This document shows positions 1 through 64,000 of a DNA stretch of 64,000 nucleotides, one piece after another (within the stretch, counting starts at the first letter, position 1; each line of letters opens with the position of its first letter). The stretch comes from Vicinamibacterales bacterium (GTDB taxonomy: Bacteria > Acidobacteriota > Vicinamibacteria > Vicinamibacterales > JAMQPK01). The translations under genes and the position numbers were made by a program. The stretch is taken from positions 1,618,642 through 1,682,641 of the forward strand of contig CAWGSZ010000009.1 in the NCBI GenBank assembly GCA_963825295.1, read 5' to 3'. The notes below the pieces were generated by a model. It saw only the letters and a program-made list of their open reading frames with translations, did no database searches and was not told the origin of the DNA.

Positions 1-473
1 CCGGACGTTCGGGCTTTGAATTCCGGCCGCGATTCGACGTGCCGGTCACCGTCGGCGAGACCGACGTGCGCCTGGCGCGCGATCGTCTGGAACTGCGCGG
101 ACAGTTTGCCTACGTGAGCGTGTCGAACGCCGCCGAGCTGAACGACGCGCTCGGCCGGGCGGTCGGCGTGGATCCCAACGTCGCCAGCGCGATGCGCGGC
201 TTCTACGGCGAGGCCTCGTACCGCGTCATCTCGGGCGCGCGCATCGGTGATGTCGGCATCTTCACGCGCTACGAAAATTTCGATACCCAGTTCCGCATGC
301 CGCTCGGCTACGTCCCGCTCGAAGAGTTCGACCGCGATGCGTTCACCACGGGAGGCACGTACTGGCCCGATCCGGACATTGCAATCAAGGTGGACTATTC
401 GATCGTCCGCAGCAAGAGCGCGATCCTTCCCGCGCCCAACTCGTTCAACATCGGCCTTGGATGGTGGTTCTGA
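1..473 (+). CDS. Outer-membrane beta-barrel (porin-like) protein, C-terminal fragment; 5' end lies outside the window
   Basis: The frame is open to the window edge (track ORF 39..473). The product ends ...SFNIGLGWWF, with the terminal aromatic residue typical of OM beta-barrels. The stop overlaps the next start by 1 nt. Family not resolved by eye. Confidence 0.45.
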   Translation, partial: GRSGFEFRPRFDVPVTVGETDVRLARDRLELRGQFAYVSVSNAAELNDALGRAVGVDPNVASAMRGFYGEASYRVISGARIGDVGIFTRYENFDTQFRMPLGYVPLEEFDRDAFTTGGTYWPDPDIAIKVDYSIVRSKSAILPAPNSFNIGLGWWF

Positions 474-847
474 TGACACGCATCTTCACGCGATTCAACA
501 TCGCCGTGGTCACCTCGGGCGTCCTCGCGGCGTTCGGCGGCGGGGCCATCGCGGCACGGCAGCCGAAGCCGCAGGTCGTGAATATTTCGGTCGAGCGGTT
601 CAGCTTCACGCCGTCCGAGTTCACGGTGACGGCGGGTCAACCGGTCGAGATCAGGCTGCGCAGCGACGATACCGATCACGGGTTTCGGATTCTCGGCACC
701 GATGTCAACGTGACGGTGCCCAAACGGGGCAAGGGCGCCGTGACCGTGATGTTCGAGCCGCCGAAACCCGGGCGCTACACCTTCGAGTGCTCGAAACTCT
801 GCGGGGCCGGCCATTCCTTCATGCGCGGCACACTCATCGCTGAATAG
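473..847 (+). CDS. Secreted single-domain cupredoxin with CuA-type ligand motif
   Basis: Track ORF 461..847. The ATG at 473 gives a signal anchor (MTRIFTRFNIAVVTSGVLAAFGG). H-x36-CSKLCGAGHSFM matches H...CX3CX3HX2M as in CuA/cupredoxin folds. Confidence 0.65.
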   Translation: MTRIFTRFNIAVVTSGVLAAFGGGAIAARQPKPQVVNISVERFSFTPSEFTVTAGQPVEIRLRSDDTDHGFRILGTDVNVTVPKRGKGAVTVMFEPPKPGRYTFECSKLCGAGHSFMRGTLIAE

Positions 848-857
848 AGAGAAGACC

Positions 858-2033
858 ATGTCCATCCGGCTGATGATTGGTGTCGCCGTTGCGGTGTTCG
901 GCACCGCGCTGACGGTCGCTCAGACGCAGGCGCTGCCCGGCGGCCCGCTGCCGGGCATCACGCCGGTCGAATTCCAGGAGTTTCGCCTGGGCCTGGACGA
1001 CTTTCTCGAAGTCGAAGCGTCCGAGGAAGGTCTCGGACCGGCGTTCAACGGCACCAGCTGCGCGGTGTGCCATAACGTGCCGGCCATCGGCGGCGTCAGC
1101 CCTGTCGCCGAGTTGCGCGCCGGGCGCGTGAACGACCAGGGAGCATTCGAAACGCTCGACAGCTCGGGCGAAACGCTGTTCCACCTGTTCTCGGTTCCCG
1201 GTCATGCGTGCCAGCCGATCGTGCCGGCCGAGGCGAACGTCTTCGCACGCCGCGTGCCCATTCCCGTCTTCGGCGCCGGCCTCGTGGAAGCGATTCCCGA
1301 CGACACGCTTCGCGACCTCGAGGATCCCTTCGATCGCAACGGCGACGGCGTGAGCGGGCGTGCCGCGATCGTCGTCGATATCGCGACGGGCGACCGGCGT
1401 GTCGGCCGTTTCGGATGGAAGGCGCAGCACGCGACGCTGTTGGCGTTCAGCGCCGACGCGTACCGCAACGAGATGGGCATTACCAACGATCTCTTCCCGC
1501 TCGAGTCGGCCTACGGCGTCAGCGCCGACCGCATGCGTCTCTGCGATCCGTTTTCCGATCCCGAGGACATCGCCGATCCACGGACGCGCCGCAGGGGCAT
1601 CGACAACTTCGCGAGCTTCATGAAATTTCTCGCGCCCGTCGCGCGCGAGGGCGTCACGCCGCAAACGCAGGCCGGCGAGAAGGTGTTCCAGTCGCTCGGA
1701 TGTGCCACGTGTCACGTACCCGTCCTGATGACGGGCGCGAGCGCGAATCCGCTGTTCAACCGGAAGCGGCTGGAGCTCTTCTCTGATTTGCTGCTGCACG
1801 AGGTCGGGACGGGAGATGGCATCCAGCAGGCATCCGCGGACGCGCACGAAATCCGCACGCCGGCGCTGTGGGGGCTGCGATTCCGCCGCCCGCTGCTCCA
1901 TGACGGCTCCGCCGCGACCATCGAGCAGGCCGTGCGGAGGCACGCCCGGGAAGCGGATCTCGCGCGGCGCGGCTTCGAGCAGCTGAGCGACGCCGACAAG
2001 GCTGCCTTGATGGCGTTTCTGAAATCGCTCTAG
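858..2033 (+). CDS. Di-haem cytochrome c peroxidase-like oxidoreductase (DUF1111 family)
   Basis: 391 aa with an N-terminal signal peptide. Two CXXCH haem motifs (CAVCH, CATCH) and a GRFGWKAQ motif recalled from DUF1111 proteins. Confidence 0.75.
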   Translation: MSIRLMIGVAVAVFGTALTVAQTQALPGGPLPGITPVEFQEFRLGLDDFLEVEASEEGLGPAFNGTSCAVCHNVPAIGGVSPVAELRAGRVNDQGAFETLDSSGETLFHLFSVPGHACQPIVPAEANVFARRVPIPVFGAGLVEAIPDDTLRDLEDPFDRNGDGVSGRAAIVVDIATGDRRVGRFGWKAQHATLLAFSADAYRNEMGITNDLFPLESAYGVSADRMRLCDPFSDPEDIADPRTRRRGIDNFASFMKFLAPVAREGVTPQTQAGEKVFQSLGCATCHVPVLMTGASANPLFNRKRLELFSDLLLHEVGTGDGIQQASADAHEIRTPALWGLRFRRPLLHDGSAATIEQAVRRHAREADLARRGFEQLSDADKAALMAFLKSL

Positions 2034-2050
2034 CCTGGATTGCACCGGAT

Positions 2051-2488
2051 ATGAAACGGGCACGATCGACCTCAGCCGGCCGTCGCGTCACTCCCCGCGG
2101 ACACGCCGAGCGACGCCGCAACGATCACTCGCAGGAGCTCGCGCAGGACTACGTCGAGATGATCGCCGATCTCATCGCGAAGACCGGCGAGGCCCGCCTC
2201 GTCGATCTCGCCCGAGGCCTCGGCGTCACGCACGTGACCGCGGGACAGACTCTGCGTCGCCTCAAGACGAGGGGCCTCGTCACGACGCAGCCGTACCGTT
2301 CGATTTTCCTGACCTCAGCCGGCCGCAGTCTGGCCAAGGAGTCGCGCGAGCGCCACGACCTCGTCGCCCGTTTTCTGATGGCGCTCGGCGTGCCCGCCAG
2401 CGTCGCCGAATCGGACGCGGAAGGCATGGAACACCACGTCAGTCCCGAAACGCTGACGGCGTTCGAGAAGTACCTGCGAAAAGGGTAA
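2051..2488 (+). CDS. DtxR/MntR-family metal-dependent transcriptional repressor
   Basis: 145 aa. Winged-helix segment (ARLVDLARGLGVTHVTAGQTLRRLKTRGLV) followed by a DtxR-type dimerisation/metal-binding region (RHDLVARFL...EGMEHHVS). No SH3-like tail, so MntR-sized. Confidence 0.7.
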   Translation: MKRARSTSAGRRVTPRGHAERRRNDHSQELAQDYVEMIADLIAKTGEARLVDLARGLGVTHVTAGQTLRRLKTRGLVTTQPYRSIFLTSAGRSLAKESRERHDLVARFLMALGVPASVAESDAEGMEHHVSPETLTAFEKYLRKG

Positions 2489-2489
2489 G

Positions 2490-2969
2490 ATGGCTCCAGA
2501 AGGAGTTCCGATGTCTCGAGGCACCGGTATCGCGCTTGCCACGGCGGCGCTCGCATTGGTGGGGTTCGGCGCGGCAGCCCAGCAGAAAGCGTCAGGACCG
2601 CTGGTGGAAGTCTTCAAGACGCCCACCTGCGGATGCTGCTCGCAATGGGTCGAGCACATGCGCAAGAACGGCTTCAACGTCCACACCACCGATCTCGTCG
2701 ATCTCAGCGCCATCAAGAAATCACGGGGTGTGCCTGCGGAGGTGCAGTCGTGCCACACGGCCGTCGTCAACGGCTACGTCGTGGAGGGCCACGTGCCGGC
2801 GGCCGACGTACACCGCATGCTGAAGGAAAAGCCGGCCATTGCCGGAATCGCGGTGGGCGGCATGCCCATCGGCTCGCCGGGAATGGAGACACCCTTCGTC
2901 AAGGCGGAGAAATTCGACGTGACGTCGTTCGACAAGAGCGGCGCACTGCGCGTGTTCGCGAAACACTGA
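2490..2969 (+). CDS. DUF411-family periplasmic metal-binding protein
   Basis: Signal peptide, a TCGCCSQW cysteine motif and a GMPIGSPGME segment recalled from DUF411 proteins. It starts 2 nt after the repressor stop; an alternative ATG lies at 2511. Confidence 0.65.
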   Translation: MAPEGVPMSRGTGIALATAALALVGFGAAAQQKASGPLVEVFKTPTCGCCSQWVEHMRKNGFNVHTTDLVDLSAIKKSRGVPAEVQSCHTAVVNGYVVEGHVPAADVHRMLKEKPAIAGIAVGGMPIGSPGMETPFVKAEKFDVTSFDKSGALRVFAKH

Positions 2970-2970
2970 T

Positions 2971-3693
2971 CTGCTCGACCTGCTCATCCTCCTCTCCGGC
3001 ATCGCCGGCGGCGCGGTCGCCTCGATCGCGGGATTCGGCATCGGCAGCCTGCTGACGCCCGCGCTGGCGGCCTCCGCCGGAGCCAGGCTGGCGGTCGCCG
3101 CCGTTTCGATTCCCCACGCCGTTGGTACTTCCCTCCGCTTCTGGCGATTTCGCCGCGAAGTCGATTGGACCCTCGTCAAGTCGTTCGGACTCACCAGCGC
3201 GGCAGGCGGCCTCGCCGGTGCCCTGCTGAACACGTGGGCATCGAACCGTGCGCTCGAAATCGTCTTCGGCGCGCTCCTCGTGCTGGCCGGCACGTCGCAG
3301 TTGACGGGGTTCGCCCAGCGCTGGCGCCTGCGTGGTGCGCTCGCATGGCTCGGAGGAGCCTTATCGGGGTTTTTCGGCGGCCTCGTCGGTAATCAGGGCG
3401 GCATCCGCACCGCCGCCATGCTGGGGTTCGACGTCGACAAGCGTCAGTTCGTCGCGACGACTACGGCCGTGGCGTTGCTCGTCGATGCCGCGCGCGTGCC
3501 CGTCTTCGTCGCGTTCCAAGGTCGCGAGCTCGCGGGGCTCTTCCCGATCATCGCCCTCGCCACGGTGGGCGTAATCGTGGGCACGCTCTTCGGAGAGACC
3601 TTGCTCGCACGCGTGCCCGACAGGCGCTTCCGGATCATCGTCGGGGCGCTGCTCCTCGCCCTCGGCGCATCTTTCCTGTTCGGATTCTCCTGA
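2971..3693 (+). CDS. TauE/SafE-family anion (sulfite) exporter; start codon uncertain
   Basis: Frame 1 is open from 2923. Translation from 2971 (LLDLLILLSGIAGGAVASIAGFGIGSLLTP...) reads as a complete roughly 240-aa TauE-like polytopic protein. The track ORF 3280..3693 covers only its C-terminal 137 aa. There is no ATG/GTG/TTG before 3280. Confidence 0.55.
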   Translation: MLDLLILLSGIAGGAVASIAGFGIGSLLTPALAASAGARLAVAAVSIPHAVGTSLRFWRFRREVDWTLVKSFGLTSAAGGLAGALLNTWASNRALEIVFGALLVLAGTSQLTGFAQRWRLRGALAWLGGALSGFFGGLVGNQGGIRTAAMLGFDVDKRQFVATTTAVALLVDAARVPVFVAFQGRELAGLFPIIALATVGVIVGTLFGETLLARVPDRRFRIIVGALLLALGASFLFGFS

Positions 3694-3728
3694 CGACCCT
3701 TCGCACTCCCGCCGCTGCAAACGCTCCG

Positions 3729-4282
<554 letters not shown>

Positions 4283-4494
4283 GCGTTCTCCTTGCGTCGA
4301 ACGCGATAACGCGCGCCGAATGGCGGCAGCAATCGCCCGACGTTCGAAGAATCACAGAGCAAGGTAAACGCCAATCGACAAACCTGCGAACTTCCGAAAA
4401 ACTCTCGGCAAATTCTCAGATCGCCGAATACGTCACGAACAGGAATGTCCGGACCAACGGGGAAAGTGAACGGGAATGTTCGAGAAGGGTTGCG

Positions 4495-6432
4495 TTAGCG
4501 CGCCGACACGAGACGCAGCTCGGAGGAGGCGTTCGCTTGTTGTGTGTTCTGTGATGTGTGCGACGCTTCGTCGCGCCGGGCCGTCCAGATGGCCTGCGCT
4601 AGGTGCGGCGCGATCACCTGTACCAGGCGGCTCTGGTTTTCAGAAAATATCGCCGTCGAGTACAACGTCAGCGTCCCGACAAGCGACTCGCGGGCGATCA
4701 GCGGCACGCTCAGCGCGTAGGCGAGCCCTCCCGCCAGACGCGCGCGCTCGCCGAGATCCAGCCGCGCCTCGGAGTTCACGATGACCTGGCGCTGCGCCGC
4801 GACCCAGCCGCTGACACCCTCGCCGAGGCGGAGCGTCGTACCGCCAATCTTGTCTGCGGCCGGACCTGCCCCGTGACGCAACGCGAGAGAGCCCCTTTCA
4901 TCGACGGTGTACCACGCAATCGTCGCGCCGGGGACGACATCCTTCACGAGCTTCGACGCGAGCGCCAGCACGTCGTTCGTCGAGGCATCGCCCGCGGTCA
5001 GGCGGGCGAGGCTTACGAATGCCAGCACGTCGTCGGACACCCCGGCGGGTGTCACGACAGGCGGTGGCGGCACGGCGACAGGCGCAGCCACGGACCGGGT
5101 AATCTGCCTGAGCGCGTCGTGCGGCTGGAACGCCGCCATCTGCGCGACGAGCTCGCGATGCACGCTGATGAAGGTGTCCACCACGAGCGGTTCGTACATG
5201 GTTCCGCGCCGCGCGCGCAGGATGTCGAACGCCTGCTCGTCGGACAATGCGGACCGGTACGGGCGGTCGGAAGTGAGCGCGTCGAAGCAGTCCACGACCG
5301 AAAGAATCCTCGCGCCGATCGGAATATCCGCGCCCACGACGCCCCTCGGGTACCCGGTGCCGTCCCAGTTCTCGTGATGGCAGCGCACGATGGGCACCAC
5401 CGGATACGGAAATTCCACGAGCGACAGAATGTCGGCGCCGACGTCGACGTGGCGCTTCATCTCTTCGAACTCGGCTTCGTTCAGCTTGCCGGGCTTGTTG
5501 AGAATGTGTTCCGGCACGGCGAGCTTGCCCGTGTCGTGCAGCAGTGCCGCGGCCTCGATCGCTTTCAGCGTCGCCTCGTCATCGAGGCCCAGCGCGCGCG
5601 CCAGGCCGAGCGCGTACGCCTGCACGCGCCTGACATGGCTGTGCGTCACGTCATCTTTGGCGTCGATGGCCATCGCGAGCGTCTCGACCGTCGACAAATA
5701 CAAGCGATCGAGGTGCGCCAGGTGGCGGCTCGCATCGTCGAGCCGGCCGATCGACGAGCGTAGCGTCAGGTGCAACACCAGCAGCAGCGGCACCAGCACG
5801 AGGATCGTGGCCGTCAGACCCGCCTCGTACATCACCAGGACGAGACAGAACGAGACCGACGCGGCCGCAAAGTATGTGGCCATGAGCCAGAGGAAGTGCT
5901 CGCGCCACACCGCAAGCGTCGGCCGGTCCGTGTCGAGTGCGACGGCGACCGCAATCACCAGCGTGTTCGTGACGAAATACACCGCGGTGAACGCGAGCAG
6001 CGGCACGACCAGATCGACGGCCGGCGACTGTACCTGCGAGAGCGGTTGCACACCGGCAGTCCAGAAGAACACGTGGCTGCCGGCCCAGACCGCAAACGCG
6101 CACGCCGACGCATTGAAGGTCACACGCTCGCGCGCGTGACCGCGCTTCCATGACGTGATGAGCGTGCCGAGCGCCACCGCGAGCGTCGCAGGGGCCGGAC
6201 CGAAAAGCAGCGCAGTAGTGATGAAAAAGGTGTCGGAGACCGTGACTCGGACCGAGATAGACCCGAGCTTCAGCGAGAACGAGCCGGCCACTGCCGTGAG
6301 GGCCGCGAAGATCAGCCACTCGTATCGATGTGGGGTCGTCTGTAACGAGACAACCGACTGGACGATGACCGCAACGCCGACGGCGCCAACCGCGAAGATC
6401 CACGCACGCAGCCCGTTACGCGGCCCGGTCAT
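4495..6432 (-). CDS. Polytopic membrane HD-GYP domain phosphodiesterase with C-terminal GAF-like domain
   Basis: 645 aa. The N-terminal roughly 220 aa hold multiple TM helices. HD-GYP signature: HSHVRRV...LLHDTGKLAVPEHILNKPGKL...CHHENWDGTGYPRG. The C-terminus has a GAF-like segment (LGEGVSGWVAAQRQVIV). Confidence 0.8.
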   Translation of the reverse strand: MTGPRNGLRAWIFAVGAVGVAVIVQSVVSLQTTPHRYEWLIFAALTAVAGSFSLKLGSISVRVTVSDTFFITTALLFGPAPATLAVALGTLITSWKRGHARERVTFNASACAFAVWAGSHVFFWTAGVQPLSQVQSPAVDLVVPLLAFTAVYFVTNTLVIAVAVALDTDRPTLAVWREHFLWLMATYFAAASVSFCLVLVMYEAGLTATILVLVPLLLVLHLTLRSSIGRLDDASRHLAHLDRLYLSTVETLAMAIDAKDDVTHSHVRRVQAYALGLARALGLDDEATLKAIEAAALLHDTGKLAVPEHILNKPGKLNEAEFEEMKRHVDVGADILSLVEFPYPVVPIVRCHHENWDGTGYPRGVVGADIPIGARILSVVDCFDALTSDRPYRSALSDEQAFDILRARRGTMYEPLVVDTFISVHRELVAQMAAFQPHDALRQITRSVAAPVAVPPPPVVTPAGVSDDVLAFVSLARLTAGDASTNDVLALASKLVKDVVPGATIAWYTVDERGSLALRHGAGPAADKIGGTTLRLGEGVSGWVAAQRQVIVNSEARLDLGERARLAGGLAYALSVPLIARESLVGTLTLYSTAIFSENQSRLVQVIAPHLAQAIWTARRDEASHTSQNTQQANASSELRLVSAR

Positions 6433-6435
6433 GTC

Positions 6436-8184
6436 CTATTGATCGACGACGATCGAATCGCCCCAGATGACCTCTTCGCCTTCCATCTTCCTGGAGTCGC
6501 CCCAGATCACTTCCTGGCCCTCGGGATTGGTGAGGTGGTCGCCCCAGATGACTTCCTGATCGGCGGTCCATCTCGACACATCACCCCAGATCACTTCGTT
6601 CGGATGCACCTGCGAGAGCGGGTTTGAGAGACCGAGGAGGTTCAGCTCGTCCGACCGCAGGTAGCCCGCGCTCAGCCAGGCCAGCGGCGCTTCGAGCAGC
6701 GACAGCACGCGGAGCCCGTACCCGCGGTAGAGCCGTGTGGTCATCGTGCCGTTGTCCCAGAACATCACGCCGCTGGCGGGCGTCAGCACGCCGCCGACGA
6801 GGGTCGACACGAGATTGGTGAGCCCGCTCGACGCCATTTTGCGGCTCGACCAGAAGTTCACGCTGCCCGCTCCGCCGCCCATCAGACCGCCGTCGGCCAT
6901 GTAGGTGGCGCCGCTCTGCAGCGCCATCTTCAACTGGGCCGACGTAATCTTGGGATGCGCCTGCATCAGGAGCGCGGCGCCGCCGGTGACGACGGCGGCC
7001 GACATGCTGGTGCCGCTCAGGTGCATGTAGCCGTTGGTCGAGTTGCCGGCGATGTGGAACTGCGGATAGGTGCGCGGCAGGTACGACCCGCGTGCCTCGA
7101 GCGAAACAATCTTGTTGCCAGGCGCCACGACGTCGGGCTTCACGGCGTTCTCGAACTTCGTCGGCCCGCGCGAGCTGTAGGTCGCCATGATGTCGTCGGA
7201 ACGGTCCGGCGTGCCCTTCGTGTTGATCGCGCCGACGGTGATCGCATACGGCGAATTGCCAGGCGACGAGACGCCTCCGAGGATCGGCGAACCGTCATCG
7301 GCTTTGCCGGCGTTGCCCGCCGACGCGATGACGATGATGCCGGCCATGCTCGCTTTCATCACGGCCTGGCAGAGCGGATCGGTCGTGGACGGCTCGGTGA
7401 CCGGATGCCCGAGTGAAAGGTTGATCGCGCGAATCTTGTACTTGTCGCGATTTTCGATGACCCACTCGATGCCCGCAATGACGTCGCTGGTATACCCGGT
7501 ACCGTCAGGGCCCAACACGCGGACGTTGACGAGCTTCACCCCTGGTGCAACACCGCCGCGAAATCCTGTCGTAATGCCGTTCGAGGCCGACCCGGCGCCC
7601 GCGATGATGCCTGCGATGTGCGTGCCGTGGCCGTGCGCGTCGTCTGTGGAAGGATCGCCGGTGACCTTGCTGACGCTGGCGATCACTTTCTGGGAAAGAG
7701 CGGGATGATCGGCAATGCCGGTATCGACGACGGCAACCGTGACACCCGAGCCGTTCATGCCTGCAATCCCGCCGATGCCAAGCAGGCCACCAGGCTGCCC
7801 TGCCCTCACCTGATCGGCCGCGGTCGACGTGTTCGAGACATCCATGAACGGCGCGACCAGTGCGTCGCCCGACAGGACGTCGTTGGCCGAATCGGCGGCC
7901 AGATCGGACACCTGCCTGCTGTTGGCCAGCACGACCGCCGCGCCATCGAGCCATCGCGCGATCGCGAGACCGTGACGCGAGGCCATCGCCTCGATTTCCG
8001 TTTTGGATCCGCGTACGATGACGCGCGTGCGCGCAATCGAGAGGCGCCCTTCGAACGACAAGAGATCGCTCGAAAGACTGGCGCGGTGAGGTTGCCCGCC
8101 GACGCCGAAGGTGGATGCGGCGATGAGGGCGACGACCGCGAAGCACTTCAAAAAGTGTGAGCTGGGGAGCCGCACAGTGTTCAT
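6436..8184 (-). CDS. Secreted subtilisin-like (S8) serine peptidase with C-terminal EVIWGD repeats
   Basis: Catalytic-triad motifs VAVVDTGI, HGHGTHIAG and GTSMSAAVVTG. The ATG at 8184 gives a signal peptide (MNTVRLPSSHFLKCFAVVALIAAS). The track ORF extends to GTG 8256. The stop lies 3 nt upstream of the HD-GYP start. Confidence 0.85.
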   Translation of the reverse strand: MNTVRLPSSHFLKCFAVVALIAASTFGVGGQPHRASLSSDLLSFEGRLSIARTRVIVRGSKTEIEAMASRHGLAIARWLDGAAVVLANSRQVSDLAADSANDVLSGDALVAPFMDVSNTSTAADQVRAGQPGGLLGIGGIAGMNGSGVTVAVVDTGIADHPALSQKVIASVSKVTGDPSTDDAHGHGTHIAGIIAGAGSASNGITTGFRGGVAPGVKLVNVRVLGPDGTGYTSDVIAGIEWVIENRDKYKIRAINLSLGHPVTEPSTTDPLCQAVMKASMAGIIVIASAGNAGKADDGSPILGGVSSPGNSPYAITVGAINTKGTPDRSDDIMATYSSRGPTKFENAVKPDVVAPGNKIVSLEARGSYLPRTYPQFHIAGNSTNGYMHLSGTSMSAAVVTGGAALLMQAHPKITSAQLKMALQSGATYMADGGLMGGGAGSVNFWSSRKMASSGLTNLVSTLVGGVLTPASGVMFWDNGTMTTRLYRGYGLRVLSLLEAPLAWLSAGYLRSDELNLLGLSNPLSQVHPNEVIWGDVSRWTADQEVIWGDHLTNPEGQEVIWGDSRKMEGEEVIWGDSIVVDQ

Positions 8185-8519
8185 AAATGGGCCTCTCGCA
8201 ACAGGCGCGGGTGTCAGAGCAATCTCGACGCCAGGCTGTCGGCGTCGTTCTGACACGAGGCTTAACTGGTTGACTTTTTAAGACTTACATTCGTCGGGAC
8301 ATGTGCGCAGCCGCGCAAGCCCAGACGAGGGTCCTGTGCCAAACCTGCACACGCTTTCTCGCATCGGCGTGGGTGATCGGCGGAATTTCTCAGCAAATCT
8401 GCGCCGATCGGCTTCGTGTTCAAGTCCGGCACACCTGTGCCGAGCTGGGGCACTCGGGCGCGTCGAGGGTGGGACACTGGTTCGAAGGCCCTGACCGATC
8501 AGACAATTGAGCACCGAAC

Positions 8520-9761
8520 ATGCCGGGACAACAACTCATCAAAGTCCGCCAGCGATTCGATCGCACGCACCTCGACGATCCGCGCACCACCCTGCAACAG
8601 CAGCTTCAGCGTCTGAACGACCTGGTTCGACCGGGTGCACGGATCGCGATCGCCGCCGGCAGTCGCGGCATCGACAACTTCGCCGCGCTCATCACCGGGA
8701 TCGCCGCGTACGTGCGCGCCCGCGGCGCCCATCCATTCGTCGTGCCCGCAATGGGCAGCCACGGCGGTGCGACGGGCGTTGGTCAGGCCGCGATCCTCAA
8801 GGAGTACGGCATCGTCGAAGAGATCGTGGGCGCGCCCGTGCAGTCATCGATGGATGTCGTGGAACTGCCTCGCGGAGAACTGCCGCTCGGGATCTTCATG
8901 GATCGGCACGCTTACGAGTCGGACGGCGTCATTCTGGTCAACCGCATCAAGCCGCATACCGACTACCACGGGTCGTACGAGAGTGGCCTGATGAAAATGG
9001 CGCTCATCGGCCTGGGCAAGCTGGAGGGCGCGCGCGCCGTGCACGAGTTCGGCGTGCGGGGACTGCGCGAGCTGATCGCGCCTGGAGCGGCGCAGGTGCT
9101 GGCAACGGGAAAGATCCTTGCGGGCGTCGGCCTGGTCGAAAACGCGCTGCATCAGACACTGGACGTGCGCGTGTTGATGGCCCGTGAACTCGCGGACGAA
9201 GAGCCCCGGCTGCTCGATCTGGCCAGGCGCAACATGCCGCGTCTGCCGGTGGACGAGGTCGACGTGCTCCTGATCGACCGCATGGGGAAGAACATCAGCG
9301 GCGTCGGCATCGATCCGAACGTGACCGGGCGCATCGGCGTGAACGGCGAGGACGACGCCGAATCGCCGCGAGTTGGGGCGATGATGGTGTGCGACCTCAC
9401 CGATCAGTCGCATGGCAACGCGATCGGCGTCGGGCTCGCCGACGTCATCACACGCCGCCTGCACGCGAAGATCGACCGCGACGCGACTTACGCCAACGTG
9501 CTGACCAGCGGATTTCTCGAGCGCGGCAAGATTCCGATCGTGGCGGACACACCCCGGGCCGCGTTCGAGATCGCCATGCGAAGCTGCGGAAGGGGATCGG
9601 AGGCAGACGTGCGGGTGCTGCGCATCCTGGACACGCTCAACGTCGAAGAACTGTATGTCTCTCAGGCGGTGGTGGACGATCTGCGAAGCCGGCGGCAATC
9701 CGAGATCGTGGGCAGCGCCTCGGATCTATTCGATGAACGGGGTGAGTTGACGGCGTTCTGA
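8520..9761 (+). CDS. LarA-like / DUF2088 (lactate-racemase N-terminal domain) family protein
   Basis: 413 aa. Segments PAMGSHGGAT, RIKPHTDYHGSYESG and MGKNISGVGIDPN resemble this family from memory only, so the function is uncertain. Confidence 0.4.
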   Translation: MPGQQLIKVRQRFDRTHLDDPRTTLQQQLQRLNDLVRPGARIAIAAGSRGIDNFAALITGIAAYVRARGAHPFVVPAMGSHGGATGVGQAAILKEYGIVEEIVGAPVQSSMDVVELPRGELPLGIFMDRHAYESDGVILVNRIKPHTDYHGSYESGLMKMALIGLGKLEGARAVHEFGVRGLRELIAPGAAQVLATGKILAGVGLVENALHQTLDVRVLMARELADEEPRLLDLARRNMPRLPVDEVDVLLIDRMGKNISGVGIDPNVTGRIGVNGEDDAESPRVGAMMVCDLTDQSHGNAIGVGLADVITRRLHAKIDRDATYANVLTSGFLERGKIPIVADTPRAAFEIAMRSCGRGSEADVRVLRILDTLNVEELYVSQAVVDDLRSRRQSEIVGSASDLFDERGELTAF

Positions 9762-9796
9762 AGAAAGAACGCGACAAGACACACACGGAGGGATCT

Positions 9797-9858
9797 CACA
9801 AGAGATCAGGAGTTCAAGAGATCAGGATTGGTAGTTCTCCTGATCTCCTGATCTGTTT
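9797..9858. repeat. Intergenic hairpin repeat (GAGATCAGGAG / CTCCTGATCTC family), copy A; possible bidirectional terminator
   Basis: caagagatcaggagttcaagagatcagga...ctcctgatctcctgatctg lies between the convergent 3' ends at 9761 (+) and 9870 (-). Related copies are at 11341 and 33197. Confidence 0.6.
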
Positions 9859-9869
9859 TCGTGTTTTCG

Positions 9870-11319
9870 TTACGTGAGGGGCGCCGGCAGATCCGACTTG
9901 CCCATCAGAAACAGATCGACGCCGCGTGCCGCGCTGCGGCCCTCGGCAATCGCCCATACGATGAGCGACTGGCCGCGCTGCATGTCGCCGGCGGCGAAGA
10001 TGCCGGGCACGCTCGTCATCCAGTTCTCGTCGCGCCACACGTTACCGCGCTCGGTCAGCTTGACGCCGAAATTCTCGAGCAACCCCTGACGCTCGGGGCC
10101 GAGAAAGCCCATGGCGAGCAGCACGAGGTCGACATCCATCTCGAACTCGCTGCCCGGCACCTGTTCGAACGACATCTTGCCGTCTTTGCGTACGAGCTCG
10201 ACCGTCGAGCCGTGCAGCTTCTTCACGCGCCCCTGATCGTCTCCGCTGAAACGCTGAGTCGAGACCGAATACACCCGCTCGCCCCCCTCTTCGTGAGCGG
10301 TCGACACGCGGAAGACGTTCGGCCATGTCGGCCATGGATTGTCCGCGGCGCGCGTGTCCGGCGGCTTCGGGAGCAGCTCGAACTGATGCACGGACAGAGC
10401 GCCCTGGCGGTGGACCGTTCCGAGGCAGTCGGCTCCCGTATCGCCGCCGCCGATGATCACGACGCGCTTGCCCTTGGCCGTGATGAAGTCGGCGTCGGCA
10501 ATCGTGTCGCCTTCCACCCGCTTGTTCGAGAGCGTCAGGGTACTCCATCGCGAAATGGACGCCCTTCAGCTCGCGGCCCGGCACCTGGAGATCGCGGGGC
10601 CAGCCGGCGCCGCCGGCCAGGACCATCGCGTCGTATTCCGACTTCATCCGATCGATCGTCAGGTCTACGCCGACGTTGACCTTCGTGCGGAACGTCACGC
10701 CTTCCTGCTCCATCAGCGTCAGCCGGCGATTCAGGACCTTCTTCTCCATCTTGAACTCGGGGATGCCGTAGCGCAGCAGCCCGCCGATGCGATCGGACTT
10801 TTCGAAGACGGTGACGAAATGCCCCGCGCGGTTCAACTGCTCGGCCGCCGCCAGTCCGGCCGGGCCGGAGCCGATGACCGCGACCTTCCTGCCGGTGCGC
10901 ACGAGCGGCGCCTTGGGGGTTACCCAGCCCTGCTCGAAGGCTTTCTCGATGATCGCCACTTCGATCGACTTGATCGTGACGGGGTCGTCGTTGATGCCGA
11001 GCACGCACGACCCTTCGCACGGCGCCGGGCAGAGGCGCCCGGTGAACTCGGGAAAATTGTTCGTCGCGTGCAGCCGGTCGATGGCCGGCTCCCACCGATC
11101 GCGGTACACGAGATCGTTCCAGTCGGGAATCAGGTTGCCCAGCGGGCAGCCCTGATGGCAGAACGGAATGCCGCAGTCCATGCAGCGCGCGCCCTGCTTC
11201 TGGAGCTCTCCCTGCGCGTACGGAAGATAGACCTCTCTCCAGTCCTTGAGCCGCTCGGGCACAGGACGGGTCGACTGTTTCTTCCGGTGAATTTCGATGA
11301 ACCCGGTCGGTTTACCCAT
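9870..11319 (-). pseudogene. gltD: Glutamate synthase small subunit, reading frame broken by one extra base
   Basis: The N-terminal part ([14 protein letters not shown]...GVHFAMEY, inside track ORF 10042..11811) and the C-terminal part ([31 protein letters not shown]..., ORF 9870..10517) are in different frames. Removing one C from TAC-C-CTG (plus-strand GGG 10538..10540) gives [15 protein letters not shown]. Confidence 0.85.
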
Positions 11320-11340
11320 AATTCCAAAAGACAAACCAAA

Positions 11341-11409
11341 AAACAGGAGATCAGGAGACCAGGAGGTTTCTTTTGAAAAGAATTCTCCTGATCTCCTGAT
11401 CTCTTGTTT
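11341..11409. repeat. Intergenic hairpin repeat, copy B (between gltB and gltD)
   Basis: aaacaggagatcaggagaccaggag...ctcctgatctcctgatctcttgttt forms roughly 25-nt imperfect arms around a central TTCTTTTGAAAAGAATTCT. Confidence 0.6.
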
Positions 11410-11411
11410 TC

Positions 11412-14400
11412 TTACGCAGTGCCAACGAGCTCGGCAAACGCGGGCTCGCGGTTCTCGGCCCTCGCCTTCGCCTCGGCCAGGAGCACGCGCTTGTAGTCGC
11501 GCGGCATGATCTTCACGAACGGGAGATCGGCAAACGTGGCCAGGATCGACTTCGCGTACAAACTGTTGGTGAACAGCACGTGGCGCTCGATCATCTCGCG
11601 CAACGTTCTCCGGTCGTCGTCGTTGAGCGGCTCGAGATCGACCATCCCCGTGTTCAGCCGCTGGGCGAACGTCCCGTCCCGGTCGAGCACGTAGGCGATC
11701 CCGCCGCTCATGCCCGCGGCGAAGTTGCGTCCGGTCTTGCCCAGCACGACCACGCGGCCGCCCGTCATGTACTCGCAGCCGTGGTCGCCGACGCCTTCGA
11801 CGACGGCCCACGCGCCGCTGTTGCGCACGGCGAAACGCTCGCCCGCGACACCGCGCAGGTACGCCTCGCCGCTCGTCGCACCGTACAGCGTGACGTTGCC
11901 GACGATGATGTTCTCTTCGGGCACAAACGTAGCCTTCGACGAGGGGAACGCCGCGAGCTTTCCGCCTGACAGCCCTTTCCCGAAGTAATCGTTGGCATCG
12001 CCCTCGAGCGTCAGCGTCATGCCAGGCGGCACGAACGCGCCGAAGCTCTGCCCCGCCGATCCCTTGAAGCGAATCGTAATGGTCCCGTCCGGCAACCCTT
12101 TCGCGCCGAAGGCGCGCGTCACTTCCGAGCCGAGAATGGTGCCCACCGTGCGGTTCACATTGCGAATCGGCATGCTGAACTCGACCCGCTTGCGGTGCAG
12201 CAGCGCGTCCTCCGAACGGCGAATCAGCTCGTTGTCGAGCGCCTTGTCGAGGCCATGGTCCTGCGCGCGCACGCAGCGCTGCGCGACCGTTGGCGCCACA
12301 ACCGGCTTGTAGAGGATCTGCGAGAGATCGATGCCGGCCGCCTTCCAGTGGTCGACCGCCTTGGTGACATCGATCTTGTCCACCCGCCCGATCATCTCGT
12401 CCATCGTCCGGAAGCCCAGCTGCGCCATCAGCTCGCGCACGTCCTCGGCGATGAAGTGGAAGAAGTTCTCGACGAACTCAGGCTGGCCGTTGAAGCGCTT
12501 GCGCAGCTCCGGATCCTGGGTCGCCACGCCGACCGGACAGGTGTTCAGGTGGCAGACGCGCATCATCACGCAGCCCAGGACGACGAGCGGCGCCGTGGCA
12601 AATCCAAACTCTTCCGCGCCGAGCAGCGCGCCGATGACGACGTCGCGGCCCGTCTTCATCTGGCCGTCCACCTGCACCACGATGCGATCGCGCAGGTTGT
12701 TGAGCACCAGTACCTGCTGCGTCTCGGCAAGGCCGAGCTCCCACGGCACTCCCGCGTGCTTGAGGCTCGTCAGCGGCGACGCACCGGTGCCGCCATCGTG
12801 GCCGGAAATCAGCACGACGTCGGAATGCGCCTTCGCCACGCCCGCCGCAACCGTCCCGACGCCCACCTCCGCGACCAGCTTGACGTGAATCCGCGCGCGC
12901 GGGTTCGCGTTCTTGAGGTCGTAGATCAGCTGCGCGAGGTCCTCGATCGAATAGATATCGTGGTGCGGTGGGGGCGAGATGAGCCCCACGCCGGGCGTCG
13001 CATGACGCACCTTCGCGATCCACGGGTACACCTTGTGGCCCGGCAACTGACCGCCCTCGCCCGGCTTGGCGCCCTGGGCCATCTTGATCTGCAGATCGTC
13101 GGCGTTCACCAGGTACTCGCTCGTGACCCCGAACCGCGCCGACGCCACCTGCTTGATCGCGCTCCGGCGCGAATCGCCGTTCGCGTCGGGAATGTAGCGC
13201 GCCGGATCCTCGCCGCCTTCGCCCGTATTCGACTTGCCGCCCAGCCGGTTCATGGCGATGGCCAGCGTTTCGTGCGCCTCGCTGCTGATCGAACCGTAGG
13301 ACATCGCACCCGTGGCGAACCGCTTGATGATGCTGGCCGCCGGTTCGACCTCCTCGATCGGAATCGGCTGGGCCGCCACCTTGAGCTCGAACAGGCCACG
13401 CAACGTCGCACGCTTGCGCGTCTGCTCGTTCACCGCCTGGGTGTATTCCTTGTAAATCTTGTACTGGCCGCTGCGCGTCGCGTGCTGCAGCTTGTAGACC
13501 GTATCGGGATTGAAGAGGTGGTACTCGCCGTCGCGGCGCCACTGGTACTCGCCGCCTTCGTCGAGATCGCGCTCGGCGACCGGGCGCAGCGGGAACGCCA
13601 GTTCGTGGCGCGCGCGTACTTCCTGGGCAATCGCCTCGATGCCCACGCCGCCAATGCGCGACGCCGTCCACGTGAAATAGCGATCGACGAAGTCTTTCGC
13701 CAGGCCGACCGCTTCGAAGATTTGCGCGCCGCGATAGCTCTGCAGCGTCGAGATGCCCATCTTCGACATCACCTTCAGCACGCCCTTGTTCAGGGCTTTT
13801 ATGTAGTTTTTGACCGCTTTCTCGTGTGTCAGCCCGGGCAGCATGTCCCGGCGAATCATGTCGTTGAGCGTCTCGAACGCCAGATACGGGTTCACGGCGC
13901 CTGCGCCGTAGCCGATGAGCAGCGCCAGGTGATGCACCTCGCGCGCCTCGCCGGTCTCGATGACGAGCGCGGCGCGATTGCGCGTGCCCTCGCGCACGAG
14001 GTGATGATGGACGCCGGCGGTCGCCAGCAGGCTCGGAATCGGCGCGAGCTTCATGTTCACGCCGCGGTCGGACAGGATGATGATCGTGTAGCCCTGCTCG
14101 ACCGCTTCGCTCGTGCGGCGCTGCAAATCCTCGAGCGCGCGCGACAGCCCGGTGCCGCCTGAATCGGCGTCGAAGAGCATCTGCAGCGTAATCGACTTGA
14201 AGCCGCGCTCGTCGATGTGGCGCAGCCTGGCCAGCTCTTCGTTGTTCACGATGGCCGACTTGACCTTGATCTGACGGCACGCTTCGGGGCCCGGCTTCAG
14301 GAGGTTCGCCTCCGGGCCAATCGTGGAGCCCATCGAGGTGACGAGCTCTTCGCGAATCGCGTCGAGGGGCGGATTGGTCACCTGCGCGAAGAGCTGCGTG

Positions 14401-16019
14401 AAGTAGTCGTATAGCAGGCGCGGCTTGTCCGAGAGCACCGCCAGCGCGGTGTCGGTGCCCATCGAGCCGATCGCCTCTTCGCCGTTGAGCGCCATCGGCG
14501 CGAGCAGAATCTTCAGATCCTCCTGCGTGTAGCCGAACGTGCGCTGCCGGTTCACCATCGTGTAGTGATCGGGCAACGGCAGGAGCGGCGCGGGCTTGAG
14601 GTCCTCGAGCGCCACCATGTTCTGGGCGAGCCACTTCGCGTAGGGCTGCGCCGACGCCAGCTCCCGCTTGATCTCCTCGTCCTCGATGATGCGTCCCTGC
14701 TCGGTGTCGACCAGGAAAATCTTGCCCGGGTGCAGCCGTTCCTTGAGCAGGATGTTCTCGTCGGGCACGTCGAGCACACCGACTTCCGACGCCATGATGA
14801 CGAGGTCGTCCTTCGTCACGTAGTAGCGCGACGGACGAAGCCCGTTGCGGTCGAGCACGGCGCCGATCACCTTGCCGTCGGTGAACGCGATCGACGCCGG
14901 GCCGTCCCACGGCTCCATCATCGTCGCGTGGTACTCGTAGAACGCCTTGCGCTCGGGCGACATCGTTTCGTGGCCGGCCCACGGCTCGGGAATCATCATC
15001 AGCACCGCGTGCGGGAGCGAGCGGCCGGTCATGACGAGGAACTCGAGCACGTTGTCGAAGGTCGCCGTATCGCTGCCCCCTTCGCGGATGACCGGCAGAA
15101 CCTTCTGCAGATCGTCGCCGAGGACGTCCGATTCGCACATCGCTTCGCGCGCGTGCATCCAGTTGATGTTGCCGCGCAGGGTGTTGATCTCGCCGTTGTG
15201 CGCGATATAGCGATACGGATGCGCGAGCGGCCACGACGGGAACGTGTTGGTGCTGAAGCGCTGATGCACCAGCGCGAGCGCCGACGTGACGTCCGGATCC
15301 ATCAGATCGGGAAACATCGTCTCGATCTGATCGGCGATGAGCATGCCTTTGTAGATGAGCGTGTTCGCCGACAGGCTGGGAATGTAGAAGTACTTCTTGT
15401 CGGTGCTGGCGATCGGCAGCTTGTCGACCTCGTGCTCGATGCGCTTGCGGATCACATAGAGCTTGCGCTCGAACTGGAGATCCAAAAGGGGTCGGGAGGG
15501 TTTTTCGGTGGGATCGGGCGAAAAACCCTCCCGACCCGTTTTCGATCCCGCACCCACGAATAACTGCTTGAAGTACGGTTCGACCGCCGCGGCCGATGCC
15601 CCGACCAGGCGATCGTCGGTCGGCAGATCGCGCCAGCCGAGCAGCACCTGCCCTTCCTCGTGGACGACTTTTTCGACGACCGCCTCAATCGTGGCGCGCG
15701 CGGATGGATCGCGCGGCAGAAAGACGCAGCCCGCACCGTATTCGCCGGCGGGCGGCAGCTCGATCCCGAGATTCAGCGCCTGCTTCCGGAGAAACGCGTC
15801 CGGCATCTGAATAAGGATGCCGGCGCCATCACCGGTGTTCACCTCGCAGCCGCACGCACCGCGATGGAGCAGGTTGACGAGCAACTGCAGCGCCTGCCGC
15901 ACGATGCGATGCGAGCGCACACCTTTGACGTTGACGACGAACCCGACGCCACACGCGTCCTTCTCGTAGGCGGGGTCGTAGAGGCCTTGCGCGGGCGGAC
16001 ACCCGGGATCGCGATCCAT
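11412..16019 (-). CDS. gltB: Glutamate synthase large subunit
   Basis: 1535 aa, intact. N-terminal CGVGFV amidotransferase start, an FMN/Fe-S central domain and a C-terminal [13 protein letters not shown] beta-helix domain. Confidence 0.95.
15484..15542. repeat. Palindromic RPE/MITE-like element lying in-frame inside gltB
   Basis: GGGTCGGGAGGGTTTTTCG-N11-CGAAAAACCCTCCCGACCC has 19-nt perfect arms at 15489..15537. It encodes ...[16 protein letters not shown].... A second copy is at 36901..36950. Confidence 0.7.
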
Positions 16020-16073
16020 AAAGAAGGACTAGTTATCTGGTACCCCTAGCCATAAGTAAAATACAATTTTTAC

Positions 16074-16089
16074 ATTCGATGTATCGAAT
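16074..16089. promoter_or_regulatory. 16-bp palindrome ATTCGAT-GT-ATCGAAT in the AT-rich gltB upstream region (candidate operator)
   Basis: Read directly, 55-70 nt upstream of the gltB ATG (16019) within the only AT-rich stretch of the spacer. No known regulator box recognised. Confidence 0.25.
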
Positions 16090-16138
16090 TTCCTGATGTA
16101 TTGGGTCCAAGCCCCTAATGGTCTGCGTTTTCATCGTG

Positions 16139-16930
16139 TTATGGCCGCACTGCGGCCACCCATGTCAGGCTTCCCTCCACCTGTTCGACCGAAATCGGGC
16201 GGAAACCCGCGGCGTCGAGTTCCGCGGTCAGCGCCTGGCGCGTGAAGTGATGACGATAGCGCAGGGTGCGGCCCGGCCGGTGACGCCAGAACACATCGCC
16301 GGGCTCCGGCGACCAGTCGGCGCGTGCCGCGCGCGCGCTCGTGCGAAGCAACCACGAGCCGAGCGTCGACTGACGTGTGAACCCGTGATAGCTCACCAGT
16401 ACTCGCCCTCCGGGCGCGAGATGATCCGCGACGCTCGCGAGCGCCGCGGCACGGCGTCGCGCGCCGCGAACGAGTGAATAGCAGCCGTTGGAAAAAATCA
16501 CGGCGTCGTAGCGTCGGTCGAGCGCGGCGGACTCGATCGCCCCGGTATGCAGCGCGGCCGCAGCACCGTGTCGCGCGAGATGCGCGCGCGCGATCGCGAT
16601 CGCCTGCGGCGAGTGGTCCAGACCCTCGACGTCGTATCCCAGACGGCCCAGCGCCAGCAGATCGCGGCCGGCGCCGCAGCCCACGAGCAGCACGCGATCG
16701 CCGGCGCGAAGATGGCCCCCGAAGAACTCACGCTCGTCCGGCGACAGCCCGGCATCCACGTCTTCATCTGAGATGCTGAAGTCGCTCCACTCGTCGCGCG
16801 CGGCCGCATCGAGATCGTCGGCACGCAGGAGACCGGCGGCGAGATACAGAAAAGCGTTTCCGAGTGGTCCGGGAAGGGCGGACGAGGCCCAGAGCGAGCG
16901 GTGCAGCGAGGCTCGACTTACGCCGAGCAC
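16139..16930 (-). CDS. Class I SAM-dependent methyltransferase
   Basis: VLLVGCGAGRDLLALGRLGYDVEGLD (motif I) sits inside track ORF 16139..17425. The start is placed at GTG 16930, overlapping the reductase stop; this start is uncertain. Confidence 0.6.
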   Translation of the reverse strand: MLGVSRASLHRSLWASSALPGPLGNAFLYLAAGLLRADDLDAAARDEWSDFSISDEDVDAGLSPDEREFFGGHLRAGDRVLLVGCGAGRDLLALGRLGYDVEGLDHSPQAIAIARAHLARHGAAAALHTGAIESAALDRRYDAVIFSNGCYSLVRGARRRAAALASVADHLAPGGRVLVSYHGFTRQSTLGSWLLRTSARAARADWSPEPGDVFWRHRPGRTLRYRHHFTRQALTAELDAAGFRPISVEQVEGSLTWVAAVRP

Positions 16931-18756
16931 TCGCCTTCTTGAATTTCGGGATTGAACTGCGCGGTCTCCGCGAGGTCGACGTAGTCGTCGGCAACCGCCG
17001 ATGACGAGGTCATCAGCTCGAGATCGGACAGGACTTCTTTGACGCGAGCGACATCGACGCGCATGAAAAACGCGGTCGCGGTCTCGCCGTCGTGCTTGTC
17101 GGAGACATAGAGATCGAGCAACCGCTCGAGCGCGGCTGTCAGCCGGCGCGCGGGAACTTTCGCGGCGAGACGGCCGAAGCGGACGGCATCGCCGTCGGGC
17201 CCGCCGCCCACCATGACGAAGTACTGTGGAATCGCCCGGCCGGCCACTTTGCGGACACTGCCCTGGAATCCGAGGCCGGCGATGTGATGGCGTCCGCACC
17301 CGTTCGGGCACCCGCTGATCTTGATCTGCAGATCGGGCGCCTTGGCGATGAGCTCCGGGTGCTCGCGCAGATGATCGCCGAGGAACCTGCCGAGCCCGCG
17401 CGACTGCGTGACCGCGAGCTTGCACGACTCGGCGCCGGGGCAGCTCGTCACGTCGGCAATCGTGCCCGCGTCCGCCAATCCCAGTCCTGCCGCCGCAAGC
17501 TGCCGGTACAGCTCGGGCACGGCATCAGTCGGCACCCAGCGGAAGACGAGGTTCTGCTCCGCGGTGATACGCACCATGCCATCGGCGAACGCGATCGCGA
17601 GATCGCCGAGGATGCGCATCTGCTGGCTCGTGAAGTCGCCGAGCGTAATCGTGGCGTTCACGACGAAGTAGCCGCTCTGCTTTTGCTTGCGCACGTTGGT
17701 GCTGAGCCAGTGCGAGTAGTCGCCGTTCATCGTCGGCAGCATGGGCCGCACCTGCGGGACGATGCCGGGACCGGTTACTTGCGAGCTCATCGCGCGCGAC
17801 ACTGTTTCGAGAATCGGCGGCGACTCGATGCGCCGCCACGCCGGCGCCTGCTCGGTGGGCGGACACTCGGGATCGAACGGCAGACTGGCGCCGCCCGCCG
17901 ACCTGAACTCAGCCAGCTTGGTGTTGTACTCGGCGAGGAACCGATCCCACCCGATCGATTTGATGAGGAACTTGAGGCGGTTCGCCTGCTTGTGCTTGTA
18001 GTCGCCGAACTGGTGAAAGACGCGAATCACCGCCTCGGCCACGTTGAAGATCTCGGAGGCCGGCAGGAACTCGTGCACGGGCGCCGCCGACTTCACCATG
18101 ATCGACGTGCCGCCGCCCACGACCACGCGGAAACCGCGCCTACCGTCCTCGATCGCGGCGCGATAGCCCAGGTCGTGCATGCCGAGGAGCGCGTGATCCA
18201 CGTCGGTGCACCCCTCGAACGCGATCTTGAACTTGCGAGGCAGCGACGAGCTGAGCGGATGGCGCAGGAGATATCGCGTCATCGCTTCCGAATATGGCGT
18301 GACGTCGAAGAGCTCCGTGGGCGAGACACCGGCCTCGGGGCAGCACGTGATGTTGCGCACGGAATTGCCGCAGGCCTCGCGCGTCGTCAGGCCGGCCTCG
18401 GCCAAAAGGCGCATGGCAGGCTCGGCGTCGTGCAGCTTGACGAAATGAAACTGGATGTTCTGACGCGTCGTGATGTGCCCGAAGCCGCGAGAAAAGCGCT
18501 CGCCGACCTCGGCCAGCGCCTCGAGTTGCGGCTGCGTCAAGACTCCCTGTGGAATCTTGATGCGCAGCATCTGCACGTCTCCGGCCTGACGCTGGCCGTA
18601 TGTGCCGCGGACGAGCCGGAACATGCGCCACTGGTCAGGGGTCAGCTCGCCGCTTTCGAACTTCTCGAGGGTGGCGACGAACTCGTCGATATCGGCTTCG
18701 CTCGCAAATGAGAGCCGGGTTCTTCCAAGCGTCTTGGGATCGTCAACTGCAGCCAT
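16918..18756 (-). CDS. Sulfite/nitrite reductase haemoprotein (sirohaem-[4Fe-4S], ferredoxin-type)
   Basis: 612 aa. Cysteine clusters TSCPGAESCKLA and ISGCPNGCGRHH are typical of NiR/SiR 4Fe-4S/sirohaem sites, and the domain repeat is duplicated. Confidence 0.85.
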   Translation of the reverse strand: MAAVDDPKTLGRTRLSFASEADIDEFVATLEKFESGELTPDQWRMFRLVRGTYGQRQAGDVQMLRIKIPQGVLTQPQLEALAEVGERFSRGFGHITTRQNIQFHFVKLHDAEPAMRLLAEAGLTTREACGNSVRNITCCPEAGVSPTELFDVTPYSEAMTRYLLRHPLSSSLPRKFKIAFEGCTDVDHALLGMHDLGYRAAIEDGRRGFRVVVGGGTSIMVKSAAPVHEFLPASEIFNVAEAVIRVFHQFGDYKHKQANRLKFLIKSIGWDRFLAEYNTKLAEFRSAGGASLPFDPECPPTEQAPAWRRIESPPILETVSRAMSSQVTGPGIVPQVRPMLPTMNGDYSHWLSTNVRKQKQSGYFVVNATITLGDFTSQQMRILGDLAIAFADGMVRITAEQNLVFRWVPTDAVPELYRQLAAAGLGLADAGTIADVTSCPGAESCKLAVTQSRGLGRFLGDHLREHPELIAKAPDLQIKISGCPNGCGRHHIAGLGFQGSVRKVAGRAIPQYFVMVGGGPDGDAVRFGRLAAKVPARRLTAALERLLDLYVSDKHDGETATAFFMRVDVARVKEVLSDLELMTSSSAVADDYVDLAETAQFNPEIQEGECSA

Positions 18757-18780
18757 GATTCGGGTTAATTGGGCATTATC

Positions 18781-19977
18781 TCACTTTTTCCCAGCGAGGA
18801 TCTTCCACGCGCCGTGCACGTTGCGGTGCACGTAAAGCGCCGGCAAGAGCCACGGGCCCAATGGCTTATCGCGGAGTCCATAGGCGCCGAGCATGTAGCC
18901 GGGGCTGGGCAGTAGCACCTCGCGCAGCAACCGGGCGCGGTCCCCCAGCCGTGGCAACGCGCGCAGGCTGGCAAGGGTCTCGTGGTGCCACCTCCGTTCA
19001 GACGCCAGATACCGCGCGGAGGGTTCCGGCGCCGCCTCGCGGTTCAGCCCGGCGATGAGATCGGCGTCAACCGGCGTGTTGAACAGCGCCCTCGCCTGCT
19101 CCAATGCGCGGCGGCATATCGCCGTGACCTTCCTGGCTCGAGCCAGCTCCTGGAACTCGTTCCGCTCGGCCGCCGACAACCCGGACGCGAGCAGGTGGAT
19201 GTCGAGGATCCACAGCAGCCGCTCGTCGTTGCGGTGATGCATCGCAGGATGCACGCACGACAGAAGGAGCGCATCCACGCGGCACGGGGCGAAGGCCGAC
19301 TCGCCGAGCGCCGGTACGGCGATCGCGCGTCGCAGCAGCGTGTCATACGGCAGCAGGTCGGCAAAGACGGGCTGCGTGCTGATGTTCCAGTGTACGTCGA
19401 AGGCGTGGACCACGCCGAATCGATCGCGCTGCTGAACCTCGAACTGCGAAAGCAGCTCGTGGCATTGCACGGTTTCCACATACGAAAGCGATCGCATCAC
19501 CTGGCGAGCCGCCTCGACGTCTGCGGCGGAGACCATGAGGTCGGTATCGGCGCGAGAGCGCGATGCCGGCGAGTCGTACATGGTGTAGGCGAGCGGCGTC
19601 CCCTTGAGAAGAATCGGACGGATCCCGGCATCCGCCAGCGCGGCGACCACGCGACGGATTTCTGCTTTGCGCAGAAGCTCTTCTGCGGCACGCGTGCGGG
19701 CCACGTCCGAGAGCTCTTCCCACACCTGCCGGGGCCAGCCGGCAGTCGAGAAACGGATCCCGGATCCGTTTTCATCCGGTGCCCCAGAAAACGGATCCGC
19801 AATCCGTCTCTCGGCAGAATCAAGGCTCGACAGTCGCTCGAAACAGAGACCCTCGACCTCGTGCTCGCGGCACAGGTCGAGGAACTGTTGCGCGTCGAGC
19901 CCCAGATCGCTCCACCGCGTGACGTCGCCGCGCAGGAACGCTGCCAACAGCTGCAGCGGCTCACGTGAGGACGGCAT
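18781..19977 (-). CDS. Nucleotidyltransferase-family protein (PF14907-like), lasso-cluster tailoring candidate
   Basis: 398 aa. The central region LLKGTPLAYTMYDSPASRSRADTDLMV...FDVHWNIS resembles the uncharacterised nucleotidyltransferase family found in kinase-type lasso clusters. Its start overlaps the B2 stop by 17 nt. Confidence 0.6.
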   Translation of the reverse strand: MPSSREPLQLLAAFLRGDVTRWSDLGLDAQQFLDLCREHEVEGLCFERLSSLDSAERRIADPFSGAPDENGSGIRFSTAGWPRQVWEELSDVARTRAAEELLRKAEIRRVVAALADAGIRPILLKGTPLAYTMYDSPASRSRADTDLMVSAADVEAARQVMRSLSYVETVQCHELLSQFEVQQRDRFGVVHAFDVHWNISTQPVFADLLPYDTLLRRAIAVPALGESAFAPCRVDALLLSCVHPAMHHRNDERLLWILDIHLLASGLSAAERNEFQELARARKVTAICRRALEQARALFNTPVDADLIAGLNREAAPEPSARYLASERRWHHETLASLRALPRLGDRARLLREVLLPSPGYMLGAYGLRDKPLGPWLLPALYVHRNVHGAWKILAGKK

Positions 19978-20371
19978 AGTCCTCGAGTTCCGGCAGGTGG
20001 CCGATCACGACTTCTCCCCTGCATTCAACCCACGCGTGCGCCTCCAGCACGGTGGATGCGCCACTGCGCGCGCCGATACGCAACGTCGCGTCGTATCCGT
20101 GGCGCCGCAACATCGTGTACGCCGTCAGCGCTTCCGCAAGACACGTCGTTCCCGGCAGTCGTCGCGTGACGGCGGCGGCAGCCCATGTGATTCTCGACAG
20201 GATGTCCCGCTGGTTGGGGCTCGATTGTGCGCGGCGATCGAGTCGGCGAGTGAGCTCGGGGAACGACAACACGTGGAGACCGATCCGCACCCACACGATG
20301 AGCACAAATGCCTCTGCCAGACGCGCCCTGTCGGCAGGGGTCAAGCGCGCAAAGATGCGAAGCGTGTTCAT
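19961..20371 (-). CDS. Lasso peptide leader peptidase B2 (transglutaminase-core cysteine protease)
   Basis: MNTLRIFARLTPADRARL...TTCLAEALTAYTMLRRHGYDATLRIGAR...EAHAWVECRGEVV carries the Cys and His of the transglutaminase-like core. The ATG at 20371 overlaps the upstream stop (ATGA). The longer track ORF reaching 20530 overlaps the GT-C gene. Confidence 0.75.
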   Translation of the reverse strand: MNTLRIFARLTPADRARLAEAFVLIVWVRIGLHVLSFPELTRRLDRRAQSSPNQRDILSRITWAAAAVTRRLPGTTCLAEALTAYTMLRRHGYDATLRIGARSGASTVLEAHAWVECRGEVVIGHLPELEDYAVLT

Positions 20372-21945
20372 TCGGTTCTCGTGCCTGTTGGATCGTAGCC
20401 GACCGGACATTCTGGCGGCAGCCGATAGAGATCGGTCGATGGAAATCCGACATCCCACGACGCGCGCAAGGGACCGAGGCGATTCAAATGAAGTGGCGGC
20501 GCCGCATAGCTGGCGACGCGCACGGCGCACGCGTACTCGCCAGGCACATCATCGCCCGTCTGCCAGATGAAGAATCTCGACGAGCCGGGCGAAGCGCCGC
20601 GGCGATGGCCCGGTGGCTGAAACGCGTCGAGATGCGTGGCCCACCGCGCCCAGTCGGCATGGCTCGACGCGACAAACGATCGATAGGAGGAGCCGGCCCC
20701 CTCAACTGAAAAAAAGTACAACGCGTCAGGTCCAACGACCGAGGACCCCTCGGGGACCTGCCGGCGGATGAATTCGGTGAGGGGAACCGGGTCGCGCGCC
20801 TCCCAGGTGGCCGCAATGCGAAGGTCACGAACCCCGGCCACCGCAAGGTTGACCGCCGCCAACGCAGCGACGATGGCAGCCAGCCCAGCCGTGGGAAGAC
20901 CGAACGCGCGCCGCGGCAACGCGAGAACCACGGCCAGGACCGGAACGGCGAAATACATGCCCAGCGAGAACGTGATGTTCATCCCGCACACAACGATCAC
21001 GCCGGTGGCAATTGTGGCCGCGAGCGCGAAGAGCGCCGCCACGGCCCGAGTGTCGTCACCGCGAGAACTCCGGACGAGATGCCAGAACCCGAGCACCCCA
21101 CCGGCAAGCGCCGCGGCGGGCGTCACCACCGACGACCAGTTGAATGCGAACACACGCGTCGCGGCCTCGAGCATCGCAACATCCGTGTCCTCGCGCGTCA
21201 GGATGAAGAACATGCTGCGGGCCCACGGAACAGGACCACCGTGCTCGAGGAGAGTCCACAGCACGAACCCGGTTGTGAAGACGCCCCCAGCCATCACGAC
21301 CTGCCTGAACGCGCCAGGCCGACGCGTCATGAATGCGGTCGCGCACGCGCACACCAAGAAAGACGCGACAAATGGATAGCTGCGCGGTGTCGTCAGCGCC
21401 GCGAGAAGCAGGAACCCTCCAGCGATCGATCCCGCCATCGCCCCTCGCGTCGGAACCAGCAACCCACGGGCGAATGCCGCAAGCGCCATCAACTGAAACC
21501 CGACGGCAAGCGTTTCCATGTCGCCGCCGGTCGCCGCCGCCCCGATTTCGGGCGTGAGCCATATCAGCACGATCGCCAGCAACCATCGCGTACGGTCGCC
21601 GCTCAAGCACGACGCCAGCCATGCGGCGCCTGCTCCGACCAGCAGCACACCCAGCAAACCGGGAAGCTTCGAGCTCTCGATCGAGAACCCGAACACCGCG
21701 AACGACCACGACATGAGCGTGAAGAAAACAGGACCGTAGAAAGGCAGGTGATCGACCGCGGCCGGCGAGAACCAGGTCGTCGATGGCACGCCGCTGCCAT
21801 CGATCTGCAGCGAACGCGCGATGGACGCATAGAGCTGTGCGTCCGGCCAGGGCGTCGAAGCCCGCCCACGTGTGACGTAGAAGCTCGCGAGAATCAGGCA
21901 CGCCGTCACGGCCAGCGCCGCCGGACCGATGCGCGCCGCGGTCAT
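20368..21945 (-). CDS. GT-C-fold (ArnT/PMT-like) polytopic membrane protein embedded in the lasso operon
   Basis: 525 aa. About 10-12 TM helices with an early loop motif PWPDAQLYASIARSL, plus a roughly 150-aa C-terminal soluble domain. It is paralogous in architecture to 25827..27066, 46623..48374 and 60223..61564. ATGA overlaps on both sides. Confidence 0.55.
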   Translation of the reverse strand: MTAARIGPAALAVTACLILASFYVTRGRASTPWPDAQLYASIARSLQIDGSGVPSTTWFSPAAVDHLPFYGPVFFTLMSWSFAVFGFSIESSKLPGLLGVLLVGAGAAWLASCLSGDRTRWLLAIVLIWLTPEIGAAATGGDMETLAVGFQLMALAAFARGLLVPTRGAMAGSIAGGFLLLAALTTPRSYPFVASFLVCACATAFMTRRPGAFRQVVMAGGVFTTGFVLWTLLEHGGPVPWARSMFFILTREDTDVAMLEAATRVFAFNWSSVVTPAAALAGGVLGFWHLVRSSRGDDTRAVAALFALAATIATGVIVVCGMNITFSLGMYFAVPVLAVVLALPRRAFGLPTAGLAAIVAALAAVNLAVAGVRDLRIAATWEARDPVPLTEFIRRQVPEGSSVVGPDALYFFSVEGAGSSYRSFVASSHADWARWATHLDAFQPPGHRRGASPGSSRFFIWQTGDDVPGEYACAVRVASYAAPPLHLNRLGPLRASWDVGFPSTDLYRLPPECPVGYDPTGTRTE

Positions 21946-22238
21946 GACGGCTCGCGAATCTCCACCAGCCCGCGTTCCGCGAGATGGCTCAGCAGCGTGC
22001 AGACGTCTTCTCGACAGCGTACCGCGTCGACGTCATAGAGCTCGACGATCGCGCTCACGATCTCGTCAATGGTGACCGTGCGCGCCAGCAGCTTCCAGAT
22101 CTCGGCGCCGGCGCCATCGAGGCCGTAATAGGTGCCGTCGTTCAGGTTCAACATCACGACTTCGGCGCCCAGCTCGCTCGCCAGCACGTCGTGAGCCATC
22201 GCAACGGTCGAGGATGAAGGTATGTCGGAGCGAGCCAT
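21942..22238 (-). CDS. PqqD-like RiPP recognition element (lasso B1)
   Basis: MARSDIPSSSTVAMAHDVLASELGAEVVMLNLNDGTYYGLDGAGAEIWKLL...VCTLLSHLAERGLVEI follows the PqqD fold pattern. The start is chosen at 22238 so that it does not overlap the divergent cyclase. Confidence 0.7.
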   Translation of the reverse strand: MARSDIPSSSTVAMAHDVLASELGAEVVMLNLNDGTYYGLDGAGAEIWKLLARTVTIDEIVSAIVELYDVDAVRCREDVCTLLSHLAERGLVEIREPS

Positions 22239-22275
22239 CGATGATCGCAAAGTATTATAAAGTCCGAATCGAATC

Positions 22276-24204
22276 ATGAACGGCATCACAGGCGTGTGGA
22301 ATCTCGACGCGCGCCCAATCGAGCGGGGCGTGCTCGCCACGATGAGCGCCCGTCTCGCCCACCGCGGGCGTGACGGCGAACGCCTGTATCTGTCCGGCCC
22401 CGCGGGTGTCGCCTGTCAGCACTCCTGGGTCACGCCCGAAGAACAGGGAGAACACCTCCCGCTCGTCGGCGCCTCCGGCGCGGTGCTGGTGATGGACGGC
22501 CGCATCGACAATCGACACGATCTCGTCACCCGATTGGGGCTCGACGCGACGGCCAGCGACGCCCGCTGCGTGCTGGCGGCGTACGAAGCCTGGGGCGAGG
22601 GGTTCGCCGCGCGCCTCAACGGCGATTTCGCGCTCGCGATTCTCGACGCCGGCGCCGGACGCCTCATCCTGGCGCGGGATGCGCTGGGCGTTCGAGCACT
22701 CTATTACTTTCACGGTGCGGGGCTGTTCGCGTTCGGATCGGAGATCAAAGCGCTTCTGGCTCATCCCGATATCCCCGCCGAGCCCAACGACGAGGGCGTC
22801 GCCGACTTCATGCTCGTCGGTGCCCGGCCGCTCGATCAGCAGGACCTCACCTGCTTTCGCGGCATCTCCGCCGTCATCCCCGCGCACGTCGTCGTCGCAA
22901 CGCGTCGCGGAACATCCAGTCATCGCTATTGGAACTTCGACCCCCAGGCTCGATTGCGTCTGAAGACGTCCGAAGAATATGTCGAGGCGTTCCATGAGCG
23001 GTTCGCCACGGCCGTGAAACGACGCACGCGTTCGGCGTTCCCGGTTGCGTTCTCGGTCAGCGGCGGCCTCGATTCGTCGTCCATCATCTGCCAGTCGGAG
23101 ACGCTGCGGCGCAACGGCGAGCTGCCGGCCCCGTCAATCGCCGGCCTTTCCTACGTATCCGATCGCGTGAATACCGACGAGCAGCAGTTTCTTCGTGAGA
23201 TCGAAGCTAAATTCGATCTGCAATTCGACCGCTTTACTATCGAAACGCGGACCGGCCTCGTCGAGGGCGCGCGGGAACAGGTATCGGCTATCGAAGCGCC
23301 ATTTGTGGATTACATGTGGGGCGTCACGCGCGAGGTGCACGTACGGGCCGCGGCCACGGGGGCACGCTCGCTGCTGTCGGGTCACTGGGGCGATCAGATG
23401 CTCTTCTCGAGCGCGTATCTGATCGACTTGTTCCGCCGAGGGGCCTGGCGGTCGATCTGGCGTCACACGCGCGAGTACGGCCGGTATTTCGGCGACGAGG
23501 AGACCGCGAGACGCCGGCGCCTGCTGCTCGTCGACGCCGCGCGGTACCACGTGCCGCGCTCGCTTGCAACGCCGCTCAAGTGGCTTCGAATGCGGCTGTT
23601 CGCGCCACCCCGGCCGAAGGCGTGGTTTGCACCTTCATTCCTGGCCACGGCCCTGCAGCATCGCTACAAGCTGGCGACACTGGACGGTCCGTTCCACTCG
23701 GCCCACGCCCGCGCCGTCTACATCGAGGCGCGCTCGAAGTACCAGGTACAGTGCATGGAGTGGAACAGCAAGGTCGGCGCACGGTACGGGCTCGAGGCGG
23801 CGTTTCCATTCCTCGATCGCGATCTCATCGCGTTTCTGATGGCGATTCCCGGAGAGATGCACGCGCCTGATGGCGTGCCGCGCGCCCTCTTACGTGAAGC
23901 GATGCGCGGCATCCTGCCCGATTCGATCCGCGCGCGCACCTGGAAATCGGATTTCAGCAGCTTCGTGACCCAGGGGCTCAGCGACGATGCTGACGAAATC
24001 CTGCGAACGATGACGGGCGACTGTCTCGGCGTGCGCTTCGGCTTCCTCGACGGCAACAAGCTCGCGCCGGAGCTCGCTCGCCTGGCCGAGTCACTGACCG
24101 CCGATGACTGCACGGATAGCTGGGATATGGCCGACACGTATGGCCTCGAAATGTGGCTTCGAGTATTCTTGGGCGGACACGTCCTGAACGAGGAACACGC
24201 ATGA
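22276..24204 (+). CDS. Lasso peptide cyclase (asparagine synthetase B homologue, C protein)
   Basis: 642 aa. AsnB-like Ntn and synthetase domains (SVSGGLDSSSI PP-loop). Residue 2 is Asn (MNGITG), not the catalytic Cys of a true AsnB. The stop overlaps the precursor start. Confidence 0.8.
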   Translation: MNGITGVWNLDARPIERGVLATMSARLAHRGRDGERLYLSGPAGVACQHSWVTPEEQGEHLPLVGASGAVLVMDGRIDNRHDLVTRLGLDATASDARCVLAAYEAWGEGFAARLNGDFALAILDAGAGRLILARDALGVRALYYFHGAGLFAFGSEIKALLAHPDIPAEPNDEGVADFMLVGARPLDQQDLTCFRGISAVIPAHVVVATRRGTSSHRYWNFDPQARLRLKTSEEYVEAFHERFATAVKRRTRSAFPVAFSVSGGLDSSSIICQSETLRRNGELPAPSIAGLSYVSDRVNTDEQQFLREIEAKFDLQFDRFTIETRTGLVEGAREQVSAIEAPFVDYMWGVTREVHVRAAATGARSLLSGHWGDQMLFSSAYLIDLFRRGAWRSIWRHTREYGRYFGDEETARRRRLLLVDAARYHVPRSLATPLKWLRMRLFAPPRPKAWFAPSFLATALQHRYKLATLDGPFHSAHARAVYIEARSKYQVQCMEWNSKVGARYGLEAAFPFLDRDLIAFLMAIPGEMHAPDGVPRALLREAMRGILPDSIRARTWKSDFSSFVTQGLSDDADEILRTMTGDCLGVRFGFLDGNKLAPELARLAESLTADDCTDSWDMADTYGLEMWLRVFLGGHVLNEEHA

Positions 24205-24362
24205 AACGCAAGCCAGAGCAACCGGCGACGCCCAGACGGGTCTATCGGACCCCGTCGCTGAAGGTTCACGGCGATTTCCGCAAGGTGACCGCCAGCAAGG
24301 GTGGCACGAACAACGACGGCACCGGAAAACCGCGGACGAAGAACAACAACCCGAACCAGTAG
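24201..24362 (+). CDS. Lasso peptide precursor (53 aa)
   Basis: MKRKPEQPATPRRVYRTPSLKVHGDFRKVTASKGGTNNDGTGKPRTKNNNPNQ. It carries a YxxPxL leader motif, Thr at leader position -2 and Asp at predicted core position 8. ATGA overlap with the cyclase; the kinase starts 4 nt after its stop. Confidence 0.7.
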   Translation: MKRKPEQPATPRRVYRTPSLKVHGDFRKVTASKGGTNNDGTGKPRTKNNNPNQ

Positions 24363-24366
24363 TCGA

Positions 24367-25326
24367 ATGCCCGTGCGATACCGTCTGTACGGGCTCACCA
24401 TCGAGTGCGACGTTCCGCTTTCCTGCCCCCGGGATTCCCAAGACAGCACCTCTGACGTTCGACTGACACGCGCCGCCGCCAAGCGGTTCGACCAGGTGCG
24501 TACGATGGCCAGCATTCCATCACGTGCGGCGCAATGGTTCGAATGCGCGCGGCTCGAAGATGGCTCCACATACCTGCGATGGACGCGGCTCTTCGAGTTC
24601 CTCGTGGCGCCGGACGGACGAACGATCGAGTGCCGCCCGCTCGAACACGCCACGCGTCACGCCTTGACGACGTATCTGATGGGACAGGTGCTGTCGTTTT
24701 CTCTGCTCTCGTTCGGGTACGAACCGCTGCACGCAACGGCCGTTGTGATCGACGGCTCGGCGGTGGCGTTTCTCGGAGACTGCGGCGACGGAAAGTCGAC
24801 GCTCGGAGCGGCACTCGTCGCGCGCGGATTCCCGCTCCTCACCGACGATGTGCTGACGCTGAAGTCCGACGGCAACCGGTTCCTGGCTTATGCCGGACCG
24901 GCGCGGCTCAAGCTGTTTCCGTCGGTCGCGCGCTCGCTGCTGGGACGATCGGGAACGCACCGGCTGAATCCAGGGACGCGCAAGCTCGTGCTGCCGCTCT
25001 CGAGCCGTCGCGCCTGGTCTGATGCCGTCCCGCTGGAGGCGCTGTACGTCCTGTGCGGGCCGGCACGCAGCCGACGCGCCTCGCGCGTCACGCTCACCCC
25101 GCTGACGGGTCAGCGTGCGTTTCTCGAAGTGATTCGCTCGACGTTCAACCTGATCCAGGTCGACAAGGCACGGCTCGAGAATCAGTTCGGGATGGCAGTG
25201 GAACTCGTGAAGGCGGTGCCAGTGACGCGAATTACCTACCCAAGGAGACTGTCGCGTCTGGAAGAGGTGTGCGAGGCGATCCTGGGACGTCAAAGAGGCT
25301 CAACGTCAGATTGTCGTTCGGCATGA
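24367..25326 (+). CDS. HPr-kinase-related (HprK-like) lasso peptide kinase
   Basis: 319 aa from ATG 24367 (MPVRYRLYGLTIECDVPL). P-loop FLGDCGDGKSTLGAALVARGFPLLTDDV resembles HprK/P C-terminal-domain relatives found in lasso clusters. Confidence 0.65.
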   Translation: MPVRYRLYGLTIECDVPLSCPRDSQDSTSDVRLTRAAAKRFDQVRTMASIPSRAAQWFECARLEDGSTYLRWTRLFEFLVAPDGRTIECRPLEHATRHALTTYLMGQVLSFSLLSFGYEPLHATAVVIDGSAVAFLGDCGDGKSTLGAALVARGFPLLTDDVLTLKSDGNRFLAYAGPARLKLFPSVARSLLGRSGTHRLNPGTRKLVLPLSSRRAWSDAVPLEALYVLCGPARSRRASRVTLTPLTGQRAFLEVIRSTFNLIQVDKARLENQFGMAVELVKAVPVTRITYPRRLSRLEEVCEAILGRQRGSTSDCRSA

Positions 25327-25837
25327 TCTGGCCCAGCAACGTGGCACCGGTCGCGCGGCCGCGCGTCGGCTCGTGCCGGACAAGCCAGTTGCCAAGAATC
25401 AACGCCGCAATCGCGAACGTGACATCGGAGCTGTACTGCTTGCAGTTCGCGCCCCAGTAGATTGCCGACGGAGACAGCGAGAAAAGCGCGAGGGCCAGAA
25501 GCGCCGCCCCGCGTGAAAGGTAGGCACGCGCCGCCATGTAGAAGAGCGGCAGCGACACGAGACCGCACACGAACGCCGGAAACCGCAGCACGCGCTCGGA
25601 ATCGCCGAACATGAGCACGAACGCTTTGGTGACGAATACAAATCCAACCGGTGCCGCCTGGTGGAACTCGTAGGGGCCGAGCAGATCCCAGCCCGACTTG
25701 CGCAGAATGTTCAGCGCCAGCGCCGCCTCGGGCCACCAGAACGATCAGTCGAACAGATACATCTGAAGGCGCAGCCCCGCGCCCACCGCGACGAGCGCGG
25801 TGACCGCCATGATGACGCGGCGGTTGTCAGACACCAT
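25232..25837 (-). pseudogene. GT-C (ArnT/PMT-like) gene remnant: in-frame TGA and 3' truncation
   Basis: MVSDNRRVIMAVTALVAVGAGLRLQMYLFD-TGA(25745..25747)-SFWWPEAALALNILRKSGWDLLGP...LRFPAFVCGLVSLPLFYMAARAYL... stays in one frame. Family-like sequence fades near 25370, where it runs into the 3' end of the convergent kinase gene. Confidence 0.55.
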
Positions 25838-27066
25838 CGCGCCTCTCCGGCACACGCGCGAGCGCGACAGCCGCATAGAAGAAGAACACGAACTCCATCG
25901 GTGCGCGGTATCGCGTGGCGGGCACATACACGGCGTAGACCACGACGAAGACGCAGGCGATCGCCCACAGCGCAAAGTCGTGCGCGAGCACGTGGCGGCG
26001 CATGTAAATGCCAGCCACAGCCGCGAGCATCACGAACGACGACGCCAGGGTGTGGCTGATGACTTCAAGTCGCGGACGTGTCACTGGCGCCTCGACAATG
26101 ACCTTGTCGGGCGGTGCGAGCGTCACGCGCGTCTCCGGACCAGAGACGTACAGCGGGATCAGCCGGGGCGAGAGGAAGATACCCCGCGTTCGCGAGCTTT
26201 TCCTTGATCGTCCCAACCGGCGAGGCTTTCATGTGCTCGATCGCGGCGCTCGTCAGGTACGCATCGATACGCGGAGTGTAGTCCGCGCTGCCCGGCACGA
26301 TGTCGGGCCGGGCCGTCGTTGCCAGCTCATAGGCCACCGGCTCGAGCAGGTCGAGATCGTGGTCGGGCAGCAGCGCCGCCGCGTATGGCGAGTTTCCGAT
26401 GAAGAGGTTGATCCCGTTCCGGGTCGGCCACCAGGATCCGTTCGCCCGGTGATTCCGCATCCACCATGGCAGCACGAGGATCATCGCCACACCGGCGACC
26501 ACCGCGGCGTCGCGTGCCTGGCCGCGCCGCACCAGGACAGCCCCGACGAGCACAATGAGCGGCAACACCATGGCCCGGCTGAGCACGCTGAGCCCGAGCC
26601 ATGCGCCGGCGATCGCGGCAGAGGCGACGCCCGCGATCGACGCGGCCGCGCCGGCAAACCCGACGAGCAGCAGGGTTGTGAGTGACGAATCGCCGACCGT
26701 GGCCGCATGCCGGACCAGCAGCGGATACCCCGCGAACAGCAGTCCGGCGAACACGCCGGCGCGCGCCGATCCCGTCCGGCCGAGGACGAGCCGGTACAGC
26801 AGCACCGCGCCGAGTGAGGCGACCGCAATCTGCATCAGCTGGACGGCCAGCACGGAGTCGCGCGCGATGAGCCGGGCGCCGGCAAGGAACAACGGATAGA
26901 GCGGTTCGAAGTCGGTCACGGGAAGGCCGTCGATCGTGAACGTTCCGGTTCGAACCAGACTGCCCGACAACGCCCAGTACTGGCTTTCGATTGGAGGATG
27001 AATCAGCAACAGGTAGGCGAGACGCGGAAGAGCTGCGGCACAGAACAGGATGGCCGCCGGTTTCAT
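25827..27066 (-). pseudogene. GT-C (ArnT/PMT-like) membrane glycosyltransferase, frame broken once
   Basis: The N-terminal roughly 295 aa (MKPAAILFCAAALPRLAYLLL..., ATGA-coupled to thrB) and the C-terminal TM part (IFLSPRLIPLYV...YRAPMEFVFFFYAAVALA, ORF 25827..26216) are in different frames. Removing one C from the CCCC run at 26182..26185 joins them (…KLANAG-IFLSPRL…). Confidence 0.6.
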
Positions 27067-27998
27067 ATCACGCGCGCACCCTGACTGCTCACCTTTCCTG
27101 CGAACAGATCGCTTTCGAGGCCGGCCGCCGATCGGAATGCGGTCTGCATGGCCGCGCCGATCCGTTCGGCGGCGATCACGCTCTCCGCAAACGCAAACAC
27201 CGAGGGTCCGGACCCGGCGATCGAACACCCCAGCCCTCCGGCCTCGAGCGCGGCCCTCTTGACCGCATCAAATCCCGGAATCAGCCGCGAGCGGAGCGGC
27301 TCGACCAGACGGTCTTCGACGCTGCGTCCCACCAGCCCCAGATCACCACGGCCAAGACCCGCGACAAGCGCCGCCACGTTGCCCAGATTCGGCACGATGT
27401 CGTCGAGCGCGTACGTACGCCCCTTCACCAGACGCCGCGCCTCGGCCGTGGATACTTCGCAATGGGGGTGCACCACGCTGATGTGCAGCGTGTCGGGGAA
27501 CGGCAGCCGAATGACCTCGAATGGTTGATAGCTGCGGACGAGCACGATGCCCCCCATGACGCTCGGCGCCACGTTGTCGGCATGGGGCGTCCCCGATGCG
27601 GCGCGCTCCCCTTCCATCGCACTCGCGACAACGTCGGTCTCGGCGAGCGGCCTGCCCAGCAACTCGTTGACGGCGACGGCGCCGGCCGCGCTGCTCGCGC
27701 CAGAGCTGCCAAGCCCGCTCGCCAGCGGCATCTGCTTGTGCAACCAGAGCCGCACGCCTCGATTCGCGCCGGTGCGTCGCAGGACATCGGCCGCGGCACG
27801 TCCCACCACGTTCTTGCCGGCATCGCGGCTCAAGAGTCCACGATCGCCCGTGACCTCCACGATTTCGATGCCGGGGCGATCGGTCAGCTCGGCCTCGAGC
27901 TCGTCGCCGGGCCGGCTGAGCGCCAGTCCGAGCACATCGAATCCTGGCCCGAGATTCGCTACGGTTGCGGGTGCGAAGACGCGAATTCGTCGGTTCAT
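27063..27998 (-). CDS. thrB: Homoserine kinase
   Basis: 311 aa. The N-terminus VFAPATVANLGPGFDVLGLAL and the GHMP motif PLASGLGSSGASSAAG are present. Confidence 0.9.
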   Translation of the reverse strand: MNRRIRVFAPATVANLGPGFDVLGLALSRPGDELEAELTDRPGIEIVEVTGDRGLLSRDAGKNVVGRAAADVLRRTGANRGVRLWLHKQMPLASGLGSSGASSAAGAVAVNELLGRPLAETDVVASAMEGERAASGTPHADNVAPSVMGGIVLVRSYQPFEVIRLPFPDTLHISVVHPHCEVSTAEARRLVKGRTYALDDIVPNLGNVAALVAGLGRGDLGLVGRSVEDRLVEPLRSRLIPGFDAVKRAALEAGGLGCSIAGSGPSVFAFAESVIAAERIGAAMQTAFRSAAGLESDLFAGKVSSQGARVI

Positions 27999-28081
27999 TC
28001 GAAGTTTCGAGAGAGTATCACGGCATTTCGATTACAAAATCGAAACGGCGTGACACGGAATGGCACACTGAGGTTCCGGGC

Positions 28082-28591
28082 ATGATGAGGCAGTTGTCGA
28101 TCACAATCGGCCTTCTCGCGCTGTTCACCGCGAGCGCGTCTTCACAGGTGGTCCAACCTGTGGGCTCGCCGGGCGCCCCCACCACGGTGGGTACGTCCGT
28201 GAAAAAGGGCGAGGCTCTGATCAATGGCACCGCCGCCGATACCAACTCGGTGCCGCTCCCGAATGCGACCGTGCGCCTGCGCAATCTCGCCGACAACCGG
28301 ATCGAACAGGTGGCGATCTCGGATCAGCTCGGGAAGTTCAGTTTCATCGCACGGCCCGAGATTCCATACGTCGTCGAAGTGTCCGATCGCCTGGGTCACC
28401 TGCTCGCTGTCGGGGACGTCATCATCGTCCAGGCCGGCGAGGTCGCAGCGGCCGCGGTGATGATCCCCTCGCGCCTGCCCGGCATAGCCGGCTTGTTCGG
28501 CCAAACGGCCAACTCCGTGCTCTCGGTGGCATCGTTGGCGGGCATGGCGGTCGTCGATCCAGACGACCCGCCGCTCAGCCCCGAAAAATAG
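28082..28591 (+). CDS. Secreted carboxypeptidase-regulatory-like domain protein
   Basis: Signal peptide MMRQLSITIGLLALFTASASSQ followed by INGTAADTNSVPLPNATVRLRNLADNRIEQVAISDQLGKFSF (CarboxypepD_reg-like beta-sandwich pattern). The track ORF starts earlier, at 27965. Confidence 0.5.
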   Translation: MMRQLSITIGLLALFTASASSQVVQPVGSPGAPTTVGTSVKKGEALINGTAADTNSVPLPNATVRLRNLADNRIEQVAISDQLGKFSFIARPEIPYVVEVSDRLGHLLAVGDVIIVQAGEVAAAAVMIPSRLPGIAGLFGQTANSVLSVASLAGMAVVDPDDPPLSPEK

Positions 28592-28646
28592 GTTTCCAGC
28601 CGTTCGCAAATTAACGAATCAAAAGCGAAGATCGTGCTTCGCGGCA

Positions 28647-28675
28647 TTGACAGAATGTCGTTAAAATTCTATACT
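28647..28675 (+). promoter_or_regulatory. Sigma-70-type promoter TTGACA-N17-TATACT upstream of the Wzc-like operon
   Basis: TTGACA at 28647..28652, a 17-nt spacer, then TATACT at 28670..28675, in an AT-rich spacer about 55 nt upstream of the 28730 start. Sequence match only. Confidence 0.5.
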
Positions 28676-28729
28676 GTCATATATAGTTCGTTATTGTTCC
28701 TGTCGAAAACTCAACCCTAAGCCGATAAA

Positions 28730-31000
28730 TTGCTAAGCGAAATGGACCCGAGTCAACGGCCCACCGCCCTTACCGCCGCGCGCCAGTCCGCATCATCTGC
28801 CGCCTCGAAACATGGGCTGTTTCCGACGGACTCGGATACGCATCTGCTCGACCGGCTGAACGCGATCTACAAGTACCGGTACGTCGTCGTCACGATCTTC
28901 CTGCTCGTGTTGCTGGCGGTCACCATCCGGACCTACACCACCACGCCGATGTACCGTTCGACGACCAGCGTGCTCATCGAGGAAGACCGCACGTCTTCCG
29001 TCGCCGGCTTCAGCACACAGACACCCAGCGACTACACGCAGGACTCCGAGCCCTACTACCAGACCCAGCTTCGCATCCTGACCGGGCGCGAGCTTGCCAC
29101 CCGCGTCGCGGACAAGCTGAAGCTCGCCAGCGTCCCGGAGTTCAACGGTCAGGGGGCGGCGCGTACGGGACTCGCCTCGGTGCTCGACACGATGAAGCAG
29201 CAGGTGAAGGGCCTCGTGCGTCAAGCCACCGGAGCGGCCCCGTCAAGCACGCCGGCCCCAAAGCCGACCTCGGCCGATCTCGCCAACGGGTTCCTCGGTG
29301 CGGTCCAGGTGGAGCAGATTCGAGGGAGCCGGCTGTTCAACGTCTCTGTTACGTCGTCCGATCCCCAGTTCGCCGCCCGGGCGGCCGACACGCTTGCGTC
29401 GGAGTACGTGCACTTCAATCTGGAGTACCGCACCGACGCCACGCGCAAGAGTTTGGACTTCCTCGCCGGCGAAATCGCCAAGCAGCAGAAGAAGGTCGAA
29501 GACAGCGAGCGCGCGATGGCGGAATACCGCGAGACGAACAACGCGCTGTCGCTCGAGGATCGCCAGAACACCGTCGTCGCGAGCCTGAATCAGGTGAACG
29601 ACCAGTACACGCGCATCAGGACCGAGCGGATTCAGAAGGAAGCGCTCTACAACCAGATCAAGTCGCTGCCGCCGGCGTCGGTGGGCGACGCGCCGGCCGT
29701 GTCCTCGAACCCGGTGGTGCAGAGCCTGCGCACCCGGCTCGCCGAGCTGCTGCGCCAGAAGGTGCAGCTCAACGAACGCTACGGTCCCAAGAACCCGCAG
29801 GTGATCGAGAACGAAAACGCCATCATCGACACGACCAAGCAGCTGCAAGCCGCGCTCAATGCGGCGGTGCAGGCGATCCGCAGCGAATACGAGACGGCGC
29901 GCGCGACCGAAGCGCGCCTGGCCGGCGAGCTCAAACAGTCGCAGAGCGCCTCGATGGATCTGAACCGCAAGAGCGTCGGCTACACGGTGCTCGAACGCGA
30001 GGCTCAGAGCAATCGCGCGGTGTACGAAGCGCTGCTGCAGCGGCAGAACGAGCTGCAGATCGTGAGCAACAGCGGCGGCAACAACGCGCGCCTGATGGAT
30101 CGCGCGGTCGTGCCGGATACGCCGTTCACGCCCGACGTGCGCCGCAACTATCTGCTGGGCACGCTGGCCGGGCTGCTGCTCTCACTCGGACTGGTGCTCG
30201 CGATCGACTACCTCGACGACACCGTGAAAACGCCCGAAGACATCACGCGCCGCCTCAAGCTGCCGTTCCTCGGGCTGGTGCCGGCGGTCAAGGGCAACAA
30301 TCACCCGATCCTGTCGCAGGAAGTGCCCCACGAATTCGGCGAAGCGTTCCGCGCGCTCCGCACGTCGCTGGTGTTCAGCAGCGGCACCGAGGGCACGCGC
30401 GTCATCGGTTTCACGAGCGCCCAGCCGCTCGAGGGGAAAACGACGACCGCCTGCAACATGGCGATCGCGCTCGCCTATGGTGGTTCGCGCGTGCTGCTCA
30501 TCGACGCCGACATGCGGCGCCCGAGCGTCTCGCGCACCCTGGGCATCGAGAACAACATCGGATTGTCGCACCTGCTTACGGGACAGGCGACCGCACGACA
30601 GGCGATTCGCAGCACGAGCGTTCAGAATCTCTGGGTGATGACCGCGGGGCTCACGCCGCCGAATCCGTCCGAACTGCTCGCGTCGGACAGGATGAAAACG
30701 CTCATCTCGAACGTGCAGTCGGGGCCGTTCGACTGGGTCCTCATCGACACGCCGCCAGTGCTGGCGGTGACCGATGCCGTGATTATCGCGCCGTGGGTCT
30801 CGGGCGTGGTGTTCGTGATCGGATCGGAGATGACTCAGCGGCGCCTGGCCGAACGGGCGGTCGAGACGCTGATGACCAGCCGTCCGCACGTGCTCGGCGC
30901 GGTGCTCAATCGCGTTGACATCATTCGCAACAAGTACTATTACTCGCGGTACTACGGCTACAAGTACAAGAACTACTACGTCAAATCCACCGCGGCATAG
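28730..31000 (+). CDS. Polysaccharide co-polymerase / tyrosine autokinase (Wzc/GumC-like)
   Basis: 756 aa. Wzz-like N-terminus with a TM helix, a long coiled-coil periplasmic region and a second TM helix. C-terminal P-loop kinase (TSAQPLEGKTTTACNMA, LLIDADMRRP, VLIDTPP) with a Tyr-rich tail YYYSRYYGYKYKNYY. Confidence 0.9.
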   Translation: MLSEMDPSQRPTALTAARQSASSAASKHGLFPTDSDTHLLDRLNAIYKYRYVVVTIFLLVLLAVTIRTYTTTPMYRSTTSVLIEEDRTSSVAGFSTQTPSDYTQDSEPYYQTQLRILTGRELATRVADKLKLASVPEFNGQGAARTGLASVLDTMKQQVKGLVRQATGAAPSSTPAPKPTSADLANGFLGAVQVEQIRGSRLFNVSVTSSDPQFAARAADTLASEYVHFNLEYRTDATRKSLDFLAGEIAKQQKKVEDSERAMAEYRETNNALSLEDRQNTVVASLNQVNDQYTRIRTERIQKEALYNQIKSLPPASVGDAPAVSSNPVVQSLRTRLAELLRQKVQLNERYGPKNPQVIENENAIIDTTKQLQAALNAAVQAIRSEYETARATEARLAGELKQSQSASMDLNRKSVGYTVLEREAQSNRAVYEALLQRQNELQIVSNSGGNNARLMDRAVVPDTPFTPDVRRNYLLGTLAGLLLSLGLVLAIDYLDDTVKTPEDITRRLKLPFLGLVPAVKGNNHPILSQEVPHEFGEAFRALRTSLVFSSGTEGTRVIGFTSAQPLEGKTTTACNMAIALAYGGSRVLLIDADMRRPSVSRTLGIENNIGLSHLLTGQATARQAIRSTSVQNLWVMTAGLTPPNPSELLASDRMKTLISNVQSGPFDWVLIDTPPVLAVTDAVIIAPWVSGVVFVIGSEMTQRRLAERAVETLMTSRPHVLGAVLNRVDIIRNKYYYSRYYGYKYKNYYVKSTAA

Positions 31001-31034
31001 GACGTCCGCGCCGCCTGGCGCCTGGGCCGCCGCG

Positions 31035-32474
31035 TTGATTCTGGCGTGGGTGACGTTCCCGGCGGGCGGCGTGTATCCGATGGTGTGGATCCCCGCGGCC
31101 TGCGGCGTCGTGCTGCTGGCCCTCGTGGTCAGGCCGCGAATCATCGGCGACATGGCGGCTCGAACCGCCGATATCGCGCTCGTCCTCTCGGTCGCCGCCA
31201 TCCTTCTTCAACTCGTTCCCCTGCCTCAGTCCCTTCTGCGGGCGATCGATCCGAACGCGCTTGGCGTGCGCGCCTCGTTGTGGCTGATGGTTCCGCCCGC
31301 GGATGCCGATGCACGCGTACTCCCCATCAGCATCGTTCCGGCCGATACGGTCGCGGCGCTCGGTATCGTTGCCTGCGCGGTCCTCTTTTTCTGGACGTGC
31401 CGTCAGATCTGCGAAGCCGGCGGCGCCGGCCGGCTGATTCGCGCGATTGCCGTCATCGGCCTCGTCGCCTCGATTGCCGCGATCGTGCAGCGCTCGCAGA
31501 GCCACGACTTGCTGTACGGCATCTGGCGCCCGATCGATCCCGGCGCGCGCCCGTACGGCCCGTTCGTGAATCGCAATCACTTTGCCACGTGGGTGGTGAT
31601 GGCGTGTCCGCTCGTCTTTGGCTACCTGCTCGCGCGTGCGCCCAACCATCCGCCGGCGCATCTGATGGCGCAGCGGCTGGCCGCGGCGTTGAAGCAGCTG
31701 GGCTCGATGCGCATCTGGCTCGTCGCATCGGTGTCGGTGATGGCGCTTGCCGTGCTCATCTCGGCTTCGCGCTCGGGGCTCATCGGGTTGATGTCGGCGA
31801 TGAGCGTCAGCCTGCTGTTGCGGCGTGGCCAAACGGGCCCGGCCATCCGCCGCTGGACGATCCTTCAGGGTACGCTGCTCGTGGTCGTCGCGCTGTCGTT
31901 TGCGAACTTCGACGCGCTCATCCAACGCTTCGACCAGACGCTCGTCAAGTCCGACGCCGGACGCGGACGATCGGCGATCTGGTCCGACGCGGGACGCGTG
32001 ATTCACCATTTCGCGCTGACCGGTTCGGGTGCGGGGACCTTCGGCAGCGCGGTCGCCGTTTACCAGACCGCGGAACCGGGATACTCTATCGGCAACGCCC
32101 ACAATCACTATCTGCAATTGGCGGCGGAAGGAGGCCTGCTGATTGGGGCACCTGCCGTTCTAGGCCTCTGCGCGTTCTTCGCGCTCGGAGCCCGCAGGCT
32201 GAAAGAGGACGCGAGCGGTAATTACCTCGTGCGGGCTGGAGCCGTGGCCGGCATCACGGCCGTGCTCGTGCAGAGCTTCTGGGAGACGGGGCTGAGAATG
32301 CCCGCCAACGCCATGCTGCTGGCCGTACTGGCCGCTGTCGCGACCTGTTCGGCCGAGGCGCGAGCGGGACGACGTGTCGCGGGTGTTCGCGCGAGCGGTT
32401 CCGCCGGAGGTCGCCGGATGGCCACGAACGACAGCGGAAGCGTGGCTGGGAGCCCACGCGACGAACAATGCTGA
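31035..32474 (+). CDS. O-antigen ligase/polymerase-like (Wzy_C domain) membrane protein
   Basis: Polytopic, with the motif GNAHNHYLQLAAEGGLLIG typical of O-antigen ligase-like proteins. The start is uncertain (TTG 31035, GTG 31050 or ATG 31080); the track ORF starts at 30915, inside wzc. Confidence 0.7.
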   Translation: MILAWVTFPAGGVYPMVWIPAACGVVLLALVVRPRIIGDMAARTADIALVLSVAAILLQLVPLPQSLLRAIDPNALGVRASLWLMVPPADADARVLPISIVPADTVAALGIVACAVLFFWTCRQICEAGGAGRLIRAIAVIGLVASIAAIVQRSQSHDLLYGIWRPIDPGARPYGPFVNRNHFATWVVMACPLVFGYLLARAPNHPPAHLMAQRLAAALKQLGSMRIWLVASVSVMALAVLISASRSGLIGLMSAMSVSLLLRRGQTGPAIRRWTILQGTLLVVVALSFANFDALIQRFDQTLVKSDAGRGRSAIWSDAGRVIHHFALTGSGAGTFGSAVAVYQTAEPGYSIGNAHNHYLQLAAEGGLLIGAPAVLGLCAFFALGARRLKEDASGNYLVRAGAVAGITAVLVQSFWETGLRMPANAMLLAVLAAVATCSAEARAGRRVAGVRASGSAGGRRMATNDSGSVAGSPRDEQC

Positions 32475-33214
32475 GAGTGGGCTTCGATCTCGACGGCGTG
32501 GTCGCGGATTTCCGTACGGCGTTTCTCGACGCGGCGGCCAGAGTGCTCGGCCGCGAAGCCATTCAGCGGCCATCGTCGCCGATGCCCGACTACGACGCCG
32601 TGTCGGCGGCCGACGCCAAGCGCGTGTGGAAGGTGATTACCGAGACGCCGAACTGGTGGGTCGGGCTCGCGCCGTACGAACCAGCACAAATCGCGCGGCT
32701 CTATCAGCTCGCGCGCCGGTACCGATGGGAAGTGTCGTTTCTCACTTCGCGCATCCCCACCGCTGGCGACTCCGTTCAGGTTCAAAGCCAGGCCTGGCTC
32801 GAAGCGTACGGCTTCTACATGCCGGCCGTCGTCACCGTTCCGGGCTCGCGGGGCGAGATCGCCAACGCGCTGCGTCTGGATCTCGTCATCGACGATCAGT
32901 TCCTGAACTGCCTCGAAGTGGTCGGCGCGTCCCAGTCAAAAGCGATCCTCATCCTGCAGATGGGCGACGACACGCTGGAACAGCAGGCGACCGACCGCGG
33001 CATCGGCGTCGTGCATCGCCTCGAGGAAGTTCTCGAGGTGTTGATCCAGCTGCAGGATTTCCTTCCCCAGAAGCGCGGCGTGGTCATGCGTCTTGCGGAC
33101 TGGTTCTCGCGCAAGGAGCCTGAGAGCCACATTCTGCCGATGAATCCTCGCGCGGCCAGACCGGTACCGCCTCACTCCGATTCAGCCTCTTCTAACAAAA
33201 CAGGAGGGGATTAG
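32468..33214 (+). CDS. HAD-superfamily hydrolase (5'(3')-deoxyribonucleotidase-like)
   Basis: N-terminal GFDLDGVVADF (DxDG HAD motif I). 248 aa. Overlaps the preceding gene by 7 nt. Confidence 0.5.
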   Translation: MLRVGFDLDGVVADFRTAFLDAAARVLGREAIQRPSSPMPDYDAVSAADAKRVWKVITETPNWWVGLAPYEPAQIARLYQLARRYRWEVSFLTSRIPTAGDSVQVQSQAWLEAYGFYMPAVVTVPGSRGEIANALRLDLVIDDQFLNCLEVVGASQSKAILILQMGDDTLEQQATDRGIGVVHRLEEVLEVLIQLQDFLPQKRGVVMRLADWFSRKEPESHILPMNPRAARPVPPHSDSASSNKTGGD

Positions 33215-33262
33215 GAGAAATTCTTTTCGAACAGAATTCTCCTGACCTCTTGATCTCCTGTT
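33197..33262. repeat. Intergenic hairpin repeat, copy C; possible bidirectional terminator
   Basis: aacaggaggggattaggagaaattcttttcgaacagaattctcctgacctcttgatctcctgtt lies between the convergent 3' ends at 33214 (+) and 33277 (-). It shares the TTCTTTT..GAA..AGAATTCTCCTGA core with copy B. Confidence 0.55.
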
Positions 33263-33276
33263 GGAATGGTCTGGGA

Positions 33277-34467
33277 TTAGAAGGCGAGCCGGCGAAGGAC
33301 TAACTGCCGGACGGGGGGGTGCTTCAAGAGCGCGAGGATCAGCTGGCGGTGTCGGTTGAAGGTCGCCGTGCGGCGCACGATCGGCATGACGCCGTCGGTG
33401 CGCGCCAGCTCGAAGAGGGCTTCGATGTCGGCATCGCTCATGCGGTGCGCGACCAGGCGCAGCTTGATCTGCGCCTGGAATTCCGCCGAGAGCCGCTCGC
33501 GCCACAGACGTTCGTACGGCGCCAGCTTGTCGGCAGTCAGCTCGTCTTTCGGAAGCGCCTTCCCCAGCACATCCGCGGCCAGCGAGGCGCTGAGCAGGCT
33601 GTAGTAGATGCCACCGCCGGTTGTCGGCTTCACGAGACCCGCGGCATCGCCGATCGCCAGCAGTCGATCGCCATACGTCCGCGGGAGCGGCGCCAGCGGA
33701 AGGAGCTTCTGCCTCGGGCGCCGCATGGCCGACTCGTCGATGCCCCAGCGGCCGCTCACGCGGGCGGCCAGCCGGTCGAAATACCGCGGCGCCTCGCTCT
33801 CGCACATGACGCCGATGCGCGCGCACTGCTGCGTATTCCGCACGACCGGCACGACCCAGCCGAAGCCCTTCGGCGCAATCTCGCTGCCGAAATGCAGCTC
33901 GACGTCGCCGAGATGACAGGCGGGCAGCTCGATCTGCGCCGTATTGAGGAACATCCGCGGCATGCCGAGACCGACCTGGCGATGAAGCGCGTAGTTCGCG
34001 CCACAGGCAAGAATCGCGACCCTTGCGTGGATGTCGCCATGCGCGGTCTTCACCGTGACACCCTTGCGATCGATCTGCAGCGCCGACGCTCTCGCGCCTT
34101 CCTGGACGACAAGCCCGGCCTGACGGGCGGTCGCCGAGAGCTCCTGGTCGAATGCGCGTCGATCCACAACCACCGCTTCAACGCGGCCGCTCGAATAGCT
34201 CACTTGAGCGCCGGCCGGAGACCAGAAGCGTGCGGTCGTCAGCTCGTTCAAGAGCGAGCGGCGCGAGAGATTGAATTCCTGGAATGCCTCGGCGGCGAGG
34301 ACGCCCGTGCAATGCACGGGCTCGCCCACAGCGGGATGTTCTTCAAGCAGGACGGTGTCGAAGCCGGCAGCAGCCAGTCGCGCTCCGGCGTAGAGCCCGG
34401 CGGGGCCTCCGCCGATAATCGCCACATCCCGCATCGCGGGCATTCTATCGCTAAAACTTGCGCTCAC
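33277..34467 (-). CDS. FAD-dependent oxidoreductase, geranylgeranyl-reductase family
   Basis: VAIIGGGPAGLYAGARLAAAGFDTVLLEE dinucleotide fold, and a C-terminal ...AIGDAAGLVKPTTGGGIYYS motif typical of this family. Confidence 0.7.
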   Translation of the reverse strand: MSASFSDRMPAMRDVAIIGGGPAGLYAGARLAAAGFDTVLLEEHPAVGEPVHCTGVLAAEAFQEFNLSRRSLLNELTTARFWSPAGAQVSYSSGRVEAVVVDRRAFDQELSATARQAGLVVQEGARASALQIDRKGVTVKTAHGDIHARVAILACGANYALHRQVGLGMPRMFLNTAQIELPACHLGDVELHFGSEIAPKGFGWVVPVVRNTQQCARIGVMCESEAPRYFDRLAARVSGRWGIDESAMRRPRQKLLPLAPLPRTYGDRLLAIGDAAGLVKPTTGGGIYYSLLSASLAADVLGKALPKDELTADKLAPYERLWRERLSAEFQAQIKLRLVAHRMSDADIEALFELARTDGVMPIVRRTATFNRHRQLILALLKHPPVRQLVLRRLAF

Positions 34468-35062
34468 GGGCTTCCCATGTGCCGCGGAAGGTGATCCAGA
34501 ACGACAGGAGAATGAGCCGCACGTCGAGCCAGAACGACTGACGGCGGATGTAGAGCCGGTCGTACCGGAACTTGTGACGTCTGGTGATGTCGCGTGGTGC
34601 GTAAATCTGTGCGATGCCGGTCAAGCCTGGAACGACCGCACAGCGCGCCTGGAATCCCGGGACCTCCTCGAGGCGCTCCATGCTGCCACGACCGTTCACC
34701 TCGATCTCGCCGGGACGCAGCGCCCGCGGCCCGACGAAACTCATGTCGCCCCGGAAGATGTTCCAGAGCTGCGGCAGCTCGTCCATCGCGGTCGCCCGCA
34801 TCAGCCGGCCGACTTTCGTCACGCGAGCGTCGTTCTCGGCGGCCTGAAGCGGCCCCACGCGTGCCTCGGCATCGGGAACCATCGATCGGAATTTCAACGC
34901 GAGGAAGGGGCGTCCGCGTCTTCCGACGCGTTCCTGGGTGAAGAAAATGGGCCCGGCGTCTTCGAGTTTGATCGCCCCGGCAAGGATGAGCGCCACGGGT
35001 GCGGAGAGGATCAACCCGCAGCCCGCGAGCAGGATGTCAAGCAACCGTTTGGCGCCGGACAC
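34451..35062 (-). CDS. Polyprenyl-phosphate sugar-1-phosphate transferase (bacterial sugar transferase, priming enzyme)
   Basis: KRLLDILLAGCGLILSAPVALILAGAIKLEDAGPIFFTQERVGRRGRPFLALKFRSM...DELPQLWNIFRGDMSFVGPRA matches the family. Start at GTG 35062. Confidence 0.8.
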   Translation of the reverse strand: MSGAKRLLDILLAGCGLILSAPVALILAGAIKLEDAGPIFFTQERVGRRGRPFLALKFRSMVPDAEARVGPLQAAENDARVTKVGRLMRATAMDELPQLWNIFRGDMSFVGPRALRPGEIEVNGRGSMERLEEVPGFQARCAVVPGLTGIAQIYAPRDITRRHKFRYDRLYIRRQSFWLDVRLILLSFWITFRGTWEARERKF

Positions 35063-36167
35063 CTGTGCCTCCGATTTCGTGATACGTCGCGAGAATCGCG
35101 TTGACCATGCGGTCGACGGCAAACACCGATCGGGCACGCTCGGCCGCGGCCGTGCCCATCTTCTGCCGCTCCATGGGATTGCCCAACAGGCGTTCGATGG
35201 CGTCGCGCAGGGCAACCGGGTCATGCGGTGGAACCACGAGGCCTGTTTCTCCGTGCACGTTGACCCATGACACGCCGGTACCGAGCTCCGTGCTCACGAC
35301 GGGCTTCGCGCGCGACATCGCTTCGATCTGTACCACGCCGAACGCTTCCTGGCGCGTGACCGACGGCAGCACGAAGAGGTCGCACGCGCCATAGAGCGCG
35401 GCCAGCTCGTCGTTGCTCACCTGTCCGGCAAACCTCACACGATCGGAAATACCAGCCGCGTGCGCCTGTGCTTCGAGCGCGCCTTTGAGCGGTCCATCGC
35501 CCACAATGACCGCGGCCGCCGACGAATCGCGCAGGGCGTCGATCAGAACGTCCACACCCTTGTAACCCACGAGCCGTCCGACGAAGAGCACGAAGGGCTG
35601 CTTCATCTCGCGTCGAATCTCTTCGGCGCGCGCCGCCACGCTCGCGGATTCGACGGGCCGTTCGATGCCGAAAGGAATCACCACGCATTTCGAACGCCAT
35701 TCCTGCAGCGCCGGCGCCGTTTCCGAGAGCGGCGCCGACGACACGACGATACGCGCGGCGCTCTTGAGCGCGAACCGGAGAAACGGCCGGTAGAAGAGCC
35801 TGTACCGCCAGCTCGGCCGGATGACGTCGCTGTGGAACCAGACGATGAGCCGCGCGCTGGGCCGCACGAGGAAATAGGCAACCAGCGCGATTGGGTTGGG
35901 CTCGTGCAGGACGATCAGATCGGCGTCCTCGCGCGCGAGCTGCGCAGGAAACCCTGGACAGACGGCCACGGCGCCGATTTTCACGATCAATGGAAGCCGG
36001 ACCACTTCCACCGCGCCATCGAGCTCCTCGACGCGCGCAAACCGATCGTTGGCGGCGAGCACCCGGTTCTGCACGTGATGGGTCGTCTCGCGGCAAATGA
36101 GGCGCACGATGGCTTCGATGCCGCCCTTCGCCGGCGGGTAGAACTTGCCCAGGTGGAGCACCTTCAC
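35037..36167 (-). CDS. Glycosyltransferase family 4
   Basis: VKVLHLGKFYPPAKGGIE N-terminus and a C-terminal ...CDLFVLPSVTRQEAFGVVQIEAMSRAKPVVSTELGTG motif (EX7E-type). GTGA overlap with the upstream gene. Confidence 0.8.
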   Translation of the reverse strand: MKVLHLGKFYPPAKGGIEAIVRLICRETTHHVQNRVLAANDRFARVEELDGAVEVVRLPLIVKIGAVAVCPGFPAQLAREDADLIVLHEPNPIALVAYFLVRPSARLIVWFHSDVIRPSWRYRLFYRPFLRFALKSAARIVVSSAPLSETAPALQEWRSKCVVIPFGIERPVESASVAARAEEIRREMKQPFVLFVGRLVGYKGVDVLIDALRDSSAAAVIVGDGPLKGALEAQAHAAGISDRVRFAGQVSNDELAALYGACDLFVLPSVTRQEAFGVVQIEAMSRAKPVVSTELGTGVSWVNVHGETGLVVPPHDPVALRDAIERLLGNPMERQKMGTAAAERARSVFAVDRMVNAILATYHEIGGTGVRRQTVA

Positions 36168-37338
36168 GATTGCGCCACCTGGCAGTAGAGGTTCGTCATC
36201 TGGTCGGCGTACGTCTTCCAGTCGAATCGAGCGGCCTGACGGACACACGCGTCGCGGCGAGCCTGCCACGCGCGTTCATCTCGAGCTTTCTCCTCGAGCA
36301 GCCGCGTGACCACCTCGACCCACGAAGGGATGTCGCCGGGAGTACAGAACACCGCCGCATCGCCGCCGATTTCAGAGAGAGCCGGTATCCGGCTCGCCAC
36401 GACCGGCGTGCCGCACGCCATCGCCTCGACCAGCGGCAGCCCGAAGCCCTCGCGATCGGACGGCAGCAGCACGAGCGAGGCGTGACGGTACTGTTCGGCC
36501 AACTGCTCTCGATCGAGCGTCGGCATCTGCACGATGTGGTCGGCAACGCCCAGGCGGGTCGCGAGGTCGGCCTGCTCGGAGGTCAGCGGCCCTCCCACAC
36601 GCACGAGCCGAAGGCCGGGAATGGCGCTCCGCGCTCCGGCAAAGGCTTCGAGGAGCACGTCGATGCGCTTGCGTGGAATCGTGCTGCCAACGTGCAGCAG
36701 GTCTGTCGTTCGAGCGCGTCCGTTCGATGCCGGCGTGCAGCTCGGGTGGACGCCGAGATAGGTGACGCTGGTACGTGCCGGTGCGACGCGTCCGCTGGCC
36801 AGCAGTGCCGTCCTGGTGGCCTCGCTGATGCACGCGACGTGCGCCGCGCGCGAGACGCCGTCGAGAACCGACCGCGCCAGCAACCCTTCCGGGTGAAACG
36901 GGGTCGGGAGGGGTTTCGCCTCAGACACCTGGCGAAACCCCTCCCGAACCCGTTCTTCACCGACGGCAGCGCCGGCGTAATCGCATCGACGTCATTGCAC
37001 GTCACGACCGTGCGCTCGGCCGGCAGCACCCGCATCACGTGCGCGTAGCTGTGGTCGATCACATGAAACACGTCGAAATCGCGCACGCGCGGCGCGAGCC
37101 ATCGCGGGTAATCCCAGAGCCGTCCGGTCAGGCGATCGGCGAGCTGCATGCGCGCGCTCCGTCCAATCAGCGGCAACCGGCTCCACCGCTGGTTCATCCG
37201 TGGACGCAGCTGCACCGCCTCGATCCGCCCTCCCGACACGCGCGGCAGCGTCTGCATCAGCATGTCGCCGATGAGATCCATGCTGGGCCACCGCTCTTCG
37301 AGATAGTCACAGACGATGCCAACGCGAAGGGTTGTCAC
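36164..37338 (-). pseudogene. Glycosyltransferase family 4 interrupted by a 50-nt palindromic insertion
   Basis: The N-terminal part (track ORF 36583..37392) and the C-terminal part (36164..36928, ...LLPSDREGFGLPLVEAMACGTPVVASRIP...) change frame exactly at 36901..36950. In-silico removal restores one ORF. Confidence 0.75.
36893..36960. repeat. Palindromic RPE/MITE-like element, copy disrupting a GT4 gene
   Basis: GGGTCGGGAGGGGTTTCGCC-TCAGACACCT-GGCGAAACCCCTCCCGAACC at 36901..36950, with partly symmetric flanks GTGAAACG / CGTTCTTCAC. Same family as 15489..15537. Confidence 0.75.
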
Positions 37339-38109
37339 GAGCTCACACGGCACACGAACCAGACCTGCGTGGCGAGTCGGGGTCCGAGCCACGGAAACGG
37401 GCTGGCGACGACGCGCTCGAGCACGAACTGCCGGCGCAGACGCTCGCGCAGCACCATCCAGTTGAAACCCTTGTGATCGTGAGAAGGCCCGGAGCCGCTA
37501 TCGAACACCGGCCGCACGAGATGCTGGCGATCGCCGGCAAGCACCGACGTCAGCAGTTCCGGCCAGGAGTACGCGCTCGTCCCGGGATAGTGGCCCACGC
37601 CCCTCCATCCGGCAATCCGCCGTACAGTCTGCTTCACGAGAACCGGCATGCCCGTCTCGACGGGCACGCTGACGATCAGCTTCCCGCCGGGCGCGAGCAG
37701 CCGCGCCATCCGCGCCAGTTCCGATTCCCAGTCGACGACATGCTCGAGCACTTCCATGCAGAACACGGCGTCGTAGGCGGCCGTCTGGTCGCGTGTGTCG
37801 AGCTCGCTGACCTGGAGGAACGTCAGCCTGGGCTCGCTGTGATACCGGCGCCGGCAGTCTTCGACGACCTCGCGCGTGATCTCGGCGCCCACTCGCCGCG
37901 GCCGGCGCCGCGTCACTCATCATGGTGAGAGCGAGGAAGGTCCCATCGCCGCTGCCGAAGTCGAGCACGCGCTTGCCGCGAAACTCGCGCGCCAGAGCGA
38001 TGCCGGTGCTGAACCGGCGCGAATGGCTCCAGGCGACCAGCTTGTCGTTCGAGAACAGCTGCTTGCGCGCGTAGTGGCCGGTGCTGATCGCGCTACGAAG
38101 GTCTGACAC
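37335..38109 (-). pseudogene. Class I SAM-dependent methyltransferase, frame broken once
   Basis: The N-terminus (MSDLRSAISTGHYARKQLF...KRVLDFGSGDGTFLALTMM, ORF 37498..38109) and the remainder (VGAEITREVVEDC...AVFCMEVLEHV...LAPGGKLIVSVP, ORF 37335..37916) are in different frames. The break is at about 37885..37900. Confidence 0.65.
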
Positions 38110-39247
38110 AGGCCTCGCTCAACACCGCGCGAATCGTGGAGAACGCCCGGTCGCGCGACCACGTCTGTTCGACGAACGCGCGGCCGCGCAGTGCCTGCTC
38201 GCCCGCTTCCTCGCGGTGACCCGCCACCCACAGGATGGCGTCGCGCATCGCGTTCGCATCCTGACGCGGCGTCAACTGCGCGATGCCTTTCAACGTCAGC
38301 GCCAGGCCCCCGACGGCCGTGGCCACCGCCGGTGTGCCGCACGCCACCGCCTCGAGCGGCGACATGCCACCACCCTCCGCAAGCGACGCCTGCACGACGA
38401 GGTCGACCGCCTGCACGTACTCGCAGAGATCCTTCATGGGGTGGACGGCAGGACGAGCGATGACCCACTCGGCCGCGTCCGGCAGGTCGAGCGATCGGGC
38501 AATGTTCACGAACTCCTGAAAGCCTCCGCCAAGATTGATCACGACCGCATCAAGTCCCCGCGCGCGCGCCAGCGTGACTGCGCGCAACACGGTTTCGGGA
38601 TCCTTCTCGTGGCTGATCCGGCTCGAAAACAGGATGAGGAATTTGTTCTCCGGAAGCTGGTGCCGCCTTCTGAGCGCTGCGCGCTCGCCGGCGGTGACCG
38701 GCTTGAACAGCTTGGTATCGATGCCGCAATAGTAGCCCTCAAAGGCGCGGGCAGGAATGGCCGCCGCGAGATCGCGCAGATACGGCCCTGTGGTGAGTAC
38801 AGCGGTCCCCAGCCGGCCGCTCACGCTCATCGCCACGCGAAGGAACATCTCTCCGGCCATGGCCCCGATCTGGCCGATCTGCCCGCGCTGCCGGCGGCAC
38901 CGGAAGTACTCCACAGGAGAAGTGCCGAGGTAGGTCACAACCGGAACGCCCGTCAGTTTGCCGACAATCGTCGCATTCAGCGAGCCGCGGCCCATCTCCT
39001 GGGACAGCACCACGTCGAAACCGCGAATGTGCCCGAGAAGGTACCGGATCGAGCGCGCCTGGAACGCCAGCCGGCCGCCGTCGATTGTATCGACGCTCAG
39101 CCGCGCCCCGCTCTCGGCGATGCGCTCGGATAAACCGCTCTCGCGGAACTCCCGTGCCGGTGTGGCCAGCGTGAGATCGCAAATCTCCGACAACCCGACG
39201 ACGAATCGGATGTCCGTGAACCCCTCGCAGAAGTAGAGGACCTTCAC
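38093..39247 (-). CDS. Glycosyltransferase family 4
   Basis: VKVLYFCEGFTD... N-terminus, and ...VDLVVQASLAEGGGMSPLEAVACGTPAVATAVGG near the C-terminus. GTGA overlap with the upstream gene. Confidence 0.8.
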   Translation of the reverse strand: MKVLYFCEGFTDIRFVVGLSEICDLTLATPAREFRESGLSERIAESGARLSVDTIDGGRLAFQARSIRYLLGHIRGFDVVLSQEMGRGSLNATIVGKLTGVPVVTYLGTSPVEYFRCRRQRGQIGQIGAMAGEMFLRVAMSVSGRLGTAVLTTGPYLRDLAAAIPARAFEGYYCGIDTKLFKPVTAGERAALRRRHQLPENKFLILFSSRISHEKDPETVLRAVTLARARGLDAVVINLGGGFQEFVNIARSLDLPDAAEWVIARPAVHPMKDLCEYVQAVDLVVQASLAEGGGMSPLEAVACGTPAVATAVGGLALTLKGIAQLTPRQDANAMRDAILWVAGHREEAGEQALRGRAFVEQTWSRDRAFSTIRAVLSEACVRPS

Positions 39248-40200
39248 GGCTGCGACAGACCCGCCGCCCTCCGCACTGCACGGGGAAGGACGGACATCAG
39301 ATACGACGCGCACGGCTCCCAGCCCGGCGACGTGCGGAAGGCGTCGCGAAACAGCAGACGCGCTTCGCTGAGCTGGTTGAAGTACAGCCGATCGCGGCCG
39401 GCCCTGACGGTCGATTCCGCCAGCCGGGCGCGCAGGTACGGTGTCAATTCAGGAAAACGCCCGCTTTCGAGCAGCGATCGCCAGATGAACACGAAGCATT
39501 CGCTCTTCTCAGGGCTGCGTCTGACGGTCTCCATCCCGGAGTGAATCCGGTACCGCGTCAATCGCTCGGGGACGTAATAGAACACACCGCCGGATGCCGC
39601 GAGCAGGCTCGCGATCCAGAAGTCGTACGCACCGGCCACCTCGGGCACCAGCTTCGCGTATTCGAACGCGCCCGCTCTGAAGACCGATGCCATCGCCACC
39701 GGCACGGCATTCTTCTGAAGGACGAGCGCATGCGGGTCGTCGATGTCTCCCGCCGGCAGGTTCAGCCGCCCGTACGCGGTGGTGTTCTCGATCGTCGCGG
39801 GCTCGTCGATCTCACCGCTCTCTCTCATGATCCAGTGATCGCAGAACGCCAGGACCCTGCGGTGTCTGGCCTCGAGCGCAGGGACGAGGCGCGCGAGAAA
39901 TTCCGGCTCCCACACATCGTCGTCGTTCAGAATCGAAATGTAGCGGCCACGCGCCTTTCGGAGCGCCGACTGCAGGCTTCGTGGGACGCCGAGCGTCGCG
40001 GGATTCGCTTCATAGCGAAGCCGGCCGTCCGCGAACACCGACGTCGCGATCTCCTTCGCGTCGGACGATCCGGAGTCGTCGGCGACGATAACCTCGTAGT
40101 CGCCGAAGGTCTGCGCGGCCACCCCGCCAAGCGCGGCGCGAAGATAGTCGAGGCGTTTGTAGACGGTGAGGATCACCGTCACGAGCGGCTTCGCCGTCAC
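39244..40200 (-). CDS. Glycosyltransferase family 2
   Basis: VTVILTVYKRLDYLRAALGGVAAQTFGDYEVIVADDSGS...ISILNDDDVWEP (GT-A DxD region). GTG start in a GTGA overlap. Confidence 0.85.
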   Translation of the reverse strand: MTAKPLVTVILTVYKRLDYLRAALGGVAAQTFGDYEVIVADDSGSSDAKEIATSVFADGRLRYEANPATLGVPRSLQSALRKARGRYISILNDDDVWEPEFLARLVPALEARHRRVLAFCDHWIMRESGEIDEPATIENTTAYGRLNLPAGDIDDPHALVLQKNAVPVAMASVFRAGAFEYAKLVPEVAGAYDFWIASLLAASGGVFYYVPERLTRYRIHSGMETVRRSPEKSECFVFIWRSLLESGRFPELTPYLRARLAESTVRAGRDRLYFNQLSEARLLFRDAFRTSPGWEPCASYLMSVLPRAVRRAAGLSQP

Positions 40201-41385
40201 TCAGCCACCTGCTGAAAGACTCTCATCAACTCGGGAAGATGCCGGTCCATCGTGAACGACGCGCCGACGTTCCGGGCGCCGCTGCACAACGCGGCGTAGT
40301 GATGCGGATCCTGTACGCACGAGACAATCGCCTTCGCGAGCGCCGAGGCCGACGGGGGATGCCCCGGCGCGAGGTGCCCGTTCACGCCCTCACGAAGCCA
40401 CTGCGGGATGCCCCCGACCGCGAACGCCGCGGCCGGTCACTCCGTGTTGCGCGGCCGTCGGTCCCACCGAACCGAAAGGCTCCGGCCAGACGCTCGGAAC
40501 CACGAGAAGATCGGTTCTCGCCATCAGCACGTCGAGCTGGTCGGCCGTCTGCCAGCCCGGAAACGTCACCTCGATGTCGCTGTTCGCTGCCTGGATGGTT
40601 CGCGCACGCTCTCCCCACTCGCGCCGGTCGCGTCCATCGCCGGCCATTGTGAGCCGGAGCGGGCGCCCGAGCCGTTGTTGCGTTTCGGGCAGCGCATCGA
40701 GCAGGAACGCACCACCCTTCAGCGCATCCATGCGGCCCGCGAACAGGAGGTTCAGCGACGCGCCTCCACGGTAGTCGTTCGGCCCCGGCGTGGACGTCAC
40801 CGGGAACGGGACGACCGTGGAGCGGACGCCGTGACGGTCGAGCTCACACTGCATGTGGGCGCTGTGGGTCAGCACGGCGCGATACTCACGCAGCAGCGCG
40901 AGCCTGCGGGATTGCTCACGATACAGGTTCCACATCGTCGATGGGCTGTTGCCGCCGCATCCTCGTGGAAAGTAGTACGCCAGGCAGGCTGCGCCGAACT
41001 GCCGGTCGCACGCGATCATGCCGGGACGGGTGTGGGTCTTGGTGCCGCTCACGCAGGTACCGACATAGGTGTGCACGAACTGTACAGCCGGCGCGATGCG
41101 GAGCAGATCGCGTTCGGCGCTGGTGTCGTGCAGCCCGTGTACGTACAGGACATCGGGCTTCCAGTCGCGCAGCCGTTGAGTCGCCCCGGTGGCGCCGAGC
41201 TCGGCGGCTGAAAACAGCGGCGTCTCGACGGGCAGATCGATCCGCTGGCGTTCGCCGGTTTCGTGGTGCTCGTACCAGAACGCCAGATCCAGCCCGGCGC
41301 GGGCCATCGCCGGGAGCACGAGCGAAAGATACGCCTCGATGCCGCCGAGTCGCTGAGCGGTCCACGCCAGCACGGCCACTCGCAT
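40197..41385 (-). pseudogene. Glycosyltransferase family 4, frame broken once near the 3' end
   Basis: The main part (MRVAVLAWTAQRLGG...LLVVPSVWPEPFGSVG, inside ORF 40390..41607) and the tail (NGHLAPGHPPSASALAKAIV..., ORF 40197..40385) are in different frames. Removing one base near 40431..40440 yields ...QHGV(P/T)AAAFAVGGIPQWLREGVNGHL.... Confidence 0.7.
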
Positions 41386-42644
41386 CAGCGCCCCGAGAGC
41401 ACCTCGCGCTCGACGGTGCGCCAGTGGTAGTCGGTAATCAGCGCGCCTTCGTTGCGCTGCGGCATGCGACCCGTGCCGTACACATCGCGCGGCGCGATGT
41501 CGAACGTCATCGCCCGCTCGACGTAATCGTGGAAGGCATGATGGCCGTGCATGAACACGTCGAGCGCGTACGTATCGGGCCGGAGCGGAAGCCCCGGCAC
41601 GCGGCACGCCAGCGTCCCGGCGCCCTTGGCAACCGAGAAGCTTTCGTTGCGGAATCCGCTGGACAGCGTCGCGACACGCGTCCCGTCGAGCATGTTGATC
41701 GAGACGCTCGCCAGCACGTGCTCGAGCGGCGCCTTGGCCTCGTAATCAATGAGGATGTCGAACGGCTGACCGTAGCGAATCGAGCGCGTCAGCTCGCCAT
41801 CGGCCGCGGTCATCGAAATCGTCGTCGCCCGCACGCTTCCCGAGCCGGTCCGATCGTGCCGATCGCGCAAGTCTCCGACCAGCGTGGATTCTTCGTGCGC
41901 GGAGTACGCCTCGATGGCCTCACCCACATCGCCGGCCAGCGCCACGCGCCCGTTCTTGAGCAGCACGGCCCGCGAACACAGGCTCCCGATGGCCGCCATG
42001 TTGTGGCTGACGAGCAACACCGTGCGTCCGTCCGTCGCGACGTCGCGCATCTTGCCGAGGCACTTCCGCTGAAAGTCGGCGTCGCCCACCGCGAGCACTT
42101 CGTCGACGATCAGGATCTCGCTTCGCAGGTGAGCCGCCACGGCGAAGGCCAGCCGCACGTACATGCCGCTGCTGTAGTGCTTGACCGGCGTATCCAGAAA
42201 GCGCTCGACGCCGGCGAAGGCCACGATGGCGTCGAACTGGCTGCGAATCTCGGCTCGGGTCATCCCGAGAATCGCGCCGTTGAGGAACACGTTTTCGCGG
42301 CCGGTCAACTCCTGGTTGAATCCCGTGCCCACCTCGAGCAGGCTGCCGACCCGCCCGTGGAGATCGGCTTCGCCTTCCGACATCTCGGTGATGCGCGAGA
42401 GAATCTTGAGCAGCGTGCTCTTGCCCGCGCCGTTCGACCCGATCAACCCGAGCACTTCGCCGCGCGCGACGTCGAACGTCACGTCCTTCAGCGCCCAGAA
42501 TTGCTCCCGCTCGGCACGCGCAAAAGGATGGCGCACGCGCCGCACGATCGCCTCGGCGAGGGTCGTCGGCGCGGTGTAGTCGTGACGGATCGTGTACTGC
42601 TTGCCGACGCCCCGAACCGCGATGGCGAGCCCGTTAGACGACAT
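41385..42644 (-). CDS. Polysaccharide ABC transporter ATP-binding protein (Wzt/TagH-like) with extra C-terminal domain
   Basis: Walker A GSNGAGKST, signature YSSGMYVRLAF and Walker B ILIVDE. About 170 further C-terminal residues follow, as in Wzt carbohydrate-binding extensions. Start taken at ATG 42644. Confidence 0.85.
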   Translation of the reverse strand: MSSNGLAIAVRGVGKQYTIRHDYTAPTTLAEAIVRRVRHPFARAEREQFWALKDVTFDVARGEVLGLIGSNGAGKSTLLKILSRITEMSEGEADLHGRVGSLLEVGTGFNQELTGRENVFLNGAILGMTRAEIRSQFDAIVAFAGVERFLDTPVKHYSSGMYVRLAFAVAAHLRSEILIVDEVLAVGDADFQRKCLGKMRDVATDGRTVLLVSHNMAAIGSLCSRAVLLKNGRVALAGDVGEAIEAYSAHEESTLVGDLRDRHDRTGSGSVRATTISMTAADGELTRSIRYGQPFDILIDYEAKAPLEHVLASVSINMLDGTRVATLSSGFRNESFSVAKGAGTLACRVPGLPLRPDTYALDVFMHGHHAFHDYVERAMTFDIAPRDVYGTGRMPQRNEGALITDYHWRTVEREVLSGR

Positions 42645-43468
42645 CGGCGAAGCTTCGCTCCGTGCGTTTGAAAACAGCCGCGCCAAAGACGAAGAGCCCG
42701 AGGGCGACGGCCGCCGACCACGAGACGAACGCGAGCGGGGGCAGCGCGCCGCCGGGCACCAGCGAGGCGCGCATCCCGGCGATCAAGGCGGCCAGGGGAT
42801 TCACGAGATAGAAGGCCGTCTGATAGCGAGCCGGAATCTGCGAGACGTCGTAGGCGACGGGGCTCGCGTACAGGAGAAACGGAACCACGATCGGGAAGGA
42901 TGTGCTGAATGTCGCGGTACTTCACCGTCAGGGAGGCCGCGATGAACCCTGCCCCCAGCGCGAGACACAGGATGAGGCCGATCCAGACCGGGAGCAGCAG
43001 GGCGAGCGCTGGCGGCGACGATCCCTGAGACGCGAGCAGCACGACATACACGGTCAGCGCCACCGCAAAATCCAGCAGCGTCGAGAGCGTCCCCGACAGC
43101 GGCAGTATCAGGCGCGGAAAGTACACCTTGCTGACAAGGTAGGAATTGCCCACGAGCGAAAAGCTCGTCTTGCTGAGTGTGAAACTGAAGAGGTTCCAGG
43201 CGAGCAATCCCACGAACGTGAACAGGAAGTAGGACCCTCCCGGCGGCCTGGCGCCAGCGACGATGCCGAATGCGAAGTTCAGCACGCCGGCGGCGATGAG
43301 CGGCTGGAGCACCACCCACATGATGCCCAGCGCGGTCTGGCGATAGCGCAGCTTGATGTCGCGGCGCGCGAGCTCGACCAGCAGGTCGCGAAACTCCGCC
43401 AGCTCATGCAGATCGATCGAGACCCAGCCGGTTGTCGGGCGGAGCGTTCGCACGTACGACGTGCTCAT
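42634..43468 (-). pseudogene. ABC-2 type polysaccharide export permease (Wzm-like), frame broken once
   Basis: MSTSYVRTLRPTTGW...LTVKYRDIQHILP (inside ORF 42488..43645) continues as IVVPFLLYASPVAYDVSQIP... (ORF 42634..42888) after removal of one G from GGG 42893..42895. Confidence 0.75.
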
Positions 43469-44394
43469 GCCTCGATCGCCTCGGCCGCCACACGGGCTTG
43501 ATGCTGCAACACCATCCAGCCACTGCGCGCGCATGCCTCGAGAGCGGCCCGCATTTCCGTGGTGGCGAGGTAGCTTGGCGCCTCGAACGGCGACGCCAGC
43601 GATCCGTCGGCCGCCGGCGCCAGAACCGGCCCTCGCATCGACCACCCGATCGAAAAAATCTCGTAGCCCGCGGCGCGAAGCAGCGCCATGGCCCGGCTGC
43701 CGGTGCCTTCGTGGTCTTCGAACACGACGTGACGGATGCGATGCGCGTGAAGCGACCCCGCGGCGCCCTCGAGCACCTGCTCTTCATGGCCCTCGACGTC
43801 GATCTTCATCATGCCCGCTCGTTGTCCGCCGATCACGTCGTCCAGTTTCGCGACCGCCACCTGAACCATGCGTTCGACATTCGACGCGTTGTGTTCCGCC
43901 GCGATGTGCGCCAGGCCGTCGTTCGCCGACGCCGGATCGGGAAGTACGAGGGTGGCGGATCCCGCCTCGGCGCCCAGCGCCCCATCGTGCAGCTCGATAG
44001 CGGCCATCTCGTAGTGCCGGCGCGCATGCTCGACGTTGCGTCTCAGCCATTCGGCCACGTGCGGATTCGGCTCGAACGCCAGCACGCACCCGTCCGGCCC
44101 CGACGCGACGGCGCCGAGCAGCGTCATGTATCCCAGGTTCGCACCGACGTCGATCACGACGTCGGCGGGACGCGTCAGCCGGAACAGCACTTCGGACACG
44201 GCAAGGTCGAACACGCCTGTGGTCCAGAGGCACCGTCCGACGTGTTCGGTCGGATCGGCCCACAACTCGACACCCCACGACACCGGCATGAGCCGATGGC
44301 CGGGTGGCGGTGCGGCAAGGCTCGACGCGAGACGCCTCGCCAGTTGATGAGGGCGATAGACGAACCACGGCTTCCAGACGGCGGTGAGGTTCAT
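43465..44394 (-). CDS. FkbM-family methyltransferase
   Basis: VVIDVGANLGYMTLLGA...VLAFEPNP...MMKIDVEGHEEQVLEGA matches the family. ATGA overlaps at both ends. Confidence 0.8.
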   Translation of the reverse strand: MNLTAVWKPWFVYRPHQLARRLASSLAAPPPGHRLMPVSWGVELWADPTEHVGRCLWTTGVFDLAVSEVLFRLTRPADVVIDVGANLGYMTLLGAVASGPDGCVLAFEPNPHVAEWLRRNVEHARRHYEMAAIELHDGALGAEAGSATLVLPDPASANDGLAHIAAEHNASNVERMVQVAVAKLDDVIGGQRAGMMKIDVEGHEEQVLEGAAGSLHAHRIRHVVFEDHEGTGSRAMALLRAAGYEIFSIGWSMRGPVLAPAADGSLASPFEAPSYLATTEMRAALEACARSGWMVLQHQARVAAEAIEA

Positions 44395-45107
44395 GCGGCC
44401 CGGCGCGCGACCGCCATCACCGAGCTTCCGAATGGAAGCCAGCCGGCAATCGCATGCTCGCAGCGAAACCATGTTTGAAGCGCCGAATTCAGGAACGGTG
44501 GCGGCACGCGCGGCACGGCGGCATCCGATCGGATCAACGCCTCCTTCGCCCGGACGGCGAGCTTCGGCAGCGTCAGCGACTGGAACAGATACCGGGCTCC
44601 CGTCACGTCGAGACTGGCGGCCTGCAGCAGGCGCCGCACCTCACCCGCCGCGTAGCGCTTGACGTGGCCGTTGAGCTGGTCGTGCGAGGTCCACAGCGCG
44701 TCGAATGCCGGCACCGTGATGAGCATCTGACCGTCGGCGACAAGGAGGCTCGCCGCGCGCCGCACCATCGCCTCGGGGCGCTCAACGTGTTCGAGCACAT
44801 CGAGCATCAGGATGAGATCGAACCCGCCGCTCGACTTGAACGTGTCGAGATCGCCCAGATGGATACGGTGGCGCCAGCGTCCGCTCTGCTCCACGGCAAT
44901 GCGATCGGACTCGACGCCCTCGACATGTCCGAAGACGTCGAGCGCATCGAAGAACAGCCCGGCGCCACAGCCGATGTCGAGGATCCTCGCGCCCGTCCGG
45001 TGTCCGAGAATCTGCCGCACTTCCTTCAGCAGAATCTCCTCGCGGACGCGCCACCACCAGTGCCGGCGATACAGATCGCTGTAGGCGGTGGTGTAGTCGG
45101 ACTGCAT
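44391..45107 (-). CDS. Class I SAM-dependent methyltransferase
   Basis: MQSDYTTAYSDLY...ARILDIGCGAGLFFDAL...FDLILMLDVLEHVERP. The start ATG at 45105..45107 overlaps the upstream TAA by 1 nt. Confidence 0.75.
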   Translation of the reverse strand: MQSDYTTAYSDLYRRHWWWRVREEILLKEVRQILGHRTGARILDIGCGAGLFFDALDVFGHVEGVESDRIAVEQSGRWRHRIHLGDLDTFKSSGGFDLILMLDVLEHVERPEAMVRRAASLLVADGQMLITVPAFDALWTSHDQLNGHVKRYAAGEVRRLLQAASLDVTGARYLFQSLTLPKLAVRAKEALIRSDAAVPRVPPPFLNSALQTWFRCEHAIAGWLPFGSSVMAVARRAA

Positions 45108-46033
45108 TACTTCGCCCCGAGCACGCGCGCCACGATATAGGGTGGACGACCTTTGGCTTCGCCGTACACCCGGCCCAGATACTCGCCGATGATGCCGAGG
45201 AACAGCAGCTGCACCCCTGAAAGGAACGTCATGATCAACAACGACGCCGTGAACCCTGCCGGCACCTCGCCGACAGCCAGGCGCACGTAGATGGCGTACA
45301 GCGCGAAGGCCGCCGAGGCGGCAATCGCCAGCACACCCGTGACCGCGGCGGCCCGCAGCGGCACAATCGAAAACGAGCACACACCGTCGAGCGCCAGCTT
45401 GAGGAGCTTCCAGGTGCTGTATTTCGGCTTGCCGGCGAACCGGGCCGCGCGATCGACGTCGATGCCGACCTGCCTGAACCCCACCCACGCGCGAAGCCCG
45501 CGCAGGTACCGCTCATGTTCGGGCAAGCCTCTCAGCGTCGTCACGACGGGGGCCCCGAGCAGCGCGAAGTCGCCGCTGTCGAGCGGCAGATCCGTATCCG
45601 ACAAGGCCGAGATCAGACGATAGAACATGCGATAGGCGGCCCGCTTCAGCCAGCTTTCCTGACGCGTTTTCCGCCGCGCGAACACGACGTCGGCGCCGGC
45701 TTCGTGATGCTTCACGAACTCCGGAATCACCTCGGGCTGATCCTGGAGATCGCCGTCCATCAGCACCACGGCATCGCCCTCGGCGTGATCGAGCGCGGCG
45801 CCCATAGCGGCCTGGTGGCCGAAGTTGCGCGAGAGCACGACGAGCTTGATGCGCCGGTCGCCGGCCGCGGCGTCCTCGAGCATCGTCCGCGTCCGATCGG
45901 TGCTCCCGTCATCGACGAACACCATCTCGTGGGGTCCGCCCGGGATGCCGTCGAGCACCGCGCCGAGGCGTGACAGCAGCTCCGGGATGTTCTCCTGCTC
46001 GTTGAAGATCGGAATGCCGACGGACAATCTCAC
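45107..46033 (-). CDS. GT2 polyprenyl-phosphate glycosyltransferase (GtrB/ArnC/DPM1-like)
   Basis: VRLSVGIPIFNEQENIPEL...MVFVDDGSTDRT...VLMDGDLQDQPE plus two C-terminal TM helices (...LLIMTFLSGVQLLFLGIIGEYLGRVY). GTG start in a GTGA overlap. Confidence 0.8.
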   Translation of the reverse strand: MRLSVGIPIFNEQENIPELLSRLGAVLDGIPGGPHEMVFVDDGSTDRTRTMLEDAAAGDRRIKLVVLSRNFGHQAAMGAALDHAEGDAVVLMDGDLQDQPEVIPEFVKHHEAGADVVFARRKTRQESWLKRAAYRMFYRLISALSDTDLPLDSGDFALLGAPVVTTLRGLPEHERYLRGLRAWVGFRQVGIDVDRAARFAGKPKYSTWKLLKLALDGVCSFSIVPLRAAAVTGVLAIAASAAFALYAIYVRLAVGEVPAGFTASLLIMTFLSGVQLLFLGIIGEYLGRVYGEAKGRPPYIVARVLGAK

Positions 46034-46632
46034 CGGCGCACCCGGCCCTGCAGATAGATCATGGCCCACAGTCCTCCACCGAAGGTGTAGGGCTCGGTCA
46101 CGACGGGCTCGAAGGCCGCGCTGAAGAGCCCGGTCCAGCTCTCGATCGAGCGGGCGAATCGCCCGCGATCGAGCTTCGCCATCACGCGCGCCCGCGACAT
46201 GCGGGGCGGCAGCACGAGCTCGAGCACGTGCACGCGCCCGTCTGGCGCGACGAGCGTGGTCAGCCGGCTCAGAATCCGGCGAACGTGATCGTCGGACACG
46301 TGATGCAGAAAACTGTTGACGAGAATCGTATCGAACGTCCCGAGCGACGACAGATCCGCCTCCGTGAGATCGGCCTGGACGAATGTCCCCGCGTGCCGCG
46401 CGCGCGCCATCTGCAGGTACCGTTCGTTGATGTCGAGCCCGACGTACTCCGCGTGTTCGAACCTGCGGGCATTTGTTCCGGTACCACAGCCGACGTCGAG
46501 CACCCGGCGGACCGGCAGGTCGCGCAACCGGCGTTCCACGGGCGCAAACTTCTGCGCGGCAAACGGCGCCTGCCAGAGCGCGTAGATCGCCGGATGCTCC
46601 ATCAACCGATCCCGTGTGTCTGCTAGCGCCAT
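46030..46632 (-). CDS. Class I SAM-dependent methyltransferase
   Basis: 200 aa, with RRVLDVGCGTGTNARRF...FDTILVNSFLHHV. Confidence 0.75.
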   Translation of the reverse strand: MALADTRDRLMEHPAIYALWQAPFAAQKFAPVERRLRDLPVRRVLDVGCGTGTNARRFEHAEYVGLDINERYLQMARARHAGTFVQADLTEADLSSLGTFDTILVNSFLHHVSDDHVRRILSRLTTLVAPDGRVHVLELVLPPRMSRARVMAKLDRGRFARSIESWTGLFSAAFEPVVTEPYTFGGGLWAMIYLQGRVRR

Positions 46633-48374
46633 CGCACCTCGAAACGCCCGACGGATTCACTATGGGGGAACCGCTCTCGAATCCGCGTGGCGAGCGGCCC
46701 AGACGGAACCGCCGAGAACTGCGGCCGCTGGTTCAGCACGACAACCCTGCCGCGAAGCCAGAGCGCCGCCTCATCCTCCCCGTCGGCAAAGAAATTGAAG
46801 AATGTGCCAGTCCGGCTGAGGCGGTCCACAAGAAAATACACCTCGGGCGAGTCCGGTCCGGCGATAAGCTGCCCACGTCCGATGTGCTCGGCGACCAGCT
46901 CGGCAATGCGCCGGTAGGTTCGCGCCTCCTCGGCACGGACGTTCAGATGCCCGCGCGGCATGTCGAGCCTGGTATCGAAGGCAATAGGCTGGTGCCAGGC
47001 GCCGAGACTGTCGAGGTATCCCCTGTTCATCGTGAGCACCGCAAACACGGCGAGCGATGCGCACCAGACAAGCAGCGCGGGATTCCTGAGGTTGGAAAAA
47101 TACCGGGCGCAGGCGGCGCCCGCGATGACCGCCAGCGGCGCGGCGTAGCAGAAATAGATGGCCCCGCTGAACGGAAACTGGACGAGCGACGCCCACGCCA
47201 GCATCGCCGTGGCGCAAAAGAGAATGCGGCGCTGCTTCTTGTCTGCGTCGGACCGCACCGCGAGCAGCCAGCTGACCGCGACGGGCAGCAGCGCGGCGAA
47301 CGCCCGGCCCGACTGCCAGAACAATTGGTACGCGGCATAACGATCGAAGGCCACCACCATCGCGATCGTCGCCACGACGGACAGCCCTGCCAGCGCGAGA
47401 ACGAACCGCATCGGGGTGAGGTGAATCCGTCTCGCGATCGGCAACACCAGCGCCACGCACGGGACGCCCAGCAGAATATAGCCCGCCTGCGTCATGGGCA
47501 GGCTGGCAAACTGCAACCGCTTTTTCGGCAGGATGAACAACCCGTTCAGCAGCGGCTCGAGGTGCCCGCCCGTCAGATACGGAATGAGGCCGGCGACCAG
47601 AGGGAGAGCGGCGCACAGCACGGCAAGCGCGCCCGCACGATGGGCGTCCTCCCCATGATCGGAATCGGATTCCCCAGACGCGCCCAGAAGAATTCCGCAC
47701 GCGACGATCGGCAACAGGAGGTAAATCGACTCGGTCGACGTCATCCTGATCTTCAGAATGGCCATCGCCAGGCAAATGCTTCCCAGTGCGGTCGCGATGC
47801 GAACCACGCGGTGCCCCCGCCCGTACAGAAACGCCATGACGAGCGCCACGAGAATGTACAGGCCTGTCTGCTTGAACGCAATCGACAGGCCGGCGGCAAG
47901 CCCGGCTGCCGCCGCGAAGCGAAGCGACCCGGTTTCCGTGTAGCGGACGAAGGCCCAGACACAGGCGATGGCGCACAGCAGGACCCACCACGATGGCAGC
48001 GACGCGAAGTAGTTGGGAAAGCTCCACGTCAACGAGAGTATCGAAACCAGCGCGGCCCCGATGGGCTCGAGAAATCTTCTGAGGATGACGTAGATCAGCA
48101 GCTGAACGGCGGCGAAGGCGGCGAAGAGAACCCAGCGCAGGTGCACGAGCTCCACGCCGAGCACCTTGAACGCGGCCGCGTGCAGCAGCGACAACCCGCC
48201 GGTATACGGCTCCTGGTAGTCCACGTGCGGCAGATTGCCGAGCAGGATGCGCACGGCCGACTGGGCAATCGTCCCTTCGTCGTGCGGCACCCATCCGCGC
48301 GGCACGAACATCCAGAGATAGACGAGCGAGGCCGCCACGAGCAGCCAGCCGGCGATCTCCCTGCGATCGCGCAT
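46623..48374 (-). CDS. GT-C-fold (ArnT/PMT-like) polytopic membrane glycosyltransferase
   Basis: 583 aa from ATG 48374 (MRDRREIAGWLLVAASLVYLWMF). Early loop motif VPHDEGTIAQSAVRIL, more than 10 TM helices and a C-terminal soluble domain. Confidence 0.6.
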   Translation of the reverse strand: MRDRREIAGWLLVAASLVYLWMFVPRGWVPHDEGTIAQSAVRILLGNLPHVDYQEPYTGGLSLLHAAAFKVLGVELVHLRWVLFAAFAAVQLLIYVILRRFLEPIGAALVSILSLTWSFPNYFASLPSWWVLLCAIACVWAFVRYTETGSLRFAAAAGLAAGLSIAFKQTGLYILVALVMAFLYGRGHRVVRIATALGSICLAMAILKIRMTSTESIYLLLPIVACGILLGASGESDSDHGEDAHRAGALAVLCAALPLVAGLIPYLTGGHLEPLLNGLFILPKKRLQFASLPMTQAGYILLGVPCVALVLPIARRIHLTPMRFVLALAGLSVVATIAMVVAFDRYAAYQLFWQSGRAFAALLPVAVSWLLAVRSDADKKQRRILFCATAMLAWASLVQFPFSGAIYFCYAAPLAVIAGAACARYFSNLRNPALLVWCASLAVFAVLTMNRGYLDSLGAWHQPIAFDTRLDMPRGHLNVRAEEARTYRRIAELVAEHIGRGQLIAGPDSPEVYFLVDRLSRTGTFFNFFADGEDEAALWLRGRVVVLNQRPQFSAVPSGPLATRIRERFPHSESVGRFEVRWR

Positions 48375-49513
48375 CACGCCGCGGACCTCAGGACGGCAAT
48401 CGTGTGCCGCACGTCGAAGTGCGCGTCGTAGTAACGGCGCGCGTCGTTCGACAAACGACGCCGCTCTTCCGGAGCGGCAATCAGGCGGGACACGTGCGCG
48501 TTGAACGTGCGCCAGTCGCCCACCTCTGCCAACCGCACGGTTTGCGATCGCTCCCAGAACGGCTCGGTCAGACGGCCGCTCGTGGTGACAACCGGAACGC
48601 CGAGAAACAAACCCGCCATCGTCGTCGTGCGGCGCGCGCTGACGCCGTCCGGGTATGGCTGGATGAGGACGTCGCACGCGGCGACGTGGGTGCCGATGTG
48701 AGCGGGCTCGACAAAGCCGGTTGCGATGATTCTGTCGCGCAGTTCGGGATGTCGATCGAGAAACCCGGCCGCGTACGATCCGCTCTTCTCGCCGATCAAC
48801 ACGAGCCGCACATCCGGAATGTCACGAAGCAAATCCGGCAGCAACGCATCGAGGAGCGTCGAGACCAGCGATCCGTACGTGCCGACGTGGCCTATCAACC
48901 GTGCCCGATCGGCGCCAAGCGCCGCGCGAAGATGGGTCACCGCGTCCATAGAAGGCGCATCCAGTGCGCTCGGAATCGGCAGCCACGCGAAGGGTACCAC
49001 GCGGCCGAGCGCGTACGGCTGCAGCCGCGGCTGCCACGCGGGGATAGACATCCAGACACGATCGGCAGCCCGCAGCAAGACGACGGTCATCACACGATGC
49101 ACGGCCGCGGCGGCCTTCTGCCGCCACGTCCCGGCGAATTCGAGATACGGCTCGTGGACCATCAACTCGATGCGATCGCCGGTGGCGGCGCGGCGTCGCA
49201 GCCAGAGGCAGAACGGCAGGTTCATCGCACGCCTGCCGTACCCGTGCGGAACCCACTGCACCAGGATCCGGCGCGGCGACGGACAGGCGTTCAGTCCGGC
49301 GTCGGTTCGGCGCAGGTCTTCGGTGCGGAAATTCCCCAACGTGCGATGAACGCGGACCTGGCCCGCCGGACACTCCCGCCCGTTCTCGCCAGGACACCAG
49401 ACGTGCACTTCATCGCCGGCCTCCGCCAGACCTTGCGCGACCTGTCGGGCGTAGTCACCGACGCCACCAATCGCCGGCGGGTACTCGGGCGTCAAGAGGT
49501 GAATGATGGCCAT
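48374..49513 (-). CDS. Glycosyltransferase family 4
   Basis: MAIIHLLTPEYPPAIGGVGDYA... N-terminus and ...CDVLIQPYPDGVSARRTTTMAGLFLGVPVVTT near the C-terminus. Confidence 0.75.
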   Translation of the reverse strand: MAIIHLLTPEYPPAIGGVGDYARQVAQGLAEAGDEVHVWCPGENGRECPAGQVRVHRTLGNFRTEDLRRTDAGLNACPSPRRILVQWVPHGYGRRAMNLPFCLWLRRRAATGDRIELMVHEPYLEFAGTWRQKAAAAVHRVMTVVLLRAADRVWMSIPAWQPRLQPYALGRVVPFAWLPIPSALDAPSMDAVTHLRAALGADRARLIGHVGTYGSLVSTLLDALLPDLLRDIPDVRLVLIGEKSGSYAAGFLDRHPELRDRIIATGFVEPAHIGTHVAACDVLIQPYPDGVSARRTTTMAGLFLGVPVVTTSGRLTEPFWERSQTVRLAEVGDWRTFNAHVSRLIAAPEERRRLSNDARRYYDAHFDVRHTIAVLRSAA

Positions 49514-49524
49514 CTGCGATCGGT

Positions 49525-50594
49525 CTAGTTGAGCGAGCCGTACGCGGACAGACATCGTGCGACGACCTGCGGCCACCGGAACCGCTCGAGCACGACCTCG
49601 CGCCCGTGCACGCCGAAGGTCGCCGCCTCGACCGGGTGTTCGGCCAGCCACCGCAGCCGCCCGCCGAGCGCGTCACGGTCGTCGGCCTCGACGACGAATC
49701 CGGTTTTTCCGTCCTCGACGATCTCGGGCAGGCTCGCCACTTTCGTGGCGACAACCGGCGCGCCGCAGGCCATCGCCTCGAGCAGGGTCTGCCCGAGGAG
49801 CTCGGGTACGTTCGTTTCTCCCTCCGGCGTTCTGTACAGGCTCGGCAGCACCACACACAACGCGCGGCGGTACGCATCGACGAGCATCTCGTCGGTCATG
49901 TCGTGTCTGAACCGGACGGCCTTGCCCCTGGCGAGCGCGTGCAGCCGTGCCACATACGGCGTGTCGTTCGGCGGCCCGACGATGTCGAGCGACAGGCCCG
50001 CCGGCAGCGCCTCAATCAGGTTCGCGATGCCCTTGTGCGGCAGGAGCCGCCCGACGAACAGGACACCGCCATCGCGCGCGATGTGCCGCGCCGGCGAAAA
50101 TTTCGCCGTATCGACGCCGCCGAGGATGACGCTCGCACCAGCCGAGTCGCGATGGCCGAACACGGTGCGGCTGTACTCGCTGATATGCAGGTGGCCGTGA
50201 AACCACCTGTCTGTGGAGACGTATGCCGAGATATCCCAGCCGCCGCCGCCAAGATCGGTGACGAACACGCGGCGGCCGGTCATGCGACAGAGCAGCCGCG
50301 GCCGTACTGCTCATCAGCACGTGCTGCTGATGGCAGTGCACGACATCGGCACCGAGAATCTCGCGCACCACGACGGGCGACCAGCGATTGGCCCACTGGC
50401 CGCGTACCGCCCATCCGCCCGCGATCACACGTACGCTGAGCCGATCGACCGATCGCTCGCCGGCATCGGCGCCGAAGGTCACGAGACGAGTCGGGTACTT
50501 CGTCGGCCATATGGCGAGCCAGCTCGAGCGCGTAGCGCTCGGCGCCGCCGATAACGCCGTCGGCGCCGAACAACGCCGGCACCAGATGCAGCAC
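49525..50594 (-). pseudogene. Glycosyltransferase family 4 spread over three frames (two single-base disruptions)
   Basis: MLHLVPALFGADGVIGGAERYALELARHMADEV (ORF 50280..50594), then VTFGADAGERSVDRLSV...HCHQQHVLMSST (ORF 50012..50482), then TGRRVFVTDLGGGGWD...EAMACGAPVVATKVASLPEIV (ORF 49525..50283). Breaks are at about 50493..50495 (GGGTACT) and about 50295..50305. Confidence 0.7.
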
Positions 50595-50615
50595 GCGCGG
50601 AGGGCCGGCGTGCGG

Positions 50616-51143
50616 TCATTTCACCGCTTCCAGTTCGATCGACAGGAACCACGCCGGAAACATCCACGCCCACCGCCGTTCGTAGACCTGCGGGCGCCGG
50701 TTCGCGAAGCGATGCACGATCTTGTTGGCCAGCGTGGGATAGAACACGATCTGCGACCGCACACGCTTGAAGTGCGCGCCGCTGTAGAAGCCAAGCGCGT
50801 GCGCGGGATCGAAGTAGTCGAAGCTGAACGCGCTGAAGTACCGGCGGTGCGTCGGATCGGTGTAGGCGTTGCCCGACGAAAAGTGCGGCACCACGATGTG
50901 CACGCGCGCGCCGCCGGCACACACGCGGTGAATCTCTTCCATGACGCGCAGTGTGTCGTCGAGATGCTCGATGACATCCTGGGCGTGCACCTCATGGAAC
51001 GCGTTCGAGGGAAGGGGCCACGGCAGGACGGAGAGATCGTGCACGAGATCGGCCCCGACGCGGTCGCTGATATCGACGTTCACGGCGCCGTCAATCCGCT
51101 GGCGGCCGCACCCGAGGTTCAGAATGCCATTTCGACCGCTCAT
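50616..51143 (-). CDS. Class I SAM-dependent methyltransferase (Methyltransf_11-like)
   Basis: 175 aa, with ILNLGCGRQRIDGAVNVD...FHEVHAQDVIEHL. Confidence 0.7.
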   Translation of the reverse strand: MSGRNGILNLGCGRQRIDGAVNVDISDRVGADLVHDLSVLPWPLPSNAFHEVHAQDVIEHLDDTLRVMEEIHRVCAGGARVHIVVPHFSSGNAYTDPTHRRYFSAFSFDYFDPAHALGFYSGAHFKRVRSQIVFYPTLANKIVHRFANRRPQVYERRWAWMFPAWFLSIELEAVK

Positions 51144-51204
51144 ATCTCACCGGGCGTGTGCGTGTGGACGCGCCTCGCCGTCGGCCTCGGACTGGGCTGC
51201 CGCT

Positions 51205-52634
51205 TCAGCTTCGCGCTTCGGCTTCGGCTTCGGCCACGAGCGCCTCCTGGACGTAGGCCGTCCGCTGCGCCGCATACACGATCGCCGTCATCAGCCAGAA
51301 CAGAATGCCGAGCTGCGTGTTGAACGCCGGCCCGGTGAAGCACAGCCCCGCGATGAGCACCTGAACCGACAGCGCCATGCTCGCCAGTTCGTGCAGTGGA
51401 TGGTCGGGATCAATGGCGACGCGATAAGTGTTCCGCAATGCGGCCAGGATGGCGCCGCCGTACAGGAACCACATGAACACGCCGCCGTCATACAACCACC
51501 CGGTCGGTTGAATCTCGGCATGCAGCGACTCGTATTGCCAGTTGGGCTCGCCGAAGTAGACCGACATCATGCCCCATCGTCCAAGCCCGGCGCCAAACGG
51601 AAATTCGTAGGTGAGTTCTCGAATCGTGTATCCAGGAAGAACCCGCGGTTGGTCTGATAGGTCTCGACGACCCCCGAACTCACCATGTCCTCGTACCGAT
51701 CGGACACGACATCGCCTCCGAGCGTGACCGCCCAGACAAACGATCCCACCACGAGACCTGTGGCAAGCGCCGCGCGCCATCCTCCCTGCATCGCCCGCCC
51801 CTGCCGCAGGCTGACAAACGCCACCGCCAGCATGCAGATGACGAGCATGAGCAGCACCGAACGCACCTGCGTGAGATACACGACAGTGATGGCCACGAGC
51901 ACGGCGCCGAGATAGCACGCGCGGTTCATGACCGTGAGATTCGAGCGTGTCGAGAGCCCGAACGCGAGAAGTGCCGCGATGACGCCCGAAATGGCCGCGC
52001 CGCCCGGCATGTCGCTCAGACCGGGCGGCCGCACGATCAGACGATCGTCGGTGCCGAGATAGCTCAACTCGTGGACGAACTCCGGATTCAATTTCAGGCC
52101 GAGCGAGCTGAACTCGGGCGGCAGGAAGGTGTCCGGATAGTACACCTGCAGCAGCCCGAGACCGGCGCTGAAGAAGTGCGCGGCGAAGACCAGGAAGATG
52201 AGCCGCTCGAGGCGCTCGGCCGTCAGCCACACGCGAACGGCCCAGAATATGGGTGCCGCCAGCGCCAGCTGAAACACGATTTGCGCGACGCCGGCCATCA
52301 TCCATGTGCCGGGGTGCATCAGCATGAGGACCATCAGCAGGAATGACGTCACCACCCAGCGCGCGCCGGGGCTCGCGGTGTCTGCGCCGATCGAGCGCGT
52401 GCAAATCACCAGCGCAAGAAGACTCGACACGTACGGAAACGCGCGGATGTAGGTGCGATAGGCCTGCGAGCCGGGAAGGAACAGCAGCAGGCCCCACATC
52501 ACCTGAATCAGCACGAACGCTTCCACCCATCCCCACCCATGCCCCTGCGGAATCTGCGGTTCTTCGTCCCGCTCGGCGGGCTGAAGCTGGACGGGAAAGA
52601 TCAGCTGGCTAGGCTGTGGCGATTCGTCTCGCAT
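51205..52634 (-). pseudogene. O-antigen ligase/polymerase-like membrane protein, frame broken once
   Basis: The N-terminal 330 aa of ORF 51567..52634 (polytopic) continue in another frame as GYTIRELTYEFPFGAGLGRWGMMSVYFGEPNW... (C-terminal part of ORF 51205..52536). One base appears to be missing near 51631..51636. Confidence 0.6.
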
Positions 52635-53691
52635 CGGAATGAATCAGGCGGCGCAGCAGTTCCTCGTATCGCGCCACCATGAGGTCCAGAGAAAGGTCTT
52701 TCGCCCGCTCGGCGCCAGCGATCTCCAGCGCGTGACGCGCTGGCGCGTCGTCGAACAGCTCGAGAATCGCGGCGCCAAACGTGGCGCGATCGGCGACCCT
52801 GCCGTAGCGTCCGCCGGCCAGTACTTCGCTGCTGCCGGGATTCGGGACGGCCACGACGGCCGTTCCGCACGCCATCGCCTCGAGATAGGGCAGGCCGAAG
52901 CCTTCGTACGTGCTCGGCGAGGCATACACCCACGCGCGGCGGTAGAGCCGGGCCAGCGCGAGATCGTCGATGCCGGTGTAGTAGGTCACGCCAGTCATCG
53001 ACGGGCCCGGCGCTCCCACGAACATCAGCTGCGCGTCGGGACGGGCAGGCTGAATGATGCCGGCAAACACGTCGAGCAGGAATCGTCCCTGCTTGCGGCC
53101 GTCGAGGGCGCCAACGAACAGAACCGAGGGGCTGGGTGTTTTGGCGCCCGGATCTGGCCGGAAGACTCTCGTGTCGACGCCGTTGGGAATCACGTGGTGC
53201 ACGAACGGATTGTGGCGTCGCGCGTTTTCGCTGACGGCGACGGTGCCGCGCTCGAGAAGCGCGGTTACGAGCTCCTGCCCGTACACACCGACCTGCAGCA
53301 CCGCCCGGGCGGGAGACCTGGCATGCAATGCCTCTTGCAGCGCGCTTCCATGCATCACCCTCAGCACCGGTTTTCGCTTGAGCGGCAGCAGCAGGCTGTC
53401 GCCATGGGCGATGACGGCATCGAACTCGCCGTAGTCGGGCAGCAGCGCAAGCACGTTGCCGAGATAACCAAACGTAAGCCGCCGGCCGAGCCACGTGTTG
53501 ACGAAGGACCTCCATGGGAGCTCACGCACGTCGTACCGGGCACCGGCGGGTTTGCGGTCGTGCGAGAACACGACGACGTGGTGCCCGCGCTCGGCCAGGC
53601 CGTGGGCCAGCATGTGTGCGACGCGCTCGATGCCTCCGCGCTTCTGGCCGACAGCCGGCAGGCCCGAGCTGAGAACGGCGAGACGCATCAT
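52609..53691 (-). CDS. Glycosyltransferase family 4
   Basis: MMRLAVLSSGLPAVGQKRGGIERVAH... and ...YASPSTYEGFGLPYLEAMACGTAVVAVPNPG. ATGA overlap with the upstream gene. Confidence 0.8.
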   Translation of the reverse strand: MMRLAVLSSGLPAVGQKRGGIERVAHMLAHGLAERGHHVVVFSHDRKPAGARYDVRELPWRSFVNTWLGRRLTFGYLGNVLALLPDYGEFDAVIAHGDSLLLPLKRKPVLRVMHGSALQEALHARSPARAVLQVGVYGQELVTALLERGTVAVSENARRHNPFVHHVIPNGVDTRVFRPDPGAKTPSPSVLFVGALDGRKQGRFLLDVFAGIIQPARPDAQLMFVGAPGPSMTGVTYYTGIDDLALARLYRRAWVYASPSTYEGFGLPYLEAMACGTAVVAVPNPGSSEVLAGGRYGRVADRATFGAAILELFDDAPARHALEIAGAERAKDLSLDLMVARYEELLRRLIHSDARRIATA

Positions 53692-54485
53692 CGTGCCACG
53701 ATCACATAGACGGGAGGTTTGAAGAGGTTCTCGAGGCGCGCCGCCCGCAGCAGCCGGCGCAGCCCCCGGCGCAGGACGCCGCGTGTGAGCACGTCGACCG
53801 GATAGAACGAGATGCGCTCGAATCCGGCGTGACGAAGCAGATACTCGAGCTCGCCCGCTGTATAGCAGATTTCCGTGGCGCCCGAGTACCGGCTGATCTC
53901 GATCGCGCGGCGGCGGTTGTCGCGAATCCGGACGACCGAGCTCGGGCTCTCGACGAGAATCAGCGCCCCGCCGGTTCGCAGCACGCGGCGCGCGTCGATC
54001 AGCGTCTTGACCGGGCTGAGGGAGTGATGGATCGCGGCGACGAGAAACGCGCAATCGAAGGACTCGGCGGGGAGTGGAATCCTGTTGAACGATCCCACGG
54101 CGAAACGGACCTTGTCCGGACGCCCCCCGCGCTTGTCGATCACACGGCTGCCCACTTCGGTGAGAAACCGCTCCGACATGTCCAGCGCGACGACCCCGTC
54201 GACGTCGAACAGCGTCGACAGCCGTGCGGTGAGCCAGCAGGTGCCGGCCCCGAGATCGATCACGTGGCCCTTGACGAGCGGCCTGATTGCCGGATGCGCC
54301 AGCGCGAATTCGATGGCCGGCGGCGAGGCCGGCTCGCACTGGTCCAGCACGTTGAGCCAGGGCTCCTCGTGCGGTCCCCGAATCTTTCGTGCATCCTCGT
54401 CCGCCGAGCCGAACTCGTACTTCTCGAGCTCCCGATACTCGGGTTCCCCGACAGACAACGGCTCGCGCGCAATGACGGGAATCAT
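53688..54485 (-). CDS. Class I SAM-dependent methyltransferase
   Basis: HVIDLGAGTCWLTARLS...FDCAFLVAAIHHS...LRTGGALILVE. Start at ATG 54485 (MIPVIAREP). Confidence 0.7.
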   Translation of the reverse strand: MIPVIAREPLSVGEPEYRELEKYEFGSADEDARKIRGPHEEPWLNVLDQCEPASPPAIEFALAHPAIRPLVKGHVIDLGAGTCWLTARLSTLFDVDGVVALDMSERFLTEVGSRVIDKRGGRPDKVRFAVGSFNRIPLPAESFDCAFLVAAIHHSLSPVKTLIDARRVLRTGGALILVESPSSVVRIRDNRRRAIEISRYSGATEICYTAGELEYLLRHAGFERISFYPVDVLTRGVLRRGLRRLLRAARLENLFKPPVYVIVAR

Positions 54486-54487
54486 GC

Positions 54488-55624
54488 TCAATGGGCTGTC
54501 ATGCGCAGGGCCGCCACCGATTCGAGCACGGTGGCGATGCGTCGCATCTGCGTTGCGGGATCGCACAGGGCCTGCGCGCGCGCAGCGCCGTGTCGACCCA
54601 GCCGCTCGCGCCCGGCTCGATTGTTCAGAAGACCCGCCAGCGCGGAGGCGAGCGCCGGCGCATCGTCGGGTGGCACCAGCACGCCGCACGTGTCGTCGAC
54701 AATTTCAAGTGGACCGCCCATCGACGCTGTCACGACCGGAAGTCCGGCGTACATCGCCTCGATGAAGCTGATACCGAAGGCCTCAGGCGCGATGTTGGCC
54801 TGACAGAAGATGTCAGCCGAGGCCAGCAGCGCGGGCACGTCGGATCGCTGTCCAAGAAAGCGGGTGCGATCGGCGATGCCGAGCGCCGTCGCGGCCGCCC
54901 GCAGCGTGTCGAGGTAGCGCGCTTCGGCCGGCTGCTGCGCACCGCCGACGAGCCAGCACTCCCATTCGGGTACATCGCGAAGCCGAGCGAGCGCCTCGAG
55001 AAGCACGCGCTGACCTTTCCACGCTTCCATGCGACTGACCTGAATGATCACGATAGGCAAACCTGGTGCGTTGGGCTTGCCGCGCCGAAGCGATCGGTCA
55101 TCCAGCGCGGAGGCGGGTGCGTCAGGTGCGTTAGGTGCGGCGACGGGCGCATAGATGACCTCGACCCGGGCATTCGTCGGTGGAAGCAGCGACGCCGTGT
55201 ACTTGCTGTTGCAGACGTAGCAGTCCGGCTCGATGCGGCCGGCGAGGCGATCGAGCCAGTGCCCGCCGGTTTGCGCCATGTGCACCCAGGACACGAGCGG
55301 GATGCCCGCGCCCTTGATGACCGATCCGAAGATGGCGTGCGGCCATGCCTGATGGCACACCGCAATGTCGAACGAGTGTGTGGCCAGTAGCGACCGTAAC
55401 TCCTGGCGCGCACGACGGACCCTGTCGGGACGCCGCAGCCGGACCTCGCCCAGCATCACGGGCATCATGCGCGCGGCATGCAGATCGCGCGCGAGCCGTC
55501 CCTCGAAGCACAACGCCACCGACATGTCCATGCCGGGCGCGAGCTCGCGCGATCGCGCGAGGGTCAGCAGAAATGTTTCCACGCCACCGTAGAGGTTGCC
55601 GCTGTGGACGTGGAGGACGTTCAT
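54488..55624 (-). CDS. Glycosyltransferase family 4
   Basis: MNVLHVHSGNLYGGVETFLL... and ...ADIFCQANIAPEAFGISFIEAMYAGLPVVTASMGG. Confidence 0.85.
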   Translation of the reverse strand: MNVLHVHSGNLYGGVETFLLTLARSRELAPGMDMSVALCFEGRLARDLHAARMMPVMLGEVRLRRPDRVRRARQELRSLLATHSFDIAVCHQAWPHAIFGSVIKGAGIPLVSWVHMAQTGGHWLDRLAGRIEPDCYVCNSKYTASLLPPTNARVEVIYAPVAAPNAPDAPASALDDRSLRRGKPNAPGLPIVIIQVSRMEAWKGQRVLLEALARLRDVPEWECWLVGGAQQPAEARYLDTLRAAATALGIADRTRFLGQRSDVPALLASADIFCQANIAPEAFGISFIEAMYAGLPVVTASMGGPLEIVDDTCGVLVPPDDAPALASALAGLLNNRAGRERLGRHGAARAQALCDPATQMRRIATVLESVAALRMTAH

Positions 55625-55648
55625 GGTTAGGCTCAGCGGCTTGGTGGC

Positions 55649-56860
55649 TTAGGGCTGAGTGGTTTGCGAGACTCGTAGACCGGGATCAAGCGCCTCGGCC
55701 AGGCGCTTGCGACTGAACAGCTGCTCGGCCGCGGCGCGCCCGGCTTTCGACAAGGCGCCACGAAGCGCGGGCTCGCCGACGAGCTGGCTCATGCGCTCGG
55801 CCAGCTCGCTCGCATTGCCAGGCGTGTGGAACACGACGCCGGCCTGCGCGATCTCCGCGGCGCCGCCGGCCCGACTGACGATGACCGGACGTCCGCAGGC
55901 CATCGCCTCGGCAATCACGAGTCCGAACGGCTCGGGCTCGACGCTCGCATGGACCACGATGTCGAGCGATCGCATCGCGACGGCCACGTCGGGGACATGG
56001 CCGGTAAACCCGACGCTGCCGTTGAGGCCGATGCCCGTCGCCATCTCGCGGAGTGCCGCGACCGAATGCTGGCTCCCGTCGGTCTGATAAATCGAGTCTC
56101 CGACCACGAACCCCCGCACGGGAACATCCGCACGCACCTGCGAGAGCGCCCGCAGGAAGACATCGTGCCCCTTCCATTTCGCGAACGTGCCGACCAGCCC
56201 GATGCGGATGCCGCCGCTCGCCAGCGGAGCCAATCCGGCCAGCGCGTCCAGATCGAGTGACGGCCCGGCCGGATGAAAGCGATCGAGATCCACGCCGTTG
56301 TGAATCGCATGCACGCGAAGCGCGGCGGGAAACATCTGACGGGCGCGATCGGCCACGCTGGCCGAATTCGCCACCACCGTCGTGCAGCGTCCGGCGTGCA
56401 TCTTCAACAGCATGGCACTGACCGGCCGCGAATCGGGGTAATCGTGCAGGTGCCACACGACCTCCGCGCGCGACGGACGGCATCGGGCGCCCAGCAGGTG
56501 CATCTTCAATCCATTGGTATGCACGATGTCCGGATCGAGACTCGCCAGTTCACGGCGAAGCTGCGAGGCATAGGCCATCGCTGGCCCCACGGCCCTGGCA
56601 GCGGCGATACCAAGCCGCACTTGTTTGGAGAACGAACCACGCCGGCCCCATTCGCCAAGCCGGGCGAGCGACGGTGGAAACTCCAGTACCTGAACGGAAA
56701 TCCCAAGGCGGGCGACGCGATCGACGAACGGTCCGCCCCGCGCGGCGATGAGGTGGAGCGTCCATGACGGGCGGGCGGCCTGAACGGCCGCGAAAAGCTC
56801 GATGAGTGCGGTCTCCGCTCCCCCGAGCTCGCCGCCCGGATTGAGGAAGACAATTCTCAC
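55649..56860 (-). CDS. Glycosyltransferase family 4
   Basis: RIVFLNPGGELGGAETAL... and ...LDIVVHASVEPEPFGLVIAEAMACGRPVIVSRAGG. GTG start in a GTGA overlap with the Wza-like gene. Confidence 0.85.
   Translation of the reverse strand: MRIVFLNPGGELGGAETALIELFAAVQAARPSWTLHLIAARGGPFVDRVARLGISVQVLEFPPSLARLGEWGRRGSFSKQVRLGIAAARAVGPAMAYASQLRRELASLDPDIVHTNGLKMHLLGARCRPSRAEVVWHLHDYPDSRPVSAMLLKMHAGRCTTVVANSASVADRARQMFPAALRVHAIHNGVDLDRFHPAGPSLDLDALAGLAPLASGGIRIGLVGTFAKWKGHDVFLRALSQVRADVPVRGFVVGDSIYQTDGSQHSVAALREMATGIGLNGSVGFTGHVPDVAVAMRSLDIVVHASVEPEPFGLVIAEAMACGRPVIVSRAGGAAEIAQAGVVFHTPGNASELAERMSQLVGEPALRGALSKAGRAAAEQLFSRKRLAEALDPGLRVSQTTQP

Positions 56861-64000: not shown

Follow-up and report, generated by a model that had tools for sequence, protein, structure and literature searches.

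Which part a membrane-embedded GT-C-fold protein could play in a lasso-peptide operon without its own exporter is the question raised by this locus, which lies in a window (the whole stretch of DNA analysed) of 64,000 nt from a soil Acidobacterium of the Vicinamibacterales. The region is a genuine, uncharacterised split-B lasso-peptide cluster of class-II type. Split-B lasso clusters with a kinase (K) and a nucleotidyltransferase (N) are known already; what appears new is the membrane GT-C-fold gene inside the operon. No pairing of a GT-C protein with a lasso cluster, or with any RiPP cluster, was found in the literature searched, in line with the description of an uncharacterised variant in an earlier note on this DNA. 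The explanation as a whole, in which a lasso cluster family lost its exporter, modifies its peptide by the pathway proposed below and gained the GT-C gene as an accessory insertion, is considered probable.

Two divergent units of lasso-peptide genes

All features claimed by the earlier note were found where it had placed them, in a divergent layout with the cyclase, precursor and kinase genes (C-A-K) on one strand and B1, GT-C, B2 and N on the other. HMM profiles and sequence motifs back the cyclase, precursor, kinase, B1, B2 and PF14907 assignments, and a split-B lasso cluster with HprK-like kinase, PF14907 nucleotidyltransferase and embedded GT-C-fold protein is supported. The cyclase (22276-24204, plus strand, 642 aa), an Asn-synthetase homologue, begins MNGITG, with Asn2 replacing the glutaminase Cys2, and matches PF00733 (1.5e-37), GATase_7 (5.6e-24) and the lasso cyclase profile NF033535 (2.2e-106; 357 bits, under the curated cutoff of 525); its dN/dS is 0.13-0.15. 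Its stop codon overlaps (ATGA) the ATG of the precursor gene (24201-24362, plus strand, 53 aa), and 4 nt past the precursor stop is the likely start, ATG 24367, of the HprK-like peptide kinase (24367-25326, plus strand), for which more than 750 homologues were found. The kinase motifs, His...GDCGDGKST...TDD with GDCGDGKST as P-loop, fit the H-G-G-G-K-S-D-D set needed in BsfK (PMC10368454), and the protein matches HprK_rel_A (TIGR04352, 1.8e-11) and Hpr_kinase_C (PF07475, 1.8e-5), both under cutoffs, and the HPr kinase 3tqf in the PDB (9.5e-6). As a caveat on the cluster call, the kinase and cyclase scores both lie under curated NCBIfam cutoffs.

On the minus strand, B1 (21942-22238, 98 aa) is a PqqD-type RiPP recognition element matching PF05402 (2.1e-19) and NF033536 lasso_PqqD_Bac (74.8 bits, slightly below the cutoff of 80). 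The leader peptidase B2 (19961-20371, 136 aa from ATG 20371), a transglutaminase-core Cys protease, carries CLAEALT and HAWVE and matches NF033537 (5e-28; 98 bits, cutoff 33) and PF13471 (4.8e-22). N (18781-19977, minus strand), a PsmN/BsfN-like PF14907 nucleotidyltransferase (7.7e-35), has the D-x-D motif ADTDLMV, corresponding to residues needed in PsmN (PMC6993621); it is conserved in L001, L006-8, L019-22, L027, L033 and L038, with dN/dS of 0.20-0.23. Between the two units lies an AT-rich spacer of 37 nt (22239-22275) with the element AAAGTATTATAAAG at 22249-22262; the minus-strand reading of this element is TATAAT, and both units probably share it as a bidirectional -10 box or operator. 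The palindrome GCAGTATACTGC occupies the same position in more distant relatives. A sigma-70 scan gave no complete promoter.

Predicted core and modification pathway

The precursor, leader MKRKPEQPATPRRVYRTPSLKVHGDFRKVTA followed by core SKGGTNNDGTGKPRTKNNNPNQ, scores 20.4 against NF033521 lasso_leader_L3 (cutoff 19), and its leader holds Y15-R-T-P18-S-L20, a YxxPxL motif, together with Thr(-2). The core is predicted from sequence to be SKGGTNNDGTGKPRTKNNNPNQ, of 22 aa with a Ser1-Asp8 ring, cleavage site and ring size both being predictions; as an unmodified lasso it would have a monoisotopic mass of 2280.096. It contains K2, K12, R14 and K16 and a single acidic residue, taken up by the ring, giving a net charge of about +3 to +4 prior to phosphorylation. 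The precursor gene is conserved, and in the alignment of 32 precursors from related loci K2, G4, D8, G9, K12, P13 and T15 are invariant and the C-terminus is variable, its last residue being Q, A, T, S, G or E. Since the known phospho-acceptors, a C-terminal Ser or Ser3, are missing from the window core (position 3 is Gly), and since Thr15 is the sole hydroxyl residue invariant across 32/32 precursors, an invariance that is in part ascertainment bias because one of the two search patterns demanded ...GKP[RK]T, Thr15 is the likely phosphorylation site.

A pathway may be modelled on PadeK/ThcoK/SyanK, BsfK/BsfB1 and PsmN. The YxxPxL leader would be bound by B1, and the linear precursor would be phosphorylated by the HprK-like kinase, likely at core Thr15. 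The phosphate would then be decorated by the PF14907 enzyme, much as PsmN puts one or two hexoses on phosphate with the aid of an essential DxD motif (PMC6993621, PMC9266682), and a methyl group would be added to the peptide by a methyltransferase. B2 would cleave after Thr(-2)-Ala(-1), and the cyclase would link the Ser1 amino group to the Asp8 side chain, yielding a hydrophilic, cationic 22-residue lasso. The candidate for the methylation step is a class I SAM-dependent enzyme (16139-16930, minus strand; Methyltransf_23/25/12/11 matches), separated from the lasso genes by a sulfite reductase gene. In the relative L022 the methyltransferase is fused to B2, the window enzyme being 39% identical to that half of the fusion, and the P0005 contig, L021, L027, L029, L031 and L032 have orthologues that are part of the B1/B2 operon or adjoin it. 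The fusion and the in-operon orthologues suggest that the cluster boundary is wider than 18781-25326, an extent in the earlier note that is probably too narrow, and that the methyltransferase probably serves the cluster as a tailoring gene.

Comparison with known lasso clusters

Pseudomycoidin (psm, Bacillus pseudomycoides) and paeninodin (pade) resemble the window cluster in having separate B1 and B2 proteins, a cyclase of Asn-synthetase type and a precursor kinase that is HprK-like (PMC6993621, PMC9266682), as well as a PF14907 'nucleotidyltransferase' adjoining B2, with the DxD motif in both. However, the psm and pade kinases have a strictly conserved C-terminal Ser as target, whereas the C-terminal residue varies in the window family; their clusters are colinear with an ABC exporter at the end, whereas the window cluster is divergent, lacks an exporter, has the extra SAM methyltransferase and GT-C genes, and belongs to an Acidobacterium rather than a Firmicute. 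The characterised kinase/nucleotidyltransferase lasso clusters named in the earlier note came from Firmicutes, but characterised clusters of the kinase type also occur beyond that phylum, as SyanK (Sphingobium) and the Bradymonas bsf cluster show (PMC8498205, PMC10368454). The SyanK type of Sphingobium yanoikuyae is, like the window cluster, a Gram-negative kinase lasso cluster with a layout unlike the Firmicute type (PMC8498205), but its acceptor is a polyphosphorylated C-terminal Ser, and GT-C is not reported there. The bsf cluster of Bradymonas sediminis (BsfK, BsfN, BsfB1/B2, BsfC, BsfD) likewise combines a Gram-negative host with K, N and split B, and its kinase shares the motif H...GxxGxGKS...DD and a target that is internal rather than C-terminal, a likeness that for the window cluster is predicted only (PMC10368454). 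Its B1 stimulates phosphorylation as well as leader removal (PMC10368454), which is counted here as a further likeness. In contrast, BsfK phosphorylates Ser3 (PMC10368454), where the window core has Gly; leader position -2 is Ile in Bsf and the canonical Thr in the window precursor; and bsf carries the ABC exporter BsfD and neither GT-C nor methyltransferase, the window cluster being the opposite on all three.

A conserved locus and a lost exporter

The cluster belongs to a large, vertically inherited family conserved across Vicinamibacterales. A single locus, fixed in the order gltB–sulfite reductase…thrB–EPS genes, houses this cluster in L001, L003, L006-8, L020-23, L027, L029 and L031-33, and the conserved genes of the family are C-A-K, the oppositely oriented B1-B2-N and the SAM methyltransferase. 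The absence of a lasso ABC exporter and of an isopeptidase in or beside the cluster was borne out, as neither an ABC_membrane/ABC_tran fusion nor an S9 isopeptidase was found within ~15 kb, and the sole ABC ATPase in the window is the Wzt polysaccharide-export ATPase (41385-42782). In the distant relative L043, C-A-K is followed by a 588-aa ABC_membrane+ABC_tran exporter, which the family of the window cluster has lost. Exporter and GT-C are both missing from sister clusters at this locus (L021, L022, L027, L029, L031, L032/33); since most members are without both and L043 keeps the exporter, exporter loss preceded GT-C gain, leaving the peptide to stay intracellular or to exit by an unlinked route. 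The earlier proposal that GT-C takes the place of the exporter does not hold: GT-C is embedded in the operon and the exporter is absent, but most sister clusters have neither, and the relative L023 has dropped GT-C with the rest of its cluster intact.

The GT-C-fold protein

The polytopic 525-aa protein (20368-21945, minus strand) gave no Pfam or NCBIfam match in HMM searches and no sequence match in the PDB. Its AF2 model (pLDDT 92.5, pTM 0.93) has a GT-C fold: in Foldseek against the PDB, the top 28/28 matches are GT-C enzymes (ArnT, STT3/PglB, DPY19, ALG9 and PMT among them), the best being ArnT 5f15 (E 1.6e-5, TM 0.57). With ArnT, PMT and STT3-PglB the predicted structure shares a multi-helix membrane domain with a C-terminal periplasmic domain, and the family shares conserved acidic residues after TM1 (D35, D65); unlike these enzymes, the protein has no significant sequence match to Pfam GT-C families. 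D65-H66, D255, C473 and C513 are invariant in the family, a few homologues give weak PMT, PMT_2 and GT87 matches, and some are labelled 'Ara4N transferase-like' by JGI. This small family is restricted to Vicinamibacterales and includes standalone paralogues of 38-50% identity, with the same invariant residues, in unrelated contexts. From it the GT-C gene was recruited, as a lineage-specific accessory insertion.

Linkage and possible roles of GT-C

GT-C is linked to lasso genes in four gene orders, namely B1-GTC-B2-N, thrB-B1-GTC-B2 facing K-A-A-C, PMT2-GTC-MT-B1-B2, and, with a duplication giving two paralogues, GTC1-B1-B2-N-GTC2. It is co-transcribed with B1, B2 and N, and its dN/dS (0.17-0.20), close to that of N and B2, indicates purifying selection. 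The chaining overlaps of 4-17 nt are present as the earlier note had it (4 nt, ATGA, at B1/GT-C and GT-C/B2; 17 nt at B2/N), but those of 4 nt are a weak sign of functional linkage, since housekeeping thrB is chained in the same way to lasso genes in relatives. GT-C is confined to one sub-lineage that includes the window, and most sister clusters are without it; in the relative L023 (91% identical) it is cleanly deleted with all else kept, and it is dispensable for retention of the remaining cluster. One explanation, possible but doubtful, is that GT-C is a passenger shuffled in from the neighbouring glycan/GT-C set, co-transcribed and functionally unrelated to the peptide. The locus is prone to rearrangement, with methyltransferase, B1/B2, N and PMT_2 genes reordered between relatives, and the thrB overlaps, the absence from most clusters, the L023 deletion and the standalone paralogues in unrelated contexts all fit. 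However, the link to B1/B2/N has survived four gene orders and an in-operon duplication, the lasso-linked copies group within one part of the family tree, and no lasso-linked genome was seen with GT-C relocated away from the cluster. All arrangements come from one locus that holds other GT-C (PMT_2) and EPS genes, and the linkage could be synteny alone.

The reading preferred here is that GT-C may transfer a sugar at the periplasmic face from a polyprenyl-phosphate donor, either to the exported peptide or to an envelope acceptor tied to peptide action. As a true tailoring enzyme, it would glycosylate the exported lasso peptide in the periplasm from a polyprenyl-phosphate sugar, either at a Thr, Ser or Asn residue or through extension of an N-installed phospho-sugar, a proposal that, targets included, is possible but doubtful. 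It gains from the position between B1 and B2, the four linked arrangements with their tandem pair, the purifying selection, and the peptide- or protein-modifying STT3/PglB, DPY19 and PMT among the top fold matches. GT-C-positive cores are Asn-rich, usually with NN at 6-7 and several tail Asn, GT-C-negative cores carry 1-4 Asn, and the GT-C-deleted L023 has N7A, although few loci underlie this correlation and phylogeny confounds it, and the cores lack a conserved N-x-S/T sequon. Glycosyltransferases co-occur with other K/N lasso clusters (PMC7533575, PMC6993621), and since in rumen Firmicutes such clusters often lie alongside GT2 enzymes (PMC7533575), a glycosylation link is plausible. Tailoring is harder to reconcile with a cluster that has no exporter to deliver the substrate, with the loss of GT-C in L023 and its absence from most of the family, and with standalone paralogues that keep identical conserved residues. 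A periplasm-facing GT-C acting on the peptide would need an export route outside the exporter-less cluster.

Self-protection by envelope remodelling, with ArnT-like decoration of lipid A or another envelope glycan to keep the cationic lasso from harming or binding its producer, seems rather unlikely, as the GT-C gene is missing from most of the producers whose peptides are near-identical, L023 kept the peptide and lost GT-C, and the window's own flanking PMT_2 genes are decaying. It would nevertheless agree with ArnT as the best structural match, the JGI name of some homologues, the cationic core with its sole acidic residue in the ring, the further PMT_2/ArnT-like genes and EPS locus flanking the cluster, and the standalone paralogues, which suit a general envelope function. 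The first flanking PMT_2-type GT-C gene (25827-27228, minus strand; weak PMT_2 match) is interrupted by a 1-nt insertion near 26179, where its alignment to L006 has the only gap; its counterpart is continuous (412-466 aa) in L006, L008 and L020. The window copy is a pseudogene unless the insertion is a sequencing error. The second survives as a remnant (25232-25744, minus strand) with an internal 886-nt deletion (junction 25330/25331), matching PMT_2 (5.6e-9) over profile positions 15-88 only; its intact counterpart in L006 and L001 is ~487-490 aa long.

Gene Content and Locus

On sequence comparison, the region between 18781 and 25326 is assigned to the lasso peptide class, and it appears to work like the kinase/nucleotidyltransferase sub-type of paeninodin, pseudomycoidin and the Bradymonas Bsf system. 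ORF listing and HMM scans bore out, at its coordinates, each of the six core genes named in the earlier note: cyclase C, precursor A, HprK-like kinase K, PqqD-type RRE B1, leader peptidase B2 and nucleotidyltransferase N. On the plus strand, the cyclase (22276-24204, 642 aa) begins with MNGITG and thus carries Asn in place of the glutaminase Cys2, as had been claimed; it exceeds the Pfam cutoffs for both PF00733 Asn_synthase and GATase_7, and its best NCBIfam match is NF033535 “lasso peptide isopeptide bond-forming cyclase” (2e-106; its 357 bits fall short of the curated cutoff of 525). Its stop overlaps, by ATGA, the 53-aa precursor gene (24201-24362, +), whose YRTPSL conforms to YxxPxL and whose score against NF033521 lasso_leader_L3 (20.4) passes the cutoff of 19 in the NCBIfam scan. 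The 319-aa kinase (24367-25326, +) most likely starts at the ATG at 24367, 4 nt past the precursor stop, matching the related locus L001; inspection of its sequence found the catalytic His/Lys/Asp/Asp motif (LHATAV...GDCGDGKST...LLTDDV), with the His upstream and TDD downstream of the P-loop, and HMM scans and a PDB search returned weak matches to HprK_rel_A, Hpr_kinase_C and HPr kinases of known structure. On the minus strand lie B1 (21942-22238, 98 aa; PqqD PF05402, 2e-19, 70 bits, cutoff 23; NF033536, 74.8 bits, slightly below the cutoff of 80), a 525-aa polytopic membrane protein (20368-21945), B2 (19961-20371, 136 aa; lasso_biosyn_B2 NF033537, 98 bits, cutoff 33) and N (18781-19977, 398 aa; PF14907, 7.7e-35), for which sequence searches found no relatives in the PDB. 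The two divergent units described previously are plain in the sequence: the minus-strand genes overlap successively by 4, 4 and 17 nt, and a 37-nt AT-rich spacer parts B1 from the cyclase. In relatives, thrB is joined to cluster genes by the same 4-nt overlaps, so that such overlaps tell little about function.

In many contigs from Vicinamibacterales, a homologous cluster is found at one constant chromosomal site, with gltB/sulfite reductase to one side and thrB, then a Wzz/Wzy EPS locus, to the other. The window matches L008, from a Vicinamibacterales/Acidobacteriota MAG, at 92-94% identity. The lasso family is thus widespread in this order, and more than 750 homologues of the kinase were found. 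Many of these (P0049-P0162, and that of the related locus L021) bear the precomputed Pfam label PF27840 “ScmC” (SynChlorMet cassette protein), to which a local Pfam scan found no match in the window kinase; the labels would link the kinase family to other PqqD-associated peptide-maturation cassettes. Gene order among relatives is variable, with N-B2-B1 >< C-A-K >< MT-thrB in L021 and L027 (MT, SAM methyltransferase) and N >< C-A-K >< [B2-MT fusion]-B1-thrB in L022. The fused gene of L022 (10950-12206, -; 418 aa) joins a B2 domain (Transglut_core3, residues 3-138) to a class I methyltransferase (residues 181-408) with a weak PCMT/PIMT match (3.5e-5); in no fewer than seven further loci a methyltransferase orthologue is part of the B1/B2 operon or adjoins it, being inside the operon in L029, L031 and L032. 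Given this fusion and siting, the window methyltransferase at 16139-16930 (Methyltransf_23/25/11 matches), which is on the far side of the sulfite reductase gene and was overlooked by the earlier note, is probably a tailoring gene of the cluster. Tandem precursor genes with different cores occur in two related loci (L003, 11966-12315; L039, 897-1290).

Exporter Loss and Gain of the Membrane Protein

As stated earlier, neither a lasso-type ABC exporter nor an isopeptidase was found within about 15 kb of the cluster. The sole ABC ATPase of the window, at 41385-42782, was considered as a lasso exporter and rejected as a Wzt polysaccharide-export ATPase, and two ORFs of about 600 aa at 4495-8277, likewise weighed as exporters, encode an HD-GYP/GAF protein and an S8 peptidase. 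L043, a distant relative whose cyclase is 56% identical to that of the window, has a 588-aa ABC_membrane+ABC_tran exporter directly after C-A-K; the kinase gene ends within the gene for this canonical lasso-type exporter (L043 3264-5030). As the exporter is present in L043 and absent from the thrB-locus members, its loss would mark the thrB-locus family and predate gain of the 525-aa protein. The proposal that this protein occupies the place of the exporter is consequently abandoned, since most sister clusters, among them L021, L022, L027, L029, L031 and L032, are without both and the exporter was evidently gone before the new gene arrived.

The 525-aa protein has no match in Pfam or NCBIfam and falls in no named GT-C sequence family (PMT, PMT_2, GT87, STT3 and others); Pfam scans of 37 homologues gave only scattered weak matches to the GT-C clan, in 1-2 of the 37, and a profile of these homologues found nothing among PDB sequences. 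An AlphaFold2 model built on their alignment (pLDDT 92.5, pTM 0.93) was compared with the PDB by Foldseek, and ranks 1-28 were all GT-C glycosyltransferases (TM up to 0.57, E down to 1.6e-5), with ArnT the top match (E 1.6e-5, TM 0.57) and STT3/OST, DPY19, ALG9/12, PglB, AftA/B/D, EmbB, PimE and Pmt4 among the others. By this comparison of folds only, the protein is identified as a GT-C-fold enzyme, in agreement with the earlier call. The family alignment contains an invariant D65-H66-x-x-F-Y-G-P and a near-invariant D35 (at least 90% conserved), with D35 and D65-H66 both placed just after TM1 in the model, together with an invariant D255 and invariant C473 and C513 in the C-terminal soluble domain; the invariance of the two cysteines fits a periplasmic location for the modelled domain. 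The family is small, with 134 representatives at E ≤ 1e-30 among 1.84 billion, and the genome scan placed it almost wholly in Vicinamibacterales/Acidobacteriota MAGs, apart from two loci in one MAG labelled Bifidobacteriaceae.

GT-C is found in one sub-lineage of the cluster family, in four gene orders: B1-GTC-B2-N (window, L001/2, L006-8, L020), thrB-B1-GTC-B2 >< K-A-A-C, then N (L003), thrB-PMT2-GTC-MT-B1-B2 >< K-A-C (the contig of homologue P0005) and C >< GTC1-B1-B2-N-GTC2 (L019). In L019 a single operon has B1-B2-N between the two GT-C paralogues (198-1781 and 3629-5227), which share 47% and 49% identity with the window protein. Lasso-linked copies cluster together in a neighbour-joining tree, and the gene is under purifying selection, with dN/dS of 0.17-0.20, alongside 0.20-0.23 for N, 0.26-0.41 for B2 and 0.13-0.15 for C. 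Nevertheless, GT-C is an accessory, dispensable part of the cluster, as the related locus L023 has lost it with B1, B2, C, A and K intact and standalone paralogues exist. L023, at 91% DNA identity to the window, is without window 20415-21924, a clean 1,510-nt deletion; all that is left between its B1 and B2 (L023 positions 423-494) is a stretch of 22 codons, MTTVRICSECPVGYDPTGTRTE, in which the start and the end of the GT-C gene are joined in frame, and the L023 precursor carries N7A. The paralogues, 38-50% identical, sit alone in unrelated contexts (L004/10, L009, L011-15, L017, L018, P0011, P0012), around which relaxed tblastn (E up to 10) found no lasso genes. It is possible, if only tentatively so, that GT-C is a co-transcribed passenger. 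The cluster stands as an uncharacterised variant insofar as the exporter is absent, GT-C is embedded and the literature searched held no mention of a GT-C in a lasso cluster; however, GT-C is accessory and most relatives are without it.

Predicted Peptide and Acceptor Site

Comparison of 32 related precursors yields a common leader, Y-R-x-P-x-L-K-V-H-G-D-F-R-K-L/V-T, and the core pattern [S/T/A/…]-K-x-G-x-x-x-D-G-x-x-K-P-[R/K/S]-T-[K/R]-tail; the lasso hallmarks, a YxxPxL leader motif, Thr at -2 and an acidic residue (Asp or Glu) at core position 7-9, which in the window precursor are YRTPSL, T(-2)A(-1) and S1...D8, are kept throughout. If Thr is taken as -2, the core in the window reads SKGGTNNDGTGKPRTKNNNPNQ; an eight-residue ring from Ser1 to Asp8 is predicted, and the computed masses are 2298.106 (linear) and 2280.096 (lasso). 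A core beginning with Gly was rejected, since a ring closed between Gly3/4 and Asp8 would have too few residues and Thr(-2) points to Ser1. A start at Lys2, giving a seven-residue Lys2-Asp8 ring, is possible since L043 is one residue shorter. The core is conserved across cyclases only about 40-55% identical, which is unusual for antimicrobial lasso peptides and suggests a physiological target that stays fixed, unlike an antibiotic caught in an arms race.

The window kinase shares its catalytic His/Lys/Asp/Asp motif with the paeninodin and pseudomycoidin systems, in which a dedicated ABC exporter D is present and PadeK and PsmK, like ThcoK and SyanK, phosphorylate a strictly conserved C-terminal Ser (PMC9266682, PMC8498205, PMC6993621). 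In contrast, the window core ends in Gln, and relatives end in Q, A, T, S, G, E or M. BsfK phosphorylates Ser3 (PMC10368454), within a system defined by Ser/Thr3 as acceptor and Ile/Val(-2) in the leader, whereas the window has Gly3 (Gly, Asn, Ser or Ala across the precursors) and Thr(-2). Judged from these sequences, the phospho-acceptor must differ from both known types, and the cluster would depart from the sub-type in acceptor residue and exporter while adding a methyltransferase and, in the window lineage, GT-C. Thr15 is the sole invariant hydroxyl residue in the 32 precursors, an invariance biased in part by one of the two locus-retrieval patterns, which demanded ...GKP[RK]T; Thr15 is also present in loci found through the leader pattern, for example L032 (GKPST). 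With the known acceptors absent, Thr15 is the predicted phospho-acceptor.

These data allow a pathway to be proposed, by analogy with characterised homologues, in which B1 would present the leader and K would phosphorylate the linear precursor. N, whose DxD motif is present as ADTD, could then add a group to the phosphate, in the way that PsmN attaches hexose, and a putative methylation by the methyltransferase may follow, with B2 removing the leader and C cyclising the core. Into this scheme GT-C may enter by tailoring the peptide at the periplasmic side, a tentative reading that receives some encouragement from glycosyltransferases in other K-type clusters: K/N lasso clusters of rumen Firmicutes frequently co-occur with GT2 glycosyltransferases (PMC7533575), and a cyanobacterial K-type cluster with a glycosyltransferase is mentioned in the pseudomycoidin paper (PMC6993621), which makes a glycosylation theme plausible. 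A tailoring GT-C might extend the phospho-sugar put on by kinase and nucleotidyltransferase. An alternate and unlikely scenario is that GT-C modifies the envelope in an ArnT-like manner linked to the cationic peptide. That GT-C is a dedicated RiPP-tailoring enzyme, and the peptide a molecule conserved in Vicinamibacterales that serves the envelope or signalling and is not an antibiotic, is a doubtful proposition; if true, it would provide the first lipid-phosphate-sugar-dependent, periplasm-facing GT-C to act on a lasso peptide or any RiPP.

Few clusters for phosphorylated or phosphoglycosylated lasso peptides have been characterised, and Vicinamibacterales are among the dominant soil orders and largely uncultured. 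The GT-C-plus sub-lineage and its natural GT-C-minus siblings (L023) offer a ready comparison for GT-C tailoring of a RiPP, which would be new enzymology if true. These natural alleles make the cluster a good experimental entry point, yet its striking GT-C element is accessory and the chemistry only predicted.

Spacer and Flanking Genes

Scans of 16000-28200 returned no sigma-70 promoters, and terminator-like sites were near shuffle expectation. The divergent B1/cyclase spacer contains a conserved element at 22249-22262, found at the same place in L003, L020, L021, L022, L027 and L033. More distant relatives have the perfect palindrome GCAGTATACTGC here, with TATACT on either strand, and the window clade has AAAGTATTATAAAG, with TATAAT on the minus strand; the element may be an operator or a -10 box that serves both directions.

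Two PMT_2-type GT-C genes flank the kinase side of the cluster. The one beside the kinase (25232-25744, -) is a remnant, 886 nt being missing relative to L006 (93% identical; junction 25330/25331); relatives encode about 487-490 aa here, and L023 and L020 are entirely without the gene. The other (25827-27228, -) is split into two frames by one extra T at about 26179 relative to L006; as it is uninterrupted in L006, L008 and L020, the window copy is a pseudogene unless the extra T is a sequencing error. Elsewhere in the window, an S8 subtilase (6436-8277, -) with no evident tie to the lasso cluster carries three (E/Q)EVIWGD copies at its C-terminus. A large EPS/glycan locus adjoins the cluster from 28730 to about 43000, comprising a Wzz-GNVR-BY-kinase (28730-31000), a Wzy-like polymerase, several GT4/GT2 genes, a Bac_transf-like gene and the Wzt ABC ATPase (41385-42782); L003, L021 and L022 share this neighbourhood.

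Follow-up and report, generated by a model that had tools for sequence, protein, structure and literature searches.

GT-C glycosyltransferases work on the outer side of the cytoplasmic membrane with polyprenyl-phosphate-linked sugar donors, and modification of the ArnT type protects bacteria against cationic peptides. The GT-C mannosyltransferases Ram29, Dbv20, Tcp15 and MppH/I decorate non-ribosomal peptide antibiotics after export (PMC4635501). Ram29 consists of a membrane domain of ~450 aa plus a C-terminal domain of ~150 aa that lies outside the cytoplasm; its gene is found in the ramoplanin cluster and is absent from the enduracidin cluster (PMC4635501). Pseudomycoidin, modified with the kinase PsmK and the nucleotidyltransferase-like protein PsmN, is the sole lasso system with a reported hexose addition, on phospho-Ser (PMC9266682, PMC6993621); this glycosylation is cytoplasmic, is attributed to PsmN, the name given in that cluster to a protein of the NTP_transf_5 kind (PMC9266682), and involves no GT-C enzyme. 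A lasso pathway containing a GT-C enzyme was not found in the literature searched, in line with a first-pass annotation of the present locus, which had known of none.

The window (the whole stretch of DNA analysed, 64,000 nucleotides from a Vicinamibacterales bacterium) carries a lasso cluster that does contain such a gene, here called X. The features were located as follows:

18781..19977, minus strand: NTP_transf_5 nucleotidyltransferase-like gene, 398 aa (Pfam PF14907, 7.7e-35)
19961..20371, minus strand: B2, transglutaminase-like leader peptidase, 136 aa (NCBIfam lasso_biosyn_B2, 1.5e-28; Pfam Transglut_core3)
20368..21945, minus strand: X, GT-C-fold membrane protein, 525 aa (ATG start; open reading frame and AF2 model)
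21942..22238, minus strand: B1, PqqD-like leader-recognition protein, 98 aa (Pfam PqqD, 2e-19; NCBIfam lasso_PqqD_Bac, 5e-21)
22276..24204, plus strand: C, lasso cyclase, 642 aa (NCBIfam lass_lactam_cya, 2e-106; Pfam Asn_synthase)
24201..24362, plus strand: A, precursor, 53 aa (NCBIfam lasso_leader_L3, 6e-4; precursor family alignment)
24367..25326, plus strand: K, lasso peptide kinase related to HPr kinase, 319 aa (NCBIfam HprK_rel_A, 1.8e-11; Pfam Hpr_kinase_C, 1.8e-5; neither match reaches its curated cut-off)
25232..25815, minus strand: remnant of another PMT_2-family GT-C gene (the fragment matches Pfam PMT_2 at 5.6e-9)
25827..27228, minus strand: PMT_2-family GT-C gene (Pfam PMT_2; alignment with L008, L010 and L022)

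Family matches and a precursor alignment over ~70 related loci place the cluster in the split-B kinase/NTP_transf_5 type, with the precursor features of that subtype (YxxPxL leader, Thr at −2, ring-forming Asp). The minus-strand operon ends with the NTP_transf_5 gene. For B1 a homologue-supported ATG was taken as start, L001 and L003 both having a gene call of 98 aa. C is divergent from B1, its stop codon overlaps the start of A (ATGA), and K adjoins A in almost all related clusters. Precursor A has the leader motif YRTPSL...KVTA and the core SKGGTNNDGTGKPRTKNNNPNQ, whose abundance of Thr and Asn, observed in the first-pass annotation, was confirmed. The lasso peptide is expected to have 22 aa and a ring from Ser1 to Asp8; the basic core residues (K2, K12, R14, K16) are conserved with or without X. 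The cluster resembles that of pseudomycoidin in its split B1/B2, HPr-kinase-like K and NTP_transf_5 gene (PMC6993621, PMC9266682) and differs from it by the GT-C gene. Whereas pseudomycoidin carries its hexose on phospho-Ser, the window peptide lacks a C-terminal Ser, and the invariant Ser/Thr of the core stands at position 15. The exporter already reported missing was likewise not found here: the annotated neighbours of the cluster include no ABC exporter, no exporter gene was detected in the cluster or near it, and the cluster has no dedicated immunity gene.

X is translationally coupled between two lasso-maturation genes in this soil acidobacterium. The TGA stop of B1 overlaps the ATG of X (21945..21942, minus strand, gccgtcATGAccgcg) and the TGA stop of X overlaps the ATG of B2 (20371..20368, minus strand, accgaATGAacacg), so that both ends of X form 4-nt ATGA stop/start overlaps. 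The same double overlap was found in L001, L003 and L105 (gene calls) and in L008, L009 and L010 (tblastn coordinates). Since X is only 50–94 % identical among these relatives, the arrangement is conserved and not due to chance; in L003 it persists through a rearrangement of the cluster. A further locus, L102, has two X paralogues, one before B1 and one after the NTP_transf_5 gene, with 4-nt overlaps at both, which brings the operon positions of lasso-linked X to three, always with overlapping stop and start codons. Among X-carrying relatives dN/dS was 0.18–0.20 for X and 0.12–0.31 for the other lasso genes, and X as a decaying pseudogene was rejected on this basis. Contigs from rhizosphere metatranscriptomes with 0–2 differences to X span both junctions. 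The reading frame and both overlaps given in the first-pass annotation were thus confirmed from the junction sequences and the neighbours, PqqD-like B1 and the B2 protease, from their Pfam and NCBIfam matches, while the placement of X as an operon member is borne out by the conserved coupling, the purifying selection and the RNA contigs.

That annotation had also called X integral to the operon, and in the sense of required this does not hold. Lasso clusters of relatives lack X where the remaining synteny is kept, one of the outcomes that the annotation had itself named as refuting: among 55 related clusters retrieved with the cyclase in which both B1 and B2 were visible, none has a gene between them (B1–B2 gap of at most 275 nt), so X is not a regular component of the cluster type, and two near-identical relatives (L022 and L023, cyclase 92 %) have lost X by a clean in-frame deletion. 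The deletion leaves a 22-codon mini-ORF in which both ends of X and both ATGA overlaps are retained, an indication that coupling into B2 is itself under selection. The alleles with and without X share ~91 % nucleotide identity across the cluster. An ancestral status of L022/L023 was considered and rejected, because the X-carrying clusters in which X is 50–68 % identical predate the 92 % split and because both X ends persist in the mini-ORF. The deletion joint was not seen in four runs holding the window sequence. Being rare and cleanly deleted in close relatives, X is not part of the core pathway; its function is an optional one at most, in tailoring or in the envelope.

Profile scans of X against Pfam and NCBIfam and a profile search of PDB sequences gave no match. 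An AlphaFold (AF2) model was obtained with pLDDT 92.5 and pTM 0.93, and the best 27 PDB matches of this model in Foldseek were all GT-C enzymes (probability 0.99–1.00), namely ArnT, ALG9/12, STT3, DPY19, AftA/B/D, PglB and PimE, headed by ArnT 5f15 (E 1.2e-5, TM 0.57). By model and structure search X therefore has the polytopic GT-C-fold membrane domain that defines the superfamily, as had been proposed from the sequence. The model comprises ~12–13 membrane helices followed by an alpha/beta C-terminal domain of ~145 aa, close to the many helices and ~150-aa soluble domain predicted earlier; as the count is 12 or 13, the parity of the topology is ambiguous. A second earlier suggestion, that X replaces the missing exporter, was not supported, since no transporter fold matched the model with a probability above 0.2.

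The early-loop motif noted in the first pass was located as PWPDAQLYASIARSL at residues 32–46. The first-loop Asp motif PWPDAQLYASIARS aligns with WQPDETRYAEISRE of ArnT (PDExRYAEI), weakly (hhalign, E 0.21), and the ArnT residue aligned to Asp35 is one that we take to be D55 of C. metallidurans ArnT. Asp35 comes right after TM1, and at least 90 % of the 41 members of the X family have it, which gives X a conserved acidic motif in the presumed first extracytoplasmic loop even though the alignment to ArnT is weak. D65, H66, R188 and D255 are invariant in the family alignment, with D65-H66 in the same loop as Asp35. A conserved Cys pair (C473, C513) in the C-terminal domain may point to a periplasmic location. 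Modelled separately (pLDDT 84), this domain gave no significant structural match (best E 0.24) and no clue to the acceptor. Ten residues are specific to the lasso-linked clade (F59, E144, R251, G315, G321, L328, L409, Q462, R489, W497) and could reflect specialisation; this is a weak result, which shared ancestry explains equally well.

ArnT (GT83; 5f15, 5ezm), the transferase of 4-amino-4-deoxy-L-arabinose to lipid A, is the best structural match (TM 0.57), and X resembles it in the many membrane helices, the small C-terminal alpha/beta domain and a shared first-loop P-D-x-x-(R/L)-Y-A-x-I-(S/A)-R. Sequence identity is 13–14 %. Comparison of the family profile by hhalign with E. coli ArnT and both neighbouring PMT_2 proteins gave E ~0.2 each; among these three alignments only that of the ArnT first loop was interpretable. 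X itself gave no ArnT/PMT_2 (GT83) match in Pfam, NCBIfam or hhalign (E 0.21), and only one of the 41 family members matched PMT_2, at 8e-6. Where ArnT binds phosphate and metal with YFEKP (E84/K85), X reads VDHLPFYGP; an arn operon is lacking, and neither arnA-D/E/F-like genes nor donor-synthesis genes were found among the annotated neighbours of X. With PglB/STT3, PMT and DPY19, which act on peptide acceptors at the extracytoplasmic face, X shares the GT-C fold but not the acceptor modules (no WWDYG-type domain, no MIR domains), and the TM-scores are lower than those to ArnT and ALG9. Ram29 and its group are similar to X as GT-C membrane proteins of accessory character in peptide clusters, with a ~450 + ~150 aa architecture and variable presence among sister clusters, a likeness at the level of description. 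Those enzymes belong to actinomycete non-ribosomal pathways with exporters, whereas X belongs to a ribosomal lasso operon without an exporter gene in a Gram-negative acidobacterium.

The X family, small and unannotated, is found in Acidobacteriota, in Vicinamibacterales as well as in others. Its members are mostly stand-alone genes in unrelated contexts, at a distance from lasso genes; in L005 one homologue of this kind shows translational coupling to a GT-C gene of the PMT_2 family. All lasso-linked copies fall into one clade of the family tree. This clade has been recruited into a lasso operon of the kinase/nucleotidyltransferase type, where its translation is coupled to that of B1 and B2. 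The lasso-embedded copy is the sole family member detected by pattern scan in three X-carrying reference genomes. Alignment and tree show the same invariant residues in the stand-alone paralogues, so the ancestral acceptor was probably not a lasso peptide.

Our preferred reading, held tentatively and with somewhat less than even confidence, is that X is a glycosyltransferase acting outside the cytoplasm, where it tailors the lasso peptide after export as an optional step. X would then have catalytic activity, for which Asp35 of the presumed first extracytoplasmic loop is the candidate residue; D65/H66, R188 and an E252-D253-x-D255 loop would contribute putative donor- or metal-binding residues, and the alpha/beta C-terminal domain would presumably face the periplasm. 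It is predicted to use a polyprenyl-phosphate sugar at the outer face of the membrane and, by analogy with Ram29, Dbv20, Tcp15 and MppH/I, would transfer this sugar to a lasso peptide that has been exported and probably carries a phosphate; clusters without X would yield unglycosylated peptide. Peptide glycosylation by X is plausible in view of the precedent in non-ribosomal clusters (Ram29, PMC4635501), and the variable presence of X among sister clusters would match the pattern of tailoring genes seen for Ram29; pseudomycoidin adds the precedent of a phosphorylated lasso peptide that is also glycosylated (PMC9266682). The full statement, that X is a GT-C enzyme facing the periplasm, where it attaches a sugar from a polyprenyl-phosphate donor to an exported lasso peptide of ribosomal origin, is a possibility that we regard as doubtful. 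The tailoring reading is weakened because a GT-C enzyme reaches the peptide only outside the cytoplasm, yet no exporter is encoded in or near the cluster. Against it stand also the lipid acceptor of ArnT as the closest architecture, the uninformative C-terminal domain, the ambiguous helix count, the rarity of X and the invariant residues shared with stand-alone paralogues. Moreover, the precursor alignment showed core peptides of the same kind with and without X and no X-specific signature, and one core of L003 (with X) is nearly identical to that of L056 (without X), so acceptor sites do not co-vary with X.

An alternative that we consider somewhat unlikely is envelope remodelling, in which X glycosylates a lipid-linked or other envelope acceptor (lipid A, LPS core, polysaccharide) and protects the producer against its own strongly cationic peptide; its task would still be the ancestral one of the stand-alone paralogues, and its place in the operon would switch X on together with the peptide. 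ArnT as best structural match with similar architecture, the invariants common to lasso-linked and stand-alone copies, the coupling to a PMT_2-family gene in L005, the conserved cationic core and the lack of a dedicated exporter or immunity gene are all in keeping with this, as is the adjoining envelope-polysaccharide locus with its further GT-C genes. The neighbouring PMT_2 gene probably belongs to that locus and not to the lasso pathway: in L055 both PMT_2 genes lie between the lasso genes and polysaccharide genes that the window also has, which makes them more likely envelope-locus members, and their role as lasso tailoring genes was rejected on this synteny. L055 and the window share a geranylgeranyl-reductase-like FAD protein and GT4s among the polysaccharide genes; L055 also has Bac_transf. 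The PMT_2 gene at 25827..27228 contains an apparent +1 frameshift at 26179 that is probably an assembly error, short-read contigs being without the extra base, and a stretch of 891 bp that L008 and L010 possess (blastn) is missing from the remnant. Envelope remodelling is opposed by the differences that separate X from an ArnT orthologue (no PMT_2 match, E 0.21, FYGP for YFEKP), by the missing donor-synthesis genes and by the 55 clusters and two deletion relatives whose producers do without X. To our knowledge, no GT-C immunity gene occurs inside a RiPP cluster, and none was found in the literature searched.

X might also be an ordinary envelope GT-C enzyme from a GT-C-rich neighbourhood that is co-transcribed without any link to the peptide, which we judge distinctly unlikely. 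The stand-alone, unrelated contexts of most family members, the loss of X without damage to the remaining cluster, the missing precursor co-variation and the embedded copy as sole family member in three reference genomes would fit such a passenger. The coupled placement, however, is kept down to ~50 % identity and through the L003 rearrangement, L102 adds two more coupled positions, the lasso-linked copies group in a single clade and dN/dS lies in the same low range as that of the lasso genes; these results indicate long-term selection inside the operon and do not prove a peptide-related role. That X has lost its activity and acts as anchor or scaffold for the B1/B2/C machinery or as export conduit is highly improbable: its coupled position exactly between B1 and B2 would favour co-assembly and no exporter is encoded, but the acidic and basic residues that catalysis would need do not vary in either lasso-linked or stand-alone members, no transporter fold was matched above 0.2, the L102 paralogues lie outside the B1–B2 interval and all 55 related clusters work without X.

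If X does modify the peptide, RiPPs would gain their first GT-C tailoring enzyme. Lasso and RiPP tailoring would come to include glycosylation from lipid-linked sugars outside the cytoplasm, a chemistry on record so far for no more than a few non-ribosomal peptide antibiotics, an extracytoplasmic maturation step would be added to lasso biosynthesis, and the exporter-less acidobacterial lasso peptides would be seen to leave the cell. If X remodels the envelope instead, a new kind of producer self-protection would have been found in a RiPP operon. Either way, an unannotated GT-C family is defined, for which there is now a model of high confidence and a set of candidate residues for catalysis, and the alleles with and without X in near-identical clusters provide a natural experiment with its own control, by which the question is directly testable.

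The 525-aa ORF of the membrane protein gene between lasso B1 and B2 (here X) is present on the minus strand. The stop/start overlaps with both neighbours described in the first-pass annotation are seen in the minus-strand junction sequences, which read gccgtcATGAccgcg where the upstream B1 stops and X starts, and accgaATGAacacg where X stops and the downstream B2 starts. The annotated identity of both neighbours agrees with their Pfam and NCBIfam matches.

20368..21945, minus strand: X, GT-C-fold membrane protein
Upstream of X: B1, PqqD-type leader-recognition protein (Pfam 2e-19; NCBIfam lasso_PqqD_Bac 5e-21)
Downstream of X: B2, lasso leader peptidase (NCBIfam 1.5e-28)
Last in the X-bearing operon: NTP_transf_5 gene
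Divergent from the B1-X-B2 operon: lasso cyclase C, precursor A and HPr-kinase-like gene K

Precursor A has 53 aa, and its start overlaps the C stop by ATGA. The cluster is of the kinase/nucleotidyltransferase lasso subtype, to which the paeninodin and pseudomycoidin clusters belong (PMC9266682). No ABC exporter turned up within it or among the annotated surrounding genes. B1 and C diverge from start codons separated by only 37 bp (22238..22276), likewise in the related locus L001, so that promoters must overlap coding regions, or B1 may start upstream at GTG 22340. The NTP_transf_5 gene carries a 67-nt palindrome (19747..19813; 27-nt arms, 89% complementary, 13-nt loop), which keeps the reading frame and lengthens the protein by 23 aa. 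The window, L008 and L010 have this palindrome; L001, L009 and L023 do not. It resembles the insertion of a small hairpin element that the gene has tolerated.

Searches with X against Pfam, NCBIfam and PDB sequences gave no match. Its relatives form 42 clusters in a large protein collection, all from metagenomes or MAGs of Vicinamibacterales and other Acidobacteriota; a family profile search of 1.84 billion representatives gave 132 with E up to 1e-30. One homologue (P0023, 658 aa) carries an FtsX-like permease domain at its N-terminus (Pfam 8.8e-12), which may be either a genuine fusion or an artefact of gene calling. An AlphaFold model built from the family alignment (pLDDT 92.5, pTM 0.93) has 12-13 membrane helices followed by a ∼145-aa alpha/beta domain. 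Its best 27 PDB matches are all GT-C glycosyltransferases, among them ArnT (E 1.2e-5, TM 0.57), ALG9/ALG12, STT3, DPY19, AftA/B/D, PglB and PimE, and transporters appear only at a probability <0.2; the GT-C fold prediction of the first-pass annotation was thus correct. Profile alignment with E. coli ArnT was not significant overall (E 0.21); within it, X PWPDAQLYASIARS falls on ArnT WQPDETRYAEISRE, the Asp of which corresponds to D55 of the crystallised enzyme (2016 structure). ArnT has a YFEKP motif, whereas X has FYGP. X thus has the GT-C fold and the Asp that is expected in the first loop, yet belongs to neither the ArnT nor the PMT_2 family. It has conserved candidate catalytic residues. 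D65, H66, F69-Y70-G71-P72, R188 and D255 are invariant in the family alignment and D35, E252 and D253 nearly so. The C-terminal part has two conserved cysteines.

Genomic context was obtained for ∼27 family members. B1-X-B2 with overlapping stop/start codons recurs in L001/L002 (68% identity to X of the window), L009 (69%), L008 (88%), L010 (94%), L105 (50%) and L003 (48%), in the last of which it is kept though the remaining cluster is rearranged. L102 holds two paralogues in one lasso operon (198..1781 and 3629..5227; 47% and 49% identity to X, 52% between the pair). One opens the operon ahead of B1, the other closes it behind NTP_transf_5, and each has a 4-nt overlap with its neighbour. Members at 31-47% identity, plus two at ∼50%, are solitary genes with unrelated surroundings; one of these is coupled to a PMT_2-family gene. 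In a neighbour-joining tree the lasso-linked copies all fall in one clade, nested among stand-alone members and containing one small non-lasso subclade.

X is rare and optional. Among 80 related lasso loci retrieved via the cyclase (42-92% identity), the B1-B2 distance was ≤275 nt (median 32 nt) in all 55 with both genes visible. Many of these clusters occupy the chromosomal position of the window cluster, between sulfite-reductase/glutamate-synthase genes and thrB, so that the lasso cluster is vertically inherited and X a variable extra. Two loci from different metagenomes (L022 and L023; cyclase 92% identical to that of the window) lack X. Both keep C, A, B1 and B2 intact; K can be seen in L022, NTP_transf_5 in L023. 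DNA alignment revealed a clean internal X deletion (1509 nt net) that leaves an in-frame 22-codon mini-ORF, MT(A/T)(A/V)RI|CSECPVG(F/Y)DPTGTRTE* (L022 423-493, L023 2100-2163), preserving both ATGA overlaps. Because X-carrying clusters exist at much greater divergence, X has been lost in these two, and its absence is not ancestral. X is dispensable. The survival of the mini-ORF suggests selection on the coupling itself, and hints that B2 translation may depend on being coupled to a frame upstream. Of the earlier description of X as an integral operon member, the coupled placement is conserved, but X is missing from all 55 loci and cleanly deleted in these two. In L024 and L025 (cyclase 67-69% identical; A and K intact), no B2 could be detected in L025 and neither B1 nor B2 in L024, next to NTP_transf_5; these clusters may be degenerate, or the genes moved elsewhere.

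Comparison of X with four relatives gave a dN/dS of 0.18-0.20; values for the other lasso genes in X-carrying relatives are 0.13-0.16 (C), 0.15-0.25 (K), 0.20-0.24 (NTP_transf_5), 0.15-0.31 (B1) and 0.20-0.28 (B2). Contigs assembled from three rhizosphere metatranscriptomes show 0-2 differences from X, and those of run X6 cross the X/B2 (20284-20434) and B1/X (21897-22060) junctions. X is under selection and expressed, with the proviso that metatranscriptome libraries can contain DNA; it is maintained in the long term and co-expressed within the lasso operon.

Precursors of ∼70 related clusters have in common the leader YxxPxLxVHGDxxxLT and the core xKxGxxxDGxGKPxT(K/R)xxGxxx. In the precursors of the window (24201..24362) and of L022-L101, with cyclases ranging from 42 to 100% identity, this core is strikingly well preserved. 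No X-linked core signature was found among them, cores with and without X being interchangeable. Core position 15 is always Ser/Thr and is a candidate kinase site; paeninodin has a C-terminal Ser, whereas this core family has none. Several relatives (L003, L038, L040, L043, L047 and L048) have two precursor genes.

Beyond the kinase gene lie two PMT_2-family GT-C genes and a polysaccharide locus.

25827..27228, minus strand: PMT_2-family gene 1, out of frame via a single extra base at 26179
25232..25815: PMT_2-family gene 2, lacking at breakpoint 25330 the 891 bp (297 codons) present in L008 and L010
28721..36991: exopolysaccharide-type locus, ∼1 kb past thrB (Wzz/GNVR tyrosine-kinase-like protein, Wzy_C, geranylgeranyl-reductase-like FAD protein, two GT4 glycosyltransferases)

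The extra base is missing in L008, L010, L022 and contigs of three short-read runs, one contig being otherwise identical to the window, and is therefore probably an error of assembly rather than the mark of a pseudogene. L022 and contigs of runs X3 and X4 have other deletions starting at 25330; the population is thus structurally polymorphic at this site. The PMT_2 proteins have no detectable similarity to X. They were rejected as lasso pathway genes and more probably belong to the envelope locus, since in L055 their homologues lie between the lasso genes and similar polysaccharide genes (geranylgeranyl-reductase-like FAD protein, GT4s, plus Bac_transf).

We infer that X is an active glycosyltransferase, which would take a polyprenyl-phosphate sugar at the periplasmic face. 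As acceptor we tentatively favour the exported lasso peptide, which X would glycosylate after export as a tailoring enzyme, because an in-operon glycosyltransferase coming and going among sister clusters is typical tailoring behaviour. Ram29, Dbv20, Tcp15 and MppH/I, GT-C proteins with a ∼450-aa membrane domain and a ∼150-aa extracytoplasmic domain, use polyprenyl-phosphomannose after export (PMC4635501); they sit in non-ribosomal peptide clusters and are of precisely the kind proposed for X. Counting against tailoring are the lack of an exporter in the cluster, the missing precursor co-variation, the overall ArnT-like architecture and the stand-alone paralogues, which keep identical invariant residues. 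Among the rival readings, envelope remodelling or self-protection against the very cationic lasso peptide is less likely, a co-transcribed passenger gene less likely still, and a non-catalytic scaffold or export role very improbable.

Reported lasso glycosylation is limited to a cytoplasmic reaction attributed to PsmN (PMC9266682). Full-text literature searches turned up no lasso or RiPP cluster described as having a GT-C enzyme, in line with the first-pass statement for lasso pathways. GT-C tailoring is known for non-ribosomal peptides and not for RiPPs.

Follow-up and report, generated by a model that had tools for sequence, protein, structure and literature searches.

Which hydroxyl group would a lasso-peptide kinase modify when the precursor encoded beside it does not end in Ser? 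The question is raised by a 53-aa open reading frame at 24201–24362 on the + strand of the 64 kb stretch of DNA analyzed here (hereafter, the window), with the gene of an HprK-like kinase directly downstream. The frame encodes MKRKPEQPATPRRVYRTPSLKVHGDFRKVTASKGGTNNDGTGKPRTKNNNPNQ and was described in the initial annotation as an unusual lasso precursor with an entirely hydrophilic, Asn-rich core. Our translation was identical to the one reported earlier and ends in Gln, as had been stated. The leader of 31 aa spans 24201–24293 (+) and the core of 22 aa spans 24294–24359 (+), followed by the stop codon (24360–24362). A recount of the core (N6 G4 K3 T3 P2 S1 D1 R1 Q1) gave the same six Asn, four Gly, three Thr and one Gln as before and showed that aromatic and aliphatic (A/V/L/I/M) residues are absent, and the hand-summed mass of about 2280 Da agrees with the monoisotopic mass of 2280.0955 Da that we computed for the cyclized core.

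The genome is 65% GC and contains many spurious ORFs, and the frame could have arisen by chance and not be a translated gene, a reading that we regard as extremely improbable. The precursor matched the NCBIfam model NF033521 (lasso_leader_L3) with 20.4 bits (cutoff 19) and the family HMM at E = 2.4e-24. It has 13 close homologues and more than 200 relatives detected by profile, among which reading frame, length and position are conserved, the gene occupying the same place across syntenic clusters. Pairwise dN/dS values were 0.16–0.56, all below 0.6, and differences among homologues were biased to the third codon position, which held 228, against 87 at the first and 116 at the second; judged by these patterns, purifying selection acts on the ORF. 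Its ATG shares an ATGA overlap with the stop codon of the cyclase gene, a ribosome-binding site (GAGGA) lies 8 nt upstream, and the gene is translationally coupled. The family HMM detected no second precursor in any of the six frames of the window (nothing else below E = 0.5). A promoter scan found no sigma-70-like promoter, and terminator-like matches were uninformative. Rhizosphere metatranscriptome contigs partly covered the cyclase and kinase genes and missed the window's own precursor gene, and one soil metatranscriptome contig spans a precursor gene of 89% identity; the contigs are sparse, may include contaminating DNA and lend weak support. On the sequence evidence, this is a genuine lasso-peptide precursor that belongs to a large uncharacterized family from several soil bacterial phyla.

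The proposed leader/core boundary and Ser1-Asp8 ring were borne out by the leader register and family statistics. The leader motif YRTPSL places Tyr at −17, Pro at −14 and Leu at −12, the YxxPxL spacing for binding by a RiPP recognition element (RRE), and Thr at −2 relative to Ser32, which is the canonical register (Y15, P18, L20, T30 and S32 in precursor numbering, with D39 at core position 8). The core thus starts with a small residue and has its acidic residue within positions 7–9. Across the kinase-linked precursors, leader Tyr, Pro, Gly and Thr are invariant, and Leu is at least 90% conserved in the 29 of these that were counted; among 120 family members from the databases, Thr(−2) was found in 119 and Asp or Glu at position 8 in 113. 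Core starts at Gly3 or Gly4 were rejected since the ring would have only 5 or 6 residues, and a start at Lys2 was rejected because it breaks the −17/−14/−12/−2 register. Given the canonical motif and the Thr(−2) register, cleavage by the leader peptidase B2 would be expected after Ala(−1), and the cyclase would link the Ser1 alpha-amine with the Asp8 side chain, forming an 8-residue macrolactam (24294–24317, +) in a 22-aa core of 2280.10 Da. The product is best explained as a class II-type lasso peptide, probably with the predicted threaded topology.

The lasso cluster is complete, with genes in the order C-A-K on the + strand and B1-(membrane protein)-B2-NTP_transf_5 on the − strand. The cyclase C (22276–24204, +) is an Asn-synthetase-like protein of 642 aa (PF00733, PF13537 and NF033535, E = 2e-106), and the kinase K (24367–25326, +) has 319 aa. 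On the − strand are B1 (21942–22238), a PqqD-type RRE of 98 aa (PF05402, E = 2e-19, and NF033536) whose homologue in syntenic loci is also 98 aa; B2 (19961–20371), transglutaminase-like and 136 aa long (PF13471, and NF033537, E = 5e-28); and N (18781–19977), an NTP_transf_5 nucleotidyltransferase-like protein (PF14907, E = 8e-35). B1, B2 and C all adjoin the precursor gene and are co-conserved across loci, and the set of A, B1, B2, C, K and N is co-conserved across phyla. Of 37 loci, 26 contain both N and the kinase, and many of the others are truncated at contig ends. By annotation, N is an "uncharacterised nucleotidyltransferase" like PsmN and BsfN.

The gene of a 525-aa polytopic membrane protein (20368–21945, −) separates B1 from B2 and overlaps each by 4 nt. 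The protein has multiple transmembrane segments by hydropathy and belongs to no known family. It had no match in Pfam (E up to 10) or NCBIfam (E up to 0.01), a single non-significant match to PDB sequences (E = 1.3), and no similarity to the neighboring PMT_2 genes. It is confined to close Vicinamibacterales relatives, occurring in loci L001 and L005–L007 and matching partially in L012, and the more distant loci lack it. In this GC-rich DNA, antisense ORFs dominated an all-versus-all ORF clustering of the loci, which added only a methyltransferase, present in 14 loci.

Kinase K matched PF07475 (weakly) and TIGR04352, and PF27840 is precomputed for many of its homologues. It combines the P-loop GxxGxGKS with a catalytic His and an Asp-Asp pair, the same catalytic set as in BsfK and PadeK, and residues H122, G137, G140, G142, K143, S144, D160 and D161 were invariant among 20 homologues. 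Its AF2 model (pLDDT 90.2) was matched by Foldseek to HprK/P (TMt up to 0.67) and ATP-PEPCK (TMq 0.55–0.60), and the profile of the kinase family retrieved HprK structures from the PDB at E = 9e-7, all pointing to an HprK/P-like (PEPCK-like) fold. BLASTP aligned it with the peptide kinase BsfK at E = 1e-11 and 25% identity. By sequence and model, kinase K is an intact P-loop kinase with the HprK/PEPCK fold and a homologue of BsfK; for kinase K, ATP-dependent phosphotransfer to the leader-bearing precursor is predicted. An assignment to either the C-terminal-Ser clade or the BsfK clade was rejected: identity across the 45-residue catalytic block is about the same for both (22–25/45 identities to C-terminal-Ser kinases, 21/45 to BsfK), and therefore the sequence does not assign its regiospecificity.

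The proposed search for homologous precursors next to HprK-like genes returned conserved equivalents, which bear directly on the acceptor. Kinase homologues were taken from 37 genomes of about six phylum-level groups and almost always adjoin the same precursor type. Statistics were calculated for the 120 database members (117 with ring-8 cores), the 29 kinase-linked precursors being counted separately. The family shares the core pattern [A/S/T/G]-K-G-G-x-x-x-D-G-x-G-K-P-x-T-[K/R] followed by a short variable tail; Lys2 occurs in 115 and Thr15 in 102 of the 117 ring-8 cores, and a [TS][KR] pair past the ring acid in 119 of the 120 members (T[KR] in 114). Most members begin with Ala, and the family has Gly, Ala or Lys at position 3, where Ser/Thr accounts for 4%; K/N/M/S/R/A predominate at position 6 and N/A/G/S at position 7. 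Cores of 17 aa were found in 11 members, and some cores end two residues past the tail Thr. Only 5 of the 120 members, and none of the 29 kinase-linked precursors, have a C-terminal Ser, and its absence is therefore a family trait. The peptide is thus not an isolated oddity, and Asn-richness does not define it: the Asn-rich tail is a local variant specific to this Vicinamibacterales sub-lineage, and the family as a whole is better termed Gly/Lys/Thr/Ala-rich. Its hosts include Acidobacteriota, Gemmatimonadota, Rokubacteria/Methylomirabilota, Nitrospirales, Oligoflexia and a "delta-proteobacterial" MAG. We found no description of the family in the literature on lasso peptides with kinases from Acidobacteria/Gemmatimonadetes or on phosphothreonine lasso peptides.

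The initial annotation held it as established that HprK-type lasso kinases act on the C-terminal Ser, a view now outdated. BsfK from Bradymonas sediminis, reported in 2023, modifies a precursor with a C-terminal Asp and places the phosphate on core Ser3; B1 speeds the reaction, and the isolated core is no substrate (PMC10368454). The Gln C-terminus does support the claim that kinase K must use another hydroxyl. The clusters of pseudomycoidin (psmC-A-K-B1-B2-N-D, Bacillus pseudomycoides), paeninodin, ThcoA and SyanA share with the window the gene set and local order (C-A-K, B1-B2-N), the HprK-like kinase acting on the precursor, the co-encoded "uncharacterised nucleotidyltransferase", and a hydrophilic core with weak steric plugs for which modification has been proposed as a thread lock. 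Their precursors, however, end in the conserved Ser that accepts the phosphate from PadeK, ThcoK, SyanK or PsmK, whereas the C-terminus is Gln in the window and variable across the family. They also have 9-residue Ala1-Asp9 rings, in contrast to the 8-residue ring here, include an ABC exporter (D) that the window cluster lacks, and come from Bacillota and Sphingomonadales rather than Acidobacteriota and the other hosts of this family. BsfA resembles the window precursor in having no C-terminal Ser, in its K and N genes, in the identical catalytic motif of its kinase, and in its internal acceptor hydroxyl. Its core (GTSGNEVDGSTPADRGNNPGD) is likewise hydrophilic and of 21–22 aa, with an X1-Asp8 ring, Gly9 and an ...NNP... 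tail. BsfA is acidic and has Ile(−2), whereas the window family is basic with Thr(−2), and the residue targeted by BsfK, Ser3 in the ring, is replaced by Gly3 in the window peptide.

By analogy to BsfK, which measures a set short span from the leader bound to the RRE, kinase K might target a ring or loop hydroxyl, namely Thr5 or, with less likelihood, Ser1 or Thr10. BsfK is strictly regioselective for core position 3 within the ring (PMC10368454), which is the sole internal site mapped experimentally and as such speaks against Thr15. Thr5 is present in 13/13 close homologues, and its invariance in these closest relatives of the window peptide also speaks against Thr15; in addition, position 5 is Ser or Thr in 68% of ring-8 cores. 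However, a single acceptor position is expected throughout an orthologous kinase family, and 8 of the 29 precursors adjoining an orthologous kinase have no Ser or Thr at positions 1–7. In one of these, L008 (core AKGGNMGDGGGKPSTRSGGTNA), the ring AKGGNMGD is hydroxyl-free and the kinase is 60% identical to that of the window. With position 1 mostly Ala and position 10 Gly or Ala in most members, we consider a ring or loop acceptor fairly unlikely.

A Ser or Thr 5–8 residues past the ring Asp, by contrast, was found in all 29 kinase-linked precursors and all 120 database members, and by alignment position 15 is the sole hydroxyl position common to all of them. Given this universal hydroxyl and the 8/29 precursors without a ring Ser/Thr, we infer that the conserved tail Thr15, residue 46 of the precursor, is the most likely acceptor, rather than a ring residue or the C-terminal Ser that is absent here. 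Among the four acceptors proposed initially, the comparative data thus favor Thr15 and disfavor Ser1, Thr5 and Thr10 as a family-wide site. The conservation of Thr15 could instead reflect target binding or threading.

Like the known lasso kinases, kinase K would phosphorylate the linear precursor before leader removal. If Thr15 is the acceptor, the phosphate would lie in the K-P-x-T-[K/R] motif of the tail, and a mass of 2360.06 Da is expected. The PsmN-like N may then add a hexose or another group to the phosphate (e.g., 2522.11 Da). The Thr15-Lys16 codons (24336–24341, +), corresponding to the family [T/S]-[K/R] motif, would mark both the predicted phospho-acceptor and the threading/plug region. 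Because the core is without bulky hydrophobic residues and some members end two residues past the Thr, Arg14-(p)Thr15-Lys16 is the likely threading point, with modified Thr and/or Lys16 as a possible lower lock. The bulky modification previously suggested as a lock is reasonable in light of pseudomycoidin, on which PsmK and PsmN install a phosphate and a hexose; without them the product is unthreaded, and a lock role was proposed by the authors (PMC6993621).

Alternatively, the HprK-like protein could have another substrate or a non-catalytic role, and the product could be an unmodified cationic lasso plugged by Lys12, Arg14 and Lys16 alone. The Arg/Lys-rich peptides lariocidin (SKKSKPGDGKFGRGVKRG) and gelatinamin both form stable lassos with an 8-residue ring (PMC11451635, PMC13178200, PMC12427821), with Gly14 of gelatinamin A buried in the ring and flanked by Arg13 and Val15, and known lasso kinases give low phosphorylation yields in heterologous hosts (PMC9266682). 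We find this reading quite unlikely, as the kinase ATG lies only 4 nt past the precursor stop codon, an adjacency kept across phyla, the catalytic residues are all invariant, and all characterized homologues in lasso clusters are precursor kinases. The window peptide does resemble lariocidin, triculamin and gelatinamin in its Ser/Ala1-Asp8 ring, Lys2, Asp8-Gly9, Lys/Arg16, and highly cationic, hydrophilic character, as well as in a core conserved across several phyla and minimal cores of 17–18 aa. However, the PGDG motif centered on the ring Asp, almost invariant in triculamin/lariocidin-like lassos (PMC12070363), is missing from the window core (T-N-N-D-G). Described triculamin-type clusters have no kinase or NTP-transferase, and no Pfam or NCBIfam match to a GNAT self-resistance acetyltransferase or clostripain-like transpeptidase was found among the cluster ORFs (18781–27998). 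The resemblance, at 4–5 positions in Gly/Lys-rich peptides, may reflect chance or convergence.

Phosphorylation could also serve transiently on a bioactive cationic lasso, to mask charge, protect the producer or signal export, and not as a structural lock. Lys acetylation provides self-resistance in triculamin and lariocidin, superficially similar S/A1-K2...D8-G9 cationic lassos (PMC12070363, PMC13178200), the mature core here would carry a net charge of about +3 with the acceptor Thr immediately preceding an invariant Lys/Arg, and a Pfam scan revealed no ABC exporter or immunity gene in the cluster. We regard this as very doubtful: the argument is pure analogy, with no known bioactivity and no phosphatase in the cluster, and the final products of characterized lasso kinases stay phosphorylated.

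Only two acceptor positions of lasso kinases are known, the C-terminal Ser and Ser3, and phosphorylation of Thr15 would add a third, a tail Thr by the threading point, for which the family offers more than 200 natural sequence variants for testing. The predicted masses of 2280.10, 2360.06 and 2522.11 Da make the claim easily checkable. The family would also test whether a phosphate or phospho-sugar acts as a steric lock in a lasso without bulky residues, an idea put forward for pseudomycoidin. Lasso peptides are usually confined to one phylum (PMC12070363), and the conservation of this core over several soil phyla therefore points to a conserved function in abundant, mostly uncultured soil bacteria. 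As an unlikely but more far-reaching proposal, this may be a core-conserved cationic lasso family whose thread is locked by an enzymatic phospho-(glycosyl)threonine at the threading point instead of bulky side chains, and whose deep conservation reflects one conserved cellular target, which may be RNA or, as with lariocidin, the ribosome. If true, lasso peptides would have a third way of locking their topology, here at an internal position of the tail.

The precursor gene (window 24201–24362, + strand) was re-translated, giving exactly the peptide of the initial annotation. Its ATG shares an ATGA with the stop codon of the upstream 642-aa gene and lies 8 nt downstream of a GAGGA; its own stop is TAG, and the next gene begins 4 nt further on. 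The putative 22-residue core, SKGGTNNDGTGKPRTKNNNPNQ, has the composition N6 G4 K3 T3 P2 S1 D1 R1 Q1, with no aromatic, Ala, Val, Leu, Ile or Met residue. The dehydrated core has a computed monoisotopic mass of 2280.0955 Da, so the ORF, translation, composition and approximate mass (~2280 Da) first proposed were right in every detail. The precursor matched NF033521 (lasso_leader_L3; 20.4 bits, cutoff 19) in the NCBIfam scan, and it has every lasso-precursor feature that can be assessed from sequence.

Cluster genes were defined by Pfam and NCBIfam scans. Judged by gene content, the locus is a complete split-B lasso cluster, with the cyclase (22276–24204; NF033535, E = 2e-106), the precursor and an HprK-related kinase (24367–25326) on the plus strand. 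The minus strand carries B1/PqqD (21942–22238), a polytopic membrane protein (525 aa; 20368–21945) that fits no known family, the leader peptidase B2 (19961–20371; NF033537) and an NTP_transf_5 protein (N; 18781–19977). The minus-strand genes have 4-nt overlaps at the first three junctions, and the B2 and NTP_transf_5 ORFs, as called, overlap by 17 nt. Between the start codons of the divergent B1 and cyclase genes lie only 37 AT-rich bp (22239–22275; …AAAGTATTATAAAGTCC…) in a 65% GC genome, and each operon must have its promoter in this gap or inside coding sequence; a sigma-70 scan found no promoter.

The membrane protein, wedged between B1 and B2 by 4-nt overlaps, had no match in Pfam, NCBIfam and PDB sequence searches, and might stand in for the absent exporter of the ABC type or have a novel tailoring function. 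Convergent to the kinase are PMT_2-like (GT-C type) membrane glycosyltransferase ORFs (25232–27228, − strand), the first overlapping the kinase 3′ end by ~95 nt, as in L001, another locus of the kinase-profile scan described below. Frameshifts may explain why the window's version of this region consists of several ORFs that are not in one frame. By tblastn, the membrane protein and the PMT_2-like genes were found only in the closest Vicinamibacterales, where the latter are syntenic. The flanks are housekeeping genes (16918–18756 and 27063–27998, both − strand; sulfite/nitrite reductase and homoserine kinase thrB), beyond which lie an exopolysaccharide Wzz/GNVR-tyrosine kinase and a Wzy_C ligase. 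This flanking gene order is shared within Vicinamibacterales, so the cluster is a stable chromosomal island, not obviously mobile.

Several lines of evidence indicate that the gene is real. Thirteen database proteins of 52–54 aa are 72–88% identical to the precursor and occupy the same position in syntenic contigs. Among six orthologues, pairwise dN/dS was 0.16–0.56, with 228 differences at third codon positions, compared with 87 at first and 116 at second positions. When the 64-kb window was searched with the family HMM, the precursor ORF scored E = 2.4e-24 and no other hit fell below E = 0.5. Rhizosphere metatranscriptome contigs map to portions of the cyclase and kinase genes, and a 174-nt soil metatranscriptome contig spans a precursor gene 89% identical to that of the window; since DNA carry-over is possible, these contigs only hint at transcription.

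A profile of 20 kinase homologues, scanned over one genome per species, retrieved 37 loci from Vicinamibacterales (the window's own lineage; best locus 90% identical), other Acidobacteriota, Gemmatimonadota, Rokubacteria, Nitrospirales, Oligoflexia and a 'delta proteobacterium'. Homologous precursors beside HprK-like genes, which the initial annotation had proposed looking for, were indeed present: in nearly all 37 loci the kinase gene is directly preceded by a small ORF for a peptide of this type. Across 29 aligned kinase-adjacent precursors, Tyr(−17), Pro(−14), Gly(−8) and Thr(−2) are invariant, and Leu(−12) and core Thr15 are conserved in at least 90%. A precursor profile search returned 216 database proteins, and statistics were taken from the 120 matches listed. 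Thr(−2) is present in 119/120, the first acidic residue is at core position 8 in 113/120, and a [TS][KR] pair follows the ring acid in 119/120 (T[KR] in 114). Among 117 of the matches listed, conserved residues are Lys2 (115), Gly4 (111), Gly9 (109), Lys12 (90), Pro13 (96), Thr15 (102) and Lys/Arg16 (100). Cores in the 120 are 17–24 residues long and end in Ala (64), Gly (15), Thr (12), Gln (8), Lys (8), Ser (5), Val (5) or other residues (3). These statistics strongly support the proposed Ser1–Asp8 ring and cleavage site. As read from the alignments, the lack of a C-terminal Ser is a trait of the whole family, not of the window peptide alone, and the Asn-rich tail (NNNPNQ) is the variable part, specific to the window's sub-lineage; the Asn-rich description fits the window peptide but not the family, which is rich in Gly, Lys, Thr and Ala. 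Our literature search found no paper on this precursor family, and in NCBI only one member is labelled 'lasso RiPP family leader peptide-containing protein'.

Some members depart from the common pattern. A Gemmatimonadota locus (L015) has two tandem precursors (5492–5671 and 5816–5992; cores AKRGRRFDGIGRPRTRVRILNP and AKAGRRNDGAGKPRTRLGGRRA) upstream of one kinase. In loci L035 and L041 and database proteins P0220 and P0237, two extra residues separate Thr(−2) from the xKGG...D ring segment (e.g., LTR-AT-TKGGTAQD and LTM-GP-SKGGAKQD), implying either a ring of 10 residues or cleavage in violation of the Thr(−2) rule. One member, L019/P0218, lacks the position-1 residue (LTL|KGGNKAD), implying a seven-membered Lys1–Asp7 ring or shifted cleavage. 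In L010 the precursor ORF (5823–6086; 87 aa) runs on into the kinase gene, probably through an indel error of a long-read MAG and not as a true extension. A SAM-dependent methyltransferase-like ORF lies just downstream of the kinase in 14 loci, including L008–L011 (~6900–7700, − strand).

The AlphaFold2 model of the kinase (pLDDT 90.2, pTM 0.88) resembles HprK/P C-domains (TMt up to 0.67) and ATP-dependent PEP carboxykinases (TMq 0.55–0.60), two families that are established structural kin. The kinase family profile matches HprK structures (E = 9e-7), and the window kinase is 25% identical to BsfK of Bradymonas sediminis over 201 residues (BLASTP, E = 1e-11). Residues invariant in the 20-sequence alignment (H122, G137, G140, G142, K143, S144, D160 and D161) map one-to-one onto BsfK H148-G163-G166-G168-K169-S170-D186-D187, which matter by mutagenesis (PMC10368454; alignment in supplement). 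Both the motifs and the fold of lasso HprK-like kinases are thus found here, and catalytic residues, BsfK/HprK homology and modelled fold together make the enzyme look active and of the kind that phosphorylates lasso precursors.

For PadeK, ThcoK, SyanK and PsmK, the acceptor is a conserved Ser at the C-terminus of the linear precursor, which these kinases (poly)phosphorylate (review PMC9266682). This acceptor had been taken as the only precedent, which does not hold: BsfK modifies Ser3 of BsfA (core GTSGNEVDGSTPADRGNNPGD, last residue Asp), in a reaction accelerated by B1 for which the free core is no substrate (PMC10368454). Four acceptors had been put forward for the window peptide. In many relatives Ala, Asn and Gly take the places of Ser1, Thr5 and Thr10, respectively, and ring positions 1–7 contain no Ser/Thr in 8/29 kinase-adjacent precursors, including that of L008 (AKGGNMGD), where the kinase shares 60% identity with that of the window. 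A Ser/Thr lies 5–8 residues past the ring acid in 29/29 kinase-adjacent precursors and 120/120 database matches listed, most commonly at +7, i.e., Thr15. Thr15 is therefore the only universal candidate. It could be kept for reasons other than phosphorylation, and the sole mapped internal lasso-kinase site, BsfK Ser3, is in the ring, which counts against a tail acceptor. From its conservation we nevertheless infer that Thr15 is the phospho-acceptor, provided that a single acceptor position is retained among orthologous kinases.

No family member has the usual bulky plugs and 11 of the 120 listed cores end at position 17 (Thr plus two residues), which argues that the thread crosses the ring near K12-P13-x14-T15-[K/R]16. 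Arg14 and Lys16 are plausible steric plugs by analogy, since the 8-residue S/A1–D8 rings of lariocidin (SKKSKPGDGKFGRGVKRG) and gelatinamin A hold threads with Arg13/Gly14/Val15 (PMC11451635; PMC13178200; PMC12427821). In pseudomycoidin, PsmN, an 'uncharacterised nucleotidyltransferase', is needed to put one or two hexoses on the phosphate; without PsmK and PsmN the peptide is unthreaded, and the authors propose the bulky phospho-sugar as the lock (PMC6993621). Phosphorylation or glycosylation of Thr15 would provide an additional lock, fitting this proposal and the co-conservation of the kinase and N, which tblastn showed to be conserved across phyla together with the precursor, B1, B2 and cyclase.

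The pseudomycoidin cluster matches that of the window in gene set and local order (C-A-K and B1-B2-N; PMC6993621), whereas the window cluster has no ABC exporter. The window system differs from the PadeK group in lacking the C-terminal Ser, and from the BsfK group at position 3 and at Ile(−2). It resembles lariocidin/triculamin in S/A1, K2, D8-G9, K/R16, cationic character and multi-phylum distribution, but lacks their defining PGDG motif and their GNAT and clostripain genes, and therefore does not belong to that family. Overall, the observation in the initial annotation stands and its interpretation is partly supported. The system is predicted to make a lasso peptide phosphorylated at a new acceptor position, Thr15 phosphorylation being the key chemical claim deduced from conservation; as aligned here, the core is conserved unusually widely, and the case is well defined and easy to test.
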